A stretch of 64,000 bases of DNA, taken from the NCBI GenBank assembly GCA_964346655.1, contig CAYFVP010000141.1, forward strand, positions 5,362 through 69,361, written 5' to 3'. This stretch comes from an uncultured Thermoplasmatales archaeon (lineage in GTDB: Archaea > Thermoplasmatota > E2 > DHVEG-1). The position numbers and the translations under genes are program-made. Positions 1-64,000 of this stretch are shown piece by piece. How positions within the stretch are numbered: position 1 is the stretch's first letter; the number at the start of each line of letters is the position of its first letter. The notes beneath the pieces were generated by a model, which worked only from the letters and a program-made list of their open reading frames with translations, was not told the origin of the DNA and made no database searches.

Positions 1-180
1 TATTTCATAAACTCGAATTTTCCTTCAAGAGTTTTAATAGTTGAACCAATCGTTTCATCTGCATATTTTAAAGAAGTTCTTCTACTAGCAACATTATATA
101 ATGCTGTTAAAATCGCCTCAAGTAAAACTGAATTTTTATATTTCACCATTTTGCATCCACTTAAAAATTATATATTTTAA

Positions 181-1200
181 TTATGGAAATAGCAAATTTA
201 GTTCTTTTGGTTTTCTATGTTTCCAACTTCCATTATGATATACATAACTTGCAAGTAGTGGAAAGGTAATTGTTGCCTCACCAAATACCATTTGTTCGAA
301 ATCTTGATTAACTTTTCCCCAAGAACTTGCTTCCTTAAATGTTGAACCAGAAAGGGCTCCATCTCTTTCATCTGCGACTGTTAATTGAATAGCATACTTG
401 TGCATTGGAGCACTCACACCTAAGATATCTGCGGCAACAACAGTATCTTGAACAAAATTTTTAGGAACACCTCCACCAATTACCAAAACTCCAGTTTCTT
501 TTGATTTTATTTTTAATTTGGTAAGCTCTTTGAAATCTTTAACAGAATCAATTGAAACATGGTTCTTTTTTTTGGTTTGATGAAAAACAAGCCCAAAACC
601 TGCACTAGAATCAGAAAAAGCAGGACAAAAAATAGGAACATTTTTTTTATATGCAGATAAAACAAAGGATTCAGCATTTTTTTTGTTTTTATCAAGGTAC
701 TTGCCCATTTCATAGATAAATTCCCTGGAAGAATATGTTTTTGGTTCTAAAGAATCAGCAATTTTATTAATAGTCATATCACAAATTCGAAGGTCTTCTT
801 CGTCAATAAAAGTATCATAAATCCGATCTATCATTAACTCTCTTAATTTATTATCATCAGTATTAATAAAGCCATGATAATGATAAAAACCAAGACCTTC
901 GAAGAAATCCTGATCAACCACAATTGCACCTGATGATACAATTATATCAATCATGTTGTTTTCTATTAATTCAATAATAACTTTTTTAAGGCCAGCACTT
1001 ACTAGAGATCCTGCAAGACAAAGAATAATAGTACAATCTTTGTCTTTTAACATATGTTCATAAATATTACAAGCACTTGCTAAATTTCTTGATTGAAAAG
1101 CCATATGATTAAAGGATTCAATTAATGGAGTACTATTAAATTTCTTAATATCAATATGTTCAATTCTTCTTCCAAGTAATTTTTGTTTATCTGAATTCAT
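181..1200 (-). CDS. dys: deoxyhypusine synthase
   Basis: 339 aa; DHS family hallmarks including the GGGVPKNF NAD-binding segment. Archaeal/eukaryal hypusine pathway. Confidence 0.8.
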   Translation of the reverse strand: MNSDKQKLLGRRIEHIDIKKFNSTPLIESFNHMAFQSRNLASACNIYEHMLKDKDCTIILCLAGSLVSAGLKKVIIELIENNMIDIIVSSGAIVVDQDFFEGLGFYHYHGFINTDDNKLRELMIDRIYDTFIDEEDLRICDMTINKIADSLEPKTYSSREFIYEMGKYLDKNKKNAESFVLSAYKKNVPIFCPAFSDSSAGFGLVFHQTKKKNHVSIDSVKDFKELTKLKIKSKETGVLVIGGGVPKNFVQDTVVAADILGVSAPMHKYAIQLTVADERDGALSGSTFKEASSWGKVNQDFEQMVFGEATITFPLLASYVYHNGSWKHRKPKELNLLFP

Positions 1201-1285
1201 AATTCTCCTAAGCCGTATTTTTCAGGTCTTTTTTTATTTTTCTACAGAAAATTTTAAACCAATTACCTTACTATCCCCCTTTCAC

Positions 1286-1699
1286 ATGCATGAGTGGGCA
1301 CTAGCTGAATCAATCCTTACAGCAGCAGTTGATGCTGCAAAAAAAGAGAAATTAAAAAAAATTACTGAAATTAACATAAATATTGGTGAGCTTCAGCAAA
1401 TTGAACAAGACATTTTTGAATTTGCTCTAGAAGGAATTATTAAAGGGCAAGGTGGAAAACTAAAAGATGTGAAAATTAAAATTCAAACTGAAAAAAGCAC
1501 ATTGAAATGTAAATCTTGTGAAAATATCTGGTCTTTTAATGATATGAAAAAGAAACTAAATGAGGATGAATCAGAAGCAATACATTTTCTTCCAGAAGTA
1601 GCATTTGTTCATGCACGATGTCCTAAATGTGGAAGTCCTGATTTTGAGATAACAAAAGGCAGAGGCGTTTCAATATTATCAATTAAGGGTGAGAAATAA
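1286..1699 (+). CDS. hypA: hydrogenase/urease nickel-insertion metallochaperone HypA-like
   Basis: N-terminal MHEWALAESI nickel-binding MHE motif and C-terminal CPKCGS zinc-finger pair typical of HypA; an insertion in the middle makes it longer than canonical HypA. Confidence 0.7.
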   Translation: MHEWALAESILTAAVDAAKKEKLKKITEININIGELQQIEQDIFEFALEGIIKGQGGKLKDVKIKIQTEKSTLKCKSCENIWSFNDMKKKLNEDESEAIHFLPEVAFVHARCPKCGSPDFEITKGRGVSILSIKGEK

Positions 1700-1701
1700 A
1701 T

Positions 1702-2322
1702 ATGATCAAAGGACTGGATAAGAAAAATATAAATTTTGATTTTTATGCAAATGAACTTTTAAAAAATAAAAATTTATTATCTGAATACTTAGATGGGCTT
1801 ACATCAAAAAACCAAATTTATATGGAGAATTGTTTTAATGTTCTAAATGTTGTTTCTGAGAAGAATCCTGATTTTTTGTATCCTCATTGGGATTTTTTTG
1901 TAAACCATATGCAAAGTAACAATAATTATCACAAAACAACATCAATAATTATAATTTCAAACTTGACATCTGTTGATAAGAAAAAAAAATTTGAAAATAC
2001 ATTTCATGAATTCTATGATAATTTAAGAAGTGAAAAAACAATAGTTCCGATATATCTATTGAAATACTCTGGTAGAATTGTAAATTTTAAACCAAATCTT
2101 GAAGAGCGGATTACCAATATTTTATTAAATGTTGAACAAATCCATCCAGGTAAACAAATTGAACTCGTTAAATCAGCTGTTATTGAATCTTTTTCAAAAT
2201 TTTATTCTTCATCCAAAAATAAAGAGAAAATAATCAGCTTTGTTGAAAAACAACTTAATAGTAAAAGTCCAAAGACGAAAAAAACTGCAAAAGATTTCCT
2301 TGAAAAATATTTGGAGAAATAA
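1702..2322 (+). CDS. hypothetical protein (206 aa), translationally coupled between hypA and the Mrp-type ATPase
   Basis: ORF starts 3 nt after the hypA stop and ends 6 nt before the next gene. No motif I recognise. Confidence 0.4.
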   Translation: MIKGLDKKNINFDFYANELLKNKNLLSEYLDGLTSKNQIYMENCFNVLNVVSEKNPDFLYPHWDFFVNHMQSNNNYHKTTSIIIISNLTSVDKKKKFENTFHEFYDNLRSEKTIVPIYLLKYSGRIVNFKPNLEERITNILLNVEQIHPGKQIELVKSAVIESFSKFYSSSKNKEKIISFVEKQLNSKSPKTKKTAKDFLEKYLEK

Positions 2323-2327
2323 TCTAA

Positions 2328-3053
2328 ATGGATCCTAGACTTAGTATAATTGATAACAGGCTTTCAAAGATTAAAAGAATAATTGCTGTTGTAAGTGGCA
2401 AGGGTGGAGTTGGAAAAAGTTTGGTTGCCTCTACTCTAGCTTTAAATTTATCAAAAAAGGATTACACAGTTGGTCTTTTAGATATAGATTTATATGGTCC
2501 TTCTTCTCATATAATATTGGGTATAACAGACTACAGTTTTCCTGAGGAAAAAAAGGGTATTCTTCCCCATAAAATTGATGATATAAGCTTTATGAGTATT
2601 GTTTATTTTTCTGAAGATAAACCTGCTCCTTTACGTGGCATTGATATTACAAATATAATTATTGAACTTCTATCAATTACACTATGGGGAGAACTTGATT
2701 TTTTAATAATTGATATGCCACCAGGTATTGGAGATGAAACTTTGGATGTTATTAGACTTATAAAAAAAAGTGAATTTTTAGTGGTGACAACACCTTCAAA
2801 AGTTTCAATGGGTGCAGTTAGTAAACTTATTAATATATTAAAAGAACTAAAACTCCCAGTCATTGGATTAATTGAAAATATGAAAATGACAAAATCTAAT
2901 TATATTAAAGAAATTGTAAAAAAAATGAATGTTTGTTACCTTAATTTAATTTATTTTGACAAAGATCTTGAGGATTCTATAGGAAACATTCAAAAACTAA
3001 TGAATTCAAAATTTATGAATGATTTAAACAAAATAGTAGATAAAATAATTTAA
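2328..3053 (+). CDS. Mrp/MinD/NBP35-family P-loop ATPase (possible ATPase-type HypB)
   Basis: Deviant Walker A AVVSGKGGVGKS near the N-terminus, ParA/MinD/Mrp fold. Mrp-type ATPases serve as HypB in Thermococcales. Confidence 0.7.
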   Translation: MDPRLSIIDNRLSKIKRIIAVVSGKGGVGKSLVASTLALNLSKKDYTVGLLDIDLYGPSSHIILGITDYSFPEEKKGILPHKIDDISFMSIVYFSEDKPAPLRGIDITNIIIELLSITLWGELDFLIIDMPPGIGDETLDVIRLIKKSEFLVVTTPSKVSMGAVSKLINILKELKLPVIGLIENMKMTKSNYIKEIVKKMNVCYLNLIYFDKDLEDSIGNIQKLMNSKFMNDLNKIVDKII

Positions 3054-3059
3054 TATTTT

Positions 3060-3479
3060 ATGAAAGGAAGTTATATCTTATTAATCGAATTAAATCAAGA
3101 TTTAAACATTAAAATTGGTAGCCTTGGAAGTATTTTTTTTAAAAAAGGTTTTTACTCTTATATTGGCTCAGCACTAAATGGCCTTGAAAATAGAATTAAA
3201 AGACATATCAGAAAAAAGAAAAACGTTCATTGGCATATTGATTATTTTTTAAAATATGGAAAGATTGTTGATGTATTTTTTAAGGAAAGTAAAACAAGAA
3301 AAGAGTGTAATATAGCCAAAAAATTTGAAAGGAAATTACAAAGTTTTTCTAAATTCGGGTCCAGTGACTGTAAATGTAAAAGCCATCTTTTTTATGGAGA
3401 TAAAATAAAAATTGTGGAGACAATCTATAGTATAAAAATGGAAAAATACCCTTTAATGCAAACACTTAAAGATTTGTAA
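3060..3479 (+). CDS. GIY-YIG nuclease superfamily protein (DUF123-like)
   Basis: GFYSYIGSA GIY-YIG core followed by conserved R and E spacing; 139 aa. Confidence 0.5.
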   Translation: MKGSYILLIELNQDLNIKIGSLGSIFFKKGFYSYIGSALNGLENRIKRHIRKKKNVHWHIDYFLKYGKIVDVFFKESKTRKECNIAKKFERKLQSFSKFGSSDCKCKSHLFYGDKIKIVETIYSIKMEKYPLMQTLKDL

Positions 3480-3484
3480 TTATT

Positions 3485-3814
3485 TTGGATATTCGGGAGA
3501 TTATGGTTGCAATTGTTTATTCAACAATTGATGATATAAAAAAAGCTAGAAGAATTGCTCATACCTTAGTTGAAGAACAACTTGTTGCTTGTGTAAATAT
3601 AATTCCAAATATCGAATCTATTTACAAGTGGAAAGGAAAAATTGAAATGGATAATGAATGCGTTCTTATTGCCAAAACTGTTGATAAGAACGTTAAAAAA
3701 ACTATTACAAGAATCAAATCACTTCACTCATATGAGCTGCCTGATATTATAGTTATTCCAATTATTGGTGGATTTAAAGAATATCTTAATTATATAACAA
3801 ATGAAACATCATGA
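3485..3814 (+). CDS. cutA: divalent-cation tolerance protein CutA
   Basis: About 105 aa with IVYSTIDD...LVACVNIIP...IYKWKG pattern characteristic of the CutA1 family. Confidence 0.7.
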   Translation: MDIREIMVAIVYSTIDDIKKARRIAHTLVEEQLVACVNIIPNIESIYKWKGKIEMDNECVLIAKTVDKNVKKTITRIKSLHSYELPDIIVIPIIGGFKEYLNYITNETS

Positions 3815-4440
3815 AATTTATTTCTCTTGTATCTAGTGGAATTGACTCCCCTGTTGCAACATACTTAATTTCAAAAATATCAAAAGAAATAATTTTACTT
3901 CACGGTGATATAAAGCCTTTTACAGACGATAGAGAAATTAATAATTTCATACTTCTAGCAACTCATCTAAAAAAGATTTCCAAATGTTTATTTAAGGTTT
4001 ATATTTCAGCTCATGGTGAAAGTCTAGAGACCTTTAAAAAAGATTGTAATAATAGATATACCTGCATATTTTGCAAAAGAATGCTTTTAAGATATGCTGA
4101 AAAAATTGCTGAAAAGCTAGAAGCCGATGCAATTGTTATGGGCGATTCTCTTGGTCAAGTTGCCTCTCAAACCCTTCATAATATAAATGTAATTGATAGT
4201 GCAGTAAAAATACCCATAATTAGACCTCTTATCGGATACGATAAAGAAGATATTGTAAAAATTGCAAAAGATATTGGAACCTATGATCTTTCAATTTTAC
4301 CCTCTGATCCCTGTAAAGCAGTACCAAATAAACCTGCAACTCAGGCAAAACTTGATAAAATTTTAGATGAGGAAAAAAAGATTGATGTAGATAAACTAGT
4401 AAATAAAGTAGTTGAAAAATTAAAATTTAAATCAATTTAA
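3811..4440 (+). CDS. ThiI-like PP-loop ATPase domain protein (tRNA sulfurtransferase C-terminal domain, no THUMP)
   Basis: SSGIDSPVA PP-loop motif as in ThiI; 209 aa; overlaps the cutA stop with ATGA. Confidence 0.55.
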   Translation: MKFISLVSSGIDSPVATYLISKISKEIILLHGDIKPFTDDREINNFILLATHLKKISKCLFKVYISAHGESLETFKKDCNNRYTCIFCKRMLLRYAEKIAEKLEADAIVMGDSLGQVASQTLHNINVIDSAVKIPIIRPLIGYDKEDIVKIAKDIGTYDLSILPSDPCKAVPNKPATQAKLDKILDEEKKIDVDKLVNKVVEKLKFKSI

Positions 4441-4590
4441 TACTTTTGATAACCTATTTATGCTAACTATTTAAAATAAAACCTTTTTATTATATTTTGG
4501 TACAATTCAAAACAAAAAATATTTATTAAAAATACGGTCTTTTATGTCTAAAATATCCTTAAAATCAAAAGATTTAAATACTTTCATTAT

Positions 4591-4637
4591 ATACTATATA
4601 ATGTAGAATAATTATTATAGTATACAATATGTTGTAT
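4591..4637 (+). promoter_or_regulatory. two tandem putative NrdR boxes upstream of nrdR-nrdD-nrdG
   Basis: atactatataatgtag (4591-4606) and atacaatatgttgtat (4622-4637) match the 16-bp NrdR-box palindrome consensus acaCwAtATaTwGtgt at 11/16 and 13/16. They are spaced 31 bp start to start, the typical tandem arrangement, and lie 25-70 bp upstream of the nrdR ATG. Confidence 0.5.
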
Positions 4638-4662
4638 CTTATGTCTATCTGGAGAGCTTGAA

Positions 4663-5145
4663 ATGGAGTGCCCTTATTGTCATAATTCTGAAACAAAAGT
4701 AACCGACTCCCGCGATACAGGAGCTTTGTCAATTAGAAGAAGAAGGGAGTGTCTTAAATGTAGCAGAAGATTCACAACTTACGAACATATCGAAATGACC
4801 CAACTATATGTAATTAAAAAGGATGGCAGACGTGAAAAATTTGATAGAAACAAGATAAAAATAGGCATTATGAAAGCTCTTGAAAAAAGACAAGTAAGTC
4901 ATGATGAAATTGAAAAAATAGTTGATTCAATTGAAGAAAAAATAAGAAGACTTGGTAATGAAGAAATTGAAACCTCTGTAATTGGTGAATATGTAATGGA
5001 TGCTTTAAAAAACACTGATCATGTGGCCTATATCAGGTTTGCATCAGTCTATAGATCATTTACTGACCTTTCATCTTTTGAAAAAGAGGTTAAAAATCTA
5101 ATAAATCAATCAACTGGAGAGGTAAAAAATGATAAGAAAAATTAA
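4663..5145 (+). CDS. nrdR: transcriptional repressor NrdR (zinc ribbon + ATP-cone)
   Basis: MECPYCHNSETKVTDSRD...RRRECLKCSRRFTTYE is the NrdR N-terminal zinc ribbon, followed by an ATP-cone; 160 aa; overlaps the nrdD start. Confidence 0.85.
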   Translation: MECPYCHNSETKVTDSRDTGALSIRRRRECLKCSRRFTTYEHIEMTQLYVIKKDGRREKFDRNKIKIGIMKALEKRQVSHDEIEKIVDSIEEKIRRLGNEEIETSVIGEYVMDALKNTDHVAYIRFASVYRSFTDLSSFEKEVKNLINQSTGEVKNDKKN

Positions 5146-8100
5146 AAAAAGAGATGGGAAAATAACAGATTTTAATCCAATAAAAATAACAGAAGCGATT
5201 TGGAAGGCAGCCCAAGCAGTTGGCGGAAAGGATTATAAAAAATCAACTGAACTAACAGATAAAGTATTGATAAGACTTGAAAAGGAGTTAAAAAAAGGGG
5301 AAATTCCAACTGTTGAACAAGTTCAAAATGTTGTTGAAAAGACACTGATTGAGGAGGGTCATGCAAGAACAGCAAAGGCTTATATTCTGTATAGGAAACA
5401 ACATCAAGATATCCGAGAAATTGGAGGACTTCTGAAAGATATCGATGTTGTCGATGGATATTTATCAATGATGGATTGGAAGGTACAAGAGAACAGTAAC
5501 ATGGCCTATTCATTACAGGGATTAAATGTTTATGCAACTGAAAATATCATATCTCACTATTGGTTGAATAAAATATATCCACCAGAAATAGGAGAGGCTC
5601 ATACTAATGGTCAGTTTCATATTCATGATCTTGGTACTCTTGGAGCTTATACCTATTTTGGTAAAGAAACAATAATTGCCAAGGTCGATGGAAAAATCTT
5701 GATAACATCCTTTGAGGATCTTTATAAAAATACCAATTCAAAAGAAAACCTTATTTCAGAAAAGGATGATGCATGGGCACGATATCCAAAAGAAATTGAG
5801 GTGCTTGATAAGGATGGTTGGACTAAAGTTCTGAGAGTTGTAAAAAAAGCAAAACGAATACAAATGCATTTTATAAAAAACGAAGGTGGACGATCTGTAA
5901 TTGTTACTGAAGACCATCCAATGGTTCTGGGTGATGAAATTTTCAAAGAAGCAAAAGATATTATTCCTGAAGAAGATAAACTTTTAACGGTTGATATACA
6001 AGAGTTGCTTAAAAATGAAAATCTTTTTTATAAAAAATATCTTTATTTGGCTGATGAGCTTTATAAAAAAGATATTTTAGATTTTTTCATAGAAGGAATG
6101 CCACTGGAAGAATACCAAAAATTTTCAAACGACCTACAAATAAATGGAATTATTTCTACTTCAAATAATGCAGACTGTTTACCAAATAAAATAGAACTAA
6201 CTGAAAATCTTGGATATCTTGTTGGATTTTATCTAGCCGAGGGCTACATGGAGCTGCATAGGATCGGAATAACTCAAAAAGATACAGTAGAAAATAAAAA
6301 GATAATTGAAAAATTTAAAAAAGGCGCAAATGAACTTGGTTGCAGAATTTATTCGATGAAAGAAAATGATCTATTAAGACTCAGAATTGTAAACTCTACC
6401 TTAGTTAATTTCCTATTCAAAGAAATATTTAATTTAACAGGAAAATGTAAAGAAAAGCATCTACCAAATGAAATACTTACATATAACCAAGATTTTATCA
6501 AAGGTGTAATTGCAGGACTGCTTGATGGAGACGGTTCAGTAAATAGCTCGAAAACTAGTCTAGAGCTTAGAACAGCATCAAGAACAATGCTTGAACAACT
6601 AGCTGTTGTTATGAACATTTTTGGTTATACTATTAGAGACAGGAATCTGGAAGGAGTTGGTTCTACAAGATATCTCAATGGCAGACTTATTACTCAAAAT
6701 TATCCCTTATATGGAATAAGTTTTAGAAAAATAGATTGTTGTTTAAATTCGATTAAATACGCATCTGCTCAAACCTCTTCAAGAGCATGGAGGGCAGAAG
6801 GAGCTGGTTGGCATAAGGTCTTAAACAATGAAAAAACAGATATAATGGATGATTACATCTATGATATCACAACTGAATCAAACACTCTGATAGTAAATGG
6901 AATGTGGAACCATAACTGTGTAGGTTGGGATTTAAAAGACATATTGCTGTTAGGTTTCAAGGGAGTTGCAGGAAAAATTGAAAGTAAACCTGCAAAACAC
7001 TTCGGTACTGCACTAATGCAAATTGTAAATTATCTCTATACACTTCAGGGGGAAGCAGCTGGAGCACAAGCTCTATCTAACTTTGACTCTTTGTTGGCAC
7101 CTTTTATTAGATACGATGGTCTGAAATATGGTGATGTTAAACAAGAGATGCAGAAATTTTTATTCAATATGAATGTTCCTACAAGAGTAGGTTTCCAATC
7201 TTTAGCTCATGATGAACCCATAATTTATAGAAAAGATGGTAAAATAAAGGTTGAATTAATAGGAAAACTAATCGAAGAAAAATTTGGAGAAAATAGAAAA
7301 TCAATAATAAATAATGTAGATGGTTATGGCAATCCTTCTAAAGATTCATTTGCAGTAATACCAAATAACAAATTTGAAGTAATGAGCTTTAACAAAAAAG
7401 GTGAGATTCAATGGAGCCCGATAAAAGCATTGATTAAACATAGGGTAATAACTAATGGATTTAAAAAAATAAGGACAGGTTCAGGTGTTCTAAAAGTTTC
7501 CCCAGCTCATTCACTCTTCAGAAGCAATAGCAATCACATTAAACCTGTCATGGCAAAAGAACTAGAATGTGCTAAACCAAATTCAACATTAAATGGAAAT
7601 AACCACATACTAGCAGTTAACAAACTCAAACAAAATATTTTAGGTAATAATGACAGAATTGATTTATTTGATTTGATAGAAGAAATCCCTGAAAAAATAA
7701 AAAAACGAATATTTATTCAGGCAAAGGATGTACCATCAATAAAGCAAAAAATTGGTAACTTATATGGTTCATTAAAGGAATTTCTTTATAAAAATGGAAG
7801 ATCTGACAAATCCACTTTGTATGAAGGTTTTAGAAATAATATTGTTACTTTTGAAACCTATATTAAATATTCGGATGAATTAAGAAGTGATGCAAAGATT
7901 TACATAAAACCATATAACGAAAACCTTTATGATAGATATCTAAGTGGAGAGAAACTTAAGAATTTCGTAAAGCTAGTCGCTTGGTTTATAACAGAAGGAA
8001 AAGCATCTCATTCAGGAATTGTGATTTCACAGAGAAAAAGTAAAAGCAAGGAAATCCTTGAAGTTGCAAAAGCATTAGGAATTAAAGCTACCATAGAAGA

Positions 8101-11100
8101 AACCAGAGGATATAGCAATAAAAACCATAGTAAAACAAATACAATCATTTCAAATATGAAAATGAGTGGACTATACACTTATTTACTCCCATACATAGGT
8201 GGAGCTACCTCAAAAGAAAAGACTATACCTTCTTTCATATTTGATCTGAATCCAAATTATAGAAATATTTTCTTAGAGACACTGTTCAAAGGCGATGGAT
8301 ATAATGATAAAAAATCGAGAAGAATAACATATTCCTCAATGTCAGATAAACTTCTAACTGGCATATCGATGCTAAGCATAGTAAACGGATGGAGAGTTCG
8401 GGTAGTTCCAAAAAATAAAGATAGAGCTGGAACCCTACTTATATATAAAAATCCTAGGAAAAAGCTTGAGATAATCATTGAGGAAACAGCTGGTGTTCCA
8501 GTTTATGAAATAAATGATTATAAAAACGGCTCAAAATGGGAATATGATATTTCAGTGGACATCAATGGTTGCGAAGAAAATTTTGTTGGAGGAACTGGTC
8601 TAGTGTTTTATCATAATTCACCATTTTCAAACATAACTTTAGATCTTACTATTCCTAGCTATTTGACAGATGAACCTGCTATCATAGGTGGAGAATTAAA
8701 AAATGAAAACTACAGTGATTTCGTTGATGAAATGGAAATGATAAACTATGCATTTGCAGAAGTCATGCATGAGGGAGATGCTAAAGGGAGACCAATGACG
8801 TTTCCCATCCCTACTTATAACATTACAAAAGATTTTGATTGGGATAATGAGGGACTTGAACCTATTTGGAAGATGACTGCTAAATATGGAATACCATATT
8901 TTTCCAATTTTATTAACAGTGATATGAATCCAGATGATGCACGAAGCATGTGCTGCAGACTTAGATTAGACAACAGAGAACTTCGAAAGCGTGGTGGAGG
9001 TTTATTTGGAGCTAATCCAAAAACTGGAAGTGTTGGTGTTGTGACAATAAACATGCCACAAATTGGATATCTAGCAAAAGATGATAATGACTTTTTTGAA
9101 AGACTTGATAAATTAATGGATTTAGCAAAACAAAGTCTTATTATTAAACGTGAAATAATCGAAAATTTCACTTTTAGCGGTCTACATCCGTATTCACGAT
9201 TTTATTTATCTGATGTTAAAAAAACATTTAAGGAATACTGGAAGAATCATTTTTCGACCATTGGCTTGATTGGAATGAATGATGCTTTGTTGAACTTTAT
9301 GAACAAAAGTATTGGTGATAAGGAAGGTAAAGCTTTTGCTGAGAAAGTACTTGATCATATGCGGGATAAGATAGCGGATTTTCAGGAGGAAACTGGTGAT
9401 ATTTTTAACCTTGAAGCAACTCCTGCGGAGGGTAGTTTAGCACCTGATGAAAGAGTAATTATCTCTCAAAGTGACCCAAGATTTAGTGCAATTGGTCCAT
9501 TAATTGATTATTATCTAGAGAGCAATAAAAACGATATTTATATGGTTGGGACTAGCGAGGTTCTTAAAATTCCATATGGGAAGTTGTTTACCTATGGGTT
9601 TAGTAGGAGGACGCAAAAAATTAAAAAATACCCGGTTACTGCCCTTGTAAGACACTTTGGTAAGTCAATGTATGAAATAACCACACGTTCTGGTAGAAAA
9701 GTAAGAGTTACCGGACAACACAGTGTTTTTTCATTGAACTCGGAGGGATCACCTGAGGAGATCTATGTAAGAGATCTTGATATTGGTACCCCTATTGCTA
9801 TTCCAAAATATATTGAAATGGAATCACGCTATAAAGAGTTTAATTTATTTGAATTGTTCAAAAACTCGTCCTTTAAAAACCAACTATATGGAAAATTCCC
9901 ATCTACTTTTATCGAACACCTACTCAAAGAATCAAGAATAGAAAGATGGTGTAATCAAAACTATAAATCTAAATGGAAAGATGTAAAGTATATGTGGAGG
10001 AAAAGGGGTGTTATTCCTCTGAAGTTGATTTATGATTTAGATATCAAGATACAAAAAAATGTGTTGAAAAACTCAAAATTATTCTATCGATCTTCAAAGA
10101 ATACCAACCCAATTAAGGTTTTGATACCAGTTAATGAAGATCTTGGTTTTATAATTGGTTGCCTTCTTTCTGAGGGATGGTTGACTAAAAGATGTGAATT
10201 CACTAATACTGACAAGGATCTTGTAGATCAGTTTCTGAAATCTGTTGAAAAAATATTTGGTCCTAGCTCTGCTCATATTGCTAATCAAAACCGTAAGGAA
10301 CCACGAAAAACTCTTTATTCTGTTACTTTGAGTAAGTCTATCGGTTTTTTCTTTAAAGAAATTTGTTTCCAAGGTAAATCTAAAGTTAAAGAAATACCGA
10401 ATTTTATTTATTCATCTTCTCTTAAATGCATTACAGGTCTTTTAAGAGGTTATTATCTTGGTGACGGTTCTTTTTATAAAAATAAAGATAAACGGGATTA
10501 TTCAATATGGTTATATACAAATTCTAAGGAATTATCTGAAGGTCTGAATTTACTTCTTCTTAGATCTGGGATTCTTACAAAGATCGGGGTAGATAAAAAA
10601 ACAAATTATAATTCAAAGTGGAACGATAATTATGTTATATCTATTACTGGTGCTGATAATTTAAGTACGTTTTTCAAAAAAATACTTAAAAAGGATTTTA
10701 GCACAGACAATGCTCATTCGGGAAGAGAAATTTTACCTAATATCCCTAAAATTCTAAAACAATTAATGCAGAAATATAACATTAAACCATCTGATATAAA
10801 TATTCATAAAGACAGTTTTAATAGAAATATTAGAATCAACAGAATTAGCATTCAATATCTTAGAAAAATCATTGAGAAACTTTCGATCTATGTAGAAGAA
10901 AAAGATGAAACATTTGAAAAACTTAGAACAATGATTAACTCTGATATATATTGGGATGAAATTAAGGAAATTAAAAAACTAAAACCCACTAAATATGTTT
11001 ACGATTTTGAAGTTGATATAAAGGATGATCTTGTCAACAATTTCCTTGGTGGAAGTGGACTGGTTTGTTTGCACAATACAAGTTATCGTATTGCAAGAAT

Positions 11101-11602
11101 TGATAAAGCCCAATATCCTGATATTAGAATTTATAATCAGGAAAAATATAACGGTGGAAATGGCGGTAAAGGAGTAGAACCTTATTATACAAATTCTACA
11201 CAGTTACCTGTTGGTTATACAAGTGATGTTTTTGAAGCTTTAGATTTGCAAGACTCCCTACAATCAAAATATACCGGTGGAACCGTTTTGCATATCTTCC
11301 TTGGAGAAGAACCCTCTTTTGGTGCTGTTAGAAAGCTGGTACGTAAGATTGCAGAGAATTATCATTTACCATATTATACTCTAACTCCAACCTTTAGCGT
11401 ATGTCCAAATCACGGATATATTGCCGGTAAACATAAAACATGTCCTATTTGTGTTAGGGATAAAATAATTACAGCATGTGAGGTATATTCTCGAGTTGTA
11501 GGTTATTTAAGGCCTGTAAATCAATGGAACAAAGGCAAACAGCAGGAATTTTCAGATCGTAAAACATTTGATATGATGGAAAAAGTTATGGTTAAGAAAT
11601 GA
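5129..11602 (+). CDS. nrdD: anaerobic ribonucleoside-triphosphate reductase NrdD (class III, glycyl-radical enzyme) interrupted by three inteins
   Basis: Extein motifs ATENI...NGQFHIHDL, CVGWDL, PFSNITLDL, CCRLRLD, NLEATPAEG/TSYRIAR, YYTNSTQLP, and the C-terminal CPICV zinc site with the glycyl-radical region RVVGYLRPVNQWNKGKQQE. 2157 aa in total against about 716 aa of extein. Confidence 0.9.
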   Translation: MIRKIKKRDGKITDFNPIKITEAIWKAAQAVGGKDYKKSTELTDKVLIRLEKELKKGEIPTVEQVQNVVEKTLIEEGHARTAKAYILYRKQHQDIREIGGLLKDIDVVDGYLSMMDWKVQENSNMAYSLQGLNVYATENIISHYWLNKIYPPEIGEAHTNGQFHIHDLGTLGAYTYFGKETIIAKVDGKILITSFEDLYKNTNSKENLISEKDDAWARYPKEIEVLDKDGWTKVLRVVKKAKRIQMHFIKNEGGRSVIVTEDHPMVLGDEIFKEAKDIIPEEDKLLTVDIQELLKNENLFYKKYLYLADELYKKDILDFFIEGMPLEEYQKFSNDLQINGIISTSNNADCLPNKIELTENLGYLVGFYLAEGYMELHRIGITQKDTVENKKIIEKFKKGANELGCRIYSMKENDLLRLRIVNSTLVNFLFKEIFNLTGKCKEKHLPNEILTYNQDFIKGVIAGLLDGDGSVNSSKTSLELRTASRTMLEQLAVVMNIFGYTIRDRNLEGVGSTRYLNGRLITQNYPLYGISFRKIDCCLNSIKYASAQTSSRAWRAEGAGWHKVLNNEKTDIMDDYIYDITTESNTLIVNGMWNHNCVGWDLKDILLLGFKGVAGKIESKPAKHFGTALMQIVNYLYTLQGEAAGAQALSNFDSLLAPFIRYDGLKYGDVKQEMQKFLFNMNVPTRVGFQSLAHDEPIIYRKDGKIKVELIGKLIEEKFGENRKSIINNVDGYGNPSKDSFAVIPNNKFEVMSFNKKGEIQWSPIKALIKHRVITNGFKKIRTGSGVLKVSPAHSLFRSNSNHIKPVMAKELECAKPNSTLNGNNHILAVNKLKQNILGNNDRIDLFDLIEEIPEKIKKRIFIQAKDVPSIKQKIGNLYGSLKEFLYKNGRSDKSTLYEGFRNNIVTFETYIKYSDELRSDAKIYIKPYNENLYDRYLSGEKLKNFVKLVAWFITEGKASHSGIVISQRKSKSKEILEVAKALGIKATIEETRGYSNKNHSKTNTIISNMKMSGLYTYLLPYIGGATSKEKTIPSFIFDLNPNYRNIFLETLFKGDGYNDKKSRRITYSSMSDKLLTGISMLSIVNGWRVRVVPKNKDRAGTLLIYKNPRKKLEIIIEETAGVPVYEINDYKNGSKWEYDISVDINGCEENFVGGTGLVFYHNSPFSNITLDLTIPSYLTDEPAIIGGELKNENYSDFVDEMEMINYAFAEVMHEGDAKGRPMTFPIPTYNITKDFDWDNEGLEPIWKMTAKYGIPYFSNFINSDMNPDDARSMCCRLRLDNRELRKRGGGLFGANPKTGSVGVVTINMPQIGYLAKDDNDFFERLDKLMDLAKQSLIIKREIIENFTFSGLHPYSRFYLSDVKKTFKEYWKNHFSTIGLIGMNDALLNFMNKSIGDKEGKAFAEKVLDHMRDKIADFQEETGDIFNLEATPAEGSLAPDERVIISQSDPRFSAIGPLIDYYLESNKNDIYMVGTSEVLKIPYGKLFTYGFSRRTQKIKKYPVTALVRHFGKSMYEITTRSGRKVRVTGQHSVFSLNSEGSPEEIYVRDLDIGTPIAIPKYIEMESRYKEFNLFELFKNSSFKNQLYGKFPSTFIEHLLKESRIERWCNQNYKSKWKDVKYMWRKRGVIPLKLIYDLDIKIQKNVLKNSKLFYRSSKNTNPIKVLIPVNEDLGFIIGCLLSEGWLTKRCEFTNTDKDLVDQFLKSVEKIFGPSSAHIANQNRKEPRKTLYSVTLSKSIGFFFKEICFQGKSKVKEIPNFIYSSSLKCITGLLRGYYLGDGSFYKNKDKRDYSIWLYTNSKELSEGLNLLLLRSGILTKIGVDKKTNYNSKWNDNYVISITGADNLSTFFKKILKKDFSTDNAHSGREILPNIPKILKQLMQKYNIKPSDINIHKDSFNRNIRINRISIQYLRKIIEKLSIYVEEKDETFEKLRTMINSDIYWDEIKEIKKLKPTKYVYDFEVDIKDDLVNNFLGGSGLVCLHNTSYRIARIDKAQYPDIRIYNQEKYNGGNGGKGVEPYYTNSTQLPVGYTSDVFEALDLQDSLQSKYTGGTVLHIFLGEEPSFGAVRKLVRKIAENYHLPYYTLTPTFSVCPNHGYIAGKHKTCPICVRDKIITACEVYSRVVGYLRPVNQWNKGKQQEFSDRKTFDMMEKVMVKK
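5654..6916 (+). mobile_element. NrdD intein 1 (about 421 aa) with LAGLIDADG homing endonuclease domain
   Basis: Block B TEDH, LAGLIDADG motifs LGYLVGFYLAEGY and IKGVIAGLLDGDGSV, C-terminal NGMWNHN followed by the +1 Cys of CVGWDL. The N-terminal boundary is uncertain by 2 aa and has no Cys/Ser at position 1. Confidence 0.75.
7199..8617 (+). mobile_element. NrdD intein 2 (473 aa) with LAGLIDADG homing endonuclease domain
   Basis: Starts SLAHDEPII (Ser1 block A), block B SPAH, LAGLIDADG-like LVAWFITEGKA and FLETLFKGDGY, ends GGTGLVFYHN with +1 Ser (SPFSNITLD). Inserted in the conserved TRVGFQ/SPF site. Confidence 0.8.
9434..11077 (+). mobile_element. NrdD intein 3 (548 aa) with LAGLIDADG homing endonuclease domain
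   Basis: Starts SLAPDERVI right after TPAEG, block B TGQH, LAGLIDADG motifs LGFIIGCLLSEGW and ITGLLRGYYLGDGSF, ends GGSGLVCLHN with +1 Thr (TSYRIAR). Confidence 0.8.
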
Positions 11603-12291
11603 ACATAGGTGGTCTTCAAAAAACATCACTTTTGGATTACCCTGATACAATTAGTGCAATAATTTGGACAGTTGGATGTAATTTCCGTTGTCCTTTTTGT
11701 TATAACAAAGACCTTGTTTTAGGTAATGTTGAAAATATTTCCGAAAAAGATATTTTCTCATTTCTTGAAAAAAGAAAAGGCTTGCTTGAAGGATTGGTAA
11801 TTTCCGGTGGAGAACCACTTATGCAAAAGGACATTGTCCAGTTTATAGAAAAAGTGAAAAAACTTGGTTATAAAATAAAAATTGACACAAACGGAATGTA
11901 TCCAGAAAAACTCAAAGAGCTTATTGATAAAAAACTTGTTGATTACATTGCTATGGATATTAAGGCACCTATTGATAAATATGACCAATTGTCTGGAATA
12001 AAAACAGATATAAAAAAGATTGAAAAATCAATTGAAATAATTCGTAATTCTTCTGTTGATTACGAGTTTAAAACAACTTTTGTTCCTAGTCTTTTAACAA
12101 AGGAAGATATCCTTAGTATCGGAAAATTGCTTAAAGGATCTAAAAAATACTATCTTCAACAGTTCAAAGGTGATGTTCCTCTTATTTCTTCTAAACTTGA
12201 AAATGCCAATCCATATTCAAAAGATGATTTATTTGATACTTTAGAAAAGATTAAACCTTATTTTAAATTCTGTGATATTAGAGGTATATGA
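11599..12291 (+). CDS. nrdG: anaerobic ribonucleotide reductase activating protein (radical SAM)
   Basis: GCNFRCPFCYN CxxxCxxC cluster motif and GGEPLMQ; ATGA overlap with the nrdD stop. Confidence 0.85.
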   Translation: MNIGGLQKTSLLDYPDTISAIIWTVGCNFRCPFCYNKDLVLGNVENISEKDIFSFLEKRKGLLEGLVISGGEPLMQKDIVQFIEKVKKLGYKIKIDTNGMYPEKLKELIDKKLVDYIAMDIKAPIDKYDQLSGIKTDIKKIEKSIEIIRNSSVDYEFKTTFVPSLLTKEDILSIGKLLKGSKKYYLQQFKGDVPLISSKLENANPYSKDDLFDTLEKIKPYFKFCDIRGI

Positions 12292-12725
12292 CAGTTTTAA
12301 GTGAAGAAATTCTTAAGGATCTTGAACTTGCAAGAAATGTGATTGCAACCGAAGATATTTCTGTAGTTGTTGTCAAATATGGAAAAATATGGAAGAAGAA
12401 AAAAGGGGATGGAGTGCGATCAATTCTAGAAACAATTATTGAGATGGGTAAAGATATTAACGGGTCAGTTATTGGAAAAAAAATTCTTGGAAAGGCATCA
12501 GCTCTTCTTTGCAGATATGCAAAGGTATCTGGTGTTTACTCTCCTCAAGGAACAAAAACCGCTATTGCTCTCTTAATCATGGGGGGAGTTCCCTGCCGGG
12601 TTGATAAGATGATTCCCTTTATTGAAAATAATGACAGTTCAGGCCTTTATATTTTTGAAAAAATGCTAAAAGAGATTAATTCACCAAATGAGGCATACGC
12701 AATTTTAAAAGAAAAACTTCTATAA
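12288..12725 (+). CDS. hypothetical protein (145 aa, possibly DUF1893/TM1506-like), translationally coupled to nrdG
   Basis: 4-nt overlap with the nrdG stop; no CxxC motif; the family assignment is from memory only. Confidence 0.4.
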   Translation: MTVLSEEILKDLELARNVIATEDISVVVVKYGKIWKKKKGDGVRSILETIIEMGKDINGSVIGKKILGKASALLCRYAKVSGVYSPQGTKTAIALLIMGGVPCRVDKMIPFIENNDSSGLYIFEKMLKEINSPNEAYAILKEKLL

Positions 12726-12751
12726 TAAAAAAATAAATATTAGCAATTTGA

Positions 12752-13684
12752 TTGGGATTGTCTATGGATTATGAACTGGCAATAATTGGTGCAGGACCTG
12801 CAGGTTACACAGCAGCAATATATGCAGTAAGGGCTGGAATTAAACCTATTGTTTTTGATAAAATAGGGGGTGGTGGTCTTGCAAATGTTTCTCCAAAGAT
12901 TGAAAACTATCCAGGTTTTGAAGAAATTACTGGAATGGATCTTATGGAAAAAATGCAGAAGCATACCTTGAAATACACTGATATACATTTTATTGAAGAA
13001 GTAAAAAAAATAGTGAAAAAAGGAAGTAATTTTACAATTGAAACGACAAATGAAAAATATTTAGTAAAAGCAGTTATCCTTTGTATGGGGACAGAGTATC
13101 GAAAACTTGGAATTTCTGGAGAAAAAGAGCTACAGGGAAAGGGAGTATCATATTGTGCAACTTGTGATGGTTATTTTTTTAAAGGAAAAAAAGTAGCAGT
13201 AATTGGAGGGGGTAATACTGCAGTAATTGAATCAATTTATTTGAAACAAATAGGTTGTAAAGAAGTAAACCTAATACATAGAAGAAATCAACTAAGAGCT
13301 GAAAAGGCTTATCAAGATGAAGCAATTCAAAAGGACATTAATATTATCTTTGATACACATGTTGAGAAAATTTTTGGTAAAGAAAAAATTGAATTTTTAG
13401 AGCTTCATAATGTAAAAACAGATAAAATTTCTAAACTTTTTGTTGATGGTGTATTTGTTTCCATTGGTGAAGAGCCACAAAATGCTCTTGCAAAAGAACT
13501 TGGTTGTAAACTTGATAAAAAAGGTTATGTGATAGTTGATAAAGAGCAAAGAACAAATATTAAAGGCGTTTATGCCGCAGGGGACATTACTGGTGGTTTA
13601 AGGCAGGTAATTACTGCATGTGCAGAAGGTGCAATTGCGGCTCTTTCTTCAACAGAGGTTTTAGGAAAAAAATATCCCTATTAA
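12752..13684 (+). CDS. trxB: thioredoxin-disulfide reductase
   Basis: AIIGAGPAGYTAAIYA FAD motif, CATCDG redox-active disulfide, GGGNTA NADPH motif. The likely true start is Met5 at 12764. Confidence 0.85.
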   Translation: MGLSMDYELAIIGAGPAGYTAAIYAVRAGIKPIVFDKIGGGGLANVSPKIENYPGFEEITGMDLMEKMQKHTLKYTDIHFIEEVKKIVKKGSNFTIETTNEKYLVKAVILCMGTEYRKLGISGEKELQGKGVSYCATCDGYFFKGKKVAVIGGGNTAVIESIYLKQIGCKEVNLIHRRNQLRAEKAYQDEAIQKDINIIFDTHVEKIFGKEKIEFLELHNVKTDKISKLFVDGVFVSIGEEPQNALAKELGCKLDKKGYVIVDKEQRTNIKGVYAAGDITGGLRQVITACAEGAIAALSSTEVLGKKYPY

Positions 13685-13703
13685 AACAGGTTTTTTTTTA
13701 TTA
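13685..13703 (+). terminator. oligo-T tract between convergent trxB and the GNAT gene
   Basis: ggttttttttta, a T9 run immediately after the trxB stop. Archaeal termination uses oligo-T. Confidence 0.35.
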
Positions 13704-13719
13704 AATAATCTATTAATTT

Positions 13720-14187
13720 TTATAATATTAATTCCATTCTATATTCTCTTTTATCTTTACTTTCACCAAAGATAGTAAATCCAAATTTTTTGTACAATCT
13801 TTGAGCAGGATAATTTTCTTTATATGTTTTTAAAATCACCTTTTTATATCCTAAATGCCTTGCTTGGTTTATTGTCCAATTCATAAGAATTGTACCATAA
13901 CCTTTTCTTGTAAATCCTCTTTTTATTACTAAACCAAGACTTGGTATTTTATATCCAAATAAACGTAGAAAAGAATATCCAATTATCTGTTTATTTAGTA
14001 TCATGACAAAATAATGATCGTCTTGGGATTTGCATATACTATTAATAGTTTCAAAATTAAAAGGATGAGGATGAAAAAAGTTTTTAGTTTCGCTATCGAG
14101 ATCATTTAACAAATTAAAAATTTCTTTTGCATCTTTTTCTTTAACTTCTCTAATTATAGGTGAAAATTCTTGTTTATTCTTGTTCAT
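13720..14187 (-). CDS. GNAT family N-acetyltransferase
   Basis: 155 aa; the RGFTRKGYGTILM acetyl-CoA-binding segment is typical of GNAT. Confidence 0.7.
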   Translation of the reverse strand: MNKNKQEFSPIIREVKEKDAKEIFNLLNDLDSETKNFFHPHPFNFETINSICKSQDDHYFVMILNKQIIGYSFLRLFGYKIPSLGLVIKRGFTRKGYGTILMNWTINQARHLGYKKVILKTYKENYPAQRLYKKFGFTIFGESKDKREYRMELIL

Positions 14188-15118
14188 TTAAAAACCTTAT
14201 TATTATAATAAAATTCTTTTGGTTCAATAAATTCAAATGCCTTCATCATTTCCTTTATTCCAAAATCAAGATCATAATTTATTTTAAAACCAAAAGATTT
14301 AATTTTTTTAAATGAAACTTTATAATTTCTTTGATCAGGATCTGTTCCAAATTCAGCAAATTTAAGATAATAATCAACATAATCCTTGATTTTTTGGGCA
14401 ACATCTTCTTTAGTTAGACAAAGTTTTTCTGATCCAACATTGTAAATTTCGTTTTTCATCTTTTCAAAATTTTCTATAGCAAAAAAAGGCTTCTAACCAT
14501 ATCTTTTACATGTATAAATGATCTCCAGTAGTCTTTCTCATAAACAATTAGTTCTTTATTTTTCATAGCACGGTATAAAAAATCATTAACAAGTAAATCT
14601 AATCTTATTCTAGGGGATAAACCAAAACCAGTTGAAAAACGATAGATGATATAATTGTTTGCTTTCTGTATTTCCTTTTCAGCTTCAACTTTTGTTTGTC
14701 CATATATTGTTAATGGATTAAGTAGTGTTTTTTCGGTGCAAATCCCTGGAATTTGACCATAGTTACTGCCTGATGAAGTAAAGATAATTGGGACTTTACA
14801 ATGTTTTACTAAATTCTTTGTCCCAAGATAATTAATATCATGCGCAAGGTCAGGTTTGGCTTTACACGCAGGATAGCCAACAATTGCTGCTAGATGAATA
14901 ACAAAATCAACATCTTTTAGTGAATCTTTCAGAACAATTGAATTTCGAATATCTCCAAAGAAAAATTCAAAATTTTGGTTACTAAAATTAGCAATAATAC
15001 CATTGTATCCATAGGTTAAATTATCTAATACTCTTACTTTGTGTTTTTTCAAAAGTTCAGGAACTAAAACACTTCCGATGTAACCTGCTCCACCTGTTAC
15101 TAATATTTTTATAAAATA
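14184..15118 (-). pseudogene. NAD-dependent epimerase/dehydratase gene, frameshifted and without a canonical start
   Basis: The N-terminal part (14474..15052, GGAGYIGS Rossmann motif just upstream) and the C-terminal part (14184..14459) are in different frames. They would be joined by adding one T at the T7 run, which is A7 on the plus strand at 14481-14487. No ATG, GTG or TTG lies between the upstream MscS stop and the GxGxxG motif. Confidence 0.55.
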
Positions 15119-15823
15119 TCACCTCATGAAATTATTAATTTTATTGATTATGTAATCCTGTTGTTCAAGGGACAATATATGATGAATGGGAAGGGATAGT
15201 ACTTTTTTTGATACCTCTTCTGCTTTTTCTAAGTTACTTTCATATGTTATTGCAGTTGTAACTTCATCTAAAATATAATCATCTCTATGGGTATAGTTAA
15301 TTATTTCTTCTTCAAAAATTATAGAAATCGGTAACATAACAGTTCTACCTGATTTTTCTTCTCCAACTATAGTTCCTCCGACCTCATCTAGAAAAATATG
15401 TGTAAGTGTAATATTGGTAATATCTCCTTTAATATCAGATATAATTACTCTATCTCCAATATGTATTGGTCTTCTAATTGTAAGTATTAACCAAGCAACT
15501 ACACCGCTAATAGGTTTCTGTAATGCCCAGCCAAGTGCAACAGTTAATAGTCCTGCGATAAAACCGAAATCACTCCATCTACCATAATATGAAGAAAATA
15601 CAATTATTAATAAAAAAATGACAAACAAAAATTTTAGTAAGTCAATAAAGGTAGAAACATTTGATACTTGCTTCTTTGTTTTTACTCTTTTTAACAAACT
15701 CTTTTTAATTAATTTTAAAATTAAACTAAAAATAATAAATGCTACAATTATTATTAGTATAATTTGTAAGATGTTCATATATGGTTCTAAATATTGATAA
15801 ATACTTGACCAAATATTAGCCAT
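15119..15823 (-). CDS. small-conductance mechanosensitive channel (MscS family)
   Basis: N-terminal TM helices followed by the MscS beta domain (PIHIGDRVIISDIKGDITNITL...). Confidence 0.7.
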   Translation of the reverse strand: MANIWSSIYQYLEPYMNILQIILIIIVAFIIFSLILKLIKKSLLKRVKTKKQVSNVSTFIDLLKFLFVIFLLIIVFSSYYGRWSDFGFIAGLLTVALGWALQKPISGVVAWLILTIRRPIHIGDRVIISDIKGDITNITLTHIFLDEVGGTIVGEEKSGRTVMLPISIIFEEEIINYTHRDDYILDEVTTAITYESNLEKAEEVSKKVLSLPIHHILSLEQQDYIINKINNFMR

Positions 15824-16083
15824 ATAATCAAATATAATTAATAATTATGTACTTAATTATTTTTCATAAGCCTTTTTTTCTTTTAAACATAAAAACAGAA
15901 TAATTCTGAAAAAAACTTTACAAATATCACATCATGATGTCCTTATTTCAATTGATCTGCACTTTTTATATTTCATATTGAGATGATAGATTAAATAAAT
16001 GATTTCTAAAAAATGAATAAAGACTTTAAAATATCAAAAAGTTTAAGATTAGATTGATGCAGGTATTTTCTAAGAAAGCATCA

Positions 16084-16497
16084 TTATTTTAATTCAAATT
16101 TTATTTGTTTGTTTTTGTAATTTGTTTTTATTTTATCTTCGCGTGCAAGCCATCCAAGAGCTGAATAGACATCTTGTATTTTTACCTGTGTTATTTTTGC
16201 AATTGATGATATATCAACATCACCTTTTGATTCAAGTGTTCTCCAAACTTTCCCAGCGTTTTCACCTATTTTATCTGTTAAATTTGTTTCTCCAAGTGTA
16301 TAAAATAGGTTATCCCTATAAATTTTGTTTTCTCTTGCAAGCCATCCAATTCCTACATAAAAATCGTTTATGGTTAGTTTTGTATTTTTTAATAAAGAAG
16401 TTTGATTTTGTGGGCCAAACATATTTAGTGCCACCCAAATCTTTCCTGCATTTCTACCATATTCATTTATTTTATCTTTCATTAAACCCACCTTCAA
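16084..16497 (-). CDS. hypothetical protein with two tandem repeats of about 60 aa (winged-helix-like)
   Basis: Internal duplication NAGKIWVAL...IGWLARENKI / NAGKVWRTL...LGWLAREDKI. Confidence 0.45.
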   Translation of the reverse strand: MKVGLMKDKINEYGRNAGKIWVALNMFGPQNQTSLLKNTKLTINDFYVGIGWLARENKIYRDNLFYTLGETNLTDKIGENAGKVWRTLESKGDVDISSIAKITQVKIQDVYSALGWLAREDKIKTNYKNKQIKFELK

Positions 16498-16553
16498 TTA
16501 CCCAGTATCTATGAGTTAATTATATAACTTTTCATATGTACGAAGTAACTTTT

Positions 16554-16796
16554 CTAATCTTTTAACCTATAACGGATTGCGTCGATGTTATGCCATGTAA
16601 AAAAATCATAAACTATAATTTCATTTGTTTCTCCAATATTTCGTTCTAGCATAATACCTAGCTTATCAATACTAATTAGTTTTCCTTCATAACTTTGAGT
16701 TTCTTCTACTTTCTTTTTAAAACCGTATCTAACTAATACTATCACATTTTTATCTATAAGGTTAGTTAATTCCATTTGTTTCATTTTTTCTAACAC
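16554..16796 (-). CDS. hypothetical small protein (80 aa), possibly Sm-like fold
   Basis: VIVLVRYG...YEGKLISIDKLGIML resembles the Sm1/Sm2 layout. Weak. Confidence 0.3.
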   Translation of the reverse strand: MLEKMKQMELTNLIDKNVIVLVRYGFKKKVEETQSYEGKLISIDKLGIMLERNIGETNEIIVYDFFTWHNIDAIRYRLKD

Positions 16797-16997
16797 CCTT
16801 TTTTATTTAATCCTTATTTTGAGATATTTATTTCATCTTTCCCAGCATAAAATCCTGCGACCTTCGATTGTTTCATATTCATGTTATTTTGATTTAGGTT
16901 AATTATTCTTGCATATACTACATATTTTTTAAAAACCACATATTCAAAATATTAATTAACCTTTTTTTATAAATAAAAAGTGAAGGTAGATTTTACA

Positions 16998-17159
16998 TTA
17001 ACCCACATCTCTCCAGGATTCATCTTGTTTATTTTCTTCATCAAATTCTTTTTCATCTTCAAATATTCCAAGTTGTTTTAATTCCTCTTCCTCAGATGTT
17101 TCTTCAGCAGATTTTTCTCCTTTTAATGATTTTGAAATTTTTTTCTTTTTCGGCGGCAT
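16998..17159 (-). CDS. small ORF (53 aa), basic N-terminus (MPPKKKK) and acidic C-terminal half; absent from the ORF track (<60 aa)
   Basis: ATG at 17157-17159, stop TAA at 16998-17000, in an otherwise gene-free 550-bp spacer. Confidence 0.3.
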   Translation of the reverse strand: MPPKKKKISKSLKGEKSAEETSEEEELKQLGIFEDEKEFDEENKQDESWRDVG

Positions 17160-17350
17160 CTTTAATCCTCCTTTTTAAATTCACTATGAAAAATTATTAT
17201 ATTTACTATGAATATCTTAATAAGGTTTGAGAGAAAAATACAAGGAAAAAATCTGATAAAATCTTGAAAAACACGGAATATCCTTAAAAATTTATTTTAT
17301 TTAATAAGAAAATATCCTTGTTAAAGAGAAAGATAATCTGAGGAAATTTA

Positions 17351-17956
17351 ATGGTTGAGTTTTTTGGCCTTATGGGATCAGAAATTTATGCATGGTTAGT
17401 ATTACCATTTCTAATATTTTTTGCACGTGTCTGTGATGTCAGTTTAGGAACAATTAGAATAATTTTTGTATCAAAGGGAATAAAATATCTAGCGCCATTG
17501 GTAGGGTTTTTTGAAATTTTGATCTGGCTTTTAGCTATTAGTCAGATAATTCAGAATCTTACGAATGTTTACTATTATATTTTTTATGCAATTGGATTTG
17601 CTATGGGTAATTTAGTTGGAATTATTATTGATGAAAAATTATCTATAGGAACTGTTGGTGTAAGGATTATTACTCGTCAAGATGCAAGAGAGTTAGTCGA
17701 TGCTTTAAAAAAATCAAATTATGGTATAACTGTAGTTGATGCGGAAGGATCAAAAGGAAAAGTAAAGATTATATTTACAGTATTAAATAGGCAAAATATT
17801 GATAAAGTAATTAAATTAGTTAAACAGTATAATCCTAAAGCATTTTATTCAATTGAGGATATAAGATATGTAAGTGAGGCTTTACCCTCTAAACTAAAAC
17901 CATGGTATAAAAGAAATCATTTTAGAGCAATAAACAATTGGCGAAAGGGAAAGTAA
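17351..17956 (+). CDS. UPF0316/DUF2179 family membrane protein
   Basis: Three N-terminal TM segments with a CDVSLGTIRIIFVSKG-type motif and a C-terminal soluble domain, as in the UPF0316 family. Confidence 0.5.
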   Translation: MVEFFGLMGSEIYAWLVLPFLIFFARVCDVSLGTIRIIFVSKGIKYLAPLVGFFEILIWLLAISQIIQNLTNVYYYIFYAIGFAMGNLVGIIIDEKLSIGTVGVRIITRQDARELVDALKKSNYGITVVDAEGSKGKVKIIFTVLNRQNIDKVIKLVKQYNPKAFYSIEDIRYVSEALPSKLKPWYKRNHFRAINNWRKGK

Positions 17957-17957
17957 C

Positions 17958-18293
17958 TTAATTTCCACCTTTCAAAGTATTATTTGCGCATTCCATACTT
18001 ATTTTAATTTCGTGGATTTTATAATCAATATCTTTTATTTTTCTAAAAGATCTAATTATTAAATATACACCCAAAATGACAAGAAGCAAACATATTATTG
18101 AAACAGGTATTATAAAATGAAGTGAAGTTGAAACGTCATATAAACCCGATGTGGCAATCAAAACAGTAAAAACTGATAATGGTAATGTAAAAATTGCAAT
18201 GGCAGTACGCAGAACTGCAAGTGAAGTACGTTTTTCAGCAAGTAATAAATTGATTGCATTATACATTTCAGATGAAACACTTTTTATTTCCAT
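17958..18293 (-). CDS. DUF202 (YidH-like) small membrane protein
   Basis: LLAEKRTSLAVLRTAIAIF matches the DUF202 N-ERT-LAW-RT signature. Confidence 0.5.
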   Translation of the reverse strand: MEIKSVSSEMYNAINLLLAEKRTSLAVLRTAIAIFTLPLSVFTVLIATSGLYDVSTSLHFIIPVSIICLLLVILGVYLIIRSFRKIKDIDYKIHEIKISMECANNTLKGGN

Positions 18294-18477
18294 ATTTTCA
18301 CCTAAAGCAGTCTTTTAATTTCTTTTTCACTCAATTTATAAAATAATTTACCTTTTTCAATAAAAGCAATTTCAATATTAGCTATTTCTATTTTTTTATT
18401 TGTTGTTTTTTTTAATGCGTCAATCCCTAATTTAAGTGCACTTTTTATCCATATCTTGCTTATAATGTTTATAAAAA

Positions 18478-18520
18478 TGTAATGATGGTAGTAGAACTTT
18501 TTTTTAATACCATCATTACA
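18478..18520. promoter_or_regulatory. perfect 13-bp inverted repeat (TGTAATGATGGTA N17 TACCATCATTACA) in a divergent promoter region
   Basis: Read directly at 18478-18490 and 18508-18520. It lies between the divergently transcribed DUF202 gene and the DUF4382 lipoprotein gene. Confidence 0.4.
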
Positions 18521-18569
18521 CCAACATAAGTTTTAAATAATAGCTTAACTATTGTTAATTTAATTTTAA

Positions 18570-19106
18570 ATGGGGGATTTAAAAATGAAAATAAAACAAT
18601 TATTATTTACATTATTAATAATTGCATTAGCTAGTATGTTTAGCGGATGTATACAAAAAGGCGAAGGAACTTTAGTTCTACAAATCACAGATGATCCTGA
18701 TTTAGACATAACTGAAGCTTTGGTCACAATGTCTAATGTAAGTGTTCATTATGCAGGACTACAAGGAAATGGATCAACTGGAGAATGGATTACAATTGTT
18801 GAAGAACAAAAAACATTTGATCTTATTGCATTACAGGATGTTACAGAGCTTTTTGGCACTTCAGAATTAAAAGCAGGATGGTATACACAAATTAGGTTAT
18901 ATGTAGATAGTGCGTTAGTTACTATTGAAGGAATTCAATATGATCTTGAGATTCCCTCAAAAACTGTAAAACTTATTAAACCATTTAAAATACTTGATGG
19001 TCAAACCACAATATTGACATTAGATTTCGACGTACATGAATCAGTTCATGTAACAGGATCAGATAAATACATTTTTAAACCAACAATAAAGGTAATTGAA
19101 GGATAA
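18570..19106 (+). CDS. DUF4382-like lipoprotein
   Basis: Signal peptide with a lipobox (LIIALASMFSGC), LVLQITDDP start and GWYTQIRLYV motif typical of DUF4382. The start may be Met6 at 18585. Confidence 0.5.
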   Translation: MGDLKMKIKQLLFTLLIIALASMFSGCIQKGEGTLVLQITDDPDLDITEALVTMSNVSVHYAGLQGNGSTGEWITIVEEQKTFDLIALQDVTELFGTSELKAGWYTQIRLYVDSALVTIEGIQYDLEIPSKTVKLIKPFKILDGQTTILTLDFDVHESVHVTGSDKYIFKPTIKVIEG

Positions 19107-19469
19107 GTCTAACTTTTACAATAACAAACTTAATAAATATTTCAACAAAACCAGGTCTTAATTGTTAGAGCCTTATCTACAAATTAAAAAAATAAATTTT
19201 AACTTATTAATCAATTTAAAATTCTTCTATTATTTAGTCTGGTTTTTTATTATTTGTTCATATCATTATTTTAATTCAAAATATTTTTTATTTGTACAAA
19301 TTATTAATATAAACTTTTTTAAATTAAGTAAACTTTGAATTATTACATACCTGAATATGTAAATAAGAGGAGGTAAAAAATAAGTTTGAAAATAAATGGT
19401 ATTGTGGCACTTGCAAAAGTTGAAATTACATAAAATGTTTTAAAAATCTTTATAAATTAGGAGGAAAAA

Positions 19470-19916
19470 ATGAGATTTAAAAGGAAAATGTGGGAAAAAA
19501 TCTTTTATTTATTCATTATTTTTTTACTTGTATGTATTACAATTCCCTTAAATGTCACTTCAATAAAAACATTAGAAAATGAAAAAGAAAATGAACTAAA
19601 TAACGGAATTAAAACTATTTTTATGAAGGCTGATTGTTACAAGATTTTACTATACAAAGTTTGGTGGTTTCCTGTTCATATAGGTTCTTTTTGGTTTACT
19701 TCAAAATATGCGTATCTGTGTTTTTTTATTGAAAAGGATTTTATTTTAAAATTAAATGGTATAAATCAAGAAGTAGAACCTCCAGTTATGGTTGTTCCAT
19801 GGAAATATATTGGTTTTGGACCTATATGGAATAATCCTGATTCTTGTGACGGCAATGTTACTTTAATTGGTATATGTGAAGATGTAATTATTGAACCGTT
19901 GAATTTTACTTGTTAA
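19470..19916 (+). CDS. hypothetical secreted/membrane-anchored protein
   Basis: N-terminal hydrophobic segment; no recognisable domain. Confidence 0.35.
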   Translation: MRFKRKMWEKIFYLFIIFLLVCITIPLNVTSIKTLENEKENELNNGIKTIFMKADCYKILLYKVWWFPVHIGSFWFTSKYAYLCFFIEKDFILKLNGINQEVEPPVMVVPWKYIGFGPIWNNPDSCDGNVTLIGICEDVIIEPLNFTC

Positions 19917-20216
19917 CTTAAAACTTAAAATTAACCCTATTCTTACCACAATTGAATGTAAATAAAAAAGAAAAAAGTCAAACGCCTATTTTAAAAACAT
20001 ATTTTCATTTTTGATCAACAGGAGAAGAAGATGATTTTTTACTGGTAAATTCGAAACAATATATCCTTGTCTTTGTACAATCATTTTTATCATTCTATGG
20101 ACTATTTGATTGAAAAAAATAGACCTTATATGGCTAGTTACACGACTTATAATCTCTAATTCTGAAACTAATAAGAAAATTATTAATTATTGGAATAATC
20201 TCTTATTTTTGCTATT

Positions 20217-20504
20217 TTAAGTTTTAATTTGGTTCCCACAATTAATGCAGAATTTAGCATTAGTTTCAAGTTTAAAACCACATTCAATACAGTAATTTGT
20301 TTTACTAATATCAAATTCTTTTTTAGATGATTGTTTTTTAGTTTTTGATGAAGTTTTAACAGATTTTTTATGTTTATTTGTCTTCATACTACCAATAATA
20401 TACATTATAAGAAAAATAAATAGAATTATACCAATGATTCCCATAATAATTAGACTACCCTCAACACTTGGTGAATATACCATATTTTTTCCACCCTGAA
20501 ACAT
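20217..20504 (-). CDS. zinc-ribbon domain membrane protein
   Basis: One TM segment, Lys-rich linker, C-terminal CIECG...CINCG zinc ribbon. Confidence 0.5.
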   Translation of the reverse strand: MFQGGKNMVYSPSVEGSLIIMGIIGIILFIFLIMYIIGSMKTNKHKKSVKTSSKTKKQSSKKEFDISKTNYCIECGFKLETNAKFCINCGNQIKT

Positions 20505-20593
20505 TTCTCTAAAACAGCTTTAGGTTTATAGAGTTCTCTTTATCAAAGATAGGGAAAAAACCTGCAAGCTATGTCATTTTAGTATTTCCATAT

Positions 20594-21385
20594 CTATAGT
20601 AGTGATTTAATATAACCACCATCAACTTGTATTACACTACCTGTTATATAACTAGCTTGATTTGATCCAAGAAATACTACAAGATTTGCAATCTCCTCTG
20701 GCTGAGCCAGTCGTTTCAGTGGAATTTGATCTGCCCATTCGGATATTACAGATTTGTAACTTTTTTTCTCCTTTTCCGCAATTGACTGTGCTAATTCTTC
20801 AACTCTTGTTGTTAGAGTCCATCCAGGGCATACTGCATTAACAAGAATGCCTTCCTCTGCTAATTCATTGGATAAAGTTTTGGTAAGACCTAGAATTCCC
20901 GCTCTTATAGCATTAGATAAAACCAATCTTTCTTCCGGTTGTTTAGCTGCAAAGGAGGTCATATTAATAATTCGCCCCCATTTCTTTTTTTTCATATAGG
21001 GTATAACATCATAACAGCAGTTGATAATACTTTTCAACAAGAGATCAACGGTTTCTTGCCATTCATTTTCTGATGTTTCTAAAAAGAGTTTTGGGGAAGG
21101 TCCTCCTGTGTTATTTACTAATATATCAACTTTTCCGAATGTTTCAACAGTTATTTCAACTAAAGATTTTATAGATTTTTTATTTTTAAGATCAGTTTGA
21201 ACTGGTAAAATCTTTGTTTTAGTAGATTTTTCAATCTCTTTTGCAGTTTTTTGTAATTTTTTTTCATTTCTTGCACAAATTACTACATTTGCTCCTTCTT
21301 TTGCAAAACCCCTAGCAATGGCTTTTCCTATCCCCTGACTAGATCCAGTAACAATTGCAACACGATTATTAATTCCTAAATCCAA
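20594..21385 (-). CDS. SDR family oxidoreductase (FabG-like)
   Basis: TGSSQGIGKAIA cofactor motif and the NNTG motif; 263 aa. Confidence 0.8.
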   Translation of the reverse strand: MDLGINNRVAIVTGSSQGIGKAIARGFAKEGANVVICARNEKKLQKTAKEIEKSTKTKILPVQTDLKNKKSIKSLVEITVETFGKVDILVNNTGGPSPKLFLETSENEWQETVDLLLKSIINCCYDVIPYMKKKKWGRIINMTSFAAKQPEERLVLSNAIRAGILGLTKTLSNELAEEGILVNAVCPGWTLTTRVEELAQSIAEKEKKSYKSVISEWADQIPLKRLAQPEEIANLVVFLGSNQASYITGSVIQVDGGYIKSLL

Positions 21386-21508
21386 AATCTATACCTCTGA
21401 TAAATTCTTTTTTTATTATTTAGAAAAAATGTGAATATATAAAGATGATGGAAGAAATATCTAGCAAGTAGTTTTATTAATGTTTAGATGTTTTAAAAAA
21501 GCGAGGAT

Positions 21509-22801
21509 ATGAGGATGCGGATATTATTGTTATTATCATTATCAATTATATTGTTAGCAGTTGTTTTTAATGGATGTGTTGAACAAGGGTCAGATGAGAG
21601 TAATTCAGATCAAACAACAGATACTAAAGAGAAAAAAGATACAGAATTTGAAGATTGCGGAAATGAAATTGGCAATGGATTAGAAATAATTAGGGGGCCA
21701 CTTGAGCTAGATCGGCCAGCTGATAGGGATAGTGTTTTTCTGTCTTTAGAAATTGATCCACTTGATTCAGATATTATATATGTAGGAACAGAGAGAAATG
21801 GTGTTTTTAGAAGTACCGATGGAGGTGATACTTGGGAATGGTTACGCAAGGGATTAAAACATACACAGTTTGGTTATCCTGAGATTTATTATACTACAAT
21901 TTCCCCCAATGGTAGTGGTGAGGCTGTTTTTATTGCTACGACAAATGGACCTGGGCCTTTGACTGGTCAATATGCTGCTGGTGCAGGCATTTATAAGCAC
22001 CTAAATGGTGATGATACTTGGATTCCTTCTAATTGTGGACTTACACATGCTGGTTTGCATACTGTTGTTTTTGATATAAATAATTCTGATGTTTTGGTTG
22101 CTGCTCTTAGTTCAGAAAAACCTACTGCTAGTCAATTATCAGGTATGAGTTTTCCAGGTGGTATTTTTAAAACAACCGATAGAGGAAATAATTGGTATGA
22201 AGCTTTAACTCCAACGGGCTCAGATAAAAATGATTTTAGCCAAATCTATTCACGAGGATCGTCTTCGACAATATTTTATACGTATGGTAAAAATTTTGAT
22301 AATCCATCTTTAAATCTTGGTTTTTTAAAAAGTACAGATGGTGGAGATATTTGGACAAAGTTTGGTCCTTTTGGAGCTAATAACCAGATCTATAAATTTG
22401 ATATTTCAAAAGATGGAATGGTTTTTTACGCATATGAATACTCTGATGAGACAAAATGGATGCATAAATCCGTTGATAGCGGGGAGACCTGGACCACTAA
22501 ATCTGGTCCCTTTTTTGGTGTTGTAAAAGTGTCACCTAGTGATTCCAATCTAGTATTATTTTTTGGATTTAATCCACAGAGTTATCAATCTTATAAAATT
22601 TATAAGTCTACGGATGGTTTAAAGAGTTATTCTGGTGTTTTAGAAATTGAAAAAACTGTTGAAGATATTGAATTTTCGCTATCCGATCCAAATATTGTAT
22701 ATGCTGCATGTGAAGGATTTGATATCTTTAAAAGTGAGGATGCTGGTAGTACTTGGACGAAGTTGATTAATTTACGTTCTGAAATTATAAATGTTGAATA
22801 A
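21509..22801 (+). CDS. secreted BNR/Asp-box repeat protein (Ycf48/sortilin-like beta-propeller)
   Basis: Signal peptide with Cys; repeated S/TxDxGxxW motifs (STDGGDTW, TTDRGNNW, STDGGDIW, SVDSGETW, SEDAGSTW). Confidence 0.65.
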   Translation: MRMRILLLLSLSIILLAVVFNGCVEQGSDESNSDQTTDTKEKKDTEFEDCGNEIGNGLEIIRGPLELDRPADRDSVFLSLEIDPLDSDIIYVGTERNGVFRSTDGGDTWEWLRKGLKHTQFGYPEIYYTTISPNGSGEAVFIATTNGPGPLTGQYAAGAGIYKHLNGDDTWIPSNCGLTHAGLHTVVFDINNSDVLVAALSSEKPTASQLSGMSFPGGIFKTTDRGNNWYEALTPTGSDKNDFSQIYSRGSSSTIFYTYGKNFDNPSLNLGFLKSTDGGDIWTKFGPFGANNQIYKFDISKDGMVFYAYEYSDETKWMHKSVDSGETWTTKSGPFFGVVKVSPSDSNLVLFFGFNPQSYQSYKIYKSTDGLKSYSGVLEIEKTVEDIEFSLSDPNIVYAACEGFDIFKSEDAGSTWTKLINLRSEIINVE

Positions 22802-22822
22802 TAGAAAAATATCTAAAAATTT

Positions 22823-23074
22823 TCATCTGAGCAATTTTAGAAATTTTGTCCTGAATAAAGCATAAGTAAATACAACAGCTAAAAATATTAGAATTAATGT
22901 TCTTATTGGTGTAAAAGAACAATGTGATTTATACCCTAGCATGCTTTCTTTGCTAACAGATGAATCAGGTACAACTGTCCATATTGAAGAAATTGCTGAT
23001 CCTATAGCACCAGCAATTAAAATAAATAAAAAGAACAATTTTATTGATAATTTTGTAATTTTTTTGATTGACAT
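22823..23074 (-). CDS. hypothetical small membrane protein
   Basis: Two predicted TM helices; 83 aa. Confidence 0.3.
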   Translation of the reverse strand: MSIKKITKLSIKLFFLFILIAGAIGSAISSIWTVVPDSSVSKESMLGYKSHCSFTPIRTLILIFLAVVFTYALFRTKFLKLLR

Positions 23075-23343
23075 AGAAAATCAATATAAAATTTAAGAAT
23101 TTTAAAATTATGCAACATCTTGTCGAATATTTCAATAATACGTTAATTACCCCTACATATTAGAAAAAATTGAAAAAAATATTGAAATATAGGTATAAAT
23201 ATTTAATGCGAAAACATTTCAACTATTATAAAAATATTATAACTTTGTGGGTTCTAATCATGAGGTTAAGATTAAAACCTTAGTTTTTAATCACCTATAC
23301 CTGGTTAAATTAAAAAAGACATCAAAATTTAAGTGTCATTTTA

Positions 23344-24414
23344 ATGATACATATATCAAATATGTGGAATATACGTCTTGGTACAAAGGGAAGAAAGGCT
23401 AAATGCCTAATATGTAATAAAGAAAGCGAATTTATTTCTGACGCTTTAAAATTATGTCTATCTTGCATAAGAAAAAAACCTGAAGAAGCTTTTAAGATTA
23501 CAAAAAATGTTCATAAAAAAATCAGAGAAGAATATAATCTCCCAGGAGAACCACCCAAGGATAAAAGGGGACTACAATGTAAAATTTGTAGTAACAAGTG
23601 TAAAATCGGAAAAGGAAAAAAAGGATACTGTGGTCTAAGGAAAAATATCAATGGTAAACTTGAAACAATTGAAGGAATTTTACACACTTATTATGATCCA
23701 ATACCTACTAATTGTTGTGCATCTTGGTTTTGTTCTGGAAGTAAAGAAAGAGGTTTAAGTCTAGCTGTTTTCCCATTCGGTTGCACCTTTAACTGCGTCT
23801 TTTGTCAAAACTGGACTCATAAATTTATCGAAAGCGGCGATCATATTACAATAGAACATTTAGTAAGAGAAGCCAAGGCTGCTCGTTGCATCTGCTATTT
23901 CGGTGGAACACCTGAACCTCAGCTTCCTTTTCTTCTTAGAGCAACTAAGAAAATACTAGAAAATATGAACCTAAAGATTTGTTGGGAATGGAATGGGACA
24001 GGAAATAAAGATCTAGTTCGAAAAGCTGCAGAGTATTCCTATACAACAAATGGGACAATTAAATTTGATTTAAAGTCATTTGATTGCAATCTTCATATAT
24101 GCCTGACTGGTAGATCTAATAAAAGGACATTAGATAATTTTCAGAGGATCGCTGAAGAATACAAAAAAAATGATTTTCTAACAGCAACGACACTTCTGGT
24201 TCCTGGTTATGTCGATAGAGAAGAAGTAGAAAAAATCGCAAAGTTTATCTCAAATCTGAATAAAGATATTCCTTATTCACTTCTTGGTTTTCATCCTGAC
24301 TTTAAGATGATTGACATGCCAATAACCTCTATAAAACAAGCTGAAGAATGCTATCAGATTGCAAAGAAATATCTAAACCGAGTTAATATTGGAAATAGGC
24401 ACCTCCTGGTGTAA
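23344..24414 (+). CDS. radical SAM enzyme, PflA-like (AmmeMemoRadiSam-type) with extra N-terminal zinc ribbon
   Basis: Motif CKICSNKCKIGKGKKGYCGLRKN (Cx2Cx3C...GxCGxR) followed by GCTFNCVFCQNW (CxxxCxxC); N-terminal CLICN...CLSC ribbon. Confidence 0.7.
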   Translation: MIHISNMWNIRLGTKGRKAKCLICNKESEFISDALKLCLSCIRKKPEEAFKITKNVHKKIREEYNLPGEPPKDKRGLQCKICSNKCKIGKGKKGYCGLRKNINGKLETIEGILHTYYDPIPTNCCASWFCSGSKERGLSLAVFPFGCTFNCVFCQNWTHKFIESGDHITIEHLVREAKAARCICYFGGTPEPQLPFLLRATKKILENMNLKICWEWNGTGNKDLVRKAAEYSYTTNGTIKFDLKSFDCNLHICLTGRSNKRTLDNFQRIAEEYKKNDFLTATTLLVPGYVDREEVEKIAKFISNLNKDIPYSLLGFHPDFKMIDMPITSIKQAEECYQIAKKYLNRVNIGNRHLLV

Positions 24415-24488
24415 AAAATATTTTTTTCTAGTTTAATTTGGATTAAATAAGTTTTTAATCATCTTTTTCATTGATAAAGCACGATTTT

Positions 24489-24611
24489 ATGGAAATTGTA
24501 CCACTTAACGAGGTAGAAGAAACATTAAAAGCATGGAAAAAGAAAAAACAAAAAAAGAAAAAAGATAAGAAAAAAGAAGCAAAAAAGAAAAAAATGGAAG
24601 ATGATAAATAA
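24489..24611 (+). CDS. small Lys-rich ORF (40 aa, MEIVPLNEVEETLKAWKKKKQKKKKDKKKEAKKKKMEDDK)
   Basis: ATG at 24489, TAA overlapping the ATG of the next gene (TAATG). It may be translated or merely an A-rich spacer. Confidence 0.3.
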   Translation: MEIVPLNEVEETLKAWKKKKQKKKKDKKKEAKKKKMEDDK

Positions 24612-25279
24612 TGTCAAAAGTAAAAGGTTTGTCTTCTGAGAGGATTGCAAAAAGACTACTTGAAAGTAGAGGTTTTCATATTTTATCAACAAATCATGCA
24701 ATAATGGAGGGGGACGAAAAGGTTGCGGAAGTAGATATCATTGCTGAAGATGCAAATAGTGAAAGATATGCTGTTGAAGTAAAAGCTGGTAAGGCAGATG
24801 TTAATTCAATTAGACGAGCCTATGCAAATGCAAAACTTTGCGAGTATAAGCCTATGCTTATATGCAAGGGTTACGCAGACGATGCAGTACAAAAAGCTGC
24901 TTTAAAACTAGATGTTAAAGTTGTTGAACTAAGTGAGTATTATTTACTTCTTGAACCAGAGGAATTGGAAAGCATTATTAAAAAATGTGTTGAAGAAGTA
25001 TTCGAAACACATGGTTTTTTACCATACTCAGCAGAGATCGATGATAAGGATAGAAAACTCTTAAAAGTAATCTCCACTGCAAGGAATTTCGACGAAGCTG
25101 CTGAACAAATTAAAATTAATAGGAAACAACTTGGTAAAAAAATAGAGGATTTAACAATCCGTGGAATTCTTCCAAAGAGATCTTTGAGTTTTAGAGATCT
25201 TAAAAGATGTTCTTCTTCAATTTTAGCAAGATCTGAAATTATGTCAAAACTTAATAAAATAGAAAGAAGGTTAAAATGA
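24611..25279 (+). CDS. Hjc-like PD-(D/E)xK nuclease domain fused to a C-terminal helical/HTH-like extension
   Basis: GLSSERIAKRLLESRGFHIL...VAEVDIIAED...YAVEVKAGK reproduces the Hjc resolvase layout (ER...GF...ExDIIA...ExK). 222 aa against about 130 for Hjc. Confidence 0.5.
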   Translation: MSKVKGLSSERIAKRLLESRGFHILSTNHAIMEGDEKVAEVDIIAEDANSERYAVEVKAGKADVNSIRRAYANAKLCEYKPMLICKGYADDAVQKAALKLDVKVVELSEYYLLLEPEELESIIKKCVEEVFETHGFLPYSAEIDDKDRKLLKVISTARNFDEAAEQIKINRKQLGKKIEDLTIRGILPKRSLSFRDLKRCSSSILARSEIMSKLNKIERRLK

Positions 25280-26076
25280 AGAGTTACCCTCGATTTTTAA
25301 CACCTAGTTCAAAGCCTTTTAATCCAGTTGAGTTAACAAGAAAGACTGAGAAACTGGTTTGCAGAAAAAGAAAGAGGAAATACACTGATTTTTATGCAAC
25401 TGGTGTATATGGTGGTATTGCCACAGGCTACACCTGTGGTTGTTGTTTACGTTGCGTATTTTGTTGGGTTGATTGGAGCAGGGATTTCCCTGAGAAATAT
25501 GGCAGGTTTTATTCCTCTGAAGAAGCGTTTAAAAGATTATCCCAGGCAGCAGATGAGTATGGAACAAATAAGTTGAGATTGTCTGGAGCGGAACCTACTT
25601 TAGGAAAGGAACATCTTTTATCGGTTCTAGAACTTGTTGAGCGTTCTAAATATAAGTTGTTTATTTTAGAGACAAATGGCATACCTTTTGGGATTGACGA
25701 GGAGTATGTGGAAAAGATTTCAGAATTCAAAAAGGTGTATGTCAGAATTTCTTTAAAGGCTGGTACACCTATGGATTTCACACGGAAAACAGGGGCAGCA
25801 AGTGAAAGCTTTGAACTCCCTTTTAAAGGTATTAAAAATTTGATTAGGCATGGTTGCAGTTTTCATGTAGCTGCGATGAGCGCTGATCCAAGAATAATAA
25901 GCTCTAGTGAAAGGGTTTCGCTTCTTAAAAAAATAGCTGAGATAGATAAAAACCTTCTCATAAGTTTAGAAGAGGAGGTCATGGACCCATATCAGACAAC
26001 ATTGAAACGTTTAAAATACGCAGAGTGTGAAATAGAATGGCCTCTGAAAGAAATCTATAAACCTATCAAGCTGTGA
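25276..26076 (+). CDS. radical SAM enzyme (PflA/NrdG-like core, 266 aa)
   Basis: GYTCGCCLRCVFCW CxxxCxxC motif and SGAEPTL (SGGEP-like) SAM motif; ATGA overlap with the upstream gene. Confidence 0.65.
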   Translation: MKSYPRFLTPSSKPFNPVELTRKTEKLVCRKRKRKYTDFYATGVYGGIATGYTCGCCLRCVFCWVDWSRDFPEKYGRFYSSEEAFKRLSQAADEYGTNKLRLSGAEPTLGKEHLLSVLELVERSKYKLFILETNGIPFGIDEEYVEKISEFKKVYVRISLKAGTPMDFTRKTGAASESFELPFKGIKNLIRHGCSFHVAAMSADPRIISSSERVSLLKKIAEIDKNLLISLEEEVMDPYQTTLKRLKYAECEIEWPLKEIYKPIKL

Positions 26077-26089
26077 AAAGAGACGTGTT

Positions 26090-27112
26090 ATGAAAAAGTC
26101 ACAGATTAAGGGAAAAGATGATGAATTACAATATCTCGAAGAACTCAGAGAGTGTAGACTCTGCAGTTGGGAATGTAGTGTAAATAGATTAGAAGAGGAC
26201 CGAGGTGTCTGCGGTATAGGTATTCCAGTAACGGCATCATCAATGCTTCATCCTGCGCCACCAGCTAGTTACGATGCATTCTTAGTTGGATGCTCATTCC
26301 GGTGCCTTTTTTGTCAAAATTGGAGAATCTCAAATTTCCCTGATAACCCATGTTCATATGACGTAGAAGGATATTATCCTCCACGAAAATGGGCAGAGTT
26401 AGCGTTAAACAATCTGAAATCTTCCTCGGCACAACTTATCGGTGCGGATAGACTGTTTTTTACAGGTGGAGAACCTAGTTGTTCTCTCCCATGGGTAGAA
26501 GAAGTAGTAAGAGAAGCCAGGAGAATAGACCCAACTGTTAAAGTTAATTATGACACCAATGGCTTCCTAACAAAAAAATCATTGTTAAGGGTCCTTAATT
26601 TTGCAACTTCAATAACCTTTGATATTAAGGCATATAGTGAAAAAATCCACCGGGCTTTAACTGGTGCACCCATAGAACCAGTGCTACAAAATGCAGAATA
26701 CCTTGGTAAAAAAGCAAAGGAGAAAATTTGGGAAATTAGAGTTATGGTAATACCAAAAATACATAAAAAAGAAATACAACCGCTATGTGAATTCATAGGA
26801 AGTATTGATACAACACTACCAGTTTGTTTTTTAGCGTATCGCCCTAACTTTGTAATGGCCACTTCATCTGGAGCTACTTTGGAGTTGATGGAGTATTGTG
26901 TTAATACTGCAAAAAAATCTGGTATTGAAAATGTTCATTGGAGCGGCACAGTTGGCATAAAAGGTGAGAACCCAAAGGGTGATGACATAAAACTTGCATA
27001 TGCTTATGTAGAGATGGGAGGATGCATTCAAAAACAGAGGAGGAATTGTAAAACCTGTACAAATATGGATAATTGCAAGGTTAAAAAACATATACCTTTC
27101 AGGAGTACCTAA
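26090..27112 (+). CDS. radical SAM enzyme, PflA-like (AmmeMemoRadiSam-type)
   Basis: CRLCSWECSVNRLEEDRGVCGIG (Cx2Cx3C...GxCG) then GCSFRCLFCQNW; TGGEPS motif. Confidence 0.7.
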   Translation: MKKSQIKGKDDELQYLEELRECRLCSWECSVNRLEEDRGVCGIGIPVTASSMLHPAPPASYDAFLVGCSFRCLFCQNWRISNFPDNPCSYDVEGYYPPRKWAELALNNLKSSSAQLIGADRLFFTGGEPSCSLPWVEEVVREARRIDPTVKVNYDTNGFLTKKSLLRVLNFATSITFDIKAYSEKIHRALTGAPIEPVLQNAEYLGKKAKEKIWEIRVMVIPKIHKKEIQPLCEFIGSIDTTLPVCFLAYRPNFVMATSSGATLELMEYCVNTAKKSGIENVHWSGTVGIKGENPKGDDIKLAYAYVEMGGCIQKQRRNCKTCTNMDNCKVKKHIPFRST

Positions 27113-27114
27113 TA

Positions 27115-27594
27115 ATGGGGCTGAAAATTTTTCATTCACAAATTAGTAACAAAAACATTCGAAAAATACAAAGTGCATTGGAAAAAACGTATGGATATAT
27201 ACTAGATGTTAGTATTGGAGGAGAATTAGAATTACCTAAAGAAGTATATAACTCGCAGAGAGATCAATACAATGCAGATATCCTACTAACATATCTTATA
27301 AAAACAATAAAGACGGACACTGCTCTATGGGTTATACAAAAAGATCTCTACTGCAAAGGTATGAACTTCATTTTTGGATATGCTTTATCACATAGAGGTG
27401 CTATTCTATCGATTTACAGATTATCCAGTAATGAATTAATAGAAAAAGAAGCTAAACATGAAGTTGGGCATATACTAGGTTTACAACATTGCAGCAATCA
27501 ATGTGTCATGCAATTTTCAAATTCCCTTTGGGAGGCAAAAATGAAACCATCGTATCTATGTGAAAGTTGTAAAAGAAAAATAACCTTTTTTTAA
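27115..27594 (+). CDS. amzA: archaemetzincin (zinc metalloprotease)
   Basis: HEVGHILGLQHCSNQCVM extended HExxHxxGxxHC...C motif plus C-terminal CESCKRK, diagnostic of archaemetzincins; starts 3 nt after the upstream radical SAM gene. Confidence 0.8.
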   Translation: MGLKIFHSQISNKNIRKIQSALEKTYGYILDVSIGGELELPKEVYNSQRDQYNADILLTYLIKTIKTDTALWVIQKDLYCKGMNFIFGYALSHRGAILSIYRLSSNELIEKEAKHEVGHILGLQHCSNQCVMQFSNSLWEAKMKPSYLCESCKRKITFF

Positions 27595-27646
27595 TAATTA
27601 ATAATTCTTGCATGCTTCAAAATAACAATAAAATTGTTTTCACATT

Positions 27647-28600
27647 TCATATTCTTTTAGCCTCATAGGTAATCCATCTTCCAGATGAAAAATCTTCCAA
27701 GACCAGATCACTAGCTTTAGATATTTTTTTATCAGTTCTAGCTACCAAGATCCCACGATTACCCATTTCTTTATATCTAGAAGATGAAAATATTGTGATA
27801 CATCTGTCTCTATATATACTAATACCTAGAGTATTATAATCATGCCCTTTAATGAAAACTTTAGCATTTATCTCATCTAAAAATTTGACTAAATCATCTT
27901 CAGTAAATGGTTTACCAGCTCCTCTAAAAGTTGGTGAAACAACTGGGTCGCTCCACACAAGTGATTCGATAGCTCTCAAATCATTTTTTCCTGTTTTTTT
28001 CAACTGTTCTAAATCAGCATCCTTTAAAATTCCTCCATGTGCTGCAAATATGTTGTTTGTAATAACCATCAATGGCATTAATGAAAATATATTAACATAT
28101 TTTCCATGTAAATCAGAAGAACCATATCTTTGAATTATCTCAAATTCAAATTCATATGGAAAACAAGGAATGGCATAGTTGCATTCATGATTGCCCTTTA
28201 AGAGAACTATTTTTTCTGGATAAATGTATTTTAGAAGGAGCAAATATGTGATGTTATAAATAGATCCCCATTTCATTGGTTCCCGGTCTACATAGTCTCC
28301 TAGAAAAACTAAATGGTTTACATTAAAAAATCTCTGAATAATAGCTTTTGTTGTATTAAAGTCTCCATGAGTATCCCCAATAAACACAACATTTCCATTT
28401 AATTCAATCAATGCTTTTTCTCTTTCCAAAATAGGCTTTACTCTATCTAAATAGTCACTTATTTCATTTTCATCTAAACAAGCAATATAGTCTGGGTCGT
28501 TTACAACCTTGTTTATTATATTATCTACATCTGTCATTTTTAATTTTATGAGGAAAAATATTATACAAAAATCAATTATTCCATGTAAATATTTTTCCAT
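27647..28600 (-). CDS. PPP-family Ser/Thr protein phosphatase (calcineurin-like metallophosphoesterase)
   Basis: GDTHGD, GDYVDR and GNHE motifs in the canonical order. Confidence 0.75.
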   Translation of the reverse strand: MEKYLHGIIDFCIIFFLIKLKMTDVDNIINKVVNDPDYIACLDENEISDYLDRVKPILEREKALIELNGNVVFIGDTHGDFNTTKAIIQRFFNVNHLVFLGDYVDREPMKWGSIYNITYLLLLKYIYPEKIVLLKGNHECNYAIPCFPYEFEFEIIQRYGSSDLHGKYVNIFSLMPLMVITNNIFAAHGGILKDADLEQLKKTGKNDLRAIESLVWSDPVVSPTFRGAGKPFTEDDLVKFLDEINAKVFIKGHDYNTLGISIYRDRCITIFSSSRYKEMGNRGILVARTDKKISKASDLVLEDFSSGRWITYEAKRI

Positions 28601-28603
28601 AAA

Positions 28604-29137
28604 GTGATAAATTTGAAAATATTAGGTATTGATCTTGCAGGAAAATCAAAAAATCCTACTGGAATATGTATTTTTAAAGACAACGATATAATCATAAAAA
28701 CAGTAAATAAAGACAAAGAAATACTAGAAATCGCAAGTACATTAAAACCAGATATTATTGCAATCGACGCGCCAATAATGTCTGGAAAACCAAAGATTAG
28801 AAAAGCCGATATAATACTTAAAAAATACAAGGCTTTTCCACCAACCCTACCTGGTATGATACCATTAACAATACGAGGATCAAAACTTGCAACACAGCTT
28901 TTAAAGCTTGGTCCCGTAATTGAAGTATTTCCTACTGCAACTACAAAGATACTAGGGATCTATCATAAAAATTACAAGAAAACCGCTGCAATTTTGGATG
29001 TAAAAATTAAAACCAAACATGAACTCGATGCATATATTTGTTGTCTAACTGGAAAATTGTTTATCGAAGGAAAAACAGAAAATGTAGGCAATGAAAAAGA
29101 AAAAATCATTATTCCAAAGGAAAAATCATTTGCATAA
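28604..29137 (+). CDS. DUF429 family protein (RNase H-like fold)
   Basis: ILGIDLAGK start and IIAIDAPI segment as in DUF429. Confidence 0.45.
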   Translation: MINLKILGIDLAGKSKNPTGICIFKDNDIIIKTVNKDKEILEIASTLKPDIIAIDAPIMSGKPKIRKADIILKKYKAFPPTLPGMIPLTIRGSKLATQLLKLGPVIEVFPTATTKILGIYHKNYKKTAAILDVKIKTKHELDAYICCLTGKLFIEGKTENVGNEKEKIIIPKEKSFA

Positions 29138-29319
29138 TAGTCTTTTATTTTTTCTGCTAGATATGACATAGTAATCATAAGATGTAAAACTTATCTTAAT
29201 CACTTGTCTCAAAATCTTGATTTGATCATTTGTATTTAAATAAGTGATAACAAAAGCTCATAAACTAAAATTATAAATAATAAAAACGTTATTGAAATAA
29301 ATAATAATGGGGGATTTTT

Positions 29320-29547
29320 ATGCAAGATATTAGAATGACGATTAGGCTATCTCGACAGGATACTCATATTATTGATATGTTTGTAAGATCTGGAGAATAT
29401 GCTACTCGATCTGAATTTATAAGAAGAGCAGTCAAGGAATACTCTCGTAATCATATGGATGAAATAGTTAGAAAAACCAGAGCTATGAAAAAGCTTCAAA
29501 ATATGGTTAATGATCTTGAACAAATTCAAGATTACTCAAAAAAATAA
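29320..29547 (+). CDS. ribbon-helix-helix (CopG/Arc/MetJ family) transcriptional regulator
   Basis: MTIRLSRQDTHIIDMFVRSGEYATRSEFIRRAV is a typical RHH N-terminal beta-strand followed by two helices. Confidence 0.6.
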   Translation: MQDIRMTIRLSRQDTHIIDMFVRSGEYATRSEFIRRAVKEYSRNHMDEIVRKTRAMKKLQNMVNDLEQIQDYSKK

Positions 29548-29601
29548 AAAATATTAATTTGATTTGCTATTTTTGAATAATAAATATTAAAAGAGGAAAA
29601 A

Positions 29602-30267
29602 ATGATAACAAAACAAAAATTAGTATTTTTATTAGCTGTTTTATTTATAGGTACATTATTATTTTCTGGATGTATAGAAAACGGTGATGCTGTAACATAT
29701 AAAGTTATATTCAAATCTACATGGAGCGAAGAAACACATCCTGATGATTTTCCACCAAATCCACATTTTTCAGGTCTAATAGGAGCATCTCATAACGATA
29801 AAGTATCTTTTTGGAAGGAAGGAAAACTTGCATCTCTTGGTATAAAAAACATGGCTGAAACAGGAAGCAAAGATCCTTTAACTAATTATATCAACGATGC
29901 AATCTCCGATGGAACAGCCTATAAATTGTTATCAGGCAATGGAATCGGTTCCTCACCAGGATCAACCAGTTTATTCTTTAAAGTAAAAGAAGAATACCCA
30001 CTTGTTACCTTGGTAACTATGATAGCACCAAGCCCTGATTGGTTTGTTGGTGTGGATAGTTTAAATCTTTTTGAAAATGGAGCATTCGTTGATAAAAAAG
30101 CCGTTACACTTTATGCATATGATTCAGGAACAGATAATGGTTCTACGTACAAATCACCTAACAATCCAATAGATCTGCCTGTTCCTATATTCAAAATTGA
30201 AGGATACCCATTTTTATATGATGAACAATTAGTACCATTAGGAATATTTACATTTATAAAAATTTAG
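29602..30267 (+). CDS. lipoprotein with Spondin_N-like domain
   Basis: Lipobox LLFSGC; ...HPDDFPPNPHFSGLIGASHN... and SPDWFVGVD segments resemble the F-spondin N-terminal domain. Confidence 0.45.
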   Translation: MITKQKLVFLLAVLFIGTLLFSGCIENGDAVTYKVIFKSTWSEETHPDDFPPNPHFSGLIGASHNDKVSFWKEGKLASLGIKNMAETGSKDPLTNYINDAISDGTAYKLLSGNGIGSSPGSTSLFFKVKEEYPLVTLVTMIAPSPDWFVGVDSLNLFENGAFVDKKAVTLYAYDSGTDNGSTYKSPNNPIDLPVPIFKIEGYPFLYDEQLVPLGIFTFIKI

Positions 30268-31842
30268 AGTGTTTAGTTGTCCTAGTATGTGTAAAAGAAT
30301 TGGGAATTGATCATAAAAAACTGAGTAAATATTGAAATTTGATATTCTACCCCTTGGGATATTTACAACAATTTCACTCCAATCACTCATAGAACCAAAA
30401 TTATCTTTTGCTTTTACTTTAATTGTAACTTTACCTTTATCCCACGTGTGTTTATAATAAACATTTTGACCTGAGTCATATGGTCCATCCCACTCTATTA
30501 TATCTCCATCACCCCAATCAACATAGAAATAAACCCTGTTTTTATTTGGATCAATTGCTGAAATGGTGTATGTTCCTTCTTCATTTGGTCTTAAACTAGT
30601 TGGGCCATTAATTTCTGGCTTATTTGGTCCTTGATTTTTAGCCCCGATTTTAATTACCCAAACGTCTAGATTTTCTTCTTTATAAAAACCAGTATACCCA
30701 GTAATTATATAACCACCGTCGGATGTTTGTATACCTGAATAACCAATATCTTCGGTATCATCTTTATCTAATATTTGACTCCATTCTTCCTTTCCTGATG
30801 CATCAGTTTTTATTAGATAAACATCAGGATCTAATTTTATAGGGTCAGTAAAATAACCTGTAATAAAATATCCGCCATCTTTAGTCTGTTGAACAGAATA
30901 TCCCTCATCACTTTTGCTTCCTCCGAAAAATTGGCTCCATTCTTTGTTTCCTTGTGAATCTGTTTTTATTAAATAAATATCAAAATTTCCAAACTCAATT
31001 TCGTGCCATCCACTGATTATGTATCCTCCGTCTGTTGTCTGTTGAACACAATGACCACCATCCCATCTATCTCCACCAAATGTTTGGCTCCATTCTTCGT
31101 TTCCTAAAGAATCGGTTTTAATTAAATAGACATCTCCTTCAATGCCGAAGGAATCTGTTTCTCCTGCAATAATAAATCCACCATCAGTAGTTTGTTGAAC
31201 ACAGTTACCTACATCCACATCAGTTCCTCCAAAAGTTTGATTCCATTCCTCTTCACCATTGGCATTAATTTTTATTAACCATGCATCGCATGCTCCCCCG
31301 ATACCGAAGGTCTGTGTCCACCCAGCAACAATGTATCCACCATCACTTGTTTGTTGAACACTTTGAGCTAAATCATAAACACTAGGATTACCGAAGGTGC
31401 ATGACCACTCAATATTTCCATTTGTATCTGTTTTTTGTAAAACAGCATTATATCTATTGGCGACTCCTTCAAAACCGGCAATAATATATCCGCCATCACT
31501 TGTTTGTTGAATACTTTTACCAACATGTTCTGAATCGTATTGTCCATATATTTGGGTCCATTCTTGATTTCCATTAGAATCGATTTTTATTAAATAAAAA
31601 TGACTATACCATAAAGACCAAGCATTTCTTAAGTAAGTACCAGAAATAATAAACCCGCCATCACTTGTTTGTTGAATACTGTTGCCCCAATCGATAAGAT
31701 CGCCGCCATATGTTGCTTCCCAATCAACATTTGGCCGAAACAAATATGGATTTTTGATTTTAATTTCCGTTGCTACTACTGGTAAAACAGTAGCGACTAT
31801 CATTATCGTGCAAACAAGTATTCCACTTATTTTATTCTTCAT
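30238..31842 (-). CDS. secreted SBBP beta-propeller repeat protein with C-terminal PKD-like domain
   Basis: At least seven repeats of W(S/T)QxFGG...VQQT(S/T)DGGYII(A/S)G; signal peptide; C-terminal YTISAIDPNKNRVYFYVDWGDG. Confidence 0.65.
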   Translation of the reverse strand: MKNKISGILVCTIMIVATVLPVVATEIKIKNPYLFRPNVDWEATYGGDLIDWGNSIQQTSDGGFIISGTYLRNAWSLWYSHFYLIKIDSNGNQEWTQIYGQYDSEHVGKSIQQTSDGGYIIAGFEGVANRYNAVLQKTDTNGNIEWSCTFGNPSVYDLAQSVQQTSDGGYIVAGWTQTFGIGGACDAWLIKINANGEEEWNQTFGGTDVDVGNCVQQTTDGGFIIAGETDSFGIEGDVYLIKTDSLGNEEWSQTFGGDRWDGGHCVQQTTDGGYIISGWHEIEFGNFDIYLIKTDSQGNKEWSQFFGGSKSDEGYSVQQTKDGGYFITGYFTDPIKLDPDVYLIKTDASGKEEWSQILDKDDTEDIGYSGIQTSDGGYIITGYTGFYKEENLDVWVIKIGAKNQGPNKPEINGPTSLRPNEEGTYTISAIDPNKNRVYFYVDWGDGDIIEWDGPYDSGQNVYYKHTWDKGKVTIKVKAKDNFGSMSDWSEIVVNIPRGRISNFNIYSVFYDQFPILLHILGQLNTLNFYKCKYS

Positions 31843-32146
31843 ACTTTTCCCCCACTAAATAAGAAAAAAACATGTTAATTTAAATTTTAATATTAAATTT
31901 TTGTACAAATTATTAAAATATGCAATTTCAAATGGTTTTACGTTCAGATTTATCATTAAATAAAGATTTTTAAAGTAATAAATATGAATTATATTTCCTA
32001 TGCAAACATGATTAACCTCTCATATTTTATATAATGATTTATTATTAAATTCAAAACCGACTCTTCTAATCAATATTCTAATAATGACTTAAAAAAGAAA
32101 AAATGATAGGAAAAACCTATGTACTAAAATACATTCCACACTGGAT

Positions 32147-32578
32147 GTGGCAAAGAATCTAGAACAGGAAGTAAAAGAATTAAATAAACGTATAAGTGAA
32201 TTAGAAAAAATGCTATCTGTAATAATAAAACCTCTTAGAGATGTAAGTAGAACTACACAGAATTATATGAGAATAACTGGTCTTTTATTGGATCACGGAG
32301 GCCTAACACCAGATATGATACTTCCTGAAGTAAAAGATAATATATCAAGAGAAATAGTAAGAGTTTTACTTGATAAATCTGAACAGAATATATCACAAAT
32401 TACAGAACTTGTGCGAAGTAAACGTGGAACAGCCTCAAGAAGAATAATTCGTGATAGAGTAAAAGAATTGGAAGAAAAAGAAATTATTAAAAAAAAATTG
32501 AAAGGTTCACGTAATGTTTATAGCCTAACTGATAAGGTAATAAAAAAGTGGTCAAAAATGATCGGCTTTAATATATAA
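32147..32578 (+). CDS. winged-helix transcriptional regulator with N-terminal coiled coil
   Basis: The ISQITELVRSKRGTASRRIIRDRVKELEEKEII pattern resembles ArsR/TrmB-like HTH. Confidence 0.4.
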   Translation: MAKNLEQEVKELNKRISELEKMLSVIIKPLRDVSRTTQNYMRITGLLLDHGGLTPDMILPEVKDNISREIVRVLLDKSEQNISQITELVRSKRGTASRRIIRDRVKELEEKEIIKKKLKGSRNVYSLTDKVIKKWSKMIGFNI

Positions 32579-32620
32579 TATGATCACCCTAAGTAAAAAT
32601 GAAAATGGAGGTAATAAAAA

Positions 32621-32899
32621 ATGAATAAACATGAAGGAATGCCCGACCCTGAAAAAATAAAAGAAATTTTAGAGGTGGTATCTAAAAAAATTCCTGGACT
32701 GTTAAAAGAGCTTAGCAGTGTATTATATGGTCCAACTAGTGCCAAACAATTTGCAACAGCAGCAGCAACTTTTTATAAAGAATTAAAAGCAGCGGGTATG
32801 ACTGATGAACAGGCCTTTGAACTTACCAGTCAATATCTGTCAACATTAAACATTGGAAAAATGATAAGTAGATTTGGAAAACATAATGAACATGACTAA
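32621..32899 (+). CDS. hypothetical small protein (92 aa)
   Basis: ORF only; overlaps the next ORF by 26 nt. Confidence 0.3.
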   Translation: MNKHEGMPDPEKIKEILEVVSKKIPGLLKELSSVLYGPTSAKQFATAAATFYKELKAAGMTDEQAFELTSQYLSTLNIGKMISRFGKHNEHD

Positions 32900-33134
32900 A
32901 AAAAGTGAAGAAAACAGTGATAGAAATCCTGTAAAATTATTTGGAATGATGCTTTCTACGATGCCCTCTTTAATGTTTAGATTAGGTAAAACATTTTTAA
33001 TGTTTAGAAAAGAAGCACTAAAAGCAGAAAAAATATTCAAAAAAGAACTTATCAAGCAGGGCATTGATAAAAATATTGCTGAAGAATTATCAAGAATATA
33101 TATAGAAGGAAGTAAAATATCAACTTTTTTTTAA
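32874..33134 (+). CDS. hypothetical small protein (86 aa)
   Basis: ORF only. Confidence 0.3.
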   Translation: MENIMNMTKKSEENSDRNPVKLFGMMLSTMPSLMFRLGKTFLMFRKEALKAEKIFKKELIKQGIDKNIAEELSRIYIEGSKISTFF

Positions 33135-33148
33135 AAATTTCATTAAAC

Positions 33149-33502
33149 ATGAGAATCTGGGATATTACACCTAAAAAATTATGTCGACAGCATTTATTAG
33201 GTGAACATAGAGAGATTCATGCTATATGGTCAATTATTATAAATAATAAAAGAGGATATTTTAATCATCCAGAAACAATAAGATGGAAAGGAAAACAAAA
33301 GGCCTTATATCTTAAACACGAAAAAATAGCCAATGAAATGATAAAAAGAGGTTATAATCATATTAGCCCTCTTGATAAAAAATTTGCAAATGGAAAAGCT
33401 CAACAAGAAGAATTTGTAAATTCAATTAAAGAGCAAATTAATATTTTAAAAATAAAAAATGTAATTGTAGATTATAATTTTAATAAGCAAAAGATAAAAT
33501 AA
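33149..33502 (+). CDS. pyrimidine dimer DNA glycosylase/AP lyase (T4 endonuclease V family)
   Basis: [27 protein letters not shown] aligns with T4 endoV [36 protein letters not shown] aligns with ECLKRGFN. Confidence 0.55.
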   Translation: [117 protein letters not shown]

Positions 33503-33525
33503 AAAGTGTGCTTTACTAAAAATAT

Positions 33526-34095
33526 ATGATTGGTGGGACTTTTTCAAATCTCCAATTCAAGACCTTTTATGTTTCAAAAGAAATAAGCGCCTGTCCACTT
33601 ATTTCGGAAATTATTAGAATTGGTAAGAAATTTGATGAACTTAAGTTATGTGATGATATCTGGGAAACAATAATAAGCTTAAGATATGGAAAAAGAATTT
33701 TAATAAATTCTGAAGCTAGAAACCTTGGAAAAATAAAACAAGAAGACTTTATTGAAATAATTGATTATGATCCTATTAAAAATATTGCTCTTTCAATTGG
33801 CCCTAAGGAACCAAGAGTTGAAATGCCAATTCATTGGCTTATTCATCATGCTAGACGTGAAATAAATGCAATAATTCAAATTAATGATAGTAAATTAGCA
33901 GAAAAATTTGAAAAAAAACTTCTGTCAACTAAAAAAGAGTTTCCTACAGGATCGCTTGATCAGGTAAAAGATATTTTAAGAAATTTACATAATAGTAAAA
34001 AAATTGTTATAAAAAATCAAGGATTAATTTTTGTTGGGAATAATTCAAAGGATGTTGAAAATCTAGTTTTAAAAACATTAGAGGAGATAAAATGA
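33526..34095 (+). CDS. class II aldolase/adducin-like protein (MtnB-like)
   Basis: The IHWLIHHARREINAIIQ His cluster and C-terminal KNQGLIFVGNNSKDVENLVLKTLE resemble class II aldolase/MtnB. Confidence 0.4.
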   Translation: MIGGTFSNLQFKTFYVSKEISACPLISEIIRIGKKFDELKLCDDIWETIISLRYGKRILINSEARNLGKIKQEDFIEIIDYDPIKNIALSIGPKEPRVEMPIHWLIHHARREINAIIQINDSKLAEKFEKKLLSTKKEFPTGSLDQVKDILRNLHNSKKIVIKNQGLIFVGNNSKDVENLVLKTLEEIK

Positions 34096-35066
34096 AAATC
34101 GATGGAAAAGAAAAAAGATCCTTATGGTTTGAAAATGGATCAATCAAATTTATTGATCAAAGAAAACTGCCTTATAAACTTGAATTTTTTAATGCAAAAA
34201 CAGTTGAAGAATGCGCATTTGCAATAAAGGATATGGTAGTAAGAGGAGCACCAGCAATAGGAGCAGCGGCAGCATATGGTATGGTTTTGGGAAAAGAAAG
34301 TATTGAAAAAACAGCAATGATCTTGCAAAAGACACGACCAACAGCATATGATCTTTTTTATGCAATAAATTACATGATAAAAGAAATAAAAAATGGTAAA
34401 GATGCACTTAACGCAGCAAATGAATATGTCGAAGAGATAATAGATAAATGTAGAAGAATTGGAGAAAATGGAGAGCCGTTAATTAAAAATGGAATGAAAA
34501 TTCTTACTCACTGTAATGCAGGTGCCCTTGCAACAGTTGATTATGGAACAGCACTGGCACCGTTTTATATTGCACATAGAAAGGGTAAAAAATTCTTAGT
34601 TTTTGTTGATGAAACAAGACCAAGATGTCAGGGACTGCTTACTGATTGGGAACTTAAACAAGAGGGAATTTCACATGTAGTAATTGCTGATAATGCAGCA
34701 GGACATTTCATGAAAAACGGAGTGATTGATATGGTTATAACAGGTGCTGATAGAATTGTAAAAAATGGTGATTTTGCAAATAAAATTGGAACCTATGAAA
34801 AGGCAGTTTGTGCAAAAGAAAATAACATTCCTTTCTATGTTGCAGCTCCAATTAGTACATTTGATAAAACCATAAAAAGTGGTAAAGAAATTATTATAGA
34901 AGAAAGAAGTAGAGACGAACTAGCTATAATTAATAAATATAAAATTATGCCCGATTATACCAAAGTTAAAAATCCAGCATTTGATGTAACACCTGCAAAA
35001 TATGTTACAGGTTATATTACCGAGGAAAAAATTGTAAAAAATATTAATGATTTAATTACCCCTTAG
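34092..35066 (+). CDS. MtnA/eIF-2B-family isomerase (methylthioribose-1-phosphate or ribose-1,5-bisphosphate isomerase)
   Basis: KIDGKEKRSLWFENGSIKFIDQRKLP...VRGAPAIGAAAAYG is the hallmark N-terminus of the MtnA/e2b2 family. Confidence 0.7.
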   Translation: MKIDGKEKRSLWFENGSIKFIDQRKLPYKLEFFNAKTVEECAFAIKDMVVRGAPAIGAAAAYGMVLGKESIEKTAMILQKTRPTAYDLFYAINYMIKEIKNGKDALNAANEYVEEIIDKCRRIGENGEPLIKNGMKILTHCNAGALATVDYGTALAPFYIAHRKGKKFLVFVDETRPRCQGLLTDWELKQEGISHVVIADNAAGHFMKNGVIDMVITGADRIVKNGDFANKIGTYEKAVCAKENNIPFYVAAPISTFDKTIKSGKEIIIEERSRDELAIINKYKIMPDYTKVKNPAFDVTPAKYVTGYITEEKIVKNINDLITP

Positions 35067-37646
35067 AAATATATTCTCAAAAAATCCAAACCTTGGAAAT
35101 ATCATTGTGTATATAACAGGTATTTTAAAGTTATTGTCAAAAGTATTTGTATCCTTAAATTTTCTTTGGGGATCTACTGTTACAGAAATATTGATTATCC
35201 CTGCAAAATTAATTAGTGCCTCAATAAACTCAGAGATTGTCAATCTGAAAAGCGGTCTATCAAATGTTTTTTTTGCACCTCCATCTAAATGAAAAATGTA
35301 TCCTGGGTATGATGTATTAATTGATTCTTTATTTAAATCAGGATTAAATTCAATAGCAATATTTACTTTTAAGTCAGTTACCTCTATTGTTCCTTGATTT
35401 TCTACAGTAAATTTAATTCTATTATTTGATTTAAATAATGGAAAATCGTCCTTTGTAATTTCTACACTATCAGGAATAATCCGTAAATCGATGTTTGGTA
35501 TAGATTTGACAGATGAATATATATCTTTGTCGCCTTCTCTATTATCTATCCAAATAATATGGTTATTATCAGTCATATATGAATTATGATTTTGCTCAAC
35601 AACTGAGCCATTTAAAGAGTTAACATGAATAGGTTTTTCCCAGTTTTTTCCATCATCCGTTGAATTTAATATTTTAAGATTTCTTGACTCTGAAAAAATA
35701 CAATATAAATCTTCTCCATTTGCATAAATCCTCGGATACCTTGGTATTATTGGATTTGCTCTCACATTTATACATTTCTCAATTGATGTTATATCATTGA
35801 GCTCGTCTCTAATAGTAAGATTTACATAGTAGATATCAGGTCGTAGGTATTGATAGGTCAAATTTTGACTATAGATAGGTCCTTCTCCATTACCTAAATT
35901 CCATTTCCAATCAACTATTTTTATTGCTTGAGAGTCAGAAGACGTGTCATTAAACCAGATTGTATCATCTACTGATGGATGTAAAGGTTCATATGTGAAA
36001 TCAGCTACAAGGCCGACCTTAATTATTTTTTCAAATGAATCAGTTTTATTAATGGTTTCATTTTTTACAGTAAGCTTTACAGTATATATTCCATCTTCAA
36101 AGTAATCATGTATTGCATTCTGGACATAAGAAAAATTGCTACCATCACCAAAATCCCATGTCCAGTTGTCGTTGGTGTAATTTTCATATGAAATTGAAGT
36201 ATCATTAAATTTAACAAATTCAAAGGCAGCTGGTTTTAATGGTGAGTAAGAAAAATTGGCAATAGGTGTTGTATTATCTATAGTTATTACCATAGATTTT
36301 GTATTATCAGTATTATCATCATCCTTAACTGTTAATTCAACTGTATAATCCCCAGGAATTGCATAATTGTGATGTGGATTCTGAATTGTCGAAGTATTAT
36401 CATCACCAAAATCCCAGAGCCAGGATGTAATATAACCATCTTCATCTGTTGAATTGTCAGAAAAATCTACATCTAAACGCTTTTGTGACACTTTAAAATC
36501 TGCTACAGGAGGTTGATTAACTGAAATAGATCTTGGAGTCTCTGTCCAAGTTTTGCCTTCATTGTTTGAATAATAAAGGACAATTTCATTTTTTCCTTTA
36601 AGTTCTGTCTCGGCAGCAATGTAAATTTCCTTTCCATCAACATATATATGAGGATGGATAAGATTTCCAAAAGGAATTGAAAATGTTTTGTTTACAAATA
36701 AATCCTTATTAACCCATTCATCGGGATTTCCCTTAAAAAATAAAATATCAGTATATTTACCATTTAGTTGTTCACAGGCACCATAAATATAAGAGGAACC
36801 GAATTCACTTGTAATTGAAACATTTCTACAATTTTGTATTCTAGGGAACCAAACAATAGAAATATAATTAGGATTTTCAAAATCTAAAAATGAAAACATA
36901 AGTGAATCATTGCAAGGACCTTCTTGTGTATCAGGATCAGTAAAATTTGTACTACCAATTAAAGTAATTACCCATGGTGTTGAAGAGTTATCAAACGATA
37001 CAATATCAGGATTTTGAAAACCCCAGAATCCATATTCAGGATAACCAGGGATATCAGACCAATCAACTGTATATGTTTCTGTTTCAGTTAAATCTCCGTC
37101 TATGTCTGGTGTAACAAAATAACCATTTATTGCATAGTTATTCTTTGGAGAAATATATGTACCATATGCTTCATTATACTGCGGTGAAAAACAAAGGTCC
37201 GGAGAAACTGCTTCAATATCAGGTTCAGATGAACTATAATAAACCTTAAGTTTCAATGCAGTTGACCAGTTTTTACCATAATCCTTTTCCCAATCCAAAG
37301 TTTGACGTAAAAAGATACGTGACAAATCTTCGTGTTCATAAACAATAAGCCCATTTAATCCACTCATAACTATAGATGGATAAGATTCATTTCCTGGATC
37401 ATTTGAAATGACAACATTTTCTGAAATATTACTATTATTATTACTTAATGAACTGAGCGCTGGTCTTTTTATTCCAAAAAAAGGGGATGGAGTTCTAATT
37501 TTCAGTAGACAACCATTACTAGAATTTGATTTTTTAATTGTACTTGTTGATTTTATAGAAATACCTATTGAACAAAAGGAACTTATTAGTAATAATACTA
37601 CAACTGAAACAACAACAATTCTCTTAAGTGATTTATTAAATTGCAT
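35052..37646 (-). CDS. large secreted protein with three PKD domains and BNR repeats
   Basis: Signal peptide; WLWDFGDDNTS...YTVELTVKDD, WTWDFGDGSNF...YTVKLTVKNE and WKWNLGNGEG...YYVNLTIRDE (PKD WDFGDG motif); BNR motifs YSNNEGKTW and NSTDDGKNW. Confidence 0.7.
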   Translation of the reverse strand: MQFNKSLKRIVVVSVVVLLLISSFCSIGISIKSTSTIKKSNSSNGCLLKIRTPSPFFGIKRPALSSLSNNNSNISENVVISNDPGNESYPSIVMSGLNGLIVYEHEDLSRIFLRQTLDWEKDYGKNWSTALKLKVYYSSSEPDIEAVSPDLCFSPQYNEAYGTYISPKNNYAINGYFVTPDIDGDLTETETYTVDWSDIPGYPEYGFWGFQNPDIVSFDNSSTPWVITLIGSTNFTDPDTQEGPCNDSLMFSFLDFENPNYISIVWFPRIQNCRNVSITSEFGSSYIYGACEQLNGKYTDILFFKGNPDEWVNKDLFVNKTFSIPFGNLIHPHIYVDGKEIYIAAETELKGKNEIVLYYSNNEGKTWTETPRSISVNQPPVADFKVSQKRLDVDFSDNSTDEDGYITSWLWDFGDDNTSTIQNPHHNYAIPGDYTVELTVKDDDNTDNTKSMVITIDNTTPIANFSYSPLKPAAFEFVKFNDTSISYENYTNDNWTWDFGDGSNFSYVQNAIHDYFEDGIYTVKLTVKNETINKTDSFEKIIKVGLVADFTYEPLHPSVDDTIWFNDTSSDSQAIKIVDWKWNLGNGEGPIYSQNLTYQYLRPDIYYVNLTIRDELNDITSIEKCINVRANPIIPRYPRIYANGEDLYCIFSESRNLKILNSTDDGKNWEKPIHVNSLNGSVVEQNHNSYMTDNNHIIWIDNREGDKDIYSSVKSIPNIDLRIIPDSVEITKDDFPLFKSNNRIKFTVENQGTIEVTDLKVNIAIEFNPDLNKESINTSYPGYIFHLDGGAKKTFDRPLFRLTISEFIEALINFAGIINISVTVDPQRKFKDTNTFDNNFKIPVIYTMIFPRFGFFENIFLRGN

Positions 37647-37742
37647 GATTCACACCAATACAACGTATGAGACAATATTCAATAATCACATATTTATTAA
37701 ACATATATAAATAATTTATTGTATAATAATGTTCAAAATTAT

Positions 37743-39761
37743 TTATTTTTTAGTAGGTTTTTTAGCGTCACAATCAGAATTTAAGCAGAGCTCCCAAGCT
37801 TTTTTTCCTTTAGATTTAATTTTAACAATAGGAGTTTTACATTGTTTACAGGTCTTATCTGTTACAAAAATAGTTCCCTTCTGGGGAAGAGAATAGGTAT
37901 TCTTACATGATGGAAAACCACTACATCCAACAAATCTTTTATTATTTTTAGAAGTTCTTATAATCAATGTTTTTCCACATTTTGGGCATTTTCCAACTGT
38001 ATTTTCCTCTTTTTCGGCATTTTTAATACTAAGTCTAATTTTTTCCTTATCTTTTTCCAATGTTTTTACTACATTAGTAAGCATTTTTCTTGATTCATTT
38101 ACGGTTTCATTAAGAGTTTTTTTACCCTCAGATATTAAATCCATATCTTTTTCAAGAGTTGCAGTCATCTTTGGTTTTACGACATCATAGTTTCCAAGGG
38201 CTTCAATTACTGCAAATGCAGTTGGAGTTGGTGCAAAGGGTGAAAGTGTGATATATTTTCTATGATACAATTTGTTTATTATTTCATGACGTGTAGATTT
38301 TGTTCCAAGAGAAAGCTGTTCCATTTTACCAATTAAAGAACCCTGTGTATACCTCTTTGGTGGCCTTGTTTGATCCTTTATTAAATTAATCTTGACTACA
38401 TCTATTTTTTCCCCTCCAATTAGCTCTGGTAACGGTGTTCTTTTTTCCGTAATATAGGTATAGATATCCCTCCAGTTTGGTTCAATTAATCTGTAACCAT
38501 TAGCTTTGAATTCTTCACCAGCTATATCAAATGAAACATCCATAGTTTCAGAAATTGCATCTTTTGCAAGGGTTGCTAAAAACCTTCTACAGATTAATTC
38601 ATAAATCCTTTCTTGAGGAGTATTTAGTTTAATGCTTTTTGGAATACCCACTGGATGTATAGGTGGATGGTCAGTTGCTATTTTTTTCCCCCTTGTTGGA
38701 TACAACCGGCCATTTTTTATTACCATATTTGCCTCTTTAGAAAAATTAGAAATCGCAAGTTTTTCAACTATTGCTTTTAGATTAATTGATGGTGGATAAA
38801 CAGTATTGTCGGTTCTGGGATATGAAATTAAACCCTGCATATATAGTTCTTCGGCAATGCTCATTGCATTTGCAGCAGAAAAACCGATGTAAGATGCAGA
38901 TTCTAAGAAAGTTGTTGTGTTAAAAGGAGTTGGAGGAAGCTCTTTTTGCCTCTTTTTTTCAACCTTTTTAACGGTTGCTACTTTTGAATCTTTAACCTTT
39001 TTAAAAATTTCCTCTGCCTTGTTTTCATCCCAAATCTGTCCTTCTTTATGAGTTGCATCAAAAGATTCATCTTTTTTTAGAGTAGCAATAATTTTCCAAA
39101 ACGTTTTTGGTACAAAATTTTTGATTTCTTTTTCTCTTTCAACCAGTAAAGCAAGAGTGGGAGATTGTACTCTGCCAATAGATAAAAAATCCTTTCCGTA
39201 TCTATGAGAAGTAAGCGATATAAAACGTGTAAGTACTGCTCCCCAAATTAGATCAATTATTTGACGAGATTCTCCAGCACTTGATAGATTATAATCAACT
39301 TCTACAAGTTTATTAAATGCAGTTTTAATTTCTTGATTTGTAATTGCACTAAATCTTGCTCGTTTTATTTGATTAATTTCTTTATTATATTCTTTTAAAA
39401 GATTAATTACCTCAACACCAATTAATTCTCCTTCTCTATCAAAATCGGTAGCAACTATTAAAAATGGGTTTTTTTCAACAAGTAATTTCAATGCAATCGC
39501 AATTGTTTTTTCGTTTACCTTTTTATAGGGTTCTACATCAATTAATTTAATCGGCTCAACTTCATTCCATTTATTGAAACCTGGTGGAAAATCAAGATTT
39601 AATATATGACCTTTTAAACCTACTATCTTCCAAAAATCTTTATCCTTTGTAAACTCATATATAGGTATCTTACCAAGTCTTGTACTTTTTGCTTTTCCTT
39701 CAGATAGTATATATGAAATCCTTCTTGCAGAAATGTTTTTTTCGCAGATAACTAAATACAT
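37743..39761 (-). CDS. topA: type IA DNA topoisomerase (TopA/Topo III-like) with C-terminal zinc ribbons
   Basis: Toprim N-terminus MYLVICEKNISARRI, a PYPRTD-like active-site tyrosine region, and C-terminal CPKCGK...CSGFPSCKN. Confidence 0.8.
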   Translation of the reverse strand: MYLVICEKNISARRISYILSEGKAKSTRLGKIPIYEFTKDKDFWKIVGLKGHILNLDFPPGFNKWNEVEPIKLIDVEPYKKVNEKTIAIALKLLVEKNPFLIVATDFDREGELIGVEVINLLKEYNKEINQIKRARFSAITNQEIKTAFNKLVEVDYNLSSAGESRQIIDLIWGAVLTRFISLTSHRYGKDFLSIGRVQSPTLALLVEREKEIKNFVPKTFWKIIATLKKDESFDATHKEGQIWDENKAEEIFKKVKDSKVATVKKVEKKRQKELPPTPFNTTTFLESASYIGFSAANAMSIAEELYMQGLISYPRTDNTVYPPSINLKAIVEKLAISNFSKEANMVIKNGRLYPTRGKKIATDHPPIHPVGIPKSIKLNTPQERIYELICRRFLATLAKDAISETMDVSFDIAGEEFKANGYRLIEPNWRDIYTYITEKRTPLPELIGGEKIDVVKINLIKDQTRPPKRYTQGSLIGKMEQLSLGTKSTRHEIINKLYHRKYITLSPFAPTPTAFAVIEALGNYDVVKPKMTATLEKDMDLISEGKKTLNETVNESRKMLTNVVKTLEKDKEKIRLSIKNAEKEENTVGKCPKCGKTLIIRTSKNNKRFVGCSGFPSCKNTYSLPQKGTIFVTDKTCKQCKTPIVKIKSKGKKAWELCLNSDCDAKKPTKK

Positions 39762-39877
39762 TTCTATTCCATTTTTATTTTGGACCTAACATAAGAATCC
39801 TATATAATTATTTTACGATGAATGCTTTTAGGTCGAAACAATTAATTAATATTTGGTATTACCCAGAATTGATAAGA

Positions 39878-40324
39878 ATGAAAATTCAAATAATACTAGG
39901 ATCTAAATCAGATATGCCTGTTGCAGATAAGGCAATTAAAATTTTTGATGATTTTAGTATTAAATATGATATCAAGATTGCATCTGCTCATCGGACACCT
40001 GATTTCTTAAAAGATCTTGTTGAAAAATGTAATGCAGATGTTTTTATTGGTATTGCAGGTCTTTCTGCTGCACTTCCTGGGGCAATTGCAGCTCATACAA
40101 TAAAACCTGTAATAGGAGTTCCTGTTAGTGGTAAAGTAAATTTTGATGCAATTCTATCGATTGTTCAAATGCCGCCGGGTATTCCGGTTGGCGCTGTGGG
40201 CTTAGATAGGGCTGATAATGCAGCTCTGCTTGCAATAGAAATATTGGCAATAAATAATAACGTTTTAACAAAAAAATTAGAAGATTATAGAAAGAAAATG
40301 AGAGAAAAGGTTCTCTCAAAATAG
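39878..40324 (+). CDS. purE: N5-carboxyaminoimidazole ribonucleotide mutase
   Basis: MKIQIILGSKSD...SAHRTPD...GIAGLSAALPG core; start taken at the internal Met of the longer track ORF. Confidence 0.85.
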   Translation: MKIQIILGSKSDMPVADKAIKIFDDFSIKYDIKIASAHRTPDFLKDLVEKCNADVFIGIAGLSAALPGAIAAHTIKPVIGVPVSGKVNFDAILSIVQMPPGIPVGAVGLDRADNAALLAIEILAINNNVLTKKLEDYRKKMREKVLSK

Positions 40325-40333
40325 TGATATAGA

Positions 40334-41281
40334 ATGTTTAATGCTGAAAAATTCATAAAAGAAACAGTAGAAAAATTAAAAAAATCTGTTGATGGTAAAG
40401 CATTAATTGCTTTTTCAGGAGGGGTTGATAGTACTGTTTGTGCAGCTCTTGTCAACAAGGCGATTGGAAAACAACTTGTCGCAGTTCATGTTGACACTGG
40501 ATATATGCGAAAAAATGAATCAAAAAATGTTAAAAAACTAATGGAAAATATGGATCTTAATTATCGTTTTATTGATGCAAGTAATGAATTCTTTGCTGCT
40601 TTAAAGGGTATTGAGGATCCTGAGAAAAAACGGAAAATCATAGGTGAAAAGTTTATAAGAATCTTTGAAAAAGTTGCTGATGATGAAGATATTGAGTTTC
40701 TAGTTCAGGGTACTATTGCTCCAGATTGGATTGAATCTGGTGGTGAGTTAAGAGATACAATAAAATCACATCATAATGTTGGTGGACTTCCAGAATTTAT
40801 GAGATTGAAACTTGTTGAACCTCTTCGTGATCTTTATAAAGACGAAGTACGAAAAATTGCAAGAATATTAAATTTGCCAGTCTCTGAAAGACAGCCATTT
40901 CCAGGTCCAGGCCTTGCTATTAGAATTGTTGGGGAAGCAACTTTCGATAGAACTGAAATTGTTAGAGAGGCTTGTTATATTGTTGAAAGAGAAATTGAAT
41001 CAGCAGTTGAAAAAGGCCTAATGGAAAAACCATGGCAATATTTTGCAGTTCTTCTTCCTGTTAAATCTGTTGGAGTACACGGTGATAAAAGAGCATATGG
41101 ATATGTAATTGCAATTCGTGCTGTTCATAGTATTGATGCTATGACATGTGCTTTTAGTAAGATTCCAAATGATGTAATTGATAGTATCTCTTCTAAAATC
41201 ACAAATACTCTTAAAGATAAGGTTAATCGAGTTGTCTATGATATAACCAATAAACCACCTGGAACTGTTGAATGGGAATAA
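40334..41281 (+). CDS. guaAB: GMP synthase subunit B (ATP pyrophosphatase domain)
   Basis: LIAFSGGVDSTV PP-loop and the C-terminal GMP-synthase dimerisation domain ending PGTVEWE. Confidence 0.85.
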   Translation: MFNAEKFIKETVEKLKKSVDGKALIAFSGGVDSTVCAALVNKAIGKQLVAVHVDTGYMRKNESKNVKKLMENMDLNYRFIDASNEFFAALKGIEDPEKKRKIIGEKFIRIFEKVADDEDIEFLVQGTIAPDWIESGGELRDTIKSHHNVGGLPEFMRLKLVEPLRDLYKDEVRKIARILNLPVSERQPFPGPGLAIRIVGEATFDRTEIVREACYIVEREIESAVEKGLMEKPWQYFAVLLPVKSVGVHGDKRAYGYVIAIRAVHSIDAMTCAFSKIPNDVIDSISSKITNTLKDKVNRVVYDITNKPPGTVEWE

Positions 41282-41282
41282 T

Positions 41283-41855
41283 ATGGCAAAAATATTTGTC
41301 GTTGATAATGGAGGACAATGGACTCATAAAGAATGGAGGACTCTAAGGGATCTTGAGGTTGAAACAAAAATTGTTCCAAATACTACAGCTTTTGATGACA
41401 TTTTTAAAGAGGATCTCAATGGATTAGTTCTATCAGGTGGGGCGCCAAGAGTGGGCCTTGATGATGAGCTTGGAAATTCTGGAGAATATCTTAAAAAAGC
41501 AGACATTCCTATCTTAGGAATTTGTGCCGGCCATCAGTTTATGGCTAGGTTTTTTGGAGGAAAAGTAACAGAATCAAAGATTCCTGAATTTGGAAAAATT
41601 GAACTAACAATTTTAAAACAAAATGAAATATTTAACAAAGTTCCTAAAAAATCTATTGTTTGGCTATCACATAATGATGAAGTATCAAAACTCCCAAACG
41701 ATTTTGAATTACTTGCCAGTAGTGAAAATTGTAAGGTTCAAGCAATGAAACATAAAAATAATCTATATTATGGTCTGCAGTTTCATCCTGAAGTAGAGCA
41801 TACAGAGTTTGGTAAACAAATCTTTAAAAATTTTGTAGAAATCTGTGAAAAATAG
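41283..41855 (+). CDS. guaAA: GMP synthase subunit A (class I glutamine amidotransferase)
   Basis: ILGICAGHQ catalytic Cys motif and LQFHPEVEHT; start taken at Met6 of the track ORF. Confidence 0.8.
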   Translation: MAKIFVVDNGGQWTHKEWRTLRDLEVETKIVPNTTAFDDIFKEDLNGLVLSGGAPRVGLDDELGNSGEYLKKADIPILGICAGHQFMARFFGGKVTESKIPEFGKIELTILKQNEIFNKVPKKSIVWLSHNDEVSKLPNDFELLASSENCKVQAMKHKNNLYYGLQFHPEVEHTEFGKQIFKNFVEICEK

Positions 41856-41862
41856 TTAAATT

Positions 41863-42546
41863 TTATTTTGATTTTAGGTAATTATACATTGTTCTTCCAT
41901 TTTCAAGCATTGCATGATTGTTATTAAAAAAAACATAGATTTTTTTAGGTTTATACTTCGATATTCTCTCCTTAATTTCCTTAAGTTCATTATTACTATA
42001 ATTATGTGAATACCAATGATTCCGTCCATGAATTCGTTCATATACAATTTCTCTACTCATAATTTTTGTCGGCAGTTTTGGCGCATCTACACTGACTAGT
42101 AACACACCTTGTTTTTTGCCCCACTTTATAGTTTCATCTGTAAACATATTAATATTACGGAACTCGAAAGCAATTTTTTTAGTTCCAAATTCTTCAATAA
42201 AATTTTGAACTAATTCTATATTTGTAAATTTTGGAGGAAGCTGAAACAAATAATAATGTATTGATTCTTCAAGGGGTGAAAATAGGGTTTTAAATCTATT
42301 AAAAATTGCATATGTATCTTTATTTAGTTTTTTAAGATGTGTTATCAAACGATTGACTTTAATAACCCATGCAAGGAGTTTACCTTTTTTTGCCCAAGCT
42401 TTAACCATGTTTGGAAAAGGAAATCTATAGTAACTCATATTGAGTTCAATTGCATTTAGTCCAGATTCATTTATGTACCAATCCAAGGAATTACCAAGAT
42501 TCCAGTTATATGACCATCCAGAGGTTCCTACAAAGAAATCAGGCAT
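41863..42546 (-). CDS. DUF72 (YecE-like) family protein
   Basis: FVGTSGWSY N-terminus typical of DUF72. Confidence 0.6.
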   Translation of the reverse strand: MPDFFVGTSGWSYNWNLGNSLDWYINESGLNAIELNMSYYRFPFPNMVKAWAKKGKLLAWVIKVNRLITHLKKLNKDTYAIFNRFKTLFSPLEESIHYYLFQLPPKFTNIELVQNFIEEFGTKKIAFEFRNINMFTDETIKWGKKQGVLLVSVDAPKLPTKIMSREIVYERIHGRNHWYSHNYSNNELKEIKERISKYKPKKIYVFFNNNHAMLENGRTMYNYLKSK

Positions 42547-42894
42547 ATATAAAAATAATACAAATTTTGCTACTTATCTTTTTTCAAACCATCTGCATTT
42601 ATCAGGACAACTCAAAAATTTATTTAATTTTTTAATTTTACAACTGGGCTGTTTTAATAAGCTCTGATTTATTTTGTTTTCACTAACAAAAAATGCATTT
42701 TTCCAATTAAAATGTTTACAATTAGTGTTTACATGCATAAAAATTAAACAGGCAAATATTATTTATTTTTTTCGTTAATTGCCGAAACATTAATAGGTAA
42801 ATTTAATAAATATAAGCATGATTAAAAGACGGGTTGAGGAAAGGATCGTTGGGGTTAAAATCCAATATGGGATGGTTCACCTCCCCTCTGACCC

Positions 42895-43470
42895 CTAAGA
42901 CCATCTTTTAAAAAGATTACTTTTTATTTTTAACTGATCAAGTATTTTTCCAACAATGAAATTTATTAAATCTTCAATTTTATCTGGTTTATAATAAAAA
43001 CCTGGCATTGCAGGTAATATAGTTGCACCAGCTTGTTTTGCAGAAAGCATGTTTTTAATTGCAATTAAATCTAAAGGAGTTTCCCGAATAATCAGAATCA
43101 AATTTTTTTCTTCTTTTAAAATGCAAGTTGCAGCTCTAGAAATAAGAGTATCTGCATAACCATTTGCCACAGAAGATAATGACTTTAAACTGCATGGAGC
43201 AATAACCATTGCATCAAATAAAAAAGAACCACTTGCGGGGGCTGCGGATAGATCGTTATTTTCATAAAAATAATCTGCTTTTTCTTTTAATTCTTGAAAT
43301 TTGTAATTTGTTTCATGTGCAATGATTTTTTTAGCACCTTCTGAAATAATTAAATGAACTTGAACATGTGCTTTTTTGAGTTCTTCAAGAAGTCTAATCC
43401 CATAGATACTACCAGATGCACCAGTTATACCAATTAATATTTTCATATTAAATCTAGTCCTTAATTGCAC
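42895..43470 (-). CDS. ubiX: UbiX-family flavin prenyltransferase
   Basis: MKILIGITGASGSIYGIRLLEEL N-terminus and the flavoprotein fold (HFCD family). Confidence 0.8.
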   Translation of the reverse strand: MQLRTRFNMKILIGITGASGSIYGIRLLEELKKAHVQVHLIISEGAKKIIAHETNYKFQELKEKADYFYENNDLSAAPASGSFLFDAMVIAPCSLKSLSSVANGYADTLISRAATCILKEEKNLILIIRETPLDLIAIKNMLSAKQAGATILPAMPGFYYKPDKIEDLINFIVGKILDQLKIKSNLFKRWS

Positions 43471-44257
43471 TTATTATTTTACCTAATACCTTTTTTAAAT
43501 TTTTTTCTTGTTCTAGTTTGGTGCCAGTTACAACAATATCTGCTCCAGCCTTTACTTTTTGTCTTGCTGTTTTTGCATTGGTAATTCCTCCTCCAACAAT
43601 TAGAGGTATGTCAATGCTATTTTTTACAGCAGTAATCATTTCATCAGGTACAGGATAAGGTGAGCCAGAGCCTGCTTCTAAATAAAAAAAGTTCATACCA
43701 AGATACTGAGCTGCCAATGCATAATTAACAGCAGATTCAAAATCCCCTTTTTTAATAAGATCAACTTCACCAACTTTACCTGCAGTCATTCCAGGCTCAA
43801 CAATTACATAACCCATCGATATAGGTTCAATACCTGTATTTTTGACAAAAGGTGCACCTTTTACATGTTCACGGATCACAAAACTAGGATTTCGGGAGTT
43901 GAGCAGGCTCATAAAAAATATTGCGTCAGCGTATTTACTTATAAATTTTGCACCAGATGGAAATAATATTACAGGAAGGTTAGACTGCTTTTTTATTTCT
44001 TTGACTGTTTCATCTACTTGTTCCTGTGAAAGTAGAGTCGAACCACCTACCATTATTGCACTACTCCCTACTTCTTCAGCAGTTTTTGCAATTGAACCAG
44101 CAACCTTTGGTTCTTGTTTATCTGGGTCAAGCAAAGAAAAATGAAGCTTTTTTTTTCTACTCATATTAGTAAAATTTTTTGCTATCGACATTTCACCTGA
44201 AATAAATCTTCTATATATTAAATATTTATGTAAAAAATTAATACAAATAAACAGCAT
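43454..44257 (-). CDS. geranylgeranylglyceryl phosphate synthase (GGGPS/PcrB family)
   Basis: KKLHFSLLDPDK...SAIMVGGS...PVILFPSG...EAGSGS...IPLIVGGGI motifs. The true start is probably the internal MSIAKNF (about 44191), the first 22 codons being non-native looking. Confidence 0.8.
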   Translation of the reverse strand: MLFICINFLHKYLIYRRFISGEMSIAKNFTNMSRKKKLHFSLLDPDKQEPKVAGSIAKTAEEVGSSAIMVGGSTLLSQEQVDETVKEIKKQSNLPVILFPSGAKFISKYADAIFFMSLLNSRNPSFVIREHVKGAPFVKNTGIEPISMGYVIVEPGMTAGKVGEVDLIKKGDFESAVNYALAAQYLGMNFFYLEAGSGSPYPVPDEMITAVKNSIDIPLIVGGGITNAKTARQKVKAGADIVVTGTKLEQEKNLKKVLGKIISAIKD

Positions 44258-44318
44258 TAATTAATAAAGCAAAATAAAATTAAAACAAAAATGATTAAGT
44301 GATTGGGGAAATAGAATT

Positions 44319-45080
44319 TTGACACATGATATAATAAACCCTAGCGCAACTGATGCAATAAAATTCATTGAAAGATATCATAAATCAAAACCTGATAAAA
44401 CCCTTCTATTAATTATTGGTAGCTGCTTAATCGATTATCGTGGAAGGGCTAGGTCTTTTCTTGATTGGGGTGAACGAATTATTATGATAAAACAAGATGG
44501 AGCAGTTCTTGTTCATCAGCCTGTTATGCGTGAACCTATAAACTGGCAGCCAACTGGCAGTAAAACTAAATACTATACAAAAGACAATCAGCTCATATTA
44601 AGATCACATCATATTAAACCACCTGAAAAAATGAAAATAACCTTCCGAAATATTAAGATACTTATAGTAACGAGCTTATTTGATAAGGCAAAATTAATAA
44701 TATCTGGAATGGAAACAGATGTTGTCAATGAAATAATAAATGATCCAGAAATAATAGAGGAAGGTTTACGTGTTTGTAAGAGAGAAAAACATGTAAAATC
44801 TGGAATGATAGACCTATATTGTTATGATAAATATCACGTCCCTGTAATTATAGAGGTAAAACGAAGTCTGGCAAATATTTCAGCAGTTCAACAACTAAGA
44901 ATGTATGTCAAAGATATCAAAAAAGATGTAGATACTGCAGATGTAAGAGGAATTTTATGTGCACCCCGTATCCCTGACATGGTAAAAAAACTACTATCTG
45001 ATTATGGACTGGAATGGAAAGAGGTAGAACGAAAAATTGTACTTCCAGATGATTTTCAAAAAACATTAAAAGAATTCTAA
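44319..45080 (+). CDS. nucS: endonuclease NucS (EndoMS)
   Basis: The LLLIIGSCLIDYRGRA N-domain and C-terminal RecB-like nuclease (IIEVKRS, ExK) match NucS. Confidence 0.75.
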   Translation: MTHDIINPSATDAIKFIERYHKSKPDKTLLLIIGSCLIDYRGRARSFLDWGERIIMIKQDGAVLVHQPVMREPINWQPTGSKTKYYTKDNQLILRSHHIKPPEKMKITFRNIKILIVTSLFDKAKLIISGMETDVVNEIINDPEIIEEGLRVCKREKHVKSGMIDLYCYDKYHVPVIIEVKRSLANISAVQQLRMYVKDIKKDVDTADVRGILCAPRIPDMVKKLLSDYGLEWKEVERKIVLPDDFQKTLKEF

Positions 45081-45255
45081 ATAAACACAGATTTTTTATA
45101 TGAAAAAATCATTTATTTTTTGGGGAGGTCTGGATAAGTAATAAGGGGGCATTAATCCCATCCGATTCCGCTTTTTCCAGACTTCTCTGAAAATAATTCT
45201 TTTTTTTTAAAAAATAAATATATATGAAAATCCTACAAATTAAAGATTTATTAAA

Positions 45256-46035
45256 TTAAGAAATAATGCTTTTAACTACTTCCTCGCTACAAGCAGCAAC
45301 AACACTACTTTTTTCATCCAAGTTAAAAGGTAGGTCAAGCTCTTTACCAAAAATATTTGTAACAATTCCACCAGCTTCCCTTAAAATCAAGGTTGATGCA
45401 GCAATATCAACCACACGAATATACTCTTTTCCAACAACATAAAAATCAAGAGCACCAATTGCTACCATACACATTTCAAGGGATGCTGAACCAAGGGATC
45501 TAACTTTATCCTTCTTTGCAAGTTTGATTGTCAATCTATCGTAATTTTTCCCAAGAGCAAGAGAAGAAAGAGGTTCATTGTCAGGAACTTCTGGAACACC
45601 TATCCTTTTCCTATTAAAAAATGCACCACGGCCCTTTTCAGCAATAAATGTATCACCTGTTGGAACATTTTTGACAATTCCGTACTCCACATCACTCATT
45701 TTTGATTTACCAATAGCAATGGAAACAGAAAAAAAGGGTATACCTCGATATGCATTTCTAGTACCGTCAATAGGATCTAGTACAAATGTATATTTACCTT
45801 TATTATCCAAAAATCCAATCTCTTCACTTAAAATATTTATTTTTAATTTAGACCTATTTAAAAAATTAATTGCTGCATCTTCAGCTATTTTATCAACATA
45901 TTTTGTAACAGTTCCATCTGCACCAATTCCAACGTTACTACCAAACCTGTAAAAATCTGTTGACTGAATCTTTTTTATTTTTCTGGATACAACATCAGCA
46001 CATTTTTGCGCAAGTAATTTTAATTCTTCATCCAT
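45256..46035 (-). CDS. inositol monophosphatase / fructose-1,6-bisphosphatase family protein
   Basis: VLDPIDGT and WDxAA-like motifs of the IMPase superfamily. Confidence 0.75.
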   Translation of the reverse strand: MDEELKLLAQKCADVVSRKIKKIQSTDFYRFGSNVGIGADGTVTKYVDKIAEDAAINFLNRSKLKINILSEEIGFLDNKGKYTFVLDPIDGTRNAYRGIPFFSVSIAIGKSKMSDVEYGIVKNVPTGDTFIAEKGRGAFFNRKRIGVPEVPDNEPLSSLALGKNYDRLTIKLAKKDKVRSLGSASLEMCMVAIGALDFYVVGKEYIRVVDIAASTLILREAGGIVTNIFGKELDLPFNLDEKSSVVAACSEEVVKSIIS

Positions 46036-46051
46036 AAAAAAACCTGCTCAT

Positions 46052-46534
46052 CTAACTAAATTCAAATCCAAAAATATTTCCCAAAGTTAACGTAATTATA
46101 ATCATAACAATTGCAGCAATAATAATACCAACAAAAATTGTAAATAAGGACTTTGAAAATTTAAGATCAAATAAATAGGCAATAAGAGCACCAGTCCAAG
46201 CGCCAGTAAAAGGGAGTGGAATTGCAACAAATAAAAGCAATCCAAGATGCTCATATCTTCTAATTTTACTATCGGCTCTAGCTCTAGTTTTTGCAAATAA
46301 TTTATCCATAATATCTCTCCAAAACTTATAATTTCTTAAAAACTTCTCAATGTATTTAAAAAATAATAAAATAATAGGAATAGGTAATATATTTCCAATA
46401 ATTGCTAAGGGAAAAGCATTCCACCAATTCCAACCTAAACCTAACATTGCATATGAAATAACATACCTTGATTCAAGCCAAGGTATCATTGAACCAAAAA
46501 AAATCTGAAACCAATCTGGAAACATCTCAAGCAT
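46052..46534 (-). CDS. small membrane protein (COG2426-like putative small multidrug export protein)
   Basis: Four predicted TM helices; weak family resemblance. Confidence 0.35.
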   Translation of the reverse strand: MLEMFPDWFQIFFGSMIPWLESRYVISYAMLGLGWNWWNAFPLAIIGNILPIPIILLFFKYIEKFLRNYKFWRDIMDKLFAKTRARADSKIRRYEHLGLLLFVAIPLPFTGAWTGALIAYLFDLKFSKSLFTIFVGIIIAAIVMIIITLTLGNIFGFEFS

Positions 46535-46539
46535 TTTTA

Positions 46540-47823
46540 TTAATCTCCGACAAAATTACCAAAACCCTGTTTAACCTGGATTTCACCTTCATCTATAAGT
46601 TTTATGCCTCTAACAAAAACAGTAGATGGAAAAATAGCCTTCCAGTCCTCAAAAGGAGTCCATCCACATTTTGAATGAAGATTATCTGATCTAATTCTTG
46701 TTTCTTCTTTTAGGTCAATTACAATTAAATCTGCGTCATTACCAACTTCAATTGCTCCCTTGGATATATTAAAAAGAGAAGCAGGTCTTCTACATACTAA
46801 AGAGTTTAAATTTTGAAATGAAATAAATTCTTTTTTTACCAAAAATAAAAACAATGGATATAATGTTTCAACACCAGGAACACCAGATGGAGCGCTATTA
46901 AAATCAGCATCTTTTTCTTCTTTGGTATGAGGCGCATGATCTGATTCTAAAATATCTATAGTTCCGCTAATAAGAGAATTAAATAAAGCTTCTTTATCAA
47001 AACTTGACCTTATAGGAGGATTAACCTTATAAAAGACCTGAGCACCTTTAATTTTTTCAATACTTATAAGTGAATGATGAGGTGTTACTCCAAAAGAAAA
47101 ATTATTAGGTTTATTTTTTAATATTTCAAGTCCCTCAAGAGAAGAAAGATGACATATATGAACCTTTAATTTTAGATTATTTGATGCAAGAAATACATCT
47201 TTTATTGAGGTTTCTTCACAGATAGAGGGGCGATAATGTAAATGATCAACAATATTTTTCTCAACTCCTTTATTTTGCAGAAGTAAGGTCTTATCTTCAG
47301 CGTGAAATAAAACCGGTTTTTCTGATATTGAAATTTTTTGTAAAGCGGACCTTAACTTCGTTTTATCAAGTACAAGAGCCTCTGAGGTACTTCCAAGGTA
47401 AATTTTAAATCCATTACATTTTTTTGAAAGTTTTTCAATAAGGTTTATATTATCATTTGTAACTCCAGAATAAATACCAAAATCAACATATGATTTTTTA
47501 CTGGCAATAGAAATTTTATCTGTTAAATTATTTAATGTAGTTGTTTGAGGAATTGTATTGGGCATATCAAAAACACAGGATATTCCTCCATATAAAGCTG
47601 AAATAGATCCTGATGAAAAATCTTCTTTATGAGTCAATCCTGGATCACGAAAATGAACATGTATATCAATTCCAGCAGGAAGAATTAATCGATTTTTAAA
47701 AGTTAAGTGCTCATCGCCCTTTAAAATTTTCTTAATTTCGGTAATTTTTCCGTTATTTATTCCAATGCAGCAGTCTTCAAATACATTATTAATAAATGCC
47801 TTACCTTCAATTGTCAGATCCAT
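46540..47823 (-). CDS. pyrC: dihydroorotase (amidohydrolase superfamily)
   Basis: DIHVHFRDPG metal-binding HxH motif, then a downstream Asp in DHAPH. Confidence 0.75.
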   Translation of the reverse strand: MDLTIEGKAFINNVFEDCCIGINNGKITEIKKILKGDEHLTFKNRLILPAGIDIHVHFRDPGLTHKEDFSSGSISALYGGISCVFDMPNTIPQTTTLNNLTDKISIASKKSYVDFGIYSGVTNDNINLIEKLSKKCNGFKIYLGSTSEALVLDKTKLRSALQKISISEKPVLFHAEDKTLLLQNKGVEKNIVDHLHYRPSICEETSIKDVFLASNNLKLKVHICHLSSLEGLEILKNKPNNFSFGVTPHHSLISIEKIKGAQVFYKVNPPIRSSFDKEALFNSLISGTIDILESDHAPHTKEEKDADFNSAPSGVPGVETLYPLFLFLVKKEFISFQNLNSLVCRRPASLFNISKGAIEVGNDADLIVIDLKEETRIRSDNLHSKCGWTPFEDWKAIFPSTVFVRGIKLIDEGEIQVKQGFGNFVGD

Positions 47824-48415
47824 CTAATTTTTTCTCCTTGATCTCACCTCGAGGTTTTATTTCTGTAAAAATCTGTCCACCAAATTTTGAAATTTTTGTA
47901 CTTTTATCAAACCATGCATCAGGCATAAGTCCTGCTTTCATACAGGCATTTGATAAAAATTCATCCTTATCCCAACCTTGTTCAATAGGAACTTGCGGTA
48001 AAAGTAAACCCTTAAAAATACCTTGTTCAACAATAAGGCCGTCTTTTCCAATTTCGATTTTATCCAGATATTCTTTTGGCTCACGTACATTAATTAATTC
48101 AGGTTTTGTTAAAATTGTTACTTCAATTATGATACTATCTAATTCATCTTCTGTGAGCCGCGGAAATCTTGGATCATGTGTAGCAGATTTTGCACCTTCC
48201 ACAATTGCTTGCTTTAAGGGCATAATAGGAAGAGGTATACCAATACACCCTCTTAAATTGTGATCAGGATAAGTATGAATAGTGACAAAAGCCCCTTGAT
48301 TTTTAAGAAATGCATTTGTTAAATCTAGCTGAGGTACTTTATTATGTTTAACAAATTCTTCTACAACATTTCGTGCAAAAATAACTGCTTTTTTTCCTTG
48401 ATTTATATCTAACAT
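47807..48415 (-). CDS. AMMECR1 domain protein
   Basis: GAFVTIHTY...LRGCIG conserved AMMECR1 core. Confidence 0.8.
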   Translation of the reverse strand: MLDINQGKKAVIFARNVVEEFVKHNKVPQLDLTNAFLKNQGAFVTIHTYPDHNLRGCIGIPLPIMPLKQAIVEGAKSATHDPRFPRLTEDELDSIIIEVTILTKPELINVREPKEYLDKIEIGKDGLIVEQGIFKGLLLPQVPIEQGWDKDEFLSNACMKAGLMPDAWFDKSTKISKFGGQIFTEIKPRGEIKEKKLDGSDN

Positions 48416-48466
48416 GTATAATTAGTATTTGAAAAAAGATTAAATAGAATTTGGTAAAAATAAATT

Positions 48467-51400
48467 CTACTCTTCCTCTAAAATTTTCTCAAAATCATCG
48501 ATATCAAAAGTAATACCTATAGAAATATCTGTTTCTAATATTTCTAGATTTCCTTCCCACATATACGTGTAGTTTTTATCATCTTCACTAATTATACCAC
48601 TTATTGCTGATACATTGTAATATCCAGGTGTTAGTTCAATAAGATATTGACCATTTTCATCTGACATAGAACTTTCAGAAATTGCAGTATTATTTTCTAC
48701 AGTTATATCTGATATAAAGTCGATTGTGACATTATCAATATTTAAACCTTCATAAGAGGTTGTTCCAGAGACCGTTACAGATTTCTTTATTAGAGTTATG
48801 TTATAAGATGCCACTTCATCTTCTTTTACTAATACAAGGTAACCTTCAAAGATATATACGAGGGTATCGCCTTCATATTGATCGACTGTTACATTATAAG
48901 ATCCAGGAATAATATCATCACTATAGAAACCATTACTATTAGATACAAATGTGTCTGCCACTGCTGTATTGTCTTCAACAGATTCATTTTTATCAAAATT
49001 TATTACAATATTTCCAATAGATTCCCCGTTATAATATGTATTACCTGAGAGCCTTATAGGTGCTAGCCCAATAGATATATTTTGATAGGTAGTTTGATTT
49101 TCAGCTGGATAAAGTGTTACCTCAGATAAATACTCAGGAGGTTTTGAAGCTCGTATTAAATAGTTATTAACTTCAAGATTATTAATAATACCAGGAATAA
49201 GTGAGTCAAATGAATATGAGCCATTTGCATCTGTTTTAGTGCTAGAAACAGGAATTTGTTGATCTGTTTGTTCAATGTATAAAATTAATTCAACATCAGT
49301 ATTTGGTAATAATTCATTTGAATCGATTTTTTCATCACCATCTTCATCAAAATAAATTAAACCTTCAATTCTTGCAGGTTTTGCATTAATTATATTTTGT
49401 GTATTATTACCTTCATTTAAAGCTAAATCTACTAAATAATTAAAGAATTGTCCTCTTGTAGCAGTTACTCTATAAATACCTGGTAATAAACCTGAGGTAT
49501 TATAATAACCATTTTCATCTGTGGTTAAATAGGATGCATTTCCAAAATCAAGTTCAATTTTATTTTCGTTGTTTTCATCTTTATAAAATCTTGTGATTCT
49601 ATACAGATTAACTTCTAAATCAGGTATGGGCTCATCAATTGTGGCATTATAAAGGCCATTATAATCTGTATCATTAAAAACATATCCAGATACGTTTGCA
49701 GATTCTATTGCCACATCAAGATATCGTTCAAAATTTGAACCATTTCTACGCATGGCATCATCATCAGTAATGGGTGCGAAATTACTGCCATATGGGCCAT
49801 CAAATGTAATATTTCTATAGATAAATAACTGTCCCTCATCAACATTTTTTCGAATCTGAACTACAACATCGGCACCAGCAATAAGACTAAAATTGCCTGT
49901 CTCGTTTTCATCGAGTGTATTAATAATATCAAGATCGTGATCTATTGGAATAGAAAAATTCTCATAATAGGTATTATTCTTTATAACTACAACTTCACAA
50001 TCAATTGGTACCCCTTTAAAAGTTACAGTCCCATTGACATGGGCACCTTCATAATATTTTGCAATAACAACTGCTGCTTTTCCTGTATCATAATAAGGAT
50101 ATTTGGATAAATCTGAGAAATACTCAGCATAAAAATGCTTCATATTGGCACAAGGAATCTGGTAAGTAAATTCTTCTTTTGCACCTGGTTCCCCTTGTGC
50201 AGGACCAATATAAGTTCTATAAAACATTGTTTCAAAATAAAGATCTTTATATTTTCTATTAGTATTTGTGACAACTATTTTACTTCTCTCTGTCCTACTT
50301 AAACCCAAAAGTTCATCAGCTTTCCAAGTTTTATCCTGGACTTTATTTCCTTGTGAATCAACTGTATATCCTTCATAAATTAATTCAACAAAATCATCAG
50401 CAATCCCATTTATTAATAGCAAGCTTTTATCTGATAAAAATGCAAAAATACTAAAAATTTGCCGATCATAACCCTCAACACCATAATAACGAATACTCCA
50501 GCCTGTAGCTTCCTGCAAGTCGTGATAGAGCCATGTAACACCTTCATCATCCAATGTTTCATTAATGATTTTTATAGTATCATGATAAACTGCGTTTTCT
50601 GCATACTGCTGACCAACTGTATAATCCTTACTGGTTTCTGGATCATATTCTTCTCCAATCGGATTTCCGTAAGAATCAGCAGTTTTATGGTTCTGAAGCC
50701 AACCAGCAATTTTTAAAGAATTATTTTCACCCAAATACTTGGTTAATATTTCAATTACTTTTTCAGAGGGTCTTCTATCATCATCGAGTCTTATATTTCC
50801 TTCTAAAAGTCTTACAATTAAAACAGAGACAGCTTCTTTTTCACTAGTTGCGGTATGAAAATTAGCAGCAACTGGTATTCCATCCTGGAAATTGTCAGCA
50901 ACAGTTGGATGTTCACCAAGAGCTGCTTCATAAAATCCATAGTCCCACCAAGATATAAAACCAGGTCTATCAGCTGGATTTTCAATCTCAGTATCTTGTT
51001 TTTTTAACCATTCAAATGCATCTGCCCAATATCTTTCTTTAATTATTGCTAAACCATAAGCTCCTTGGTGTTCCCTACCAAAACTTTCCCATTTTAATAG
51101 ACTAGACCTATCATCAGGATTCGCGGCATTTGGGACAGCTGCATCAAAAGCAACAAAGGTATTTGGTAAAATAATAATAAATGCTAAAAATAATATTCCA
51201 AAAAGATGTAAAAATTTTACACCTCGACGAATACCATGGAAACCTCCACCTGCACTTCTAATATTTCTTATCATTTGTTTATAATCAATCCAATCTATAA
51301 ATATCCAAATAACCCATCCAGAAAGAATAGCAATAACAGGTACCATATCATTTATAAAACGACCTGCAATACTTGCAAGCCATAGGTTCATTACAAATAA

Positions 51401-52720
51401 CATAGCGATAAATAGATAATCGCGACGGTTTTTATTTTTGTAATACCGAAAACAAATAAGGAAAAAACCGGCCCAGCCTATCCAATAGAGTGCAGGACCA
51501 AATGACATAACAGTATGACTTATCTGATAAGTATTTGCTTCAGCAATTGTCATTGATACTTTTGCACCATAAATGCCCTTTCCAAAAATTACCTCTGCAA
51601 GTCGACTAACAGGTGAGAGAAAGCTATATTGCTCAGCTAAATCTCTAGCAAAATATATAAATGCTAAACCAGCAGCACCAACACCAAAAATTGTAGGAAG
51701 GGAAAGAGTCCATGGAACTTTTAATCTTCCGAAGAGATAATAAATAACACCAAATAATGTTACACCTGCACAAATATATAATGCGACATTTGTTTGAAAT
51801 CCTTCAGGGGAAATAGATACAACTGGTAATGAAATAAGGTAACCTGACCATAGTAAAACACCGGTATTTCTAAATACCTTAAATTCTATCTTATCTGTAA
51901 ATATATCAATTAACATTTGTAGAATTGCATATATCGCAATTATGGTATACAGATAACGTGCCTCTACCCATGTCATTGATAGACCCGCTAGAGAAACGCC
52001 TCCAAGTATTGCATATAAAATAGATTTTTTAGAATCGTCCTCTCTAATACATTTTATTAAAAATAAAAATGTTAGGAAAAATAGTAAAAGATTAAATGAA
52101 TCGTGATCAAAAAGTCCATAGGCTGATCCGTGGCCTGAACCAAGATGAACAGGAATAATTGCAATAAAAAAAGCAGCTATCAGCCCTGCTTTTCTATTGA
52201 ATAACTCTTTTCCTATAAAATACACTACAAATATAATTAAAGCTCCAAATAGTGCTGGAATAAAAAGCATAGAGTAACCAATTGCTTCTATTTCATCCAT
52301 AAAAGGTACCAGAACCCTACTAAAACCCAAAGCCATCATATTAAACAATGGAGCTCTACCACCTTTTGCCCCTAAAGGATAGTTTAACAGAGGATCATTT
52401 TCATAAAAATATGGATAACGACCTTCAGTATATGTTCCTTTAACTAATCTTACGTTATAATATGGATCAGGTCCAGAATAATAGAATTTATCAAAACCTT
52501 CACCTTCAGGATTAATAGTAGCTTCACTATATAAATTAAAATAGGTGTTTAGAAATAACACTAAAAAGAACAAACCTATCAGGGTAACTACAATCCACCA
52601 GTCCTTTTTCTTTTTAATTTGTTTTTTTTCATCCAGATATTTTCTAGGATATGCCGGTTCAGATGGTTCATAAAATGTGGGTCTGCTTTTTCTCTGTGCT
52701 CTTTTACGCATCAATTTCAC
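48467..52720 (-). CDS. aglB: archaeal oligosaccharyltransferase AglB (STT3) with long C-terminal Ig-like/carboxypeptidase-regulatory-like repeats
   Basis: Multi-TM N-terminal half and the WWDYGF motif (FISWWDYGFYEA). The C-terminal roughly 500 aa hold repeated PGIYRVTA / GYVFND-type beta-sandwich modules. 1417 aa. Confidence 0.8.
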   Translation of the reverse strand: MKLMRKRAQRKSRPTFYEPSEPAYPRKYLDEKKQIKKKKDWWIVVTLIGLFFLVLFLNTYFNLYSEATINPEGEGFDKFYYSGPDPYYNVRLVKGTYTEGRYPYFYENDPLLNYPLGAKGGRAPLFNMMALGFSRVLVPFMDEIEAIGYSMLFIPALFGALIIFVVYFIGKELFNRKAGLIAAFFIAIIPVHLGSGHGSAYGLFDHDSFNLLLFFLTFLFLIKCIREDDSKKSILYAILGGVSLAGLSMTWVEARYLYTIIAIYAILQMLIDIFTDKIEFKVFRNTGVLLWSGYLISLPVVSISPEGFQTNVALYICAGVTLFGVIYYLFGRLKVPWTLSLPTIFGVGAAGLAFIYFARDLAEQYSFLSPVSRLAEVIFGKGIYGAKVSMTIAEANTYQISHTVMSFGPALYWIGWAGFFLICFRYYKNKNRRDYLFIAMLFVMNLWLASIAGRFINDMVPVIAILSGWVIWIFIDWIDYKQMIRNIRSAGGGFHGIRRGVKFLHLFGILFLAFIIILPNTFVAFDAAVPNAANPDDRSSLLKWESFGREHQGAYGLAIIKERYWADAFEWLKKQDTEIENPADRPGFISWWDYGFYEAALGEHPTVADNFQDGIPVAANFHTATSEKEAVSVLIVRLLEGNIRLDDDRRPSEKVIEILTKYLGENNSLKIAGWLQNHKTADSYGNPIGEEYDPETSKDYTVGQQYAENAVYHDTIKIINETLDDEGVTWLYHDLQEATGWSIRYYGVEGYDRQIFSIFAFLSDKSLLLINGIADDFVELIYEGYTVDSQGNKVQDKTWKADELLGLSRTERSKIVVTNTNRKYKDLYFETMFYRTYIGPAQGEPGAKEEFTYQIPCANMKHFYAEYFSDLSKYPYYDTGKAAVVIAKYYEGAHVNGTVTFKGVPIDCEVVVIKNNTYYENFSIPIDHDLDIINTLDENETGNFSLIAGADVVVQIRKNVDEGQLFIYRNITFDGPYGSNFAPITDDDAMRRNGSNFERYLDVAIESANVSGYVFNDTDYNGLYNATIDEPIPDLEVNLYRITRFYKDENNENKIELDFGNASYLTTDENGYYNTSGLLPGIYRVTATRGQFFNYLVDLALNEGNNTQNIINAKPARIEGLIYFDEDGDEKIDSNELLPNTDVELILYIEQTDQQIPVSSTKTDANGSYSFDSLIPGIINNLEVNNYLIRASKPPEYLSEVTLYPAENQTTYQNISIGLAPIRLSGNTYYNGESIGNIVINFDKNESVEDNTAVADTFVSNSNGFYSDDIIPGSYNVTVDQYEGDTLVYIFEGYLVLVKEDEVASYNITLIKKSVTVSGTTSYEGLNIDNVTIDFISDITVENNTAISESSMSDENGQYLIELTPGYYNVSAISGIISEDDKNYTYMWEGNLEILETDISIGITFDIDDFEKILEEE

Positions 52721-52763
52721 CTAGGGATAATCAAAACCGTAAACCTGAGGTCTTATAAATAAC

Positions 52764-53627
52764 TTATCTTGTATAATTATTAAAAAATAGTGAAATTATA
52801 GGTGCAATATGAACCTTGCTATATGGTCCTTGTATAGTATCAGTTGAAATGATTTCATTACATCCTGCAGATTTTAATTTTTTTATTGCATTTCCTGCAA
52901 ATAAACCATGAGTACATGCAACAATTACATTTTTTGCTCCATGTTTTTTTAAATGCTGAATTGATTTTGCCATAGTTCCCCCTGTAGAAATTATATCATC
53001 AATAATTGCCACATTTTTATTTTTGGCGTTAAGTTTTTTTGGTTTTATTTCAATGGTTTCACCGTCTATTCGGGTTTTTTCCATGTAATCAAAATCACAT
53101 TTAATTATTTCTGATGCATTTTTTGCTCGATTGAGTGCACCTTTATCAGGAGCAAGTATCATATCAATATTTTTATTCTTAAGATATTTTGCAATTTCTG
53201 GAATAGCAGAACAACTAAATGCTGATGTTGGAAAAAAATCTAAAATATGTTCTTTATGCGGATCAACTGTTATTACCCTATCTGTATTTATACCTATGAG
53301 TTTAGCCATTGCTTTTGCACTTATTGGCTCCCCATCTTGAAATTTTGTATCTTGTCTTGCATAGCCAAAATATGGTATGACCACTGATATTTCCTTTGCT
53401 TTTGATTCTTTCACTGCATTTTGTAAAATAAGTAATTCAATAATATTTGGATCTGGATAGGTTGTTTGAACAATTATTACATGTTCTTTTGATATATCAT
53501 CTAAGATTCGGACATAGAATTCATCATCTGGAAAGCGTTTCGAAATTGTATTTGCCACAGGAACATTTAATTCTTTTGATAAATCCTCTGCAACCTTTTT
53601 TGATGCTGTTCCACCTATTATATACAT
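52764..53627 (-). CDS. prs: ribose-phosphate pyrophosphokinase
   Basis: MYIIGGTASKKVAEDLSKEL N-terminus and the PRPP-binding loop VAIIDDIISTGGT. Confidence 0.85.
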   Translation of the reverse strand: MYIIGGTASKKVAEDLSKELNVPVANTISKRFPDDEFYVRILDDISKEHVIIVQTTYPDPNIIELLILQNAVKESKAKEISVVIPYFGYARQDTKFQDGEPISAKAMAKLIGINTDRVITVDPHKEHILDFFPTSAFSCSAIPEIAKYLKNKNIDMILAPDKGALNRAKNASEIIKCDFDYMEKTRIDGETIEIKPKKLNAKNKNVAIIDDIISTGGTMAKSIQHLKKHGAKNVIVACTHGLFAGNAIKKLKSAGCNEIISTDTIQGPYSKVHIAPIISLFFNNYTR

Positions 53628-53704
53628 GTTTAATATAATTGGAATTAATCACTTATTTTTAGTGATTTCGTATATTTTTCATAAGAAAGTTTTATAAGAA
53701 TCAT

Positions 53705-55903
53705 TTGTCTTATTTATTTGTGGATGTGGGTGTAATGAGATTAAGAAGAATATTTCCTATTTTAGTAAGTGTCTCATTTTTATTATCATTTTTTATTGTT
53801 AATTCAATTGCTCAGGATGAAGAAATTGAAAATTTGGTTGAAGCAACCTTTAATATCGATTTTAACACTGCAACAGATCTAGTAATTAAAATAACAATAA
53901 ACGCTCAGAAATTAACAATGGCAGGTGAAACATTTACATCTGAGCAAATAAAGAATGCAAATGAGCAAGATTTAGGGTCATTTAGATTACTTTTATTTCA
54001 AATGCTTGAATCTCAATTAGAAAAAACGTTTAAAAATGCCGACATTTTAAATTTTACACGACCTATTTTCGATGGTAATTCTTTTCATGAAGAGTTAAAT
54101 GTAGAGCTAACATCGCCCTTTTTTGGACTGAATGAATCTGTTAATGCTCATCATTTTATAAATGGAGTTCTTGACATAAGCGGACTTGTAAATTATTCAA
54201 TTAATTTTTATTCAGAACCAGGATGGAATAATACATATTATGTAGATCTTGGGAAAAATTTAGATTATCAAAGAACAACAGGAAGCTTATTTGGAAATAA
54301 AATGAGTTGGTTATTACATAATTGGAATGGAATTAATCCTAGTAAAAAAGCAGAATTTCAGATAAAAAAGAAAATACCTACAACACAAAAATTAATTACT
54401 GAGGATATTTTTATTTCATATAAACTTGATTCAAGTGATACAATTAAAACAAGCTTAAATTGTAATTTAATTTTAAAATGTATAAACATAACATCCTACA
54501 ATATTATACCAAATTTTGTTTCAAATCTAGATATACTTCCTTCTGATGGAATTAGATTGTTTGTAAATAATGAATTTTTTTCCTGGGAAGATATATACCT
54601 AAACACAGTAAAACCGATAGAAGAAAATATTAAAACATCTATAGAAGAATCTAAATTAAATCAAACACTTAATCTTGAATTTGGTTGGGATCCTGGAACA
54701 ACTACAAATATTTCAGTTCCATTTGAAGTATCAAATATGGATGATTCTCCTCCAGTAAAGGCAGATATTAAAGAAAGCGATGTTAACATCAATATATGTG
54801 ATATTTCCAGTAGAGCTTTATTTGGTTTAATTAATACCGATGCCAAAGTAAACATAACAAAAGATGATATCAATTTTGGTGATAATCTAAAAAATATTGG
54901 TTATGATTACAATGTTAGCTTTTATCTTCCTGATCATTTATATTTAGCTGGAAAAAACATATTTGTATGGAATGAAAGTACAACAACTTTTGGAGAGTTT
55001 GAATCAGATATATCTAAAAGATATGATAGAGAAAATAAAGAAACAATTATTACTATTGAAATTTCAAATACAGATTTGAATTTACTAGGCTTTTTTACTG
55101 GTAATACAGAACTAACCTTTGGAATAAATTTCAAAGAAATAAGAAATTACAATATAACAAAAATTCCCAATGAATTTAGTTTACCTGAAAAAATAAAAAT
55201 TGATTATTTAAACTCAGATGCAATAAGATTGTTAATAGAAGAAAATGTTTTTAGCCAAAATAGTGTTGATGAATTTCTTAAAAATGAAAAAAAACATTTT
55301 GAAAGCATTTTAAGACATATTTTACCAAACTTAGAAGTTAGTGGATCTATATTAAAAGGTGCTTTTGAAGATTCACTTGTCTGGAACGGAAATATATTAG
55401 AAATGGATTCTGGGGATTCAATTGTAGTTTCATCTGCTGCTAAAAGTACATATCCAATCCCCTTCCAATTATCATTTTTACCACCAAAATTTGAAATTCC
55501 ATATCAATATTTTAATTTCACAGGTATACCAAATCATGATGTAACATACAAAGTAATATTTCCGCATGGTATTTCTCTAAATGTTAAGGATCCTCTGGAT
55601 AAATCTGAAGTAGAAAAGACAAGTGATGGTAGACAGTATATATTTATTTCATTTACTTCTGATGAAGCAAATCTCACAAATACCATATCTTATAAAATGA
55701 TTCCTTCTGCGTTTTTTATAATAGGTGTTTTTACACCGTGTATTATAAGTTTTCTAATTACAATAATATTGATTATAATTATTTTCCTTATTAGACATAA
55801 AAGAAAGGCAAAAAAGTTTGGAAGACATATTGAAGAAGGTGAAGAAGGTAGTGGTTATGAAGATGAGGAGTATTATATTCCACCACCTCCAGGCAGAAAA
55901 TAA
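53705..55903 (+). CDS. large surface protein with signal peptide and C-terminal TM anchor (possible S-layer/glycoprotein)
   Basis: Signal peptide after Met11 (start probably 53735); many N-x-S/T sequons; C-terminal TM helix followed by a basic/acidic tail ending PPPPGRK. Confidence 0.45.
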   Translation: MSYLFVDVGVMRLRRIFPILVSVSFLLSFFIVNSIAQDEEIENLVEATFNIDFNTATDLVIKITINAQKLTMAGETFTSEQIKNANEQDLGSFRLLLFQMLESQLEKTFKNADILNFTRPIFDGNSFHEELNVELTSPFFGLNESVNAHHFINGVLDISGLVNYSINFYSEPGWNNTYYVDLGKNLDYQRTTGSLFGNKMSWLLHNWNGINPSKKAEFQIKKKIPTTQKLITEDIFISYKLDSSDTIKTSLNCNLILKCINITSYNIIPNFVSNLDILPSDGIRLFVNNEFFSWEDIYLNTVKPIEENIKTSIEESKLNQTLNLEFGWDPGTTTNISVPFEVSNMDDSPPVKADIKESDVNINICDISSRALFGLINTDAKVNITKDDINFGDNLKNIGYDYNVSFYLPDHLYLAGKNIFVWNESTTTFGEFESDISKRYDRENKETIITIEISNTDLNLLGFFTGNTELTFGINFKEIRNYNITKIPNEFSLPEKIKIDYLNSDAIRLLIEENVFSQNSVDEFLKNEKKHFESILRHILPNLEVSGSILKGAFEDSLVWNGNILEMDSGDSIVVSSAAKSTYPIPFQLSFLPPKFEIPYQYFNFTGIPNHDVTYKVIFPHGISLNVKDPLDKSEVEKTSDGRQYIFISFTSDEANLTNTISYKMIPSAFFIIGVFTPCIISFLITIILIIIIFLIRHKRKAKKFGRHIEEGEEGSGYEDEEYYIPPPPGRK

Positions 55904-55906
55904 AAT

Positions 55907-57097
55907 TTATTTATCTTTTATTATACTTGGGAGAATACGTAAAAGCGTTGGAGCTTTTTTAATCAGAGGTTTTATAAGCTTGGAAGGATAGTCAATATCT
56001 CCATATTTTGAAATAATTTTTACAATTTCTGGATTATTAAATTTAACAATATATTTATCTAATTGTTTGTCTGTTAAATTTTTAAATATCCTTCTGAGTT
56101 TGAAACCCCAATTAAGTTCATGTCCAATTTCTGAGGTCCAAAGTTTATGGTATTTTTTTAACATATTACTTGAAAAATCCTTTTTTTCTAAAGAATCTAT
56201 TGCAATATTTGCACAATGTCTTGCACATAACAATCCAGTATATATCCCACCACCTGAAGTTGGTTTAACCTGTGCGGCAGCATCTCCTACTATCATAATG
56301 TTTGATTGGAATGTTTTTTTCAAAGCACCTAAGGGTATAATTCCTCCTATATGTTTAATTATCTTTGAATTATCAAGGAATTTTAACGTGTTTTTTTGTT
56401 TTAAAAATTTTTTAAAATAATATTTCGGTGAATATGTTTCATCCCCACTTACACATAAACCAATTCGTGCTTCAGTTCCTGCCTTATTTGTTGGAATTAT
56501 CCAGGCAAAAAATCCTGGCGCAATGTTATTTCCAACAAAAATTTCTACAAAATTCGAATCAAGCTCTGTATTTATTATTTCAGCACCAATTCCTCTTAAA
56601 AATTCTAAAGGCTCAGGGAATGCAAATCTATCTCTTATCTTAGAAAATGGACCATCAGCACCAATTAAAAGTTTACATTTGAAATCTTTTTCTTGAGAGG
56701 TTTTTAATTCAATATCATTAGCAGTTTTTTGAACAGATAAAACATTATTATTAACAAAAAGATCAGCTCCGTTATCTTTTGATTTATTAATAATTTCTTT
56801 ATCAAAAATACATCTATCAATCACAAGTGCATGAACTTTATCCTCACCAATTGTGAGAATATTATCAGAAGGAGAATGAATATTTGCCCCTATCATTTGA
56901 TTTTGAATTATTTTTTCTTTTTTAATATTTAAAAAATCAAAAATCCTTGGTGTAACAAGACCTGCACAATTCAGAGATTTTCCAATTTCTTTATTTTTTT
57001 CAAAAATTGCTACCTTAAATTTTTTCTCAGCAATTTTTCCTGCAATATATCCGCCAATTGGTCCTCCGCCTACAATTCCAACGTCATACTTTTCCAT
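55907..57097 (-). CDS. geranylgeranyl reductase family flavoprotein (digeranylgeranylglycerophospholipid reductase-like)
   Basis: MEKYDVGIVGGGPIGGYIAGKIA FAD-binding GxGxxG; start taken at the internal Met of the track ORF. Confidence 0.75.
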   Translation of the reverse strand: MEKYDVGIVGGGPIGGYIAGKIAEKKFKVAIFEKNKEIGKSLNCAGLVTPRIFDFLNIKKEKIIQNQMIGANIHSPSDNILTIGEDKVHALVIDRCIFDKEIINKSKDNGADLFVNNNVLSVQKTANDIELKTSQEKDFKCKLLIGADGPFSKIRDRFAFPEPLEFLRGIGAEIINTELDSNFVEIFVGNNIAPGFFAWIIPTNKAGTEARIGLCVSGDETYSPKYYFKKFLKQKNTLKFLDNSKIIKHIGGIIPLGALKKTFQSNIMIVGDAAAQVKPTSGGGIYTGLLCARHCANIAIDSLEKKDFSSNMLKKYHKLWTSEIGHELNWGFKLRRIFKNLTDKQLDKYIVKFNNPEIVKIISKYGDIDYPSKLIKPLIKKAPTLLRILPSIIKDK

Positions 57098-57165
57098 ACG
57101 AATAAAAAGGTATATTTCACAAGATTTATAACAGAATCGCATATACTGAGGCTGAGAACTGGTAA

Positions 57166-57522
57166 ATGTTTTTCAATATTTTAATAATTAAATTACTTCA
57201 ACAAAAAGGAATAATTTTCTTTTTTTCCAAAAATAAAAAAAAGGAAAAAGAAGAATCAAAGGAGCTGGAAGAGTTTAAAAATTGCCTTATTTGTAAATTT
57301 GTTTTTGATGGAGCCGATAGAAAAATTGGAGAAAGTGTGGCACTTAAAGATGATATTCTAATTATTAAGGCAGGTAAAAAATATCTGGGTGTACCTCTTA
57401 AACACATTGAAATTAAAGAAAAAATCTTACTTGTAAAAGGTTTAATTGAACAAGATAAGGCAGAAAAAATGGGTGAAAAATGGCAACAAGACTCTTTTAA
57501 GGAAATTGATTATTGTGAATAA
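57166..57522 (+). CDS. hypothetical protein (118 aa)
   Basis: ORF only; hydrophobic N-terminus. Confidence 0.25.
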   Translation: MFFNILIIKLLQQKGIIFFFSKNKKKEKEESKELEEFKNCLICKFVFDGADRKIGESVALKDDILIIKAGKKYLGVPLKHIEIKEKILLVKGLIEQDKAEKMGEKWQQDSFKEIDYCE

Positions 57523-57547
57523 AAAAATAATTGAATTTCAATATAAA

Positions 57548-57889
57548 ATGGTTATTGTTACAAGGTCTGATTTAAAACTTACACCAGGTAAACTTGCAGC
57601 TCAGGTTGCACATGCAGCTGTTGCTTGTGCACTTGATACAAAGAAGATAAATTCTAATTGGTACAATAAATGGCAAAATGAAGGTGCCAAAAAAGCTGTT
57701 GTTAGAGTTGATAGCGAAAACGATTTTTTTCTTTTAAAAAAAAAAGCTGAAGAGTTAAACATATCAGCTCATATTATTACTGATGCTGGTCTTACTGAAA
57801 TTCCAACAGGAACAATTACAGTTCTTGGAATTGGCCCTGCTCCAAATAATATTATAGATCAGGTTACAGGAGATTTACCAGCACTTTAA
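57548..57889 (+). CDS. pth2: peptidyl-tRNA hydrolase, archaeal type
   Basis: MVIVTRSDLKLTPGKLAAQVAHAAV and C-terminal GPAP match Pth2; start at the internal Met. Confidence 0.85.
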   Translation: MVIVTRSDLKLTPGKLAAQVAHAAVACALDTKKINSNWYNKWQNEGAKKAVVRVDSENDFFLLKKKAEELNISAHIITDAGLTEIPTGTITVLGIGPAPNNIIDQVTGDLPAL

Positions 57890-57911
57890 AAAAAGAAGAA
57901 GAGTTTTTGAG

Positions 57912-58613
57912 TTATTTCTTTTTTCTATATATAAAAACTAGTATTGTAATTCCAATAATTAATACAAATATTTCAAAACCAGGTGTACTTGTTCCATCAC
58001 CGCCTTCACCTTCTCCTTCATTTTTTGTTTCATCAGGTTCTTCTTCATATGGTTCTTCCTCGTCAGGTTCTTCATATCCAGAGTATTCATAGAAATAGCT
58101 GTTTGGAGCCCAATCTCCCCACCATTCAACATTTGATTCATTCCCGATAGAATTTAATTGCTGAGCATATCCTCTGACATTATATGTAGCTGTTGGATTG
58201 CTGAGTGTAAAGGTAACAGTAAAGGTATTATCACTTACAGGATTATCTAGCATGGAATAATAACCTGAAAGTCCACCTGATCCTATTATCAAACCAGTTC
58301 CACTAGTATATGTTGCAATATAATTTCCATCATCTACTATTAGGTGAATGTAATAATAATAGAGTTCATCTGGTTTTATTGTTCCAGCAACTGTCATTGT
58401 TAAGGTTGCATTGTTTCCTGATATTGAGTAATCAATATTTGTTATATCTATATCAGCATTTGAACCAGTATATTGTTCCCATGAAAATGTCCCATCAATT
58501 GCTTTCCAATGCCATAAATCTCCTGTTGGATCTACCTCAGCAGAAACAGTTTTTGATGTAAACAATAATAGACTAACTAATAAAATCATTATTAAATATC
58601 TATTCCAATCCAT
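57912..58613 (-). CDS. secreted protein with PGF-CTERM archaeosortase sorting signal
   Basis: N-terminal signal peptide, acidic/Thr-rich linker (EEPDEEEPYEEEPDETKNEGEGEGGDGTST), then PGFEIFVLIIGITILVFIYRKKK (PGF + TM + basic tail). Confidence 0.7.
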   Translation of the reverse strand: MDWNRYLIMILLVSLLLFTSKTVSAEVDPTGDLWHWKAIDGTFSWEQYTGSNADIDITNIDYSISGNNATLTMTVAGTIKPDELYYYYIHLIVDDGNYIATYTSGTGLIIGSGGLSGYYSMLDNPVSDNTFTVTFTLSNPTATYNVRGYAQQLNSIGNESNVEWWGDWAPNSYFYEYSGYEEPDEEEPYEEEPDETKNEGEGEGGDGTSTPGFEIFVLIIGITILVFIYRKKK

Positions 58614-58724
58614 AATAAATTGCCTCCAATTTACAAAAACAACAAAATTATATTGTTAAATATATCGAAAAAATAATGTTTTTTCGAAACATTATTAGTA
58701 TACATAAAAGTTTTATTTTTTAAA

Positions 58725-59297
58725 ATGAAACAACAAATTAGACTTCTGGGAATTGATGATTCACCATTCACATTTACTGATAAATATGGTATTGTTATTG
58801 GTGTTGTAATGAGGGGCGGGCAATATTTAGAATGCGTTCTTAAAAGACAAATATCAATTGATGGTGATGATGCAACTTTTGTATGTAAAGATATAATAGA
58901 AAAATCCAGACATCGAAAGCAATTAAAAGCAATGCTTTTAGATGGAATTGCGCTTGGCGGATTTAATGTAGTGGATATTGAAAAAATATACAATGATACA
59001 AATTTACCTGTTATTACTATTACCAGAGATGAACCTGATTTTACAAAAATTAAAAAAGCATTACAAAAAAATTTTACAGATTGGAAAAAACGTTTTGATC
59101 TTATGAAAAATGGAAAAATCTACAAAATAAAAACAAAACACAATCCAATTTATGTAAAATGTTCTGGAATTAATATTGAAGAAGCAAAAGAAATAATAAA
59201 GTTATCTACTATACGAGGTGTTATACCTGAGCCTATACGTGTTGCTCATCTAATTGCATCTGGAATTACGAGAGGTGAATCATATGGGAAAGCCTAA
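58725..59297 (+). CDS. DUF99/UPF0215 family protein
   Basis: IRLLGIDDSPF N-terminal signature of DUF99. Confidence 0.55.
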   Translation: MKQQIRLLGIDDSPFTFTDKYGIVIGVVMRGGQYLECVLKRQISIDGDDATFVCKDIIEKSRHRKQLKAMLLDGIALGGFNVVDIEKIYNDTNLPVITITRDEPDFTKIKKALQKNFTDWKKRFDLMKNGKIYKIKTKHNPIYVKCSGINIEEAKEIIKLSTIRGVIPEPIRVAHLIASGITRGESYGKA

Positions 59298-59478
59298 GGC
59301 AAATGTTGATATAAAAAAATGTCTCGCATGTGGAGGATGTATTTCTGTCTGTCCACAAGATGCACTTTCGATGTGTGGTGGAAAAGCCTTTGTTATTGAC
59401 GAAAAATGTATTAGCTGTGCGATTTGTATTAGAGTATGTCCTATTGGAGCTATTTCTGGGGAGGTGATACCTAAATGA
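59284..59478 (+). CDS. 2x[4Fe-4S] ferredoxin
   Basis: Two CxxCxxCxxxCP motifs (CLACGGCISVCP, CISCAICIRVCP); start at the internal Met. Confidence 0.8.
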   Translation: MGKPKANVDIKKCLACGGCISVCPQDALSMCGGKAFVIDEKCISCAICIRVCPIGAISGEVIPK

Positions 59479-60668
59479 AATATGATGTTGTTGTCGTTGG
59501 TTCAGGTCCGGCTGGAACAGTAACTGCTCGATTTGCAGCGGATAATGGAGCAAAAGTTCTAATAATTGATCGTAGACCAGAGGTTGGTGTCCCTGTTCTT
59601 TGTGGTGAAGGAATTAGTAGAAAAATTGATGAATGGGGTATGCTTGAGGGTAAAAGATGGATTGCATATACAATGGAAGGAGCTCGAATATACTCTCCTG
59701 ATGGTACTTGCGTTACTCTTTCTGCAGATATGGCTGGAAATGAAACAGGTTATGTTTTATATCGAGATATTTTTGACCAGGAATTGGCACGTCAAGCAGT
59801 AAAGGCAGGTGCAAAAATAATGATGAATACAAACGCGACTGGACTTATTAAGAAAAATGATAAAATAAAAGGTATAAAAGCAAAACAATTTGATAGCGAA
59901 CTTGAAATTGAATCAGATGTTGTTGTTGGTGCTGATGGAGTGGAATCTAACGTTGGTAAATGGGCAGGAATAAATACTACCTTAAAATTAAGAGACTTAG
60001 AAACTTGCTGTCAATACACTTTTACAAATGTGGATTGTAAGGATGCATTTTGTGATTTTTATCTAGGAAAAGAGATTGCTCCTGGTGGTTATATATGGGT
60101 TTTTCCAAAGGGAAAAGATACTGCAAATGTTGGAATAGGAATTCTTGGAAGTCTAAGTGAGGCAGGTATGGCAAAAAAACTTTTAGATAATTTTATTTCA
60201 AAAAATTCAAGATTTCAAAGTGGACAACCCATTCGTTTTCTTGCTGGAGCTGTACCAGTTGCAAATCCAATAGAGACCGTTAGAGATAATCTTATTTTAA
60301 TAGGAGATGCCGCTAGACAAGTTGATCCAATAACTGGAGGGGGACTTACACATTGTTTAGAAGCAGGAAAAATTGCAGGCTTAACTATTGGAAGGGCAGT
60401 TGATTGCCAAGATTTTAGTAAAGACTTTTTATCCAGTTACGAAACTAAATGGAAAGAAGCTTTTGGAAAAAAAATTAAAAGAAATTATATGGTTAAAGAA
60501 ATCTTACTCGGGTTTGAAGATAAAACACTTAACATGCTTGCTGACTCACTTAAAGATTTCAAATTTGAAGAAATTAGTACTTATTCTCTTATCAAGGCTT
60601 TAGTATTAAAACATCCAACCTTGCTTATGAAATTAAGACCTTTAATGAAGGTTGCAAAAGAAGCATAG
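59475..60668 (+). CDS. geranylgeranyl reductase family flavoprotein (second paralog), translationally coupled to ferredoxin
   Basis: MKYDVVVVGSGPAGTVTARFAA FAD motif; ATGA overlap with the ferredoxin gene. Confidence 0.75.
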   Translation: MKYDVVVVGSGPAGTVTARFAADNGAKVLIIDRRPEVGVPVLCGEGISRKIDEWGMLEGKRWIAYTMEGARIYSPDGTCVTLSADMAGNETGYVLYRDIFDQELARQAVKAGAKIMMNTNATGLIKKNDKIKGIKAKQFDSELEIESDVVVGADGVESNVGKWAGINTTLKLRDLETCCQYTFTNVDCKDAFCDFYLGKEIAPGGYIWVFPKGKDTANVGIGILGSLSEAGMAKKLLDNFISKNSRFQSGQPIRFLAGAVPVANPIETVRDNLILIGDAARQVDPITGGGLTHCLEAGKIAGLTIGRAVDCQDFSKDFLSSYETKWKEAFGKKIKRNYMVKEILLGFEDKTLNMLADSLKDFKFEEISTYSLIKALVLKHPTLLMKLRPLMKVAKEA

Positions 60669-60680
60669 GGAGAAGATAAT

Positions 60681-61493
60681 ATGAAATGGGGCCTGGTCTG
60701 TAATTATCATGTTAAAAAAGTTTGTGCTGTCGCTGGAGATATTTATGATTTTTTAAAGGATAAAGGGGAAATATTTACTGAAGATAATTCTGCAAAAGAA
60801 CTAAAAAAAAGGGGATATTCTTTTAATGAAATCAACAAAAGAGCAGATATTGTTATAACAGTTGGCGGCGATGGAACAATACTAAGGACCTTAACTGAAG
60901 TTGAAAAACCTATTTTTGCTATTAACTCTGGCGGTATGGGTTTTTTAACAGAGGTTGAATCAAAATATGCAATAAATGGTTTAAAAAAAGTAATAGATGG
61001 AAAATATAATATTGAAGAAAGGGCTAAACTAAAAGTATTTGTTGATGGAAAAAGACTTCCTGATGCAGCAAATGAGGTAACTGTTCAAACATCTCGTATT
61101 GCTAAAATAATATACTTACAAATTCTTGTTGAAAACGAATTAATTGAAACCTATGGTGCTGATGGTGTAATTATTGCAACTCCAACTGGTTCTACTAGTT
61201 ATGCACTTAGTGTAGGAGGACCAATACTTGATCCATTAGTAAACGCAATGGTTATTGCCCCTATTGCTCCTTTTAAACTTTCTGCCCGCCCGTGGGTAGT
61301 CCCACTTAAAAAAAGAGTGGGAATAAAATTACTTCATAAAAGTAAGGAATCAAAGATCGTTATTGATGGGGAATCTCCTACATATGTTACTCCAGATAGT
61401 ATAATTGAAATTACTGGTTCTGAGAAAAAAGCGCGTTTTGTTCGCTTTGGTGAATCTTTTTATCAGATGTTTAGACTTAAATTGGTGCGTTAA
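60681..61493 (+). CDS. nadK: NAD kinase
   Basis: GGDGTILR motif and the NE/DGxxxxTxxGSTAYSxSAGGP region (ATPTGSTSYALSVGGP). Confidence 0.85.
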   Translation: MKWGLVCNYHVKKVCAVAGDIYDFLKDKGEIFTEDNSAKELKKRGYSFNEINKRADIVITVGGDGTILRTLTEVEKPIFAINSGGMGFLTEVESKYAINGLKKVIDGKYNIEERAKLKVFVDGKRLPDAANEVTVQTSRIAKIIYLQILVENELIETYGADGVIIATPTGSTSYALSVGGPILDPLVNAMVIAPIAPFKLSARPWVVPLKKRVGIKLLHKSKESKIVIDGESPTYVTPDSIIEITGSEKKARFVRFGESFYQMFRLKLVR

Positions 61494-61497
61494 ATAC

Positions 61498-61911
61498 ATG
61501 GGTATTTTTAAAAAAGAAAAAAAGCACTCAACACCAATAGAATGGAAGATAACAAAGAGGTGTTTGAATCTTATATTGGAATGTGCAAAATCAAGTTTCC
61601 CAAATGAGTTTGGTGGACTTTTAAGAATTGACAAAGAAAAAAAAGATACAATAGTTGAACTTGTAATGATACCTGGAACAATATCAGGTGATGCCCATGC
61701 TATTTTTAGACTTCATATGCTCCCTATAGATTATTCGATAGTTGGAACTATTCATAGTCATCCAAGTTATTCAAACTATCCATCTGATGCAGACATACAA
61801 TTTTTTAGAAAAACAGGTAAAATTCATATAATTGTTGCAAATCCTTTTAATACTAACTCTTGGAAAGCTTATGATTTTAATGGGGATGAAATAAACTTAA
61901 TTGTTATTTAA
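61498..61911 (+). CDS. JAMM/MPN+ family metalloprotease (Mov34-like)
   Basis: E...HSHPSYSNYPSDAD fits the JAMM motif ExnHxHx7Sx2D; start at the internal Met. Confidence 0.7.
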   Translation: MGIFKKEKKHSTPIEWKITKRCLNLILECAKSSFPNEFGGLLRIDKEKKDTIVELVMIPGTISGDAHAIFRLHMLPIDYSIVGTIHSHPSYSNYPSDADIQFFRKTGKIHIIVANPFNTNSWKAYDFNGDEINLIVI

Positions 61912-61955
61912 GACAAGATTTTAAATAACAGACATCTATCCTAGATTGGAGAGAG

Positions 61956-63029
61956 ATGGAAGGCGCACCTATTGATATTATTATATTTGCCCCTTTAGCA
62001 CCTATTCTAGGTTTAATTCTTTTTTGGTTTATCCAGCTAATTTTTATTGAAAGTGAAAAATTTCTTTTAGAAAAAATCAGGCCAAGACATGAACCTTTTT
62101 GTAGATTTACAAATTTTTTAGGAATACTTTTCCAAAATATTAATCATGCATTAGGATACACTGTTACAAAAAGTGGTATATCTGATTTTTATATTAGTGT
62201 AAATTATGGAAAAGTTGCACCTAAAAAAGAGAAAAAGGGAGTTCATGAATGGATATCAAATGCTTTTTTATTTGTTGGACCTTTTTTTATCCCTGCTTTT
62301 TTACTATTAATTGCATTGTTTTTTATGTTAAGTGATGCATTTGTTATTATAACACCTACTGAACTAATGAATCTAAAATACACCTTTGCAGGTCAGTTTA
62401 GTACCTTTGCTGCAAGTCTTCATTCTTTTTCAACACAATTCTTTGGATTTCTGTTTAATTTAGATTTATTACATCCTGCACATTTTGGCTTTTTGTTTTT
62501 CATGATATTTTTGGGAATTGGGATGCGACCTAGTTACATAGGTCAAGAAAAACCTGAAAAAATTGATATGCTGTATGATTTAAAAAATATCTGGAATCTA
62601 ATAAGACATAAACCGTTATATGTTATTATTTTGTTTTTGATTGCATATTTATTCTTCTATTTATCATTTTTTTTAAATCAGAATTGGTATATAGCATTGT
62701 TTTCATTTTTTGGTTGGGTTTCAATAATCTCGATTGTTTCACTGATAATTGCTAATTCAATTTTACTTTTAATTAAAACAACCGATGAAATTCCAGGAGG
62801 CTTTAGAATAATTCCATTTATAACAATTCCAATTTCTTATATATTTATGAGGGTGCTATTTTATTTCTTACCAATAAATTATGTTAATTTTATATCAATA
62901 ATTATTATGATATTTTTAACAGTAATTGTAACATATCTACTATTAAGGTCTAAAACCAATAGATTTAAAACCAAACGAAATATAAAAAAGTTAAAAAAGA
63001 AGGACAAAGGCGAAACCGATGAAGGATGA
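61956..63029 (+). CDS. polytopic membrane protein, function unknown
   Basis: About 8 predicted TM helices; Lys-rich C-terminal tail. Confidence 0.35.
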   Translation: MEGAPIDIIIFAPLAPILGLILFWFIQLIFIESEKFLLEKIRPRHEPFCRFTNFLGILFQNINHALGYTVTKSGISDFYISVNYGKVAPKKEKKGVHEWISNAFLFVGPFFIPAFLLLIALFFMLSDAFVIITPTELMNLKYTFAGQFSTFAASLHSFSTQFFGFLFNLDLLHPAHFGFLFFMIFLGIGMRPSYIGQEKPEKIDMLYDLKNIWNLIRHKPLYVIILFLIAYLFFYLSFFLNQNWYIALFSFFGWVSIISIVSLIIANSILLLIKTTDEIPGGFRIIPFITIPISYIFMRVLFYFLPINYVNFISIIIMIFLTVIVTYLLLRSKTNRFKTKRNIKKLKKKDKGETDEG

Positions 63030-63924
63030 CGATCTATTAAAAGAAGAAAAAAAAGAAATGGTTCTTTCCCCACATCCACTCTCATTTATGAAATATCAAT
63101 CATTAAGTATTTTTTTGGTTATTTGGGGAGTACTCACTGGATGGTTTTTTAATTTTTCAGAATGGAATATTACTTTTTCAGATAATTTATGGCTTTCACT
63201 TTTTTTCTGGGGTATAGGCCTACTTTTAGCAGGTGTAATTGCATCTCTTATAACTATAAGATGGAGTATATTTTTTCTATATGCCTTAATATTTGTAAGC
63301 GGATTAGGAATCATTTTTTGGCAAGGTATACAAGATGCAATTGGGCTTTTTGTTCCTTTTTATACAATCATTATATCAATTGTTGGTTTTTTAATGGTTG
63401 AAGTTTACCGCCGGTCCCATAAGTATATTATTTCAAATCAGCGAATCAAATTCAAAGGAGGCATAGTTACAAAGGAGGAAAGAACACTTCGATATGATAA
63501 AATTTCTGATATTAACGCAAAACAGGGGGTTTTAGGTCAAATATTTGGTTTTGGGACAATAATTCCAATAAGCCAATCTGGTTTTGGGCTTGGAAGCGAT
63601 AAATCTTTTGCTGGCGGTGGTTTACAGGTAGGAGAAAAAAAAGCAAAAATTTTTGGATTTTTTGGAGGAGGCAAAGAAGTTCAAACCCCTAGAACTCAGA
63701 CATACTTTGAACTGCATGGAGTTCATCCCTATAAGAAGGTAAAAAAACTTGTAGAGGAAATGGTGCAAGGAAGCGTTATAACCCAATATCAACAGGAACA
63801 AGTTTCTTTTCAAAAAGAGCAAGTTGATATTCAAAAACAGATGCGAGATCTTTTAAAGATGCAATCAGAAGCAAATAAAGATCAAGAAGAAATTGACAGT
63901 GAAGAGTCTGATAACGAAAAATAA
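63019..63924 (+). CDS. membrane protein with bacterial PH (bPH_2/YdbS-like) domain
   Basis: TM helices followed by SNQRIKFKGGIVTKEERTLRYDKISDINAKQGVLGQIFGFGTI, typical of bPH_2. Confidence 0.55.
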   Translation: MKDDDLLKEEKKEMVLSPHPLSFMKYQSLSIFLVIWGVLTGWFFNFSEWNITFSDNLWLSLFFWGIGLLLAGVIASLITIRWSIFFLYALIFVSGLGIIFWQGIQDAIGLFVPFYTIIISIVGFLMVEVYRRSHKYIISNQRIKFKGGIVTKEERTLRYDKISDINAKQGVLGQIFGFGTIIPISQSGFGLGSDKSFAGGGLQVGEKKAKIFGFFGGGKEVQTPRTQTYFELHGVHPYKKVKKLVEEMVQGSVITQYQQEQVSFQKEQVDIQKQMRDLLKMQSEANKDQEEIDSEESDNEK

Positions 63925-64000
63925 TCTTCAGTTATATTTATAAGATAAAATCCATTTCCAGAAAATCCTATGGTCCCTAAAAGAATCTTTTTTACCAAAG

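Follow-up and report, generated by a model that had tools for sequence, protein, structure and literature searches.

A class III ribonucleotide reductase gene of an uncultured Thermoplasmatota archaeon carries three LAGLIDADG inteins, the first of which begins with threonine

Ribonucleotide reductases (RNRs) that carry several inteins are known from the Euryarchaeota, as with the RNR-1 and RNR-2 inteins of Methanocaldococcus jannaschii and the RIR1-1, RIR1-2 and RIR1-3 inteins of Pyrococcus. Like the gene described here, these encode archaeal RNR catalytic subunits whose conserved motifs are interrupted by two or three LAGLIDADG inteins; the present gene differs in belonging to the Thermoplasmatota, in its host protein, which is of the NF006126 type, in its combination of insertion sites (termed a, c and f) and in a first intein whose residue 1 is Thr. 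RNR is among the commonest intein hosts, accounting for 211 bacterial and 43 archaeal inteins (PMC4760082), and multiple inteins are hosted by many genes (PMC8966425). Three inteins of known structure offer a comparison: PI-PkoII, from the DNA polymerase of Thermococcus kodakarensis (PDB 2CW7), and the TliVMA and PhoVMA inteins (PDB 7QSS, 7QST). As at this locus, each combines a HINT domain with a nested two-motif LAGLIDADG endonuclease. Their host proteins and insertion sites are unlike those of the NrdD inteins, however, and they start with Ser or Cys. For the host enzyme the structural reference is the NrdD of Thermotoga maritima (PDB 4COI, 4U3E), which has neither inteins nor an ATP-cone.

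The window analyzed here, a 64-kb stretch of DNA from an uncultured Thermoplasmatota archaeon, contains on its forward strand an nrdD precursor ORF of 2157 aa, three inteins included (positions 5129 to 11602, with the stop codon at 11600-11602). From base composition we estimate the chance probability of a 2157-codon stop-free run at approximately 30% G+C to be about 1e-78. Pfam and NCBIfam models identified in the ORF an ATP-cone, the NRDD domain in four stretches, Intein_splicing and LAGLIDADG_3. Spliced in silico, the protein matches NF006126, an NrdD equivalog model, in one stretch without a break (positions 2-683/684) at 1052 bits, compared with 964 bits when the inteins are left in and a cutoff of 548; TIGR02487 matches at 561 bits (cutoff 326). 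Profiles, alignment to homologs in which the insertion sites are empty, and this single NF006126 match confirm that the ORF encodes NrdD, the class III ribonucleotide reductase, interrupted by three Hint+LAGLIDADG inteins, as a sequence-only reading of the DNA had proposed.

All of the catalytic signatures of NrdD are present, namely the RVVGY glycyl-radical motif, the Zn-ribbon cysteines, the SMCCRL finger loop and the active-site cysteine, Cys597. The last aligns with Cys125 of T. maritima NrdD, the active-site cysteine conserved in all RNRs. The match to the T. maritima protein is modest (phmmer E 1.8e-33, 119 bits), but the spliced extein aligns with it as one piece over residues 151-706 and shares its SCCR finger motif, Zn ribbon and glycyl-radical motif. 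The neighboring genes likewise lie on the forward strand. Upstream, an nrdR-like regulator gene encoding a Zn ribbon and an ATP-cone (4663 to 5145; TIGR00244, 186 bits; cutoff 125) overlaps the start of nrdD by 17 nt at its 3' end. Downstream, nrdG, encoding the radical-SAM activase of NrdD (11599 to 12291; TIGR02495 NrdG2, 232 bits; cutoff 131), overlaps the nrdD stop codon at its start, and is followed by a DUF1893 (TM1506-like) gene (12288 to 12725), which lies downstream of nrdG in relatives too, and by a thioredoxin-disulfide reductase gene, trxB (12752 to 13684; TIGR01292, 353 bits; cutoff 343), found in the same operon in relatives.

The boundaries of the inteins are unambiguous, since homologs in which a given site is empty align across it. 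The first extein segment (aa 1-174; 5129 to 5650) includes the ATP-cone (aa 4-93) and ends in HIHDLGTLGAY. Intein 1, at site a, occupies aa 175-596 (422 aa; 5651 to 6916), beginning with Thr175 (codon ACC, 5651-5653) and ending with HN596; this is the only excision that restores the GAY/CVGW junction, which corresponds to Tyr124 and Cys125 of T. maritima NrdD. Extein segment 2 (aa 597-690; 6917 to 7198) then runs from Cys597, in CVGWDL, to RVGFQ. Intein 2, at site c, extends from Ser691, in SLAHDE, to HN1163, in GGTGLVFYHN (473 aa; 7199 to 8617), and is followed by extein segment 3 (aa 1164-1435; 8618 to 9433), which starts with Ser1164 in SPFSN, includes the finger-loop motif (8945-8962) and ends in TPAEG. 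Intein 3, at site f, extends from Ser1436, in SLAPDE, to HN1983, in GGSGLVCLHN (548 aa; 9434 to 11077). The last extein segment (aa 1984-2157; 11078 to 11599) opens with Thr1984 in TSYR and contains the Zn-ribbon cysteines in CPNHGY (11402-11419) and CPIC (11441-11452), and the glycyl-radical motif at aa 2122-2126 (11492-11506). The predicted tryptic peptides spanning the junctions of spliced NrdD are GQFHIHDLGTLGAYCVGWDLK, VGFQSPFSNITLDLTIPSYLTDEPAIIGGELK and IADFQEETGDIFNLEATPAEGTSYR. Together the inteins make up 1443 aa, or 66.9% of the ORF, in agreement with the earlier figure of about two thirds. Of the sizes first given, those of inteins 2 and 3 are exact and the boundaries lay within one residue, but intein 1 has 422 rather than 421 aa and the extein 714 rather than 716. 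Insertion at conserved NrdD motifs and +1 residues of Cys, Ser and Thr had also been called correctly, the latter as judged from the empty-site alignments.

Each intein carries the signatures of both splicing and homing endonuclease domains. C-terminal His-Asn followed by a +1 nucleophile is present at all three junctions (HN/C, HN/S and HN/T), as the sequence-only reading had it, and is conserved in orthologs at the same sites. Block B is VTEDH in intein 1 (5903-5917), VSPAH in intein 2 (7496-7510) and VTGQH in intein 3 (9707-9721); the TxxH form, at first attributed to every intein, thus describes the first and third, while intein 2 has Ser-Pro-Ala-His. In inteins 2 and 3 this block aligns with that of PI-PkoII. 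Block F of intein 1 is IYDITTES and its C-terminus NGMWNHN. As predicted, every intein has two LAGLIDADG motifs, each of which retains its acidic metal-binding residue: LVGFYLAEG (6218-6244) and IAGLLDGDG (6509-6535) in intein 1, LVAWFITEG (7973-7999) and TLFKGDG (8279-8299) in intein 2, and IIGCLLSEG (10151-10177) and LRGYYLGDG (10442-10468) in intein 3. Pfam LAGLIDADG_3 matches inteins 1, 2 and 3 with E-values of 2.5e-10, 5e-8 and 5e-18. Intein 1 lies right at the cutoff of the Pfam Intein_splicing model (35.8 bits), and intein 2, taken alone, falls below it, so that for these two membership rests on other models and on the fold. An AlphaFold2 model of intein 1 (pLDDT 92.1) was compared with known structures by Foldseek. 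Its top matches were all inteins containing homing endonucleases, with the TliVMA intein as the best PDB match (E 1.4e-18) and PI-PkoII, the PhoVMA intein, PI-PfuI and PI-SceI among the other leading ones; I-DmoI was also matched. The resemblance to PI-PkoII, TliVMA and PhoVMA is at the level of fold, sequence identity being only 13-16%. For inteins 2 and 3 the HINT fold was judged by sequence, from matches to PI-PkoII (E 1e-7 for intein 2 and 8e-24 for intein 3), to the TFIIB mini-intein and to TIGR01445. From their residues, inteins 2 and 3 are predicted class 1 inteins, carrying the standard set of Ser1, block B (S/T)xxH, His-Asn and a +1 Ser or Thr. Intein 1 shares this set apart from position 1, where it has Thr.

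We propose, with a probability of roughly nine in ten, that this is a functional nrdD gene that has been invaded by three independent, mobile and self-splicing inteins at separate conserved motifs. The 2157-aa precursor would undergo three autocatalytic protein-splicing reactions, releasing the 714-aa enzyme and three free LAGLIDADG endonucleases, and the spliced NrdD would then be activated by NrdG from the adjoining gene. In intein 1, we infer that Thr1 performs the N-to-O acyl shift; the N-extein would next pass to Cys597 (+1), the universal RNR active-site cysteine, and cyclization of Asn596 with an S-to-N shift would complete splicing. The endonucleases, for their part, are predicted to cleave these three sites wherever an allele has them empty, copying each intein in by homing.

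Homing of this kind would account for the patchwork of inteins seen in relatives. Thermoplasmatota metagenome-assembled genomes share a syntenic ThiI-NrdR-NrdD-NrdG-DUF1893-TrxR locus, at 77-87% extein identity, in which the intein set is variously none, a, c, e, a+c, a+f, c+f, c+e, a+e or a+c+f. Each of the three sites is unoccupied in some close homologs, a point that the sequence-only reading had suggested checking, and there the flanking sequences rejoin exactly; alleles free of inteins occur at 82-87% identity. This presence/absence polymorphism at a syntenic locus is indirect evidence for the predicted site-specific cleavage of the intein-less allele. A triple-intein enzyme had been thought unusual, but among the 121 top proteins three inteins were found in 27, four in 5 and five in 1. 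At least 9 insertion sites exist in the family, and in metagenomes multi-intein alleles are the rule, with up to five inteins per protein. NrdD with three inteins is thus common among uncultured relatives and is a known kind of arrangement. It adds a further case to the known pattern by which inteins target the active-site motifs of enzymes of replication and dNTP supply. The mixture of zero to three inteins at one locus, with at least 9 sites and up to 5 inteins in the family, provides a rich data set on the homing cycle, and the variety allows one to ask whether several inteins together act as a gate on an essential anaerobic enzyme. Within the 64-kb window, no intein copies were found besides the three in nrdD, and scans for tRNAs and Rfam families turned up nothing that helps to place it taxonomically. 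Base composition gave no sign of a recent foreign origin of these: G+C is 0.30-0.31 in the inteins and 0.34-0.37 in the exteins, and third-position G+C is alike (0.20-0.25).

The chief interest of the locus lies in the under-described family to which intein 1 belongs. Intein papers of 2010 and 2014 name no natural residue-1 nucleophiles other than Cys and Ser, the 2010 paper stating that Thr1 had not yet been observed in nature, and InBase as of 2009-2010 listed no Thr1 inteins. The formal definition of class 1 nevertheless admits Thr1, and the Tli Pol-2 intein splices when its Ser1 is mutated to Thr (work cited in PMC2807308). The open-access literature yielded nothing specific on a natural Thr1 intein or on an intein at NrdD site a. 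Among the 120 top proteins, 74 of 75 resolved site-a N-junctions start with Thr and the remaining one with Ser. An exhaustive search, clustered at 50% identity, gave cluster representatives with Thr in 31 cases, Ser in 14 (not counting 2 whose parse was off by one residue) and Cys in 11; a residue that is not a nucleophile was never seen in the family, Ala, Gly and Pro included. All four Thr codons are in use across 44 genomic loci, and T86, H89, D405, H421 and N422 are invariant in an alignment of 18 orthologs. The Thr at the start of intein 1 had no place in the sequence-only reading. A tblastn search of 50,697 GenBank phage records with intein 1 returned no match, so that known phages are not an evident source.

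These observations suggest that Thr is in use at position 1, and is maintained there by selection, in an intein family with many members among uncultured archaea and bacteria. We tentatively regard the family as a large, almost wholly metagenomic one, inserted at the NrdD Tyr/Cys junction, with Thr as a natural nucleophile and orthologs that switch among Thr, Ser and Cys; this fuller account could well be right, at somewhat short of even odds. If so, and if nobody has yet characterized the family, it would be the first natural lineage of Thr1 class 1 inteins, and a natural experiment on the choice of first nucleophile. With Thr1 paired to Cys+1, the thiol that resolves the oxy-ester would be that of NrdD's own catalytic cysteine. 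A characterized Thr1 intein would extend what is known of splicing chemistry and could be of use in engineering.

Thr is less nucleophilic than Cys or Ser, and for this reason intein 1 may be slow or temperature-dependent, or may use another route. One such route would resemble that of class 2 (KlbA-type) inteins, with Cys+1 attacking the amide of the N-terminal junction directly and Thr1 serving as no nucleophile at all. The essentially invariant Cys+1 of site a (HN/C in 154/162 C-junctions) is compatible with this, as are the lack of natural Thr1 inteins as of 2010 and the likeness to the Mja KlbA type, which also lacks the usual Cys1 or Ser1 and has Cys+1, the block B Thr and His, and the block F Asp. 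We nevertheless consider direct attack unlikely. Restriction of position 1 to Thr, Ser and Cys, with Thr retained through four synonymous codons, is the pattern expected from selection for a side-chain nucleophile. Moreover, known class 2 inteins begin with Ala, have Ser as their penultimate residue and are all orthologs within KlbA; the Thr1, invariant penultimate His421 and NrdD host of intein 1, together with orthologs that have Ser or Cys at position 1, rule out membership in that class. Class 3 was likewise rejected. Its definition calls for a non-nucleophilic residue 1 and a triplet of Trp in block B, Cys at block F position 4 and Thr in block G, whereas intein 1 has the invariant Asp405 at block F position 4, a block B (TEDHPM) without Trp and a block G (MWNHN) without Thr before His-Asn.

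Against the reading of a functional gene with self-splicing inteins, one could suppose that one or more inteins are dead for splicing, and that this copy of nrdD is a decaying pseudogene or a non-functional product of assembly. Three sequential splicing events are indeed demanding, the window probably derives from a metagenome assembly, and a look-up in public assemblies found no record of the exact 2157-aa protein. Yet the ORF runs unbroken for 6.5 kb through AT-rich DNA, all catalytic residues of the three inteins and of NrdD are in place, and so are the operon partners. Intein-free alleles share 82-89% identity with the extein, and near the three sites the differences lie mostly at third codon positions. 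The same three-intein arrangement also recurs in three homologs (P0001, P0002 and L003); L003 and P0001 stand at 74-83% amino-acid identity, a distance at which synonymous sites would be saturated. We therefore judge such decay to be very improbable.

The sequence-only reading had taken the near-identical ends of inteins 2 and 3 as a sign of duplication or of homing between sites. The two do share an N-terminal SLA(H/P)DE and a C-terminal NF.GG(T/S)GLV..HN, their last 30 aa are 50% identical (BLASTP, E 6e-5), and both have as top NCBIfam match the same intein-containing RpoA'' model. However, the SLAxDE and NF.GG.GL...HN ends also occur in PI-PkoII (...ENFLVGFGLVYAHN), and hence mark a broad intein clade. 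Global identity between the two is 22%, no higher than that of intein 1 to either, and their lengths are unequal (473 and 548 aa). Orthologs at the same sites in other genomes are far closer and occur independently of each other, the best partner differing for each intein: P0028 for intein 1 (84%), P0014 for intein 2 (91%) and P0001 for intein 3 (76%). Recent duplication, or ectopic homing into a second site of nrdD, thus has very little likelihood, and inteins 2 and 3 may instead share a very old common origin within one clade.

Finally, the idea that the three segments are lineage-specific NrdD domains and not inteins, for which their in-frame position is the sole argument, is refuted by close relatives that lack each segment to the residue and by the HINT and LAGLIDADG signatures of sequence and fold; homologous elements also interrupt unrelated hosts, such as P0164, which has a C...HN/T junction in what we take to be an RNA-polymerase subunit.

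A single open reading frame of 2157 codons spans positions 5129-11602 (+) of the window; the DNA is about 30% G+C, so an open frame of this length is not due to chance. Within it lie Pfam matches to an ATP-cone, to NRDD (broken into four stretches), to Intein_splicing and to LAGLIDADG_3; NCBIfam matches the NrdD equivalog NF006126 (964 bits, four stretches) and, three times, intein_Nterm. A public protein search returned 234 relatives, of which the best 120 were examined; their lengths, 1187 to 2983 aa, reflect different numbers of insertions. To set boundaries, a trial extein was aligned to the relatives and junctions were read from homologues in which a given site is empty, which place all three inserts to the exact residue (slashes mark junctions). 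Intein 1, at site a, covers aa 175-596 (422 aa; 5651-6916, +; ...LGAY/TYFGKE...MWNHN/CVGWDL), intein 2, at site c, aa 691-1163 (473 aa; 7199-8617, +; ...RVGFQ/SLAHDE...VFYHN/SPFSN), and intein 3, at site f, aa 1436-1983 (548 aa; 9434-11077, +; ...TPAEG/SLAPDE...VCLHN/TSYR). With 1443 aa in total they account for 66.9% of the ORF, which leaves an extein of 714 aa. Spliced in silico, this NrdD gives a single unbroken match to NF006126 (positions 2-683 of 684, 1052 bits) and aligns in one stretch with Thermotoga maritima NrdD.

LAGLIDADG_3 matches each of the three inteins, and in each there are two LAGLIDADG motifs whose last residue is Glu or Asp. The match of intein 3 to PI-PkoII, an intein with a crystal structure (E 8e-24), includes block B and the C-terminal ...GLVYAHN; intein 2, whose block B reads S-P-A-H rather than T-x-x-H, matches PI-PkoII and the TFIIB mini-intein (about E 1e-7). 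Intein 1 diverges further: it scores exactly at the cutoff for Pfam Intein_splicing and reaches 28 bits with TIGR01445 (cutoff 24.5). Its structure was therefore predicted, with 18 site-a inteins in the input alignment (pLDDT 92.1, pTM 0.92). In the PDB, the model is closest to inteins that all contain an endonuclease (TliVMA, E 1.4e-18; PI-PkoII; PhoVMA; PI-PfuI; PI-SceI), followed by mini-inteins and I-DmoI, which cover its two sub-domains. The sequence-only reading, a class III ribonucleotide reductase with three Hint and LAGLIDADG inteins, is thus borne out by the empty-site junctions, the spliced match and the intein signatures: nrdD is intact apart from three bona fide elements, each placed to the residue.

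The first residue of intein 1, on which the sequence-only reading did not remark, is Thr175 (ACC, 5651-5653), since only excision from this residue restores ...GAY/CVGW.... Among the best 120 of the 234 proteins, resolvable site-a N-junctions begin with Thr in 74 and with Ser in one (P0058). With intein 1 as query, HMMER was run exhaustively on 1.84 billion cluster representatives and found 1109 relatives at E<=1e-3, 141 of them at E<=1e-10. Of the representatives whose N-junction was resolvable, 31 have Thr at position 1, 14 have Ser (two more Ser cases were parsed with an offset of one residue) and 11 have Cys; none has a non-nucleophile there. The C-junction is HN/C in 154 of 162. Across 44 genomic loci the Thr1 codon is ACC in 21, ACT in 9, ACA in 9 and ACG in 5, so that conservation acts on the amino acid and not on the codon. 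T86, H89, D405, H421 and N422 are invariant in the site-a alignment; their assignment to blocks B, F and G is our own reading.

Intein 1 matches neither class 3, marked by a Trp-Cys-Thr triplet with Cys at block F position 4, nor class 2, marked by Ala1 and by Ser at the penultimate position (PMC4031507). The position-1 pattern is what a class 1 intein whose Thr1 performs the first acyl shift would show. According to Tori et al., natural inteins with Thr1 had not been observed by 2010. In a 2014 JBC review, Cys1 and Ser1 are the only step-1 nucleophiles given (PMC4031507); the formal class 1 definition of later papers includes Thr1 with no named example. Searches of the open-access literature turned up neither a natural Thr1 intein nor an NrdD site-a intein; a prior description elsewhere is possible. 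All named members of the Thr1 clusters that we looked up are MAG proteins (e.g., Nealsonbacteria, Actinomycetota), and none was found in GenBank phages; this occurrence in MAGs may explain their absence from curated lists built on cultured genomes. We put the probability that the Thr1 family at site a is undescribed or uncharacterised at roughly 0.45, and consider it the part that deserves follow-up.

Conservation of the extein argues that splicing takes place. Three splicing events would turn the precursor into the 714-aa NrdD, in which NrdG would then install the glycyl radical; in intein 1 an N-to-O shift at Thr175 would come first, and transfer to Cys597 would follow. This Cys, at position +1 of intein 1, aligns with Cys125 of T. 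maritima NrdD, the active-site Cys common to all RNRs, so site a divides Tyr/Cys in the NrdD active site, and as there is no contiguous Tyr-Cys strand until intein 1 is removed, splicing would be obligatory for activity. The freed endonucleases would cut intein-free alleles, leading to homing.

Inteins 2 and 3 had been proposed as products of duplication or homing between sites. By BLASTP only their last 30 residues are similar (50% identity, E 6e-5), and their global identity is 22%, equal to that of intein 1 with either. Much closer relatives occupy the same sites in other genomes, at up to 84% for intein 1 (P0028), 91% for intein 2 (P0014) and 76% for intein 3 (P0001). The best same-site partner differs for each intein, which indicates separate histories, and recent duplication was rejected. 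The end motifs common to inteins 2 and 3 also occur in PI-PkoII and therefore mark a broad clade.

A genomic scan with one genome per species gave 65 related loci, of which those at 77-89% identity are all from uncultured Thermoplasmatota MAGs and conserve the gene order ThiI-NrdR-NrdD-NrdG-DUF1893-TrxR. Intein content at this syntenic locus varies freely and is thus polymorphic: at least nine species are intein-free (L048-L052, L054, L055, L061, L062), others carry a, c or e alone, or a+c, a+f, c+f, c+e or a+e, and L003 matches the window with a+c+f. Most differences between the window and the intein-free alleles around the three sites are in third codon positions. Among the best 120 of the 234 proteins plus the query, a sample biased towards intein-rich proteins, 21 have one intein, 67 two, 27 three, five four and one five (P0013, 2983 aa). 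Insertions in the family follow at least nine extein residues (174, 220, 268, 328, 379, 380, 405, 540 and 608), with a further site near 578. A triple-intein NrdD, earlier thought unusual, is therefore ordinary in this family, and that of the window is a multi-intein archaeal ribonucleotide reductase of an already known kind.

Several homologues, but not the window, carry an intein between the two finger-loop cysteines, RSMC/P(L/I)...THN/CRLRL (P0013 aa 1779-2108; P0071 aa 955-1122; P0080, P0086, P0097, P0108, P0109, P0116, P0120). It is a candidate for an intein starting with Pro, the start needed to restore the conserved SMCCRL motif; alternatively, the intein may begin with Cys1, in which case only one Cys would remain in the finger loop. 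One residue further upstream, related inteins with an N-terminal Cys occur (RSM/CLHP...HN/CCRL). Inteins at extein sites 220 and 405 (e.g., P0072, P0084, P0027, P0054) start CY(S/D)(D/E)(D/K)T and end ...W(C/S)GN/S, with Gly replacing the penultimate His; they look like one family in two sites, a candidate site jump. Site c, after extein residue 268, holds two unrelated types in homologues, one of about 473 aa (S...HN), the type present in the window, and a shorter one of about 150-320 aa (C...GN). In P0210 (aa 401-815) a relative of intein 1 with Ser1 and Cys+1 lies at another position, downstream of CCRL (...ESMRF/SFPGNE...LHN/CGFQNV), evidence that the intein 1 lineage has moved between NrdD sites.

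The extein retains the glycyl-radical motif RVVGY, the Zn-ribbon cysteines and the SMCCRL finger-loop motif; sites c and f fall in the conserved RVGFQ/SPF and PAEG/TSY motifs. Directly upstream of nrdD, and overlapping it, is an NrdR-type regulator with Zn ribbon and ATP-cone (4663-5145, +; TIGR00244, 186 bits). NrdR is mainly bacterial; here the gene adjoins nrdD in an archaeal genomic context, a position kept in the Thermoplasmatota relatives. Downstream lie nrdG (11599-12291, +) and then genes for a DUF1893 (TM1506-like) protein and thioredoxin reductase (12288-13684, +), syntenic in relatives; together with the CC finger loop, these two genes suggest a thiol/disulfide reductant for this NrdD, not formate. 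Other genes of the window are archaeal in character, including deoxyhypusine synthase, AglB/STT3 and geranylgeranyl reductases. Two large ORFs, 53705-55903 (+, 732 aa) and 30238-31842 (-, 534 aa), gave no Pfam hit at E<=1e-3. The AglB/STT3 oligosaccharyltransferase (48467-52720, -; 1417 aa) has a long C-terminal extension with CarboxypepD_reg, SdrD_B and prealbumin-like repeats.

Follow-up and report, generated by a model that had tools for sequence, protein, structure and literature searches.

The question raised by this locus is whether six closely packed genes constitute one functional module or a mosaic of separate units. The locus is found within a 64,000-nucleotide stretch of DNA from an uncultured Thermoplasmatales archaeon, referred to here as the window, and encodes three radical SAM proteins (rSAM-1, rSAM-2 and rSAM-3), a lysine-rich small ORF, a nuclease-HTH protein and an archaemetzincin (M54). 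We lean towards a mosaic of three units, in which a conserved-substrate rSAM pair is embedded in a lineage-specific nuclease-HTH/archaemetzincin operon and rSAM-1 stands apart.

Gene order and the position of rSAM-1

All six ORFs are confirmed on the + strand of this Thermoplasmatota MAG, in the order and tight spacing first described. The small ORF and the nuclease-HTH gene meet at a TAATG overlap of stop and start, the nuclease-HTH gene and rSAM-2 at an ATGA overlap, and gaps of 13 and 2 nt precede rSAM-3 and the M54 gene, respectively. A further 74 nt separate the rSAM-1 stop from the small-ORF ATG. The overlaps stand as given in the earlier note, and its gaps of 14, 3 and 70 nt are corrected by these values. 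Tight coupling, which had been proposed for every gene, holds for the five that are translationally coupled from the small ORF through M54, but not for rSAM-1. The order of these five genes recurs in two related loci (L007, L178), down to 77% nuclease identity, and this persistence is a point against an explanation by independent units. Outside the operon, the syntenic flank is composed of a calcineurin-like phosphoesterase gene (27647-28600, − strand; Pfam) and a DUF429 gene (28604-29137, + strand; Pfam), both of which are also found downstream of M54 in L001, L007 and L097.

rSAM-1 (23344-24414; 356 aa ORF) matches Radical_SAM (PF04055) at 64.8 bits against a Pfam cutoff of 29.5, and its best NCBIfam match is TIGR04337, at 74.7 bits against 220. 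Translation may in fact begin at M7 (23362). Its N-terminus carries a zinc-ribbon-like CxxC...CxxC motif, and the core cluster motif is CX3CX2C. A Cx2Cx3C...GxCGxR motif had been ascribed to two of the rSAMs; rSAM-1 bears it in full as a four-Cys motif ending in GYCGLR (CGxR; alignment A7), whereas rSAM-3 reads GVCGIG and lacks the Arg, each form being invariant in its family. Seven nt past the rSAM-1 stop codon lies a T7 run (24421-24427, + strand), followed by an AT-rich, promoter-like spacer that has a conserved equivalent in L097. The spacer contains TTAAATA (24443-24449), which lies 40 nt upstream of the ATG of the small ORF. Oligo-T tracts serve as termination signals in archaea, and the run and spacer, as read from the sequence, likely mark a transcript boundary. 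No copy lies upstream of the cluster in L007 or L178, and an 83%-identical ortholog in L177 is set apart from the cluster by an opposite-strand B12-rSAM gene. Because of the T7 run and this absence or displacement, rSAM-1 is regarded as a separate gene, and would be a stand-alone neighbour with its own transcript end.

The nuclease-HTH/archaemetzincin unit

The small ORF (24489-24611 from the conserved ATG, + strand; 40 aa, MEIVPLNEVEETLKAWKKKKQKKKK...; mechanical TTG start at 24471) contains the core PLxEVEETLxAWKKKK, which, among ~180 loci, recurs only upstream of nuclease-HTH in L001, L007, L097, L177 and L178. In the locus comparison it tracks nuclease-HTH and not the rSAM pair. The nuclease-HTH protein (24611-25279, + strand; 222 aa ORF) matches UPF0102/Mrr_cat over its N-terminal half (UPF0102, 28.0 bits against 23.6; Pfam), where the PD-(D/E)xK domain has invariant D42 and E56-x-K58 (alignment A5). 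An invariant EYxLLLEPEELE linker leads to a C-terminal helical, HTH-like domain. Its AF2 model (pLDDT 84) finds its best PDB matches in AF1548 (1y88) and the NucS/EndoMS nuclease domain, with an rmsd of 1.9 Å over 112 columns. These are the proteins nearest to the nuclease domain, and no Hjc family is matched in Pfam, so that the label "Hjc-like" is withdrawn. The 203 homologs, for which a JGI label reads "predicted RecB family endonuclease", occur mainly in Thermoplasmatota. The archaemetzincin (27115-27594, + strand; 159 aa ORF) is full length, with the motif HEVGHILGLQHCx3CxMx16CxxC (alignment A2), and matches Peptidase_M54 (PF07998; 63 bits against 24.4, Pfam) and NF033823 (135 bits against 145, profile positions 8-170 of 170, NCBIfam). 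Together, the small ORF, nuclease-HTH and archaemetzincin would form a transcription unit confined to one Thermoplasmatota clade.

The translational coupling within this unit is retained even where the rSAM genes are gone. In L097, L098, L099 and L001, rSAM-2 and rSAM-3 are precisely deleted, and the M54 gene, still coupled to nuclease-HTH, begins at an ATGA overlap with it. The M54 gene in these loci starts with 14-16 codons that match the 5' end of rSAM-2 exactly or closely (MKSYPRFLTPSSKPF), and these codons, fused to M54, are the scar of an in-frame deletion. In L177, rSAM-2 is kept and rSAM-3 is a remnant of its last 66 codons only. The pair is dispensable: close relatives have deleted it without harm. 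These same loci bear on a RiPP-like reading, in which the conserved small ORF at the operon head would encode a precursor on which rSAM-2 and rSAM-3 act, for instance at the lone Trp beside the lysines, and which the archaemetzincin trims. This reading is very improbable, as the small ORF stays with nuclease-HTH and M54 where the pair is deleted, is absent beside the pair in every other lineage, and accompanies an rSAM-2 whose cross-domain identity of 53-70% is atypical of peptide maturases; SPASM, twitch and RiPP-recognition domains were not detected in Pfam or NCBIfam.

The loss of the pair also argues against the earlier note's proposal of a single modification-processing unit. Spelled out, such a unit would have a protein, peptide or nucleic acid as the target of the rSAMs, with processing by the metalloprotease and with the nuclease-HTH protein regulating that target or acting on it. 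Such an integrated module is favored by the translational coupling and conserved order of five genes, by a rSAM-2 paralog (39%) directly upstream of nuclease-HTH in L179, and by the co-directional rSAM-1, nuclease-HTH and M54 genes of L097. Further support comes from four Planctomycetota loci (L045, L048, L052, L068), where an M54-like gene and an rSAM-1 ortholog (42-44%) are both found <4 kb from rSAM-2; the cluster reads rSAM-1-like, DUF488, M54-like. This co-localization is independent of the window lineage and is the remaining caveat, but the M54-like proteins there are 332-337 aa long, with N-termini that resemble signal peptides when read by eye from the sequence. The module is nonetheless unlikely. 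Five close relatives have deleted the pair or keep it only in decayed form, with the nuclease-HTH/M54 coupling intact, and Methanocellales and other Thermoplasmata have the pair but neither nuclease-HTH nor M54 beside it. In addition, neither rSAM-2 nor nuclease-HTH is carried by any of 77 more distant archaemetzincin loci, the more distant nuclease-HTH orthologs of L003 and L005 are solitary, and rSAM-1 is absent or displaced. Orthologs scattered across related genomes had been named beforehand as the outcome that would speak against a unit, and this is largely what was found, with the rSAM-2/rSAM-3 sub-module as the exception.

The rSAM-2/rSAM-3 pair and its candidate substrate

rSAM-2 (25276-26076, + strand; 266 aa ORF) is a compact, single-domain protein with cluster cysteines C56x3C60x2C63, and rSAM-3 (26090-27112, + strand; 340 aa ORF) has N-terminal (C22, C25, C29, C41), core (C68, C72, C75) and C-terminal (C312, C320, C323, C329) cysteines, all invariant in the family (alignment A6) and predicted to form three 4-Cys/3-Cys sites. 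Both exceed the Pfam cutoff of 29.5 for Radical_SAM (PF04055), at 66.4 and 80.0 bits, respectively. No cutoff of the curated NCBIfam families, including PFL-AE, NrdG and AmmeMemoRadiSam, is reached by any of the three rSAMs, and their placement outside characterized families is upheld. Their description as three PflA/NrdG-like enzymes applies to rSAM-1 and to rSAM-3 (PFLA, 59.3 against 231.75; TIGR04337, 61.6 against 220 bits; NCBIfam), but not specifically to rSAM-2 by sequence, the best NCBIfam matches of which are MoaA, ScmF and TrsS at ~40 bits. The AF2 model of rSAM-2 (pLDDT 89.7) is still nearest to PFL-AE and QueE, followed by SkfB, viperin and MoaA, at TM ~0.5-0.6. With 3780 homologs and 80 species loci, rSAM-2 is 53-83% identical across archaeal and bacterial phyla, and an alignment of 22 sequences drawn from several of them has 86 invariant columns.

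Within the window operon, only this pair recurs outside the clade. Orthologs of rSAM-3 (54-80% identity) directly adjoin rSAM-2 in 8 loci, with adjacency in Methanocellales (L013, L014), Methanomassiliicoccales (L032) and Thermoplasmata (L033, L040, L041, L072). In these other lineages rSAM-3 precedes rSAM-2 with a start/stop overlap, the inverse of the window order, and nuclease-HTH, small ORF and M54 are absent. Identities to the Methanocellales copies are 71% for rSAM-2 and 60% for rSAM-3, and to those of other Thermoplasmata 57-63% and 54-59%. Among 133 immediate rSAM-2 neighbors (Radical_SAM 11, MazG-like 4, AOR 3, DUF362 3, M54 2), Radical_SAM is the sole recurrent one, with a binomial tail of 6e-6 under an assumed background of 1.5% rSAM genes. 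The pair occurs in many anaerobic archaea and bacteria, and its two genes are inherited together, transferred together and lost together. Because ~63 of 79 rSAM-2 loci are without an rSAM neighbor, rSAM-2 may need no partner. Counted against the pair are rSAM-3 homologs at ≤50% identity, which are solitary or near Memo, and counted against our preferred explanation is an Aminicenantes locus (L087) in which rSAM-2 is co-directional with an rSAM-1 ortholog (47%) and a further PflA-like rSAM. rSAM-2 is the widespread core enzyme with one cluster; several PflA-like, multi-cluster partners are found beside it, rSAM-3 among them.

As a two-component radical SAM system the pair is uncharacterized, and it lies within an operon particular to this lineage. 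Positioned between nuclease-HTH and archaemetzincin, the two enzymes would be self-contained and may act in succession, each with a radical step, on a single conserved substrate of the cell, with nuclease-HTH and archaemetzincin co-expressed in this lineage but mechanistically independent. A conserved substrate is proposed because of the 53-70% identity of rSAM-2 between archaea and bacteria, its fold and family likeness, and the upstream neighbors. Besides PFL-AE, the nearest folds and weak family matches of rSAM-2 are nucleotide or pterin enzymes (QueE, viperin, MoaA), and in two Thermoplasmatota clades the gene just before the pair encodes a nucleic-acid enzyme, of a different fold in each: the PD-(D/E)xK-HTH protein in the window and RNase_H_2 (PF13482) in L032, L033, L040, L041 and L072. 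The substrate would most likely be a nucleotide or nucleic-acid-linked, an idea whose whole basis is this weak similarity and these neighbors; a literature search on the substrate of the pair found no bearing study. Activation of a glycyl-radical enzyme, or maturation of an operon-encoded peptide, is an unlikely role for the pair.

Neighboring genes also suggest rSAM-2 as a maturase or cofactor-modifying enzyme for tungstopterin aldehyde:ferredoxin oxidoreductases (AOR), its place in this operon being incidental. AOR is a convergent immediate neighbor of rSAM-2 in Hadarchaeota (L008-L010, L016, L017, L021) and lies two to three genes away in five Thermoplasmata loci, and the best NCBIfam match of rSAM-2 is archaeal MoaA (40.9 bits). 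Against this, AOR was not found among the window ORFs scanned, TIGR04317 (tungsten cofactor oxidoreductase rSAM maturase) is unmatched at E<0.01, AOR is an immediate neighbor in only 3 of 133 cases and its genes are common in these anaerobes, and a literature search for an rSAM-2/AOR link found none; the role is improbable. Weak PFL-AE and pVip similarity could instead indicate ordinary glycyl-radical-enzyme activases or a known anti-phage defense system, which is barely credible. All rSAM scores fall far below the PFLA, PFLE and NrdG cutoffs, and the window's sole glycyl-radical enzyme is NrdD, encoded in an NrdR-NrdD-NrdG cluster 12 kb upstream. With an NrdG of its own (231.7 bits, cutoff 131), NrdD does not need the three rSAMs. 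PADLOC system proteins are unmatched beyond generic rSAM similarity, and the broad conservation and synteny of the genes set them apart from those of islands.

Comparison with known systems

PFL-AE (TIGR02493, TIGR02494; 3C8F) shares its radical SAM core with rSAM-1 and rSAM-3 (E ~1e-6 to 3c8f) and is the best structural match of the rSAM-2 model. The differences are bit scores of 55-59 where the cutoff is 231.75, extra invariant Cys groups, N-terminal in rSAM-1 and rSAM-3 and also C-terminal in rSAM-3, and a locus without a partner glycyl-radical enzyme. The AmmeMemoRadiSam rSAM (TIGR04337), the best or second-best NCBIfam match of rSAM-1 and rSAM-3, has the N-terminal Cx2Cx3C...GxCG(xR) motif in common with both. 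Neither AMMECR1 nor Memo was found among the window ORFs scanned; in L095, a 50%-identical rSAM-3 homolog lies two genes from Memo.

The archaemetzincin shares HExxHxxGxxH, the Met-turn and four Cys with AmzA (PF07998, NF033823; 2X7M; AfAmzA, PMC3427221). It differs in having CX3C and X16 in place of the consensus CX4C and X17, in scoring below the NCBIfam cutoff, and in its translational coupling to nuclease-HTH and a poly-Lys small ORF. The nuclease-HTH protein shares its N-terminal fold and D...ExK triad with AF1548 (1Y88), NucS/EndoMS and YraN/UPF0102, to which it adds the linker and HTH-like helical domain, and it scores ≤26 bits against YraN equivalog cutoffs of 109-124.

For the pair itself, HxsC is a weak rSAM-2 match (30 bits against 268), but the locus lacks a His-Xaa-Ser peptide gene. 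The title of PMC9585515 describes LipS1 and LipS2 as annotated as biotin synthases, and models of biotin synthase and lipoyl synthase are matched by none of the three rSAMs at E≤0.01. By analogy, rSAM-2 and rSAM-3 may nevertheless resemble LipS1/LipS2 and HxsB/HxsC in their arrangement, as two dissimilar, adjacent rSAM genes that apparently serve one substrate.

Architecture of the six-gene locus

The six genes listed in the earlier note are all present on the + strand of the window, an AT-rich sequence (GC ~30%) whose homologs assign it to an uncultured archaeon of the Thermoplasmatota, and only minor corrections were required. Three radical SAM enzymes, rSAM-1 (23344-24414), rSAM-2 (25276-26076) and rSAM-3 (26090-27112), are accompanied by a lysine-rich small ORF (24489-24611, with a conserved ATG at 24489), a nuclease-HTH gene (24611-25279) and an archaemetzincin of family M54 (27115-27594), each confirmed as an open reading frame. 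Pfam likewise confirmed a Radical_SAM domain in each of the three enzymes and Peptidase_M54 in the archaemetzincin, and it matched the N-terminal half of the nuclease-HTH protein to UPF0102/Mrr_cat. The small ORF and nuclease-HTH share a TAATG overlap, nuclease-HTH and rSAM-2 an ATGA overlap, and the remaining genes are separated by 13 nt (rSAM-2/rSAM-3) and 2 nt (rSAM-3/M54). rSAM-1 is a neighbour carrying its own likely 3′ end signal, with a T7 run on the + strand (24421-24427) 3′ of its stop codon, followed by an AT-rich spacer with TTAAATA located 40 nt 5′ of the small-ORF ATG. Neither Rfam families nor tRNAs were found when the window was scanned for them, and a sigma-70 promoter and hairpin-terminator scan, a model not applicable to archaea, gave matches not above those in shuffled sequence. 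Elsewhere in the window, two geranylgeranyl-reductase-like flavoproteins are encoded less than 5 kb apart (55907-57142, - strand; 59475-60668, + strand), and three + strand ORFs of 732 aa (53705-55903), 357 aa (61956-63029) and 206 aa (1702-2322) have no Pfam match.

The nuclease-HTH protein was originally described as Hjc-like. Its restriction-endonuclease-like fold and D...(D/E)xK motif do place it among PD-(D/E)xK nucleases, but the Hjc family model is unmatched; Pfam returns only UPF0102 and Mrr_cat, and NCBIfam only weak YraN and NucS similarity below cutoff. D42, E56-V-K58 and an EYxLLLEPEELE linker are invariant in the alignment. The predicted structure (pLDDT 84) matches 1y88 (AF1548) and the NucS/EndoMS nuclease domain in Foldseek, with an rmsd of 1.9 A over 112 columns to NucS/EndoMS 2vld, and contains a helical HTH-like domain C-terminal to the nuclease domain.

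The archaemetzincin is full length, with HExxHxxGxxH, a Met-turn and four Cys. It passes Pfam PF07998 (63 vs 24.4) and falls narrowly below the cutoff of NCBIfam NF033823 (135 bits vs 145), while covering positions 8-170 of the 170 in that profile. Every ligand and the Met are present in its signature, HEVGHILGLQHC-SNQ-CVM-x16-CESC. The published signature is HEXXHXXGXXHCX4CXMX17CXXC (PMC3427221), whereas the spacing in the clade of the window is CX3C and X16 in place of CX4C and X17.

The small ORF encodes a conserved protein of 35-41 aa whose N-terminal half is acidic and whose tail is poly-Lys (PLxEVEETLxAWKKKKQKKK), and its coding DNA contains long A-rich runs. The core PLxEVEETLxAWKKKK occurs only upstream of nuclease-HTH in this clade, whether or not rSAM-2 and rSAM-3 are present. 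Besides the window, copies lie at L001:6889-7014, L007:6049-6156, L097:287-403, L177:6879-7001 and L178:6885-7001 (L-numbers denoting comparison loci from other genomes), and the ORF overlaps or abuts the nuclease-HTH start in five of these six loci. The encoding of a basic small protein together with an archaemetzincin is notable, as a lead and not as a result.

Close relatives and the rSAM-2/rSAM-3 pair

The loci of relatives, for which nuclease-HTH identities to the window are given here, differ in their content of rSAM-2 and rSAM-3, hereafter the pair. The order nuclease-HTH, rSAM-2, rSAM-3, M54 is found in the complete MAG CP070798.1 (L007/L013; 84%), in which the small ORF lies ~180 nt upstream and rSAM-1 is absent upstream, and the full order from small ORF to M54 is found, without rSAM-1, in L178 (77%). 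In L177 (91%), the small ORF, nuclease-HTH and rSAM-2 are followed by a 66-aa ORF and M54, this ORF being what remains of the rSAM-3 C-terminus (75% identical across 53 residues). M54 directly follows nuclease-HTH in L097, L098 and L099 (83-89%) and in L001 (71%). An rSAM-1 ortholog (83%) does occur upstream in L177, split from the cluster by an opposite-strand B12-rSAM gene. Encoded in this upstream region (L177:1913-6674) are a nitroreductase-domain protein of 526 aa, the rSAM-1 ortholog and a B12-binding radical SAM protein of 641 aa whose C-terminal region weakly resembles cytochrome b561; in L178, a GGR-like gene immediately precedes the small ORF.

In all four pair-less loci, DNA and protein alignments show that M54 starts where rSAM-2 does in the window, in the ATGA shared with the nuclease-HTH stop, and the first 14-16 codons of M54 are the 5′ end of rSAM-2 (L097:1068-1120; L098:587-640; L099:790-840; L001:7666-7710). 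The leader in L098, for example, reads MKSSPRFLTPDSKPFD against MKSYPRFLTPSSKPFN in the rSAM-2 of the window, and then continues into the M54 sequence EIFYSQ. Because YPRFxTP is part of the pan-phylum rSAM-2 consensus, this leader is a deletion scar and not the footprint of an insertion. The ancestral state of this clade is the five-gene order; the pair was later lost or is decaying, and the coupling of M54 to nuclease-HTH was preserved through its loss. A single in-frame junction is shared by lineages 71-89% identical to the window, while L007, at 84%, retains the pair, which suggests either a presence/absence polymorphism spread by recombination or recurrent deletion. The resulting series of full pair, rSAM-3 remnant and double deletion in near-identical backgrounds constitutes a ready-made comparative knockout.

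Beyond this clade, the components separate. Among 80 archaemetzincin loci listed from a metagenome scan, the closest three are the deletion alleles L097, L098 and L099, and none of the remaining 77 (27-61% identity) has nuclease-HTH or rSAM-2 nearby; an rSAM-1-like fragment is found at one of these (L151). Dispersal of the orthologs in related genomes, which the earlier note named as evidence against its module, is largely what is seen, except for the pair. At 44-53% identity, nuclease-HTH orthologs are solitary genes. L179 (nuclease-HTH 65%) lacks M54 and has, immediately upstream of nuclease-HTH, a paralog of rSAM-2 with 39% identity to it. This shorter paralog, rSAM-2b (235-238 aa), is encoded at L179:6259-6975 and also at L007:13152-13859, where it follows the operon at a distance of ~4 kb. 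Identity between the two copies is 60%, and the 64-kb window contains no rSAM-2b.

rSAM-2 and its neighbours across archaea and bacteria

A scan of species-representative genomes listed 80 rSAM-2 loci at 53-83% identity. The archaeal loci belong to Thermoplasmatota, Methanocellales, Bathyarchaeia, Hadarchaeota, Asgard groups, Thermoproteota and Hydrothermarchaeota, and the bacterial loci to anaerobes among the Planctomycetota/Phycisphaerae, Dehalococcoidia, Aminicenantes, Sumerlaeota and Spirochaetales. Searches by tblastn with the window proteins located rSAM-3 orthologs (54-80%) adjoining rSAM-2 at eight loci, in seven of which the order is rSAM-3 to rSAM-2, the inverse of the window, with stop and start mostly overlapping. 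In a Pfam census of 133 immediate neighbours of rSAM-2, Radical_SAM was the sole recurrent family (11), the next most frequent being lineage-restricted (MazG-like 4, AOR 3, DUF362 3, M54 2). Given an assumed background of 1.5% radical SAM genes, the binomial tail for this enrichment is ~6e-6, or ~2e-4 when roughly corrected to independent lineages. Homologs of rSAM-3 at ~50% identity are solitary and away from rSAM-2, one of them near a Memo gene. Both rSAM-2 and rSAM-3 of the window are nearer to the Methanocellales copies than to other Thermoplasmata copies, and the two were probably transferred together. In Hadarchaeota (L008-L010, L016, L017, L021), rSAM-2 is convergent with an aldehyde:ferredoxin oxidoreductase gene, the 3′ ends overlapping by 4 nt in L008-L010 and L016, and a DUF362 gene is divergently upstream of rSAM-2 in L008-L010, L016 and L017.

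Together, these comparisons show that rSAM-2 and rSAM-3 are co-inherited, rearranged and lost together, and that a distinct, translationally coupled unit, confined to the clade, is made up of the small ORF, nuclease-HTH and M54. The earlier proposal of one novel modification-processing module is accordingly weakened: the tight gene order stands, but the comparative data split the locus into a mosaic, with the pair embedded in this unit and rSAM-1 apart.

A genuine functional link of the radical SAM enzymes with archaemetzincin or with a nuclease would instead account for certain recurrences outside the clade. In six Planctomycetota loci (L045, L048, L052, L068, L046, L053), rSAM-2 lies less than ~4 kb from a co-directional cluster ordered rSAM-1 ortholog (42-44%), DUF488 and M54-like protein (33%) (L052:7450-10189; L048:6743-9632; L068:2497-7212; L045:11777-12775); in Aminicenantes L087, rSAM-2 shares its direction with both a PflA-like rSAM gene and an ortholog of rSAM-1 (47%); and in another Thermoplasmata clade (L032, L033, L040, L041, L072), an RNase_H_2 gene (PF13482) overlaps the start of rSAM-3, which overlaps rSAM-2 in turn (e.g. 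L072:3746-6236). Such recurrences are, however, few and partly non-independent, and the Planctomycetota M54-like proteins, at 332-337 aa, are twice the length of that in the window, with N-termini that look like signal peptides. The recurrences still count for something, and such a link is considered unlikely but not negligible. Of the further genes at these loci, a LarA-like/DUF362 gene follows in Planctomycetota L052. A 501-aa gene in the Aminicenantes cluster was considered as a substrate and set aside; it has no Pfam match, and its product may be a secreted glycosidase, given an N-terminal hydrophobic segment and a GNEINGEW stretch. In the RNase_H_2 clade, the operon is followed by MazG-like, DUF429 and AOR genes on the opposite strand, and ArcTGT and an RMMBL metallo-beta-lactamase are encoded upstream.

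Under the mosaic model, a single substrate would undergo two radical steps, both carried out by the pair. Since rSAM-2 is so extremely conserved between domains, this substrate is more likely a universal small molecule or macromolecule than a peptide encoded in the operon. The weak affinity of rSAM-2 to nucleotide and pterin enzymes, along with adjacent genes that often specify nucleic-acid or nucleotide enzymes, tentatively favours a nucleotide or a nucleic-acid-linked substrate. A more inclusive reading takes rSAM-2 and a PflA-like multi-cluster partner, of rSAM-3 or rSAM-1 type, as an undescribed two-component system, widespread among anaerobic archaea and bacteria, acting on such a substrate. 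Its repeated co-localisation with archaemetzincin in two domains, in Thermoplasmatota and in Planctomycetota, and also with nucleases that differ in fold, would then be a real functional association; this reading is regarded as doubtful. If true, it would provide a first handle on archaemetzincin targets, of which the poly-Lys small protein would be one candidate, as it suits the acidic substrate groove reported for AfAmzA (PMC3427221). From the trio of poly-Lys protein, nuclease-HTH and archaemetzincin also comes a concrete hypothesis, open to testing, on the substrates or partners of a protease family without established physiological substrates. Were the pairing of rSAM-2 with its partner functional, it would represent an uncharacterised, strongly conserved radical SAM system of subsurface anaerobes, spanning two domains and thousands of homologs; were it not, the locus would be a further case of uncharacterised genes in a lineage-specific arrangement.

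Relation to known radical SAM systems

All three enzymes pass Radical_SAM PF04055 (64.8, 66.4 and 80.0 bits vs a gathering cutoff of 29.5), and their CX3CX2C motifs, CTFNCVFC, CCLRCVFC and CSFRCLFC, are invariant within their respective families, while none reaches a curated NCBIfam cutoff. Membership in the glycyl-radical enzyme activase families was not upheld, as all three fall below the cutoffs for PFLA (TIGR02493; rSAM-1 55.5, rSAM-2 22.7 and rSAM-3 59.3 bits vs 231.75), PFLE_PFLC (TIGR02494; rSAM-1 29.4 and rSAM-3 52.7 vs 174, with rSAM-2 unmatched at E<=0.01) and NrdG2 (NrdG models TIGR02495/02491; 35.2, 28.3 and 40.5 bits vs 131). Across the PFL-AE, YjjW and AmmeMemoRadiSam models, rSAM-1 and rSAM-3 score only 55-75 bits against cutoffs of 220-250, including 74.7 and 61.6 bits, respectively, against the 220 of TIGR04337 (AmmeMemoRadiSam rSAM). 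The N-terminal Cx2Cx3C...GxCGxR motif ascribed to two of the enzymes does exist, complete in rSAM-1 (CKICSNKC...GYCGLR) and lacking its Arg in rSAM-3 (CRLCSWEC...GVCGIG). AMMECR1 and Memo domains are absent from the window ORFs scanned, and no functional work on AmmeMemoRadiSam was found in the literature.

Family alignments further distinguish the three. rSAM-3 has three groups of invariant Cys (C22, C25, C29, C41; C68, C72, C75; C312, C320, C323, C329), and rSAM-1 has a zinc-ribbon-like CxxC...CxxC, the Cx2Cx3C...CGxR motif and the core motif. rSAM-2 has the core motif only, plus one invariant adjacent Cys; its likeness to MoaA, ScmF, TrsS, HxsC, viperin and NrdG reaches at most 41 bits (NCBIfam). 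AlphaFold predicts for it a compact radical SAM barrel (pLDDT 89.7). The nearest solved structures, PFL-AE, QueE, SkfB, viperin, MoaA and TYW1, all have TM ~0.5-0.6, so that it has no close characterised relative. RaSEA, QueE, MoaA, TYW1 and viperin were rejected as identities, the likeness being weak and below cutoffs throughout; the N-terminal match to TYW1 (E=0.04) was not significant. The archaeal lipoyl synthase LipS1/LipS2, described in the title of PMC9585515 as annotated as biotin synthases, was rejected as the identity of the pair, the biotin-synthase and lipoyl-synthase NCBIfam models being matched by none of the three at E<=0.01. PADLOC-DB returned only generic pVip similarity for the radical SAM enzymes (<=29 bits), with M54, rSAM-1 and the small ORF unmatched.

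In the window, a single glycyl-radical enzyme was detected, NrdD, an intein-containing anaerobic ribonucleotide reductase of 2157 aa (5129-11602) that matches in four stretches, with two intein N-terminal splicing regions detected. It is flanked by NrdR (4663-5145) and by a bona fide NrdG (11599-12291; 231.7 bits vs a cutoff of 131), so the three rSAMs are not needed as its activase, and the search within the window for a glycyl-radical enzyme without its own activase came out negative. Directly 3′ of NrdG, a 145-aa ORF (12288-12725, + strand) has no NCBIfam match.

No published work was found that ties archaemetzincin to radical SAM enzymes or describes these rSAM families, and no curated family covers the rSAM-2 system. 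By their defining tests, the locus is outside the PFL-AE, NrdG, AmmeMemoRadiSam, LipS, HxsBC and PADLOC systems, and is an uncharacterised two-component radical SAM pairing inside a lineage-specific operon.
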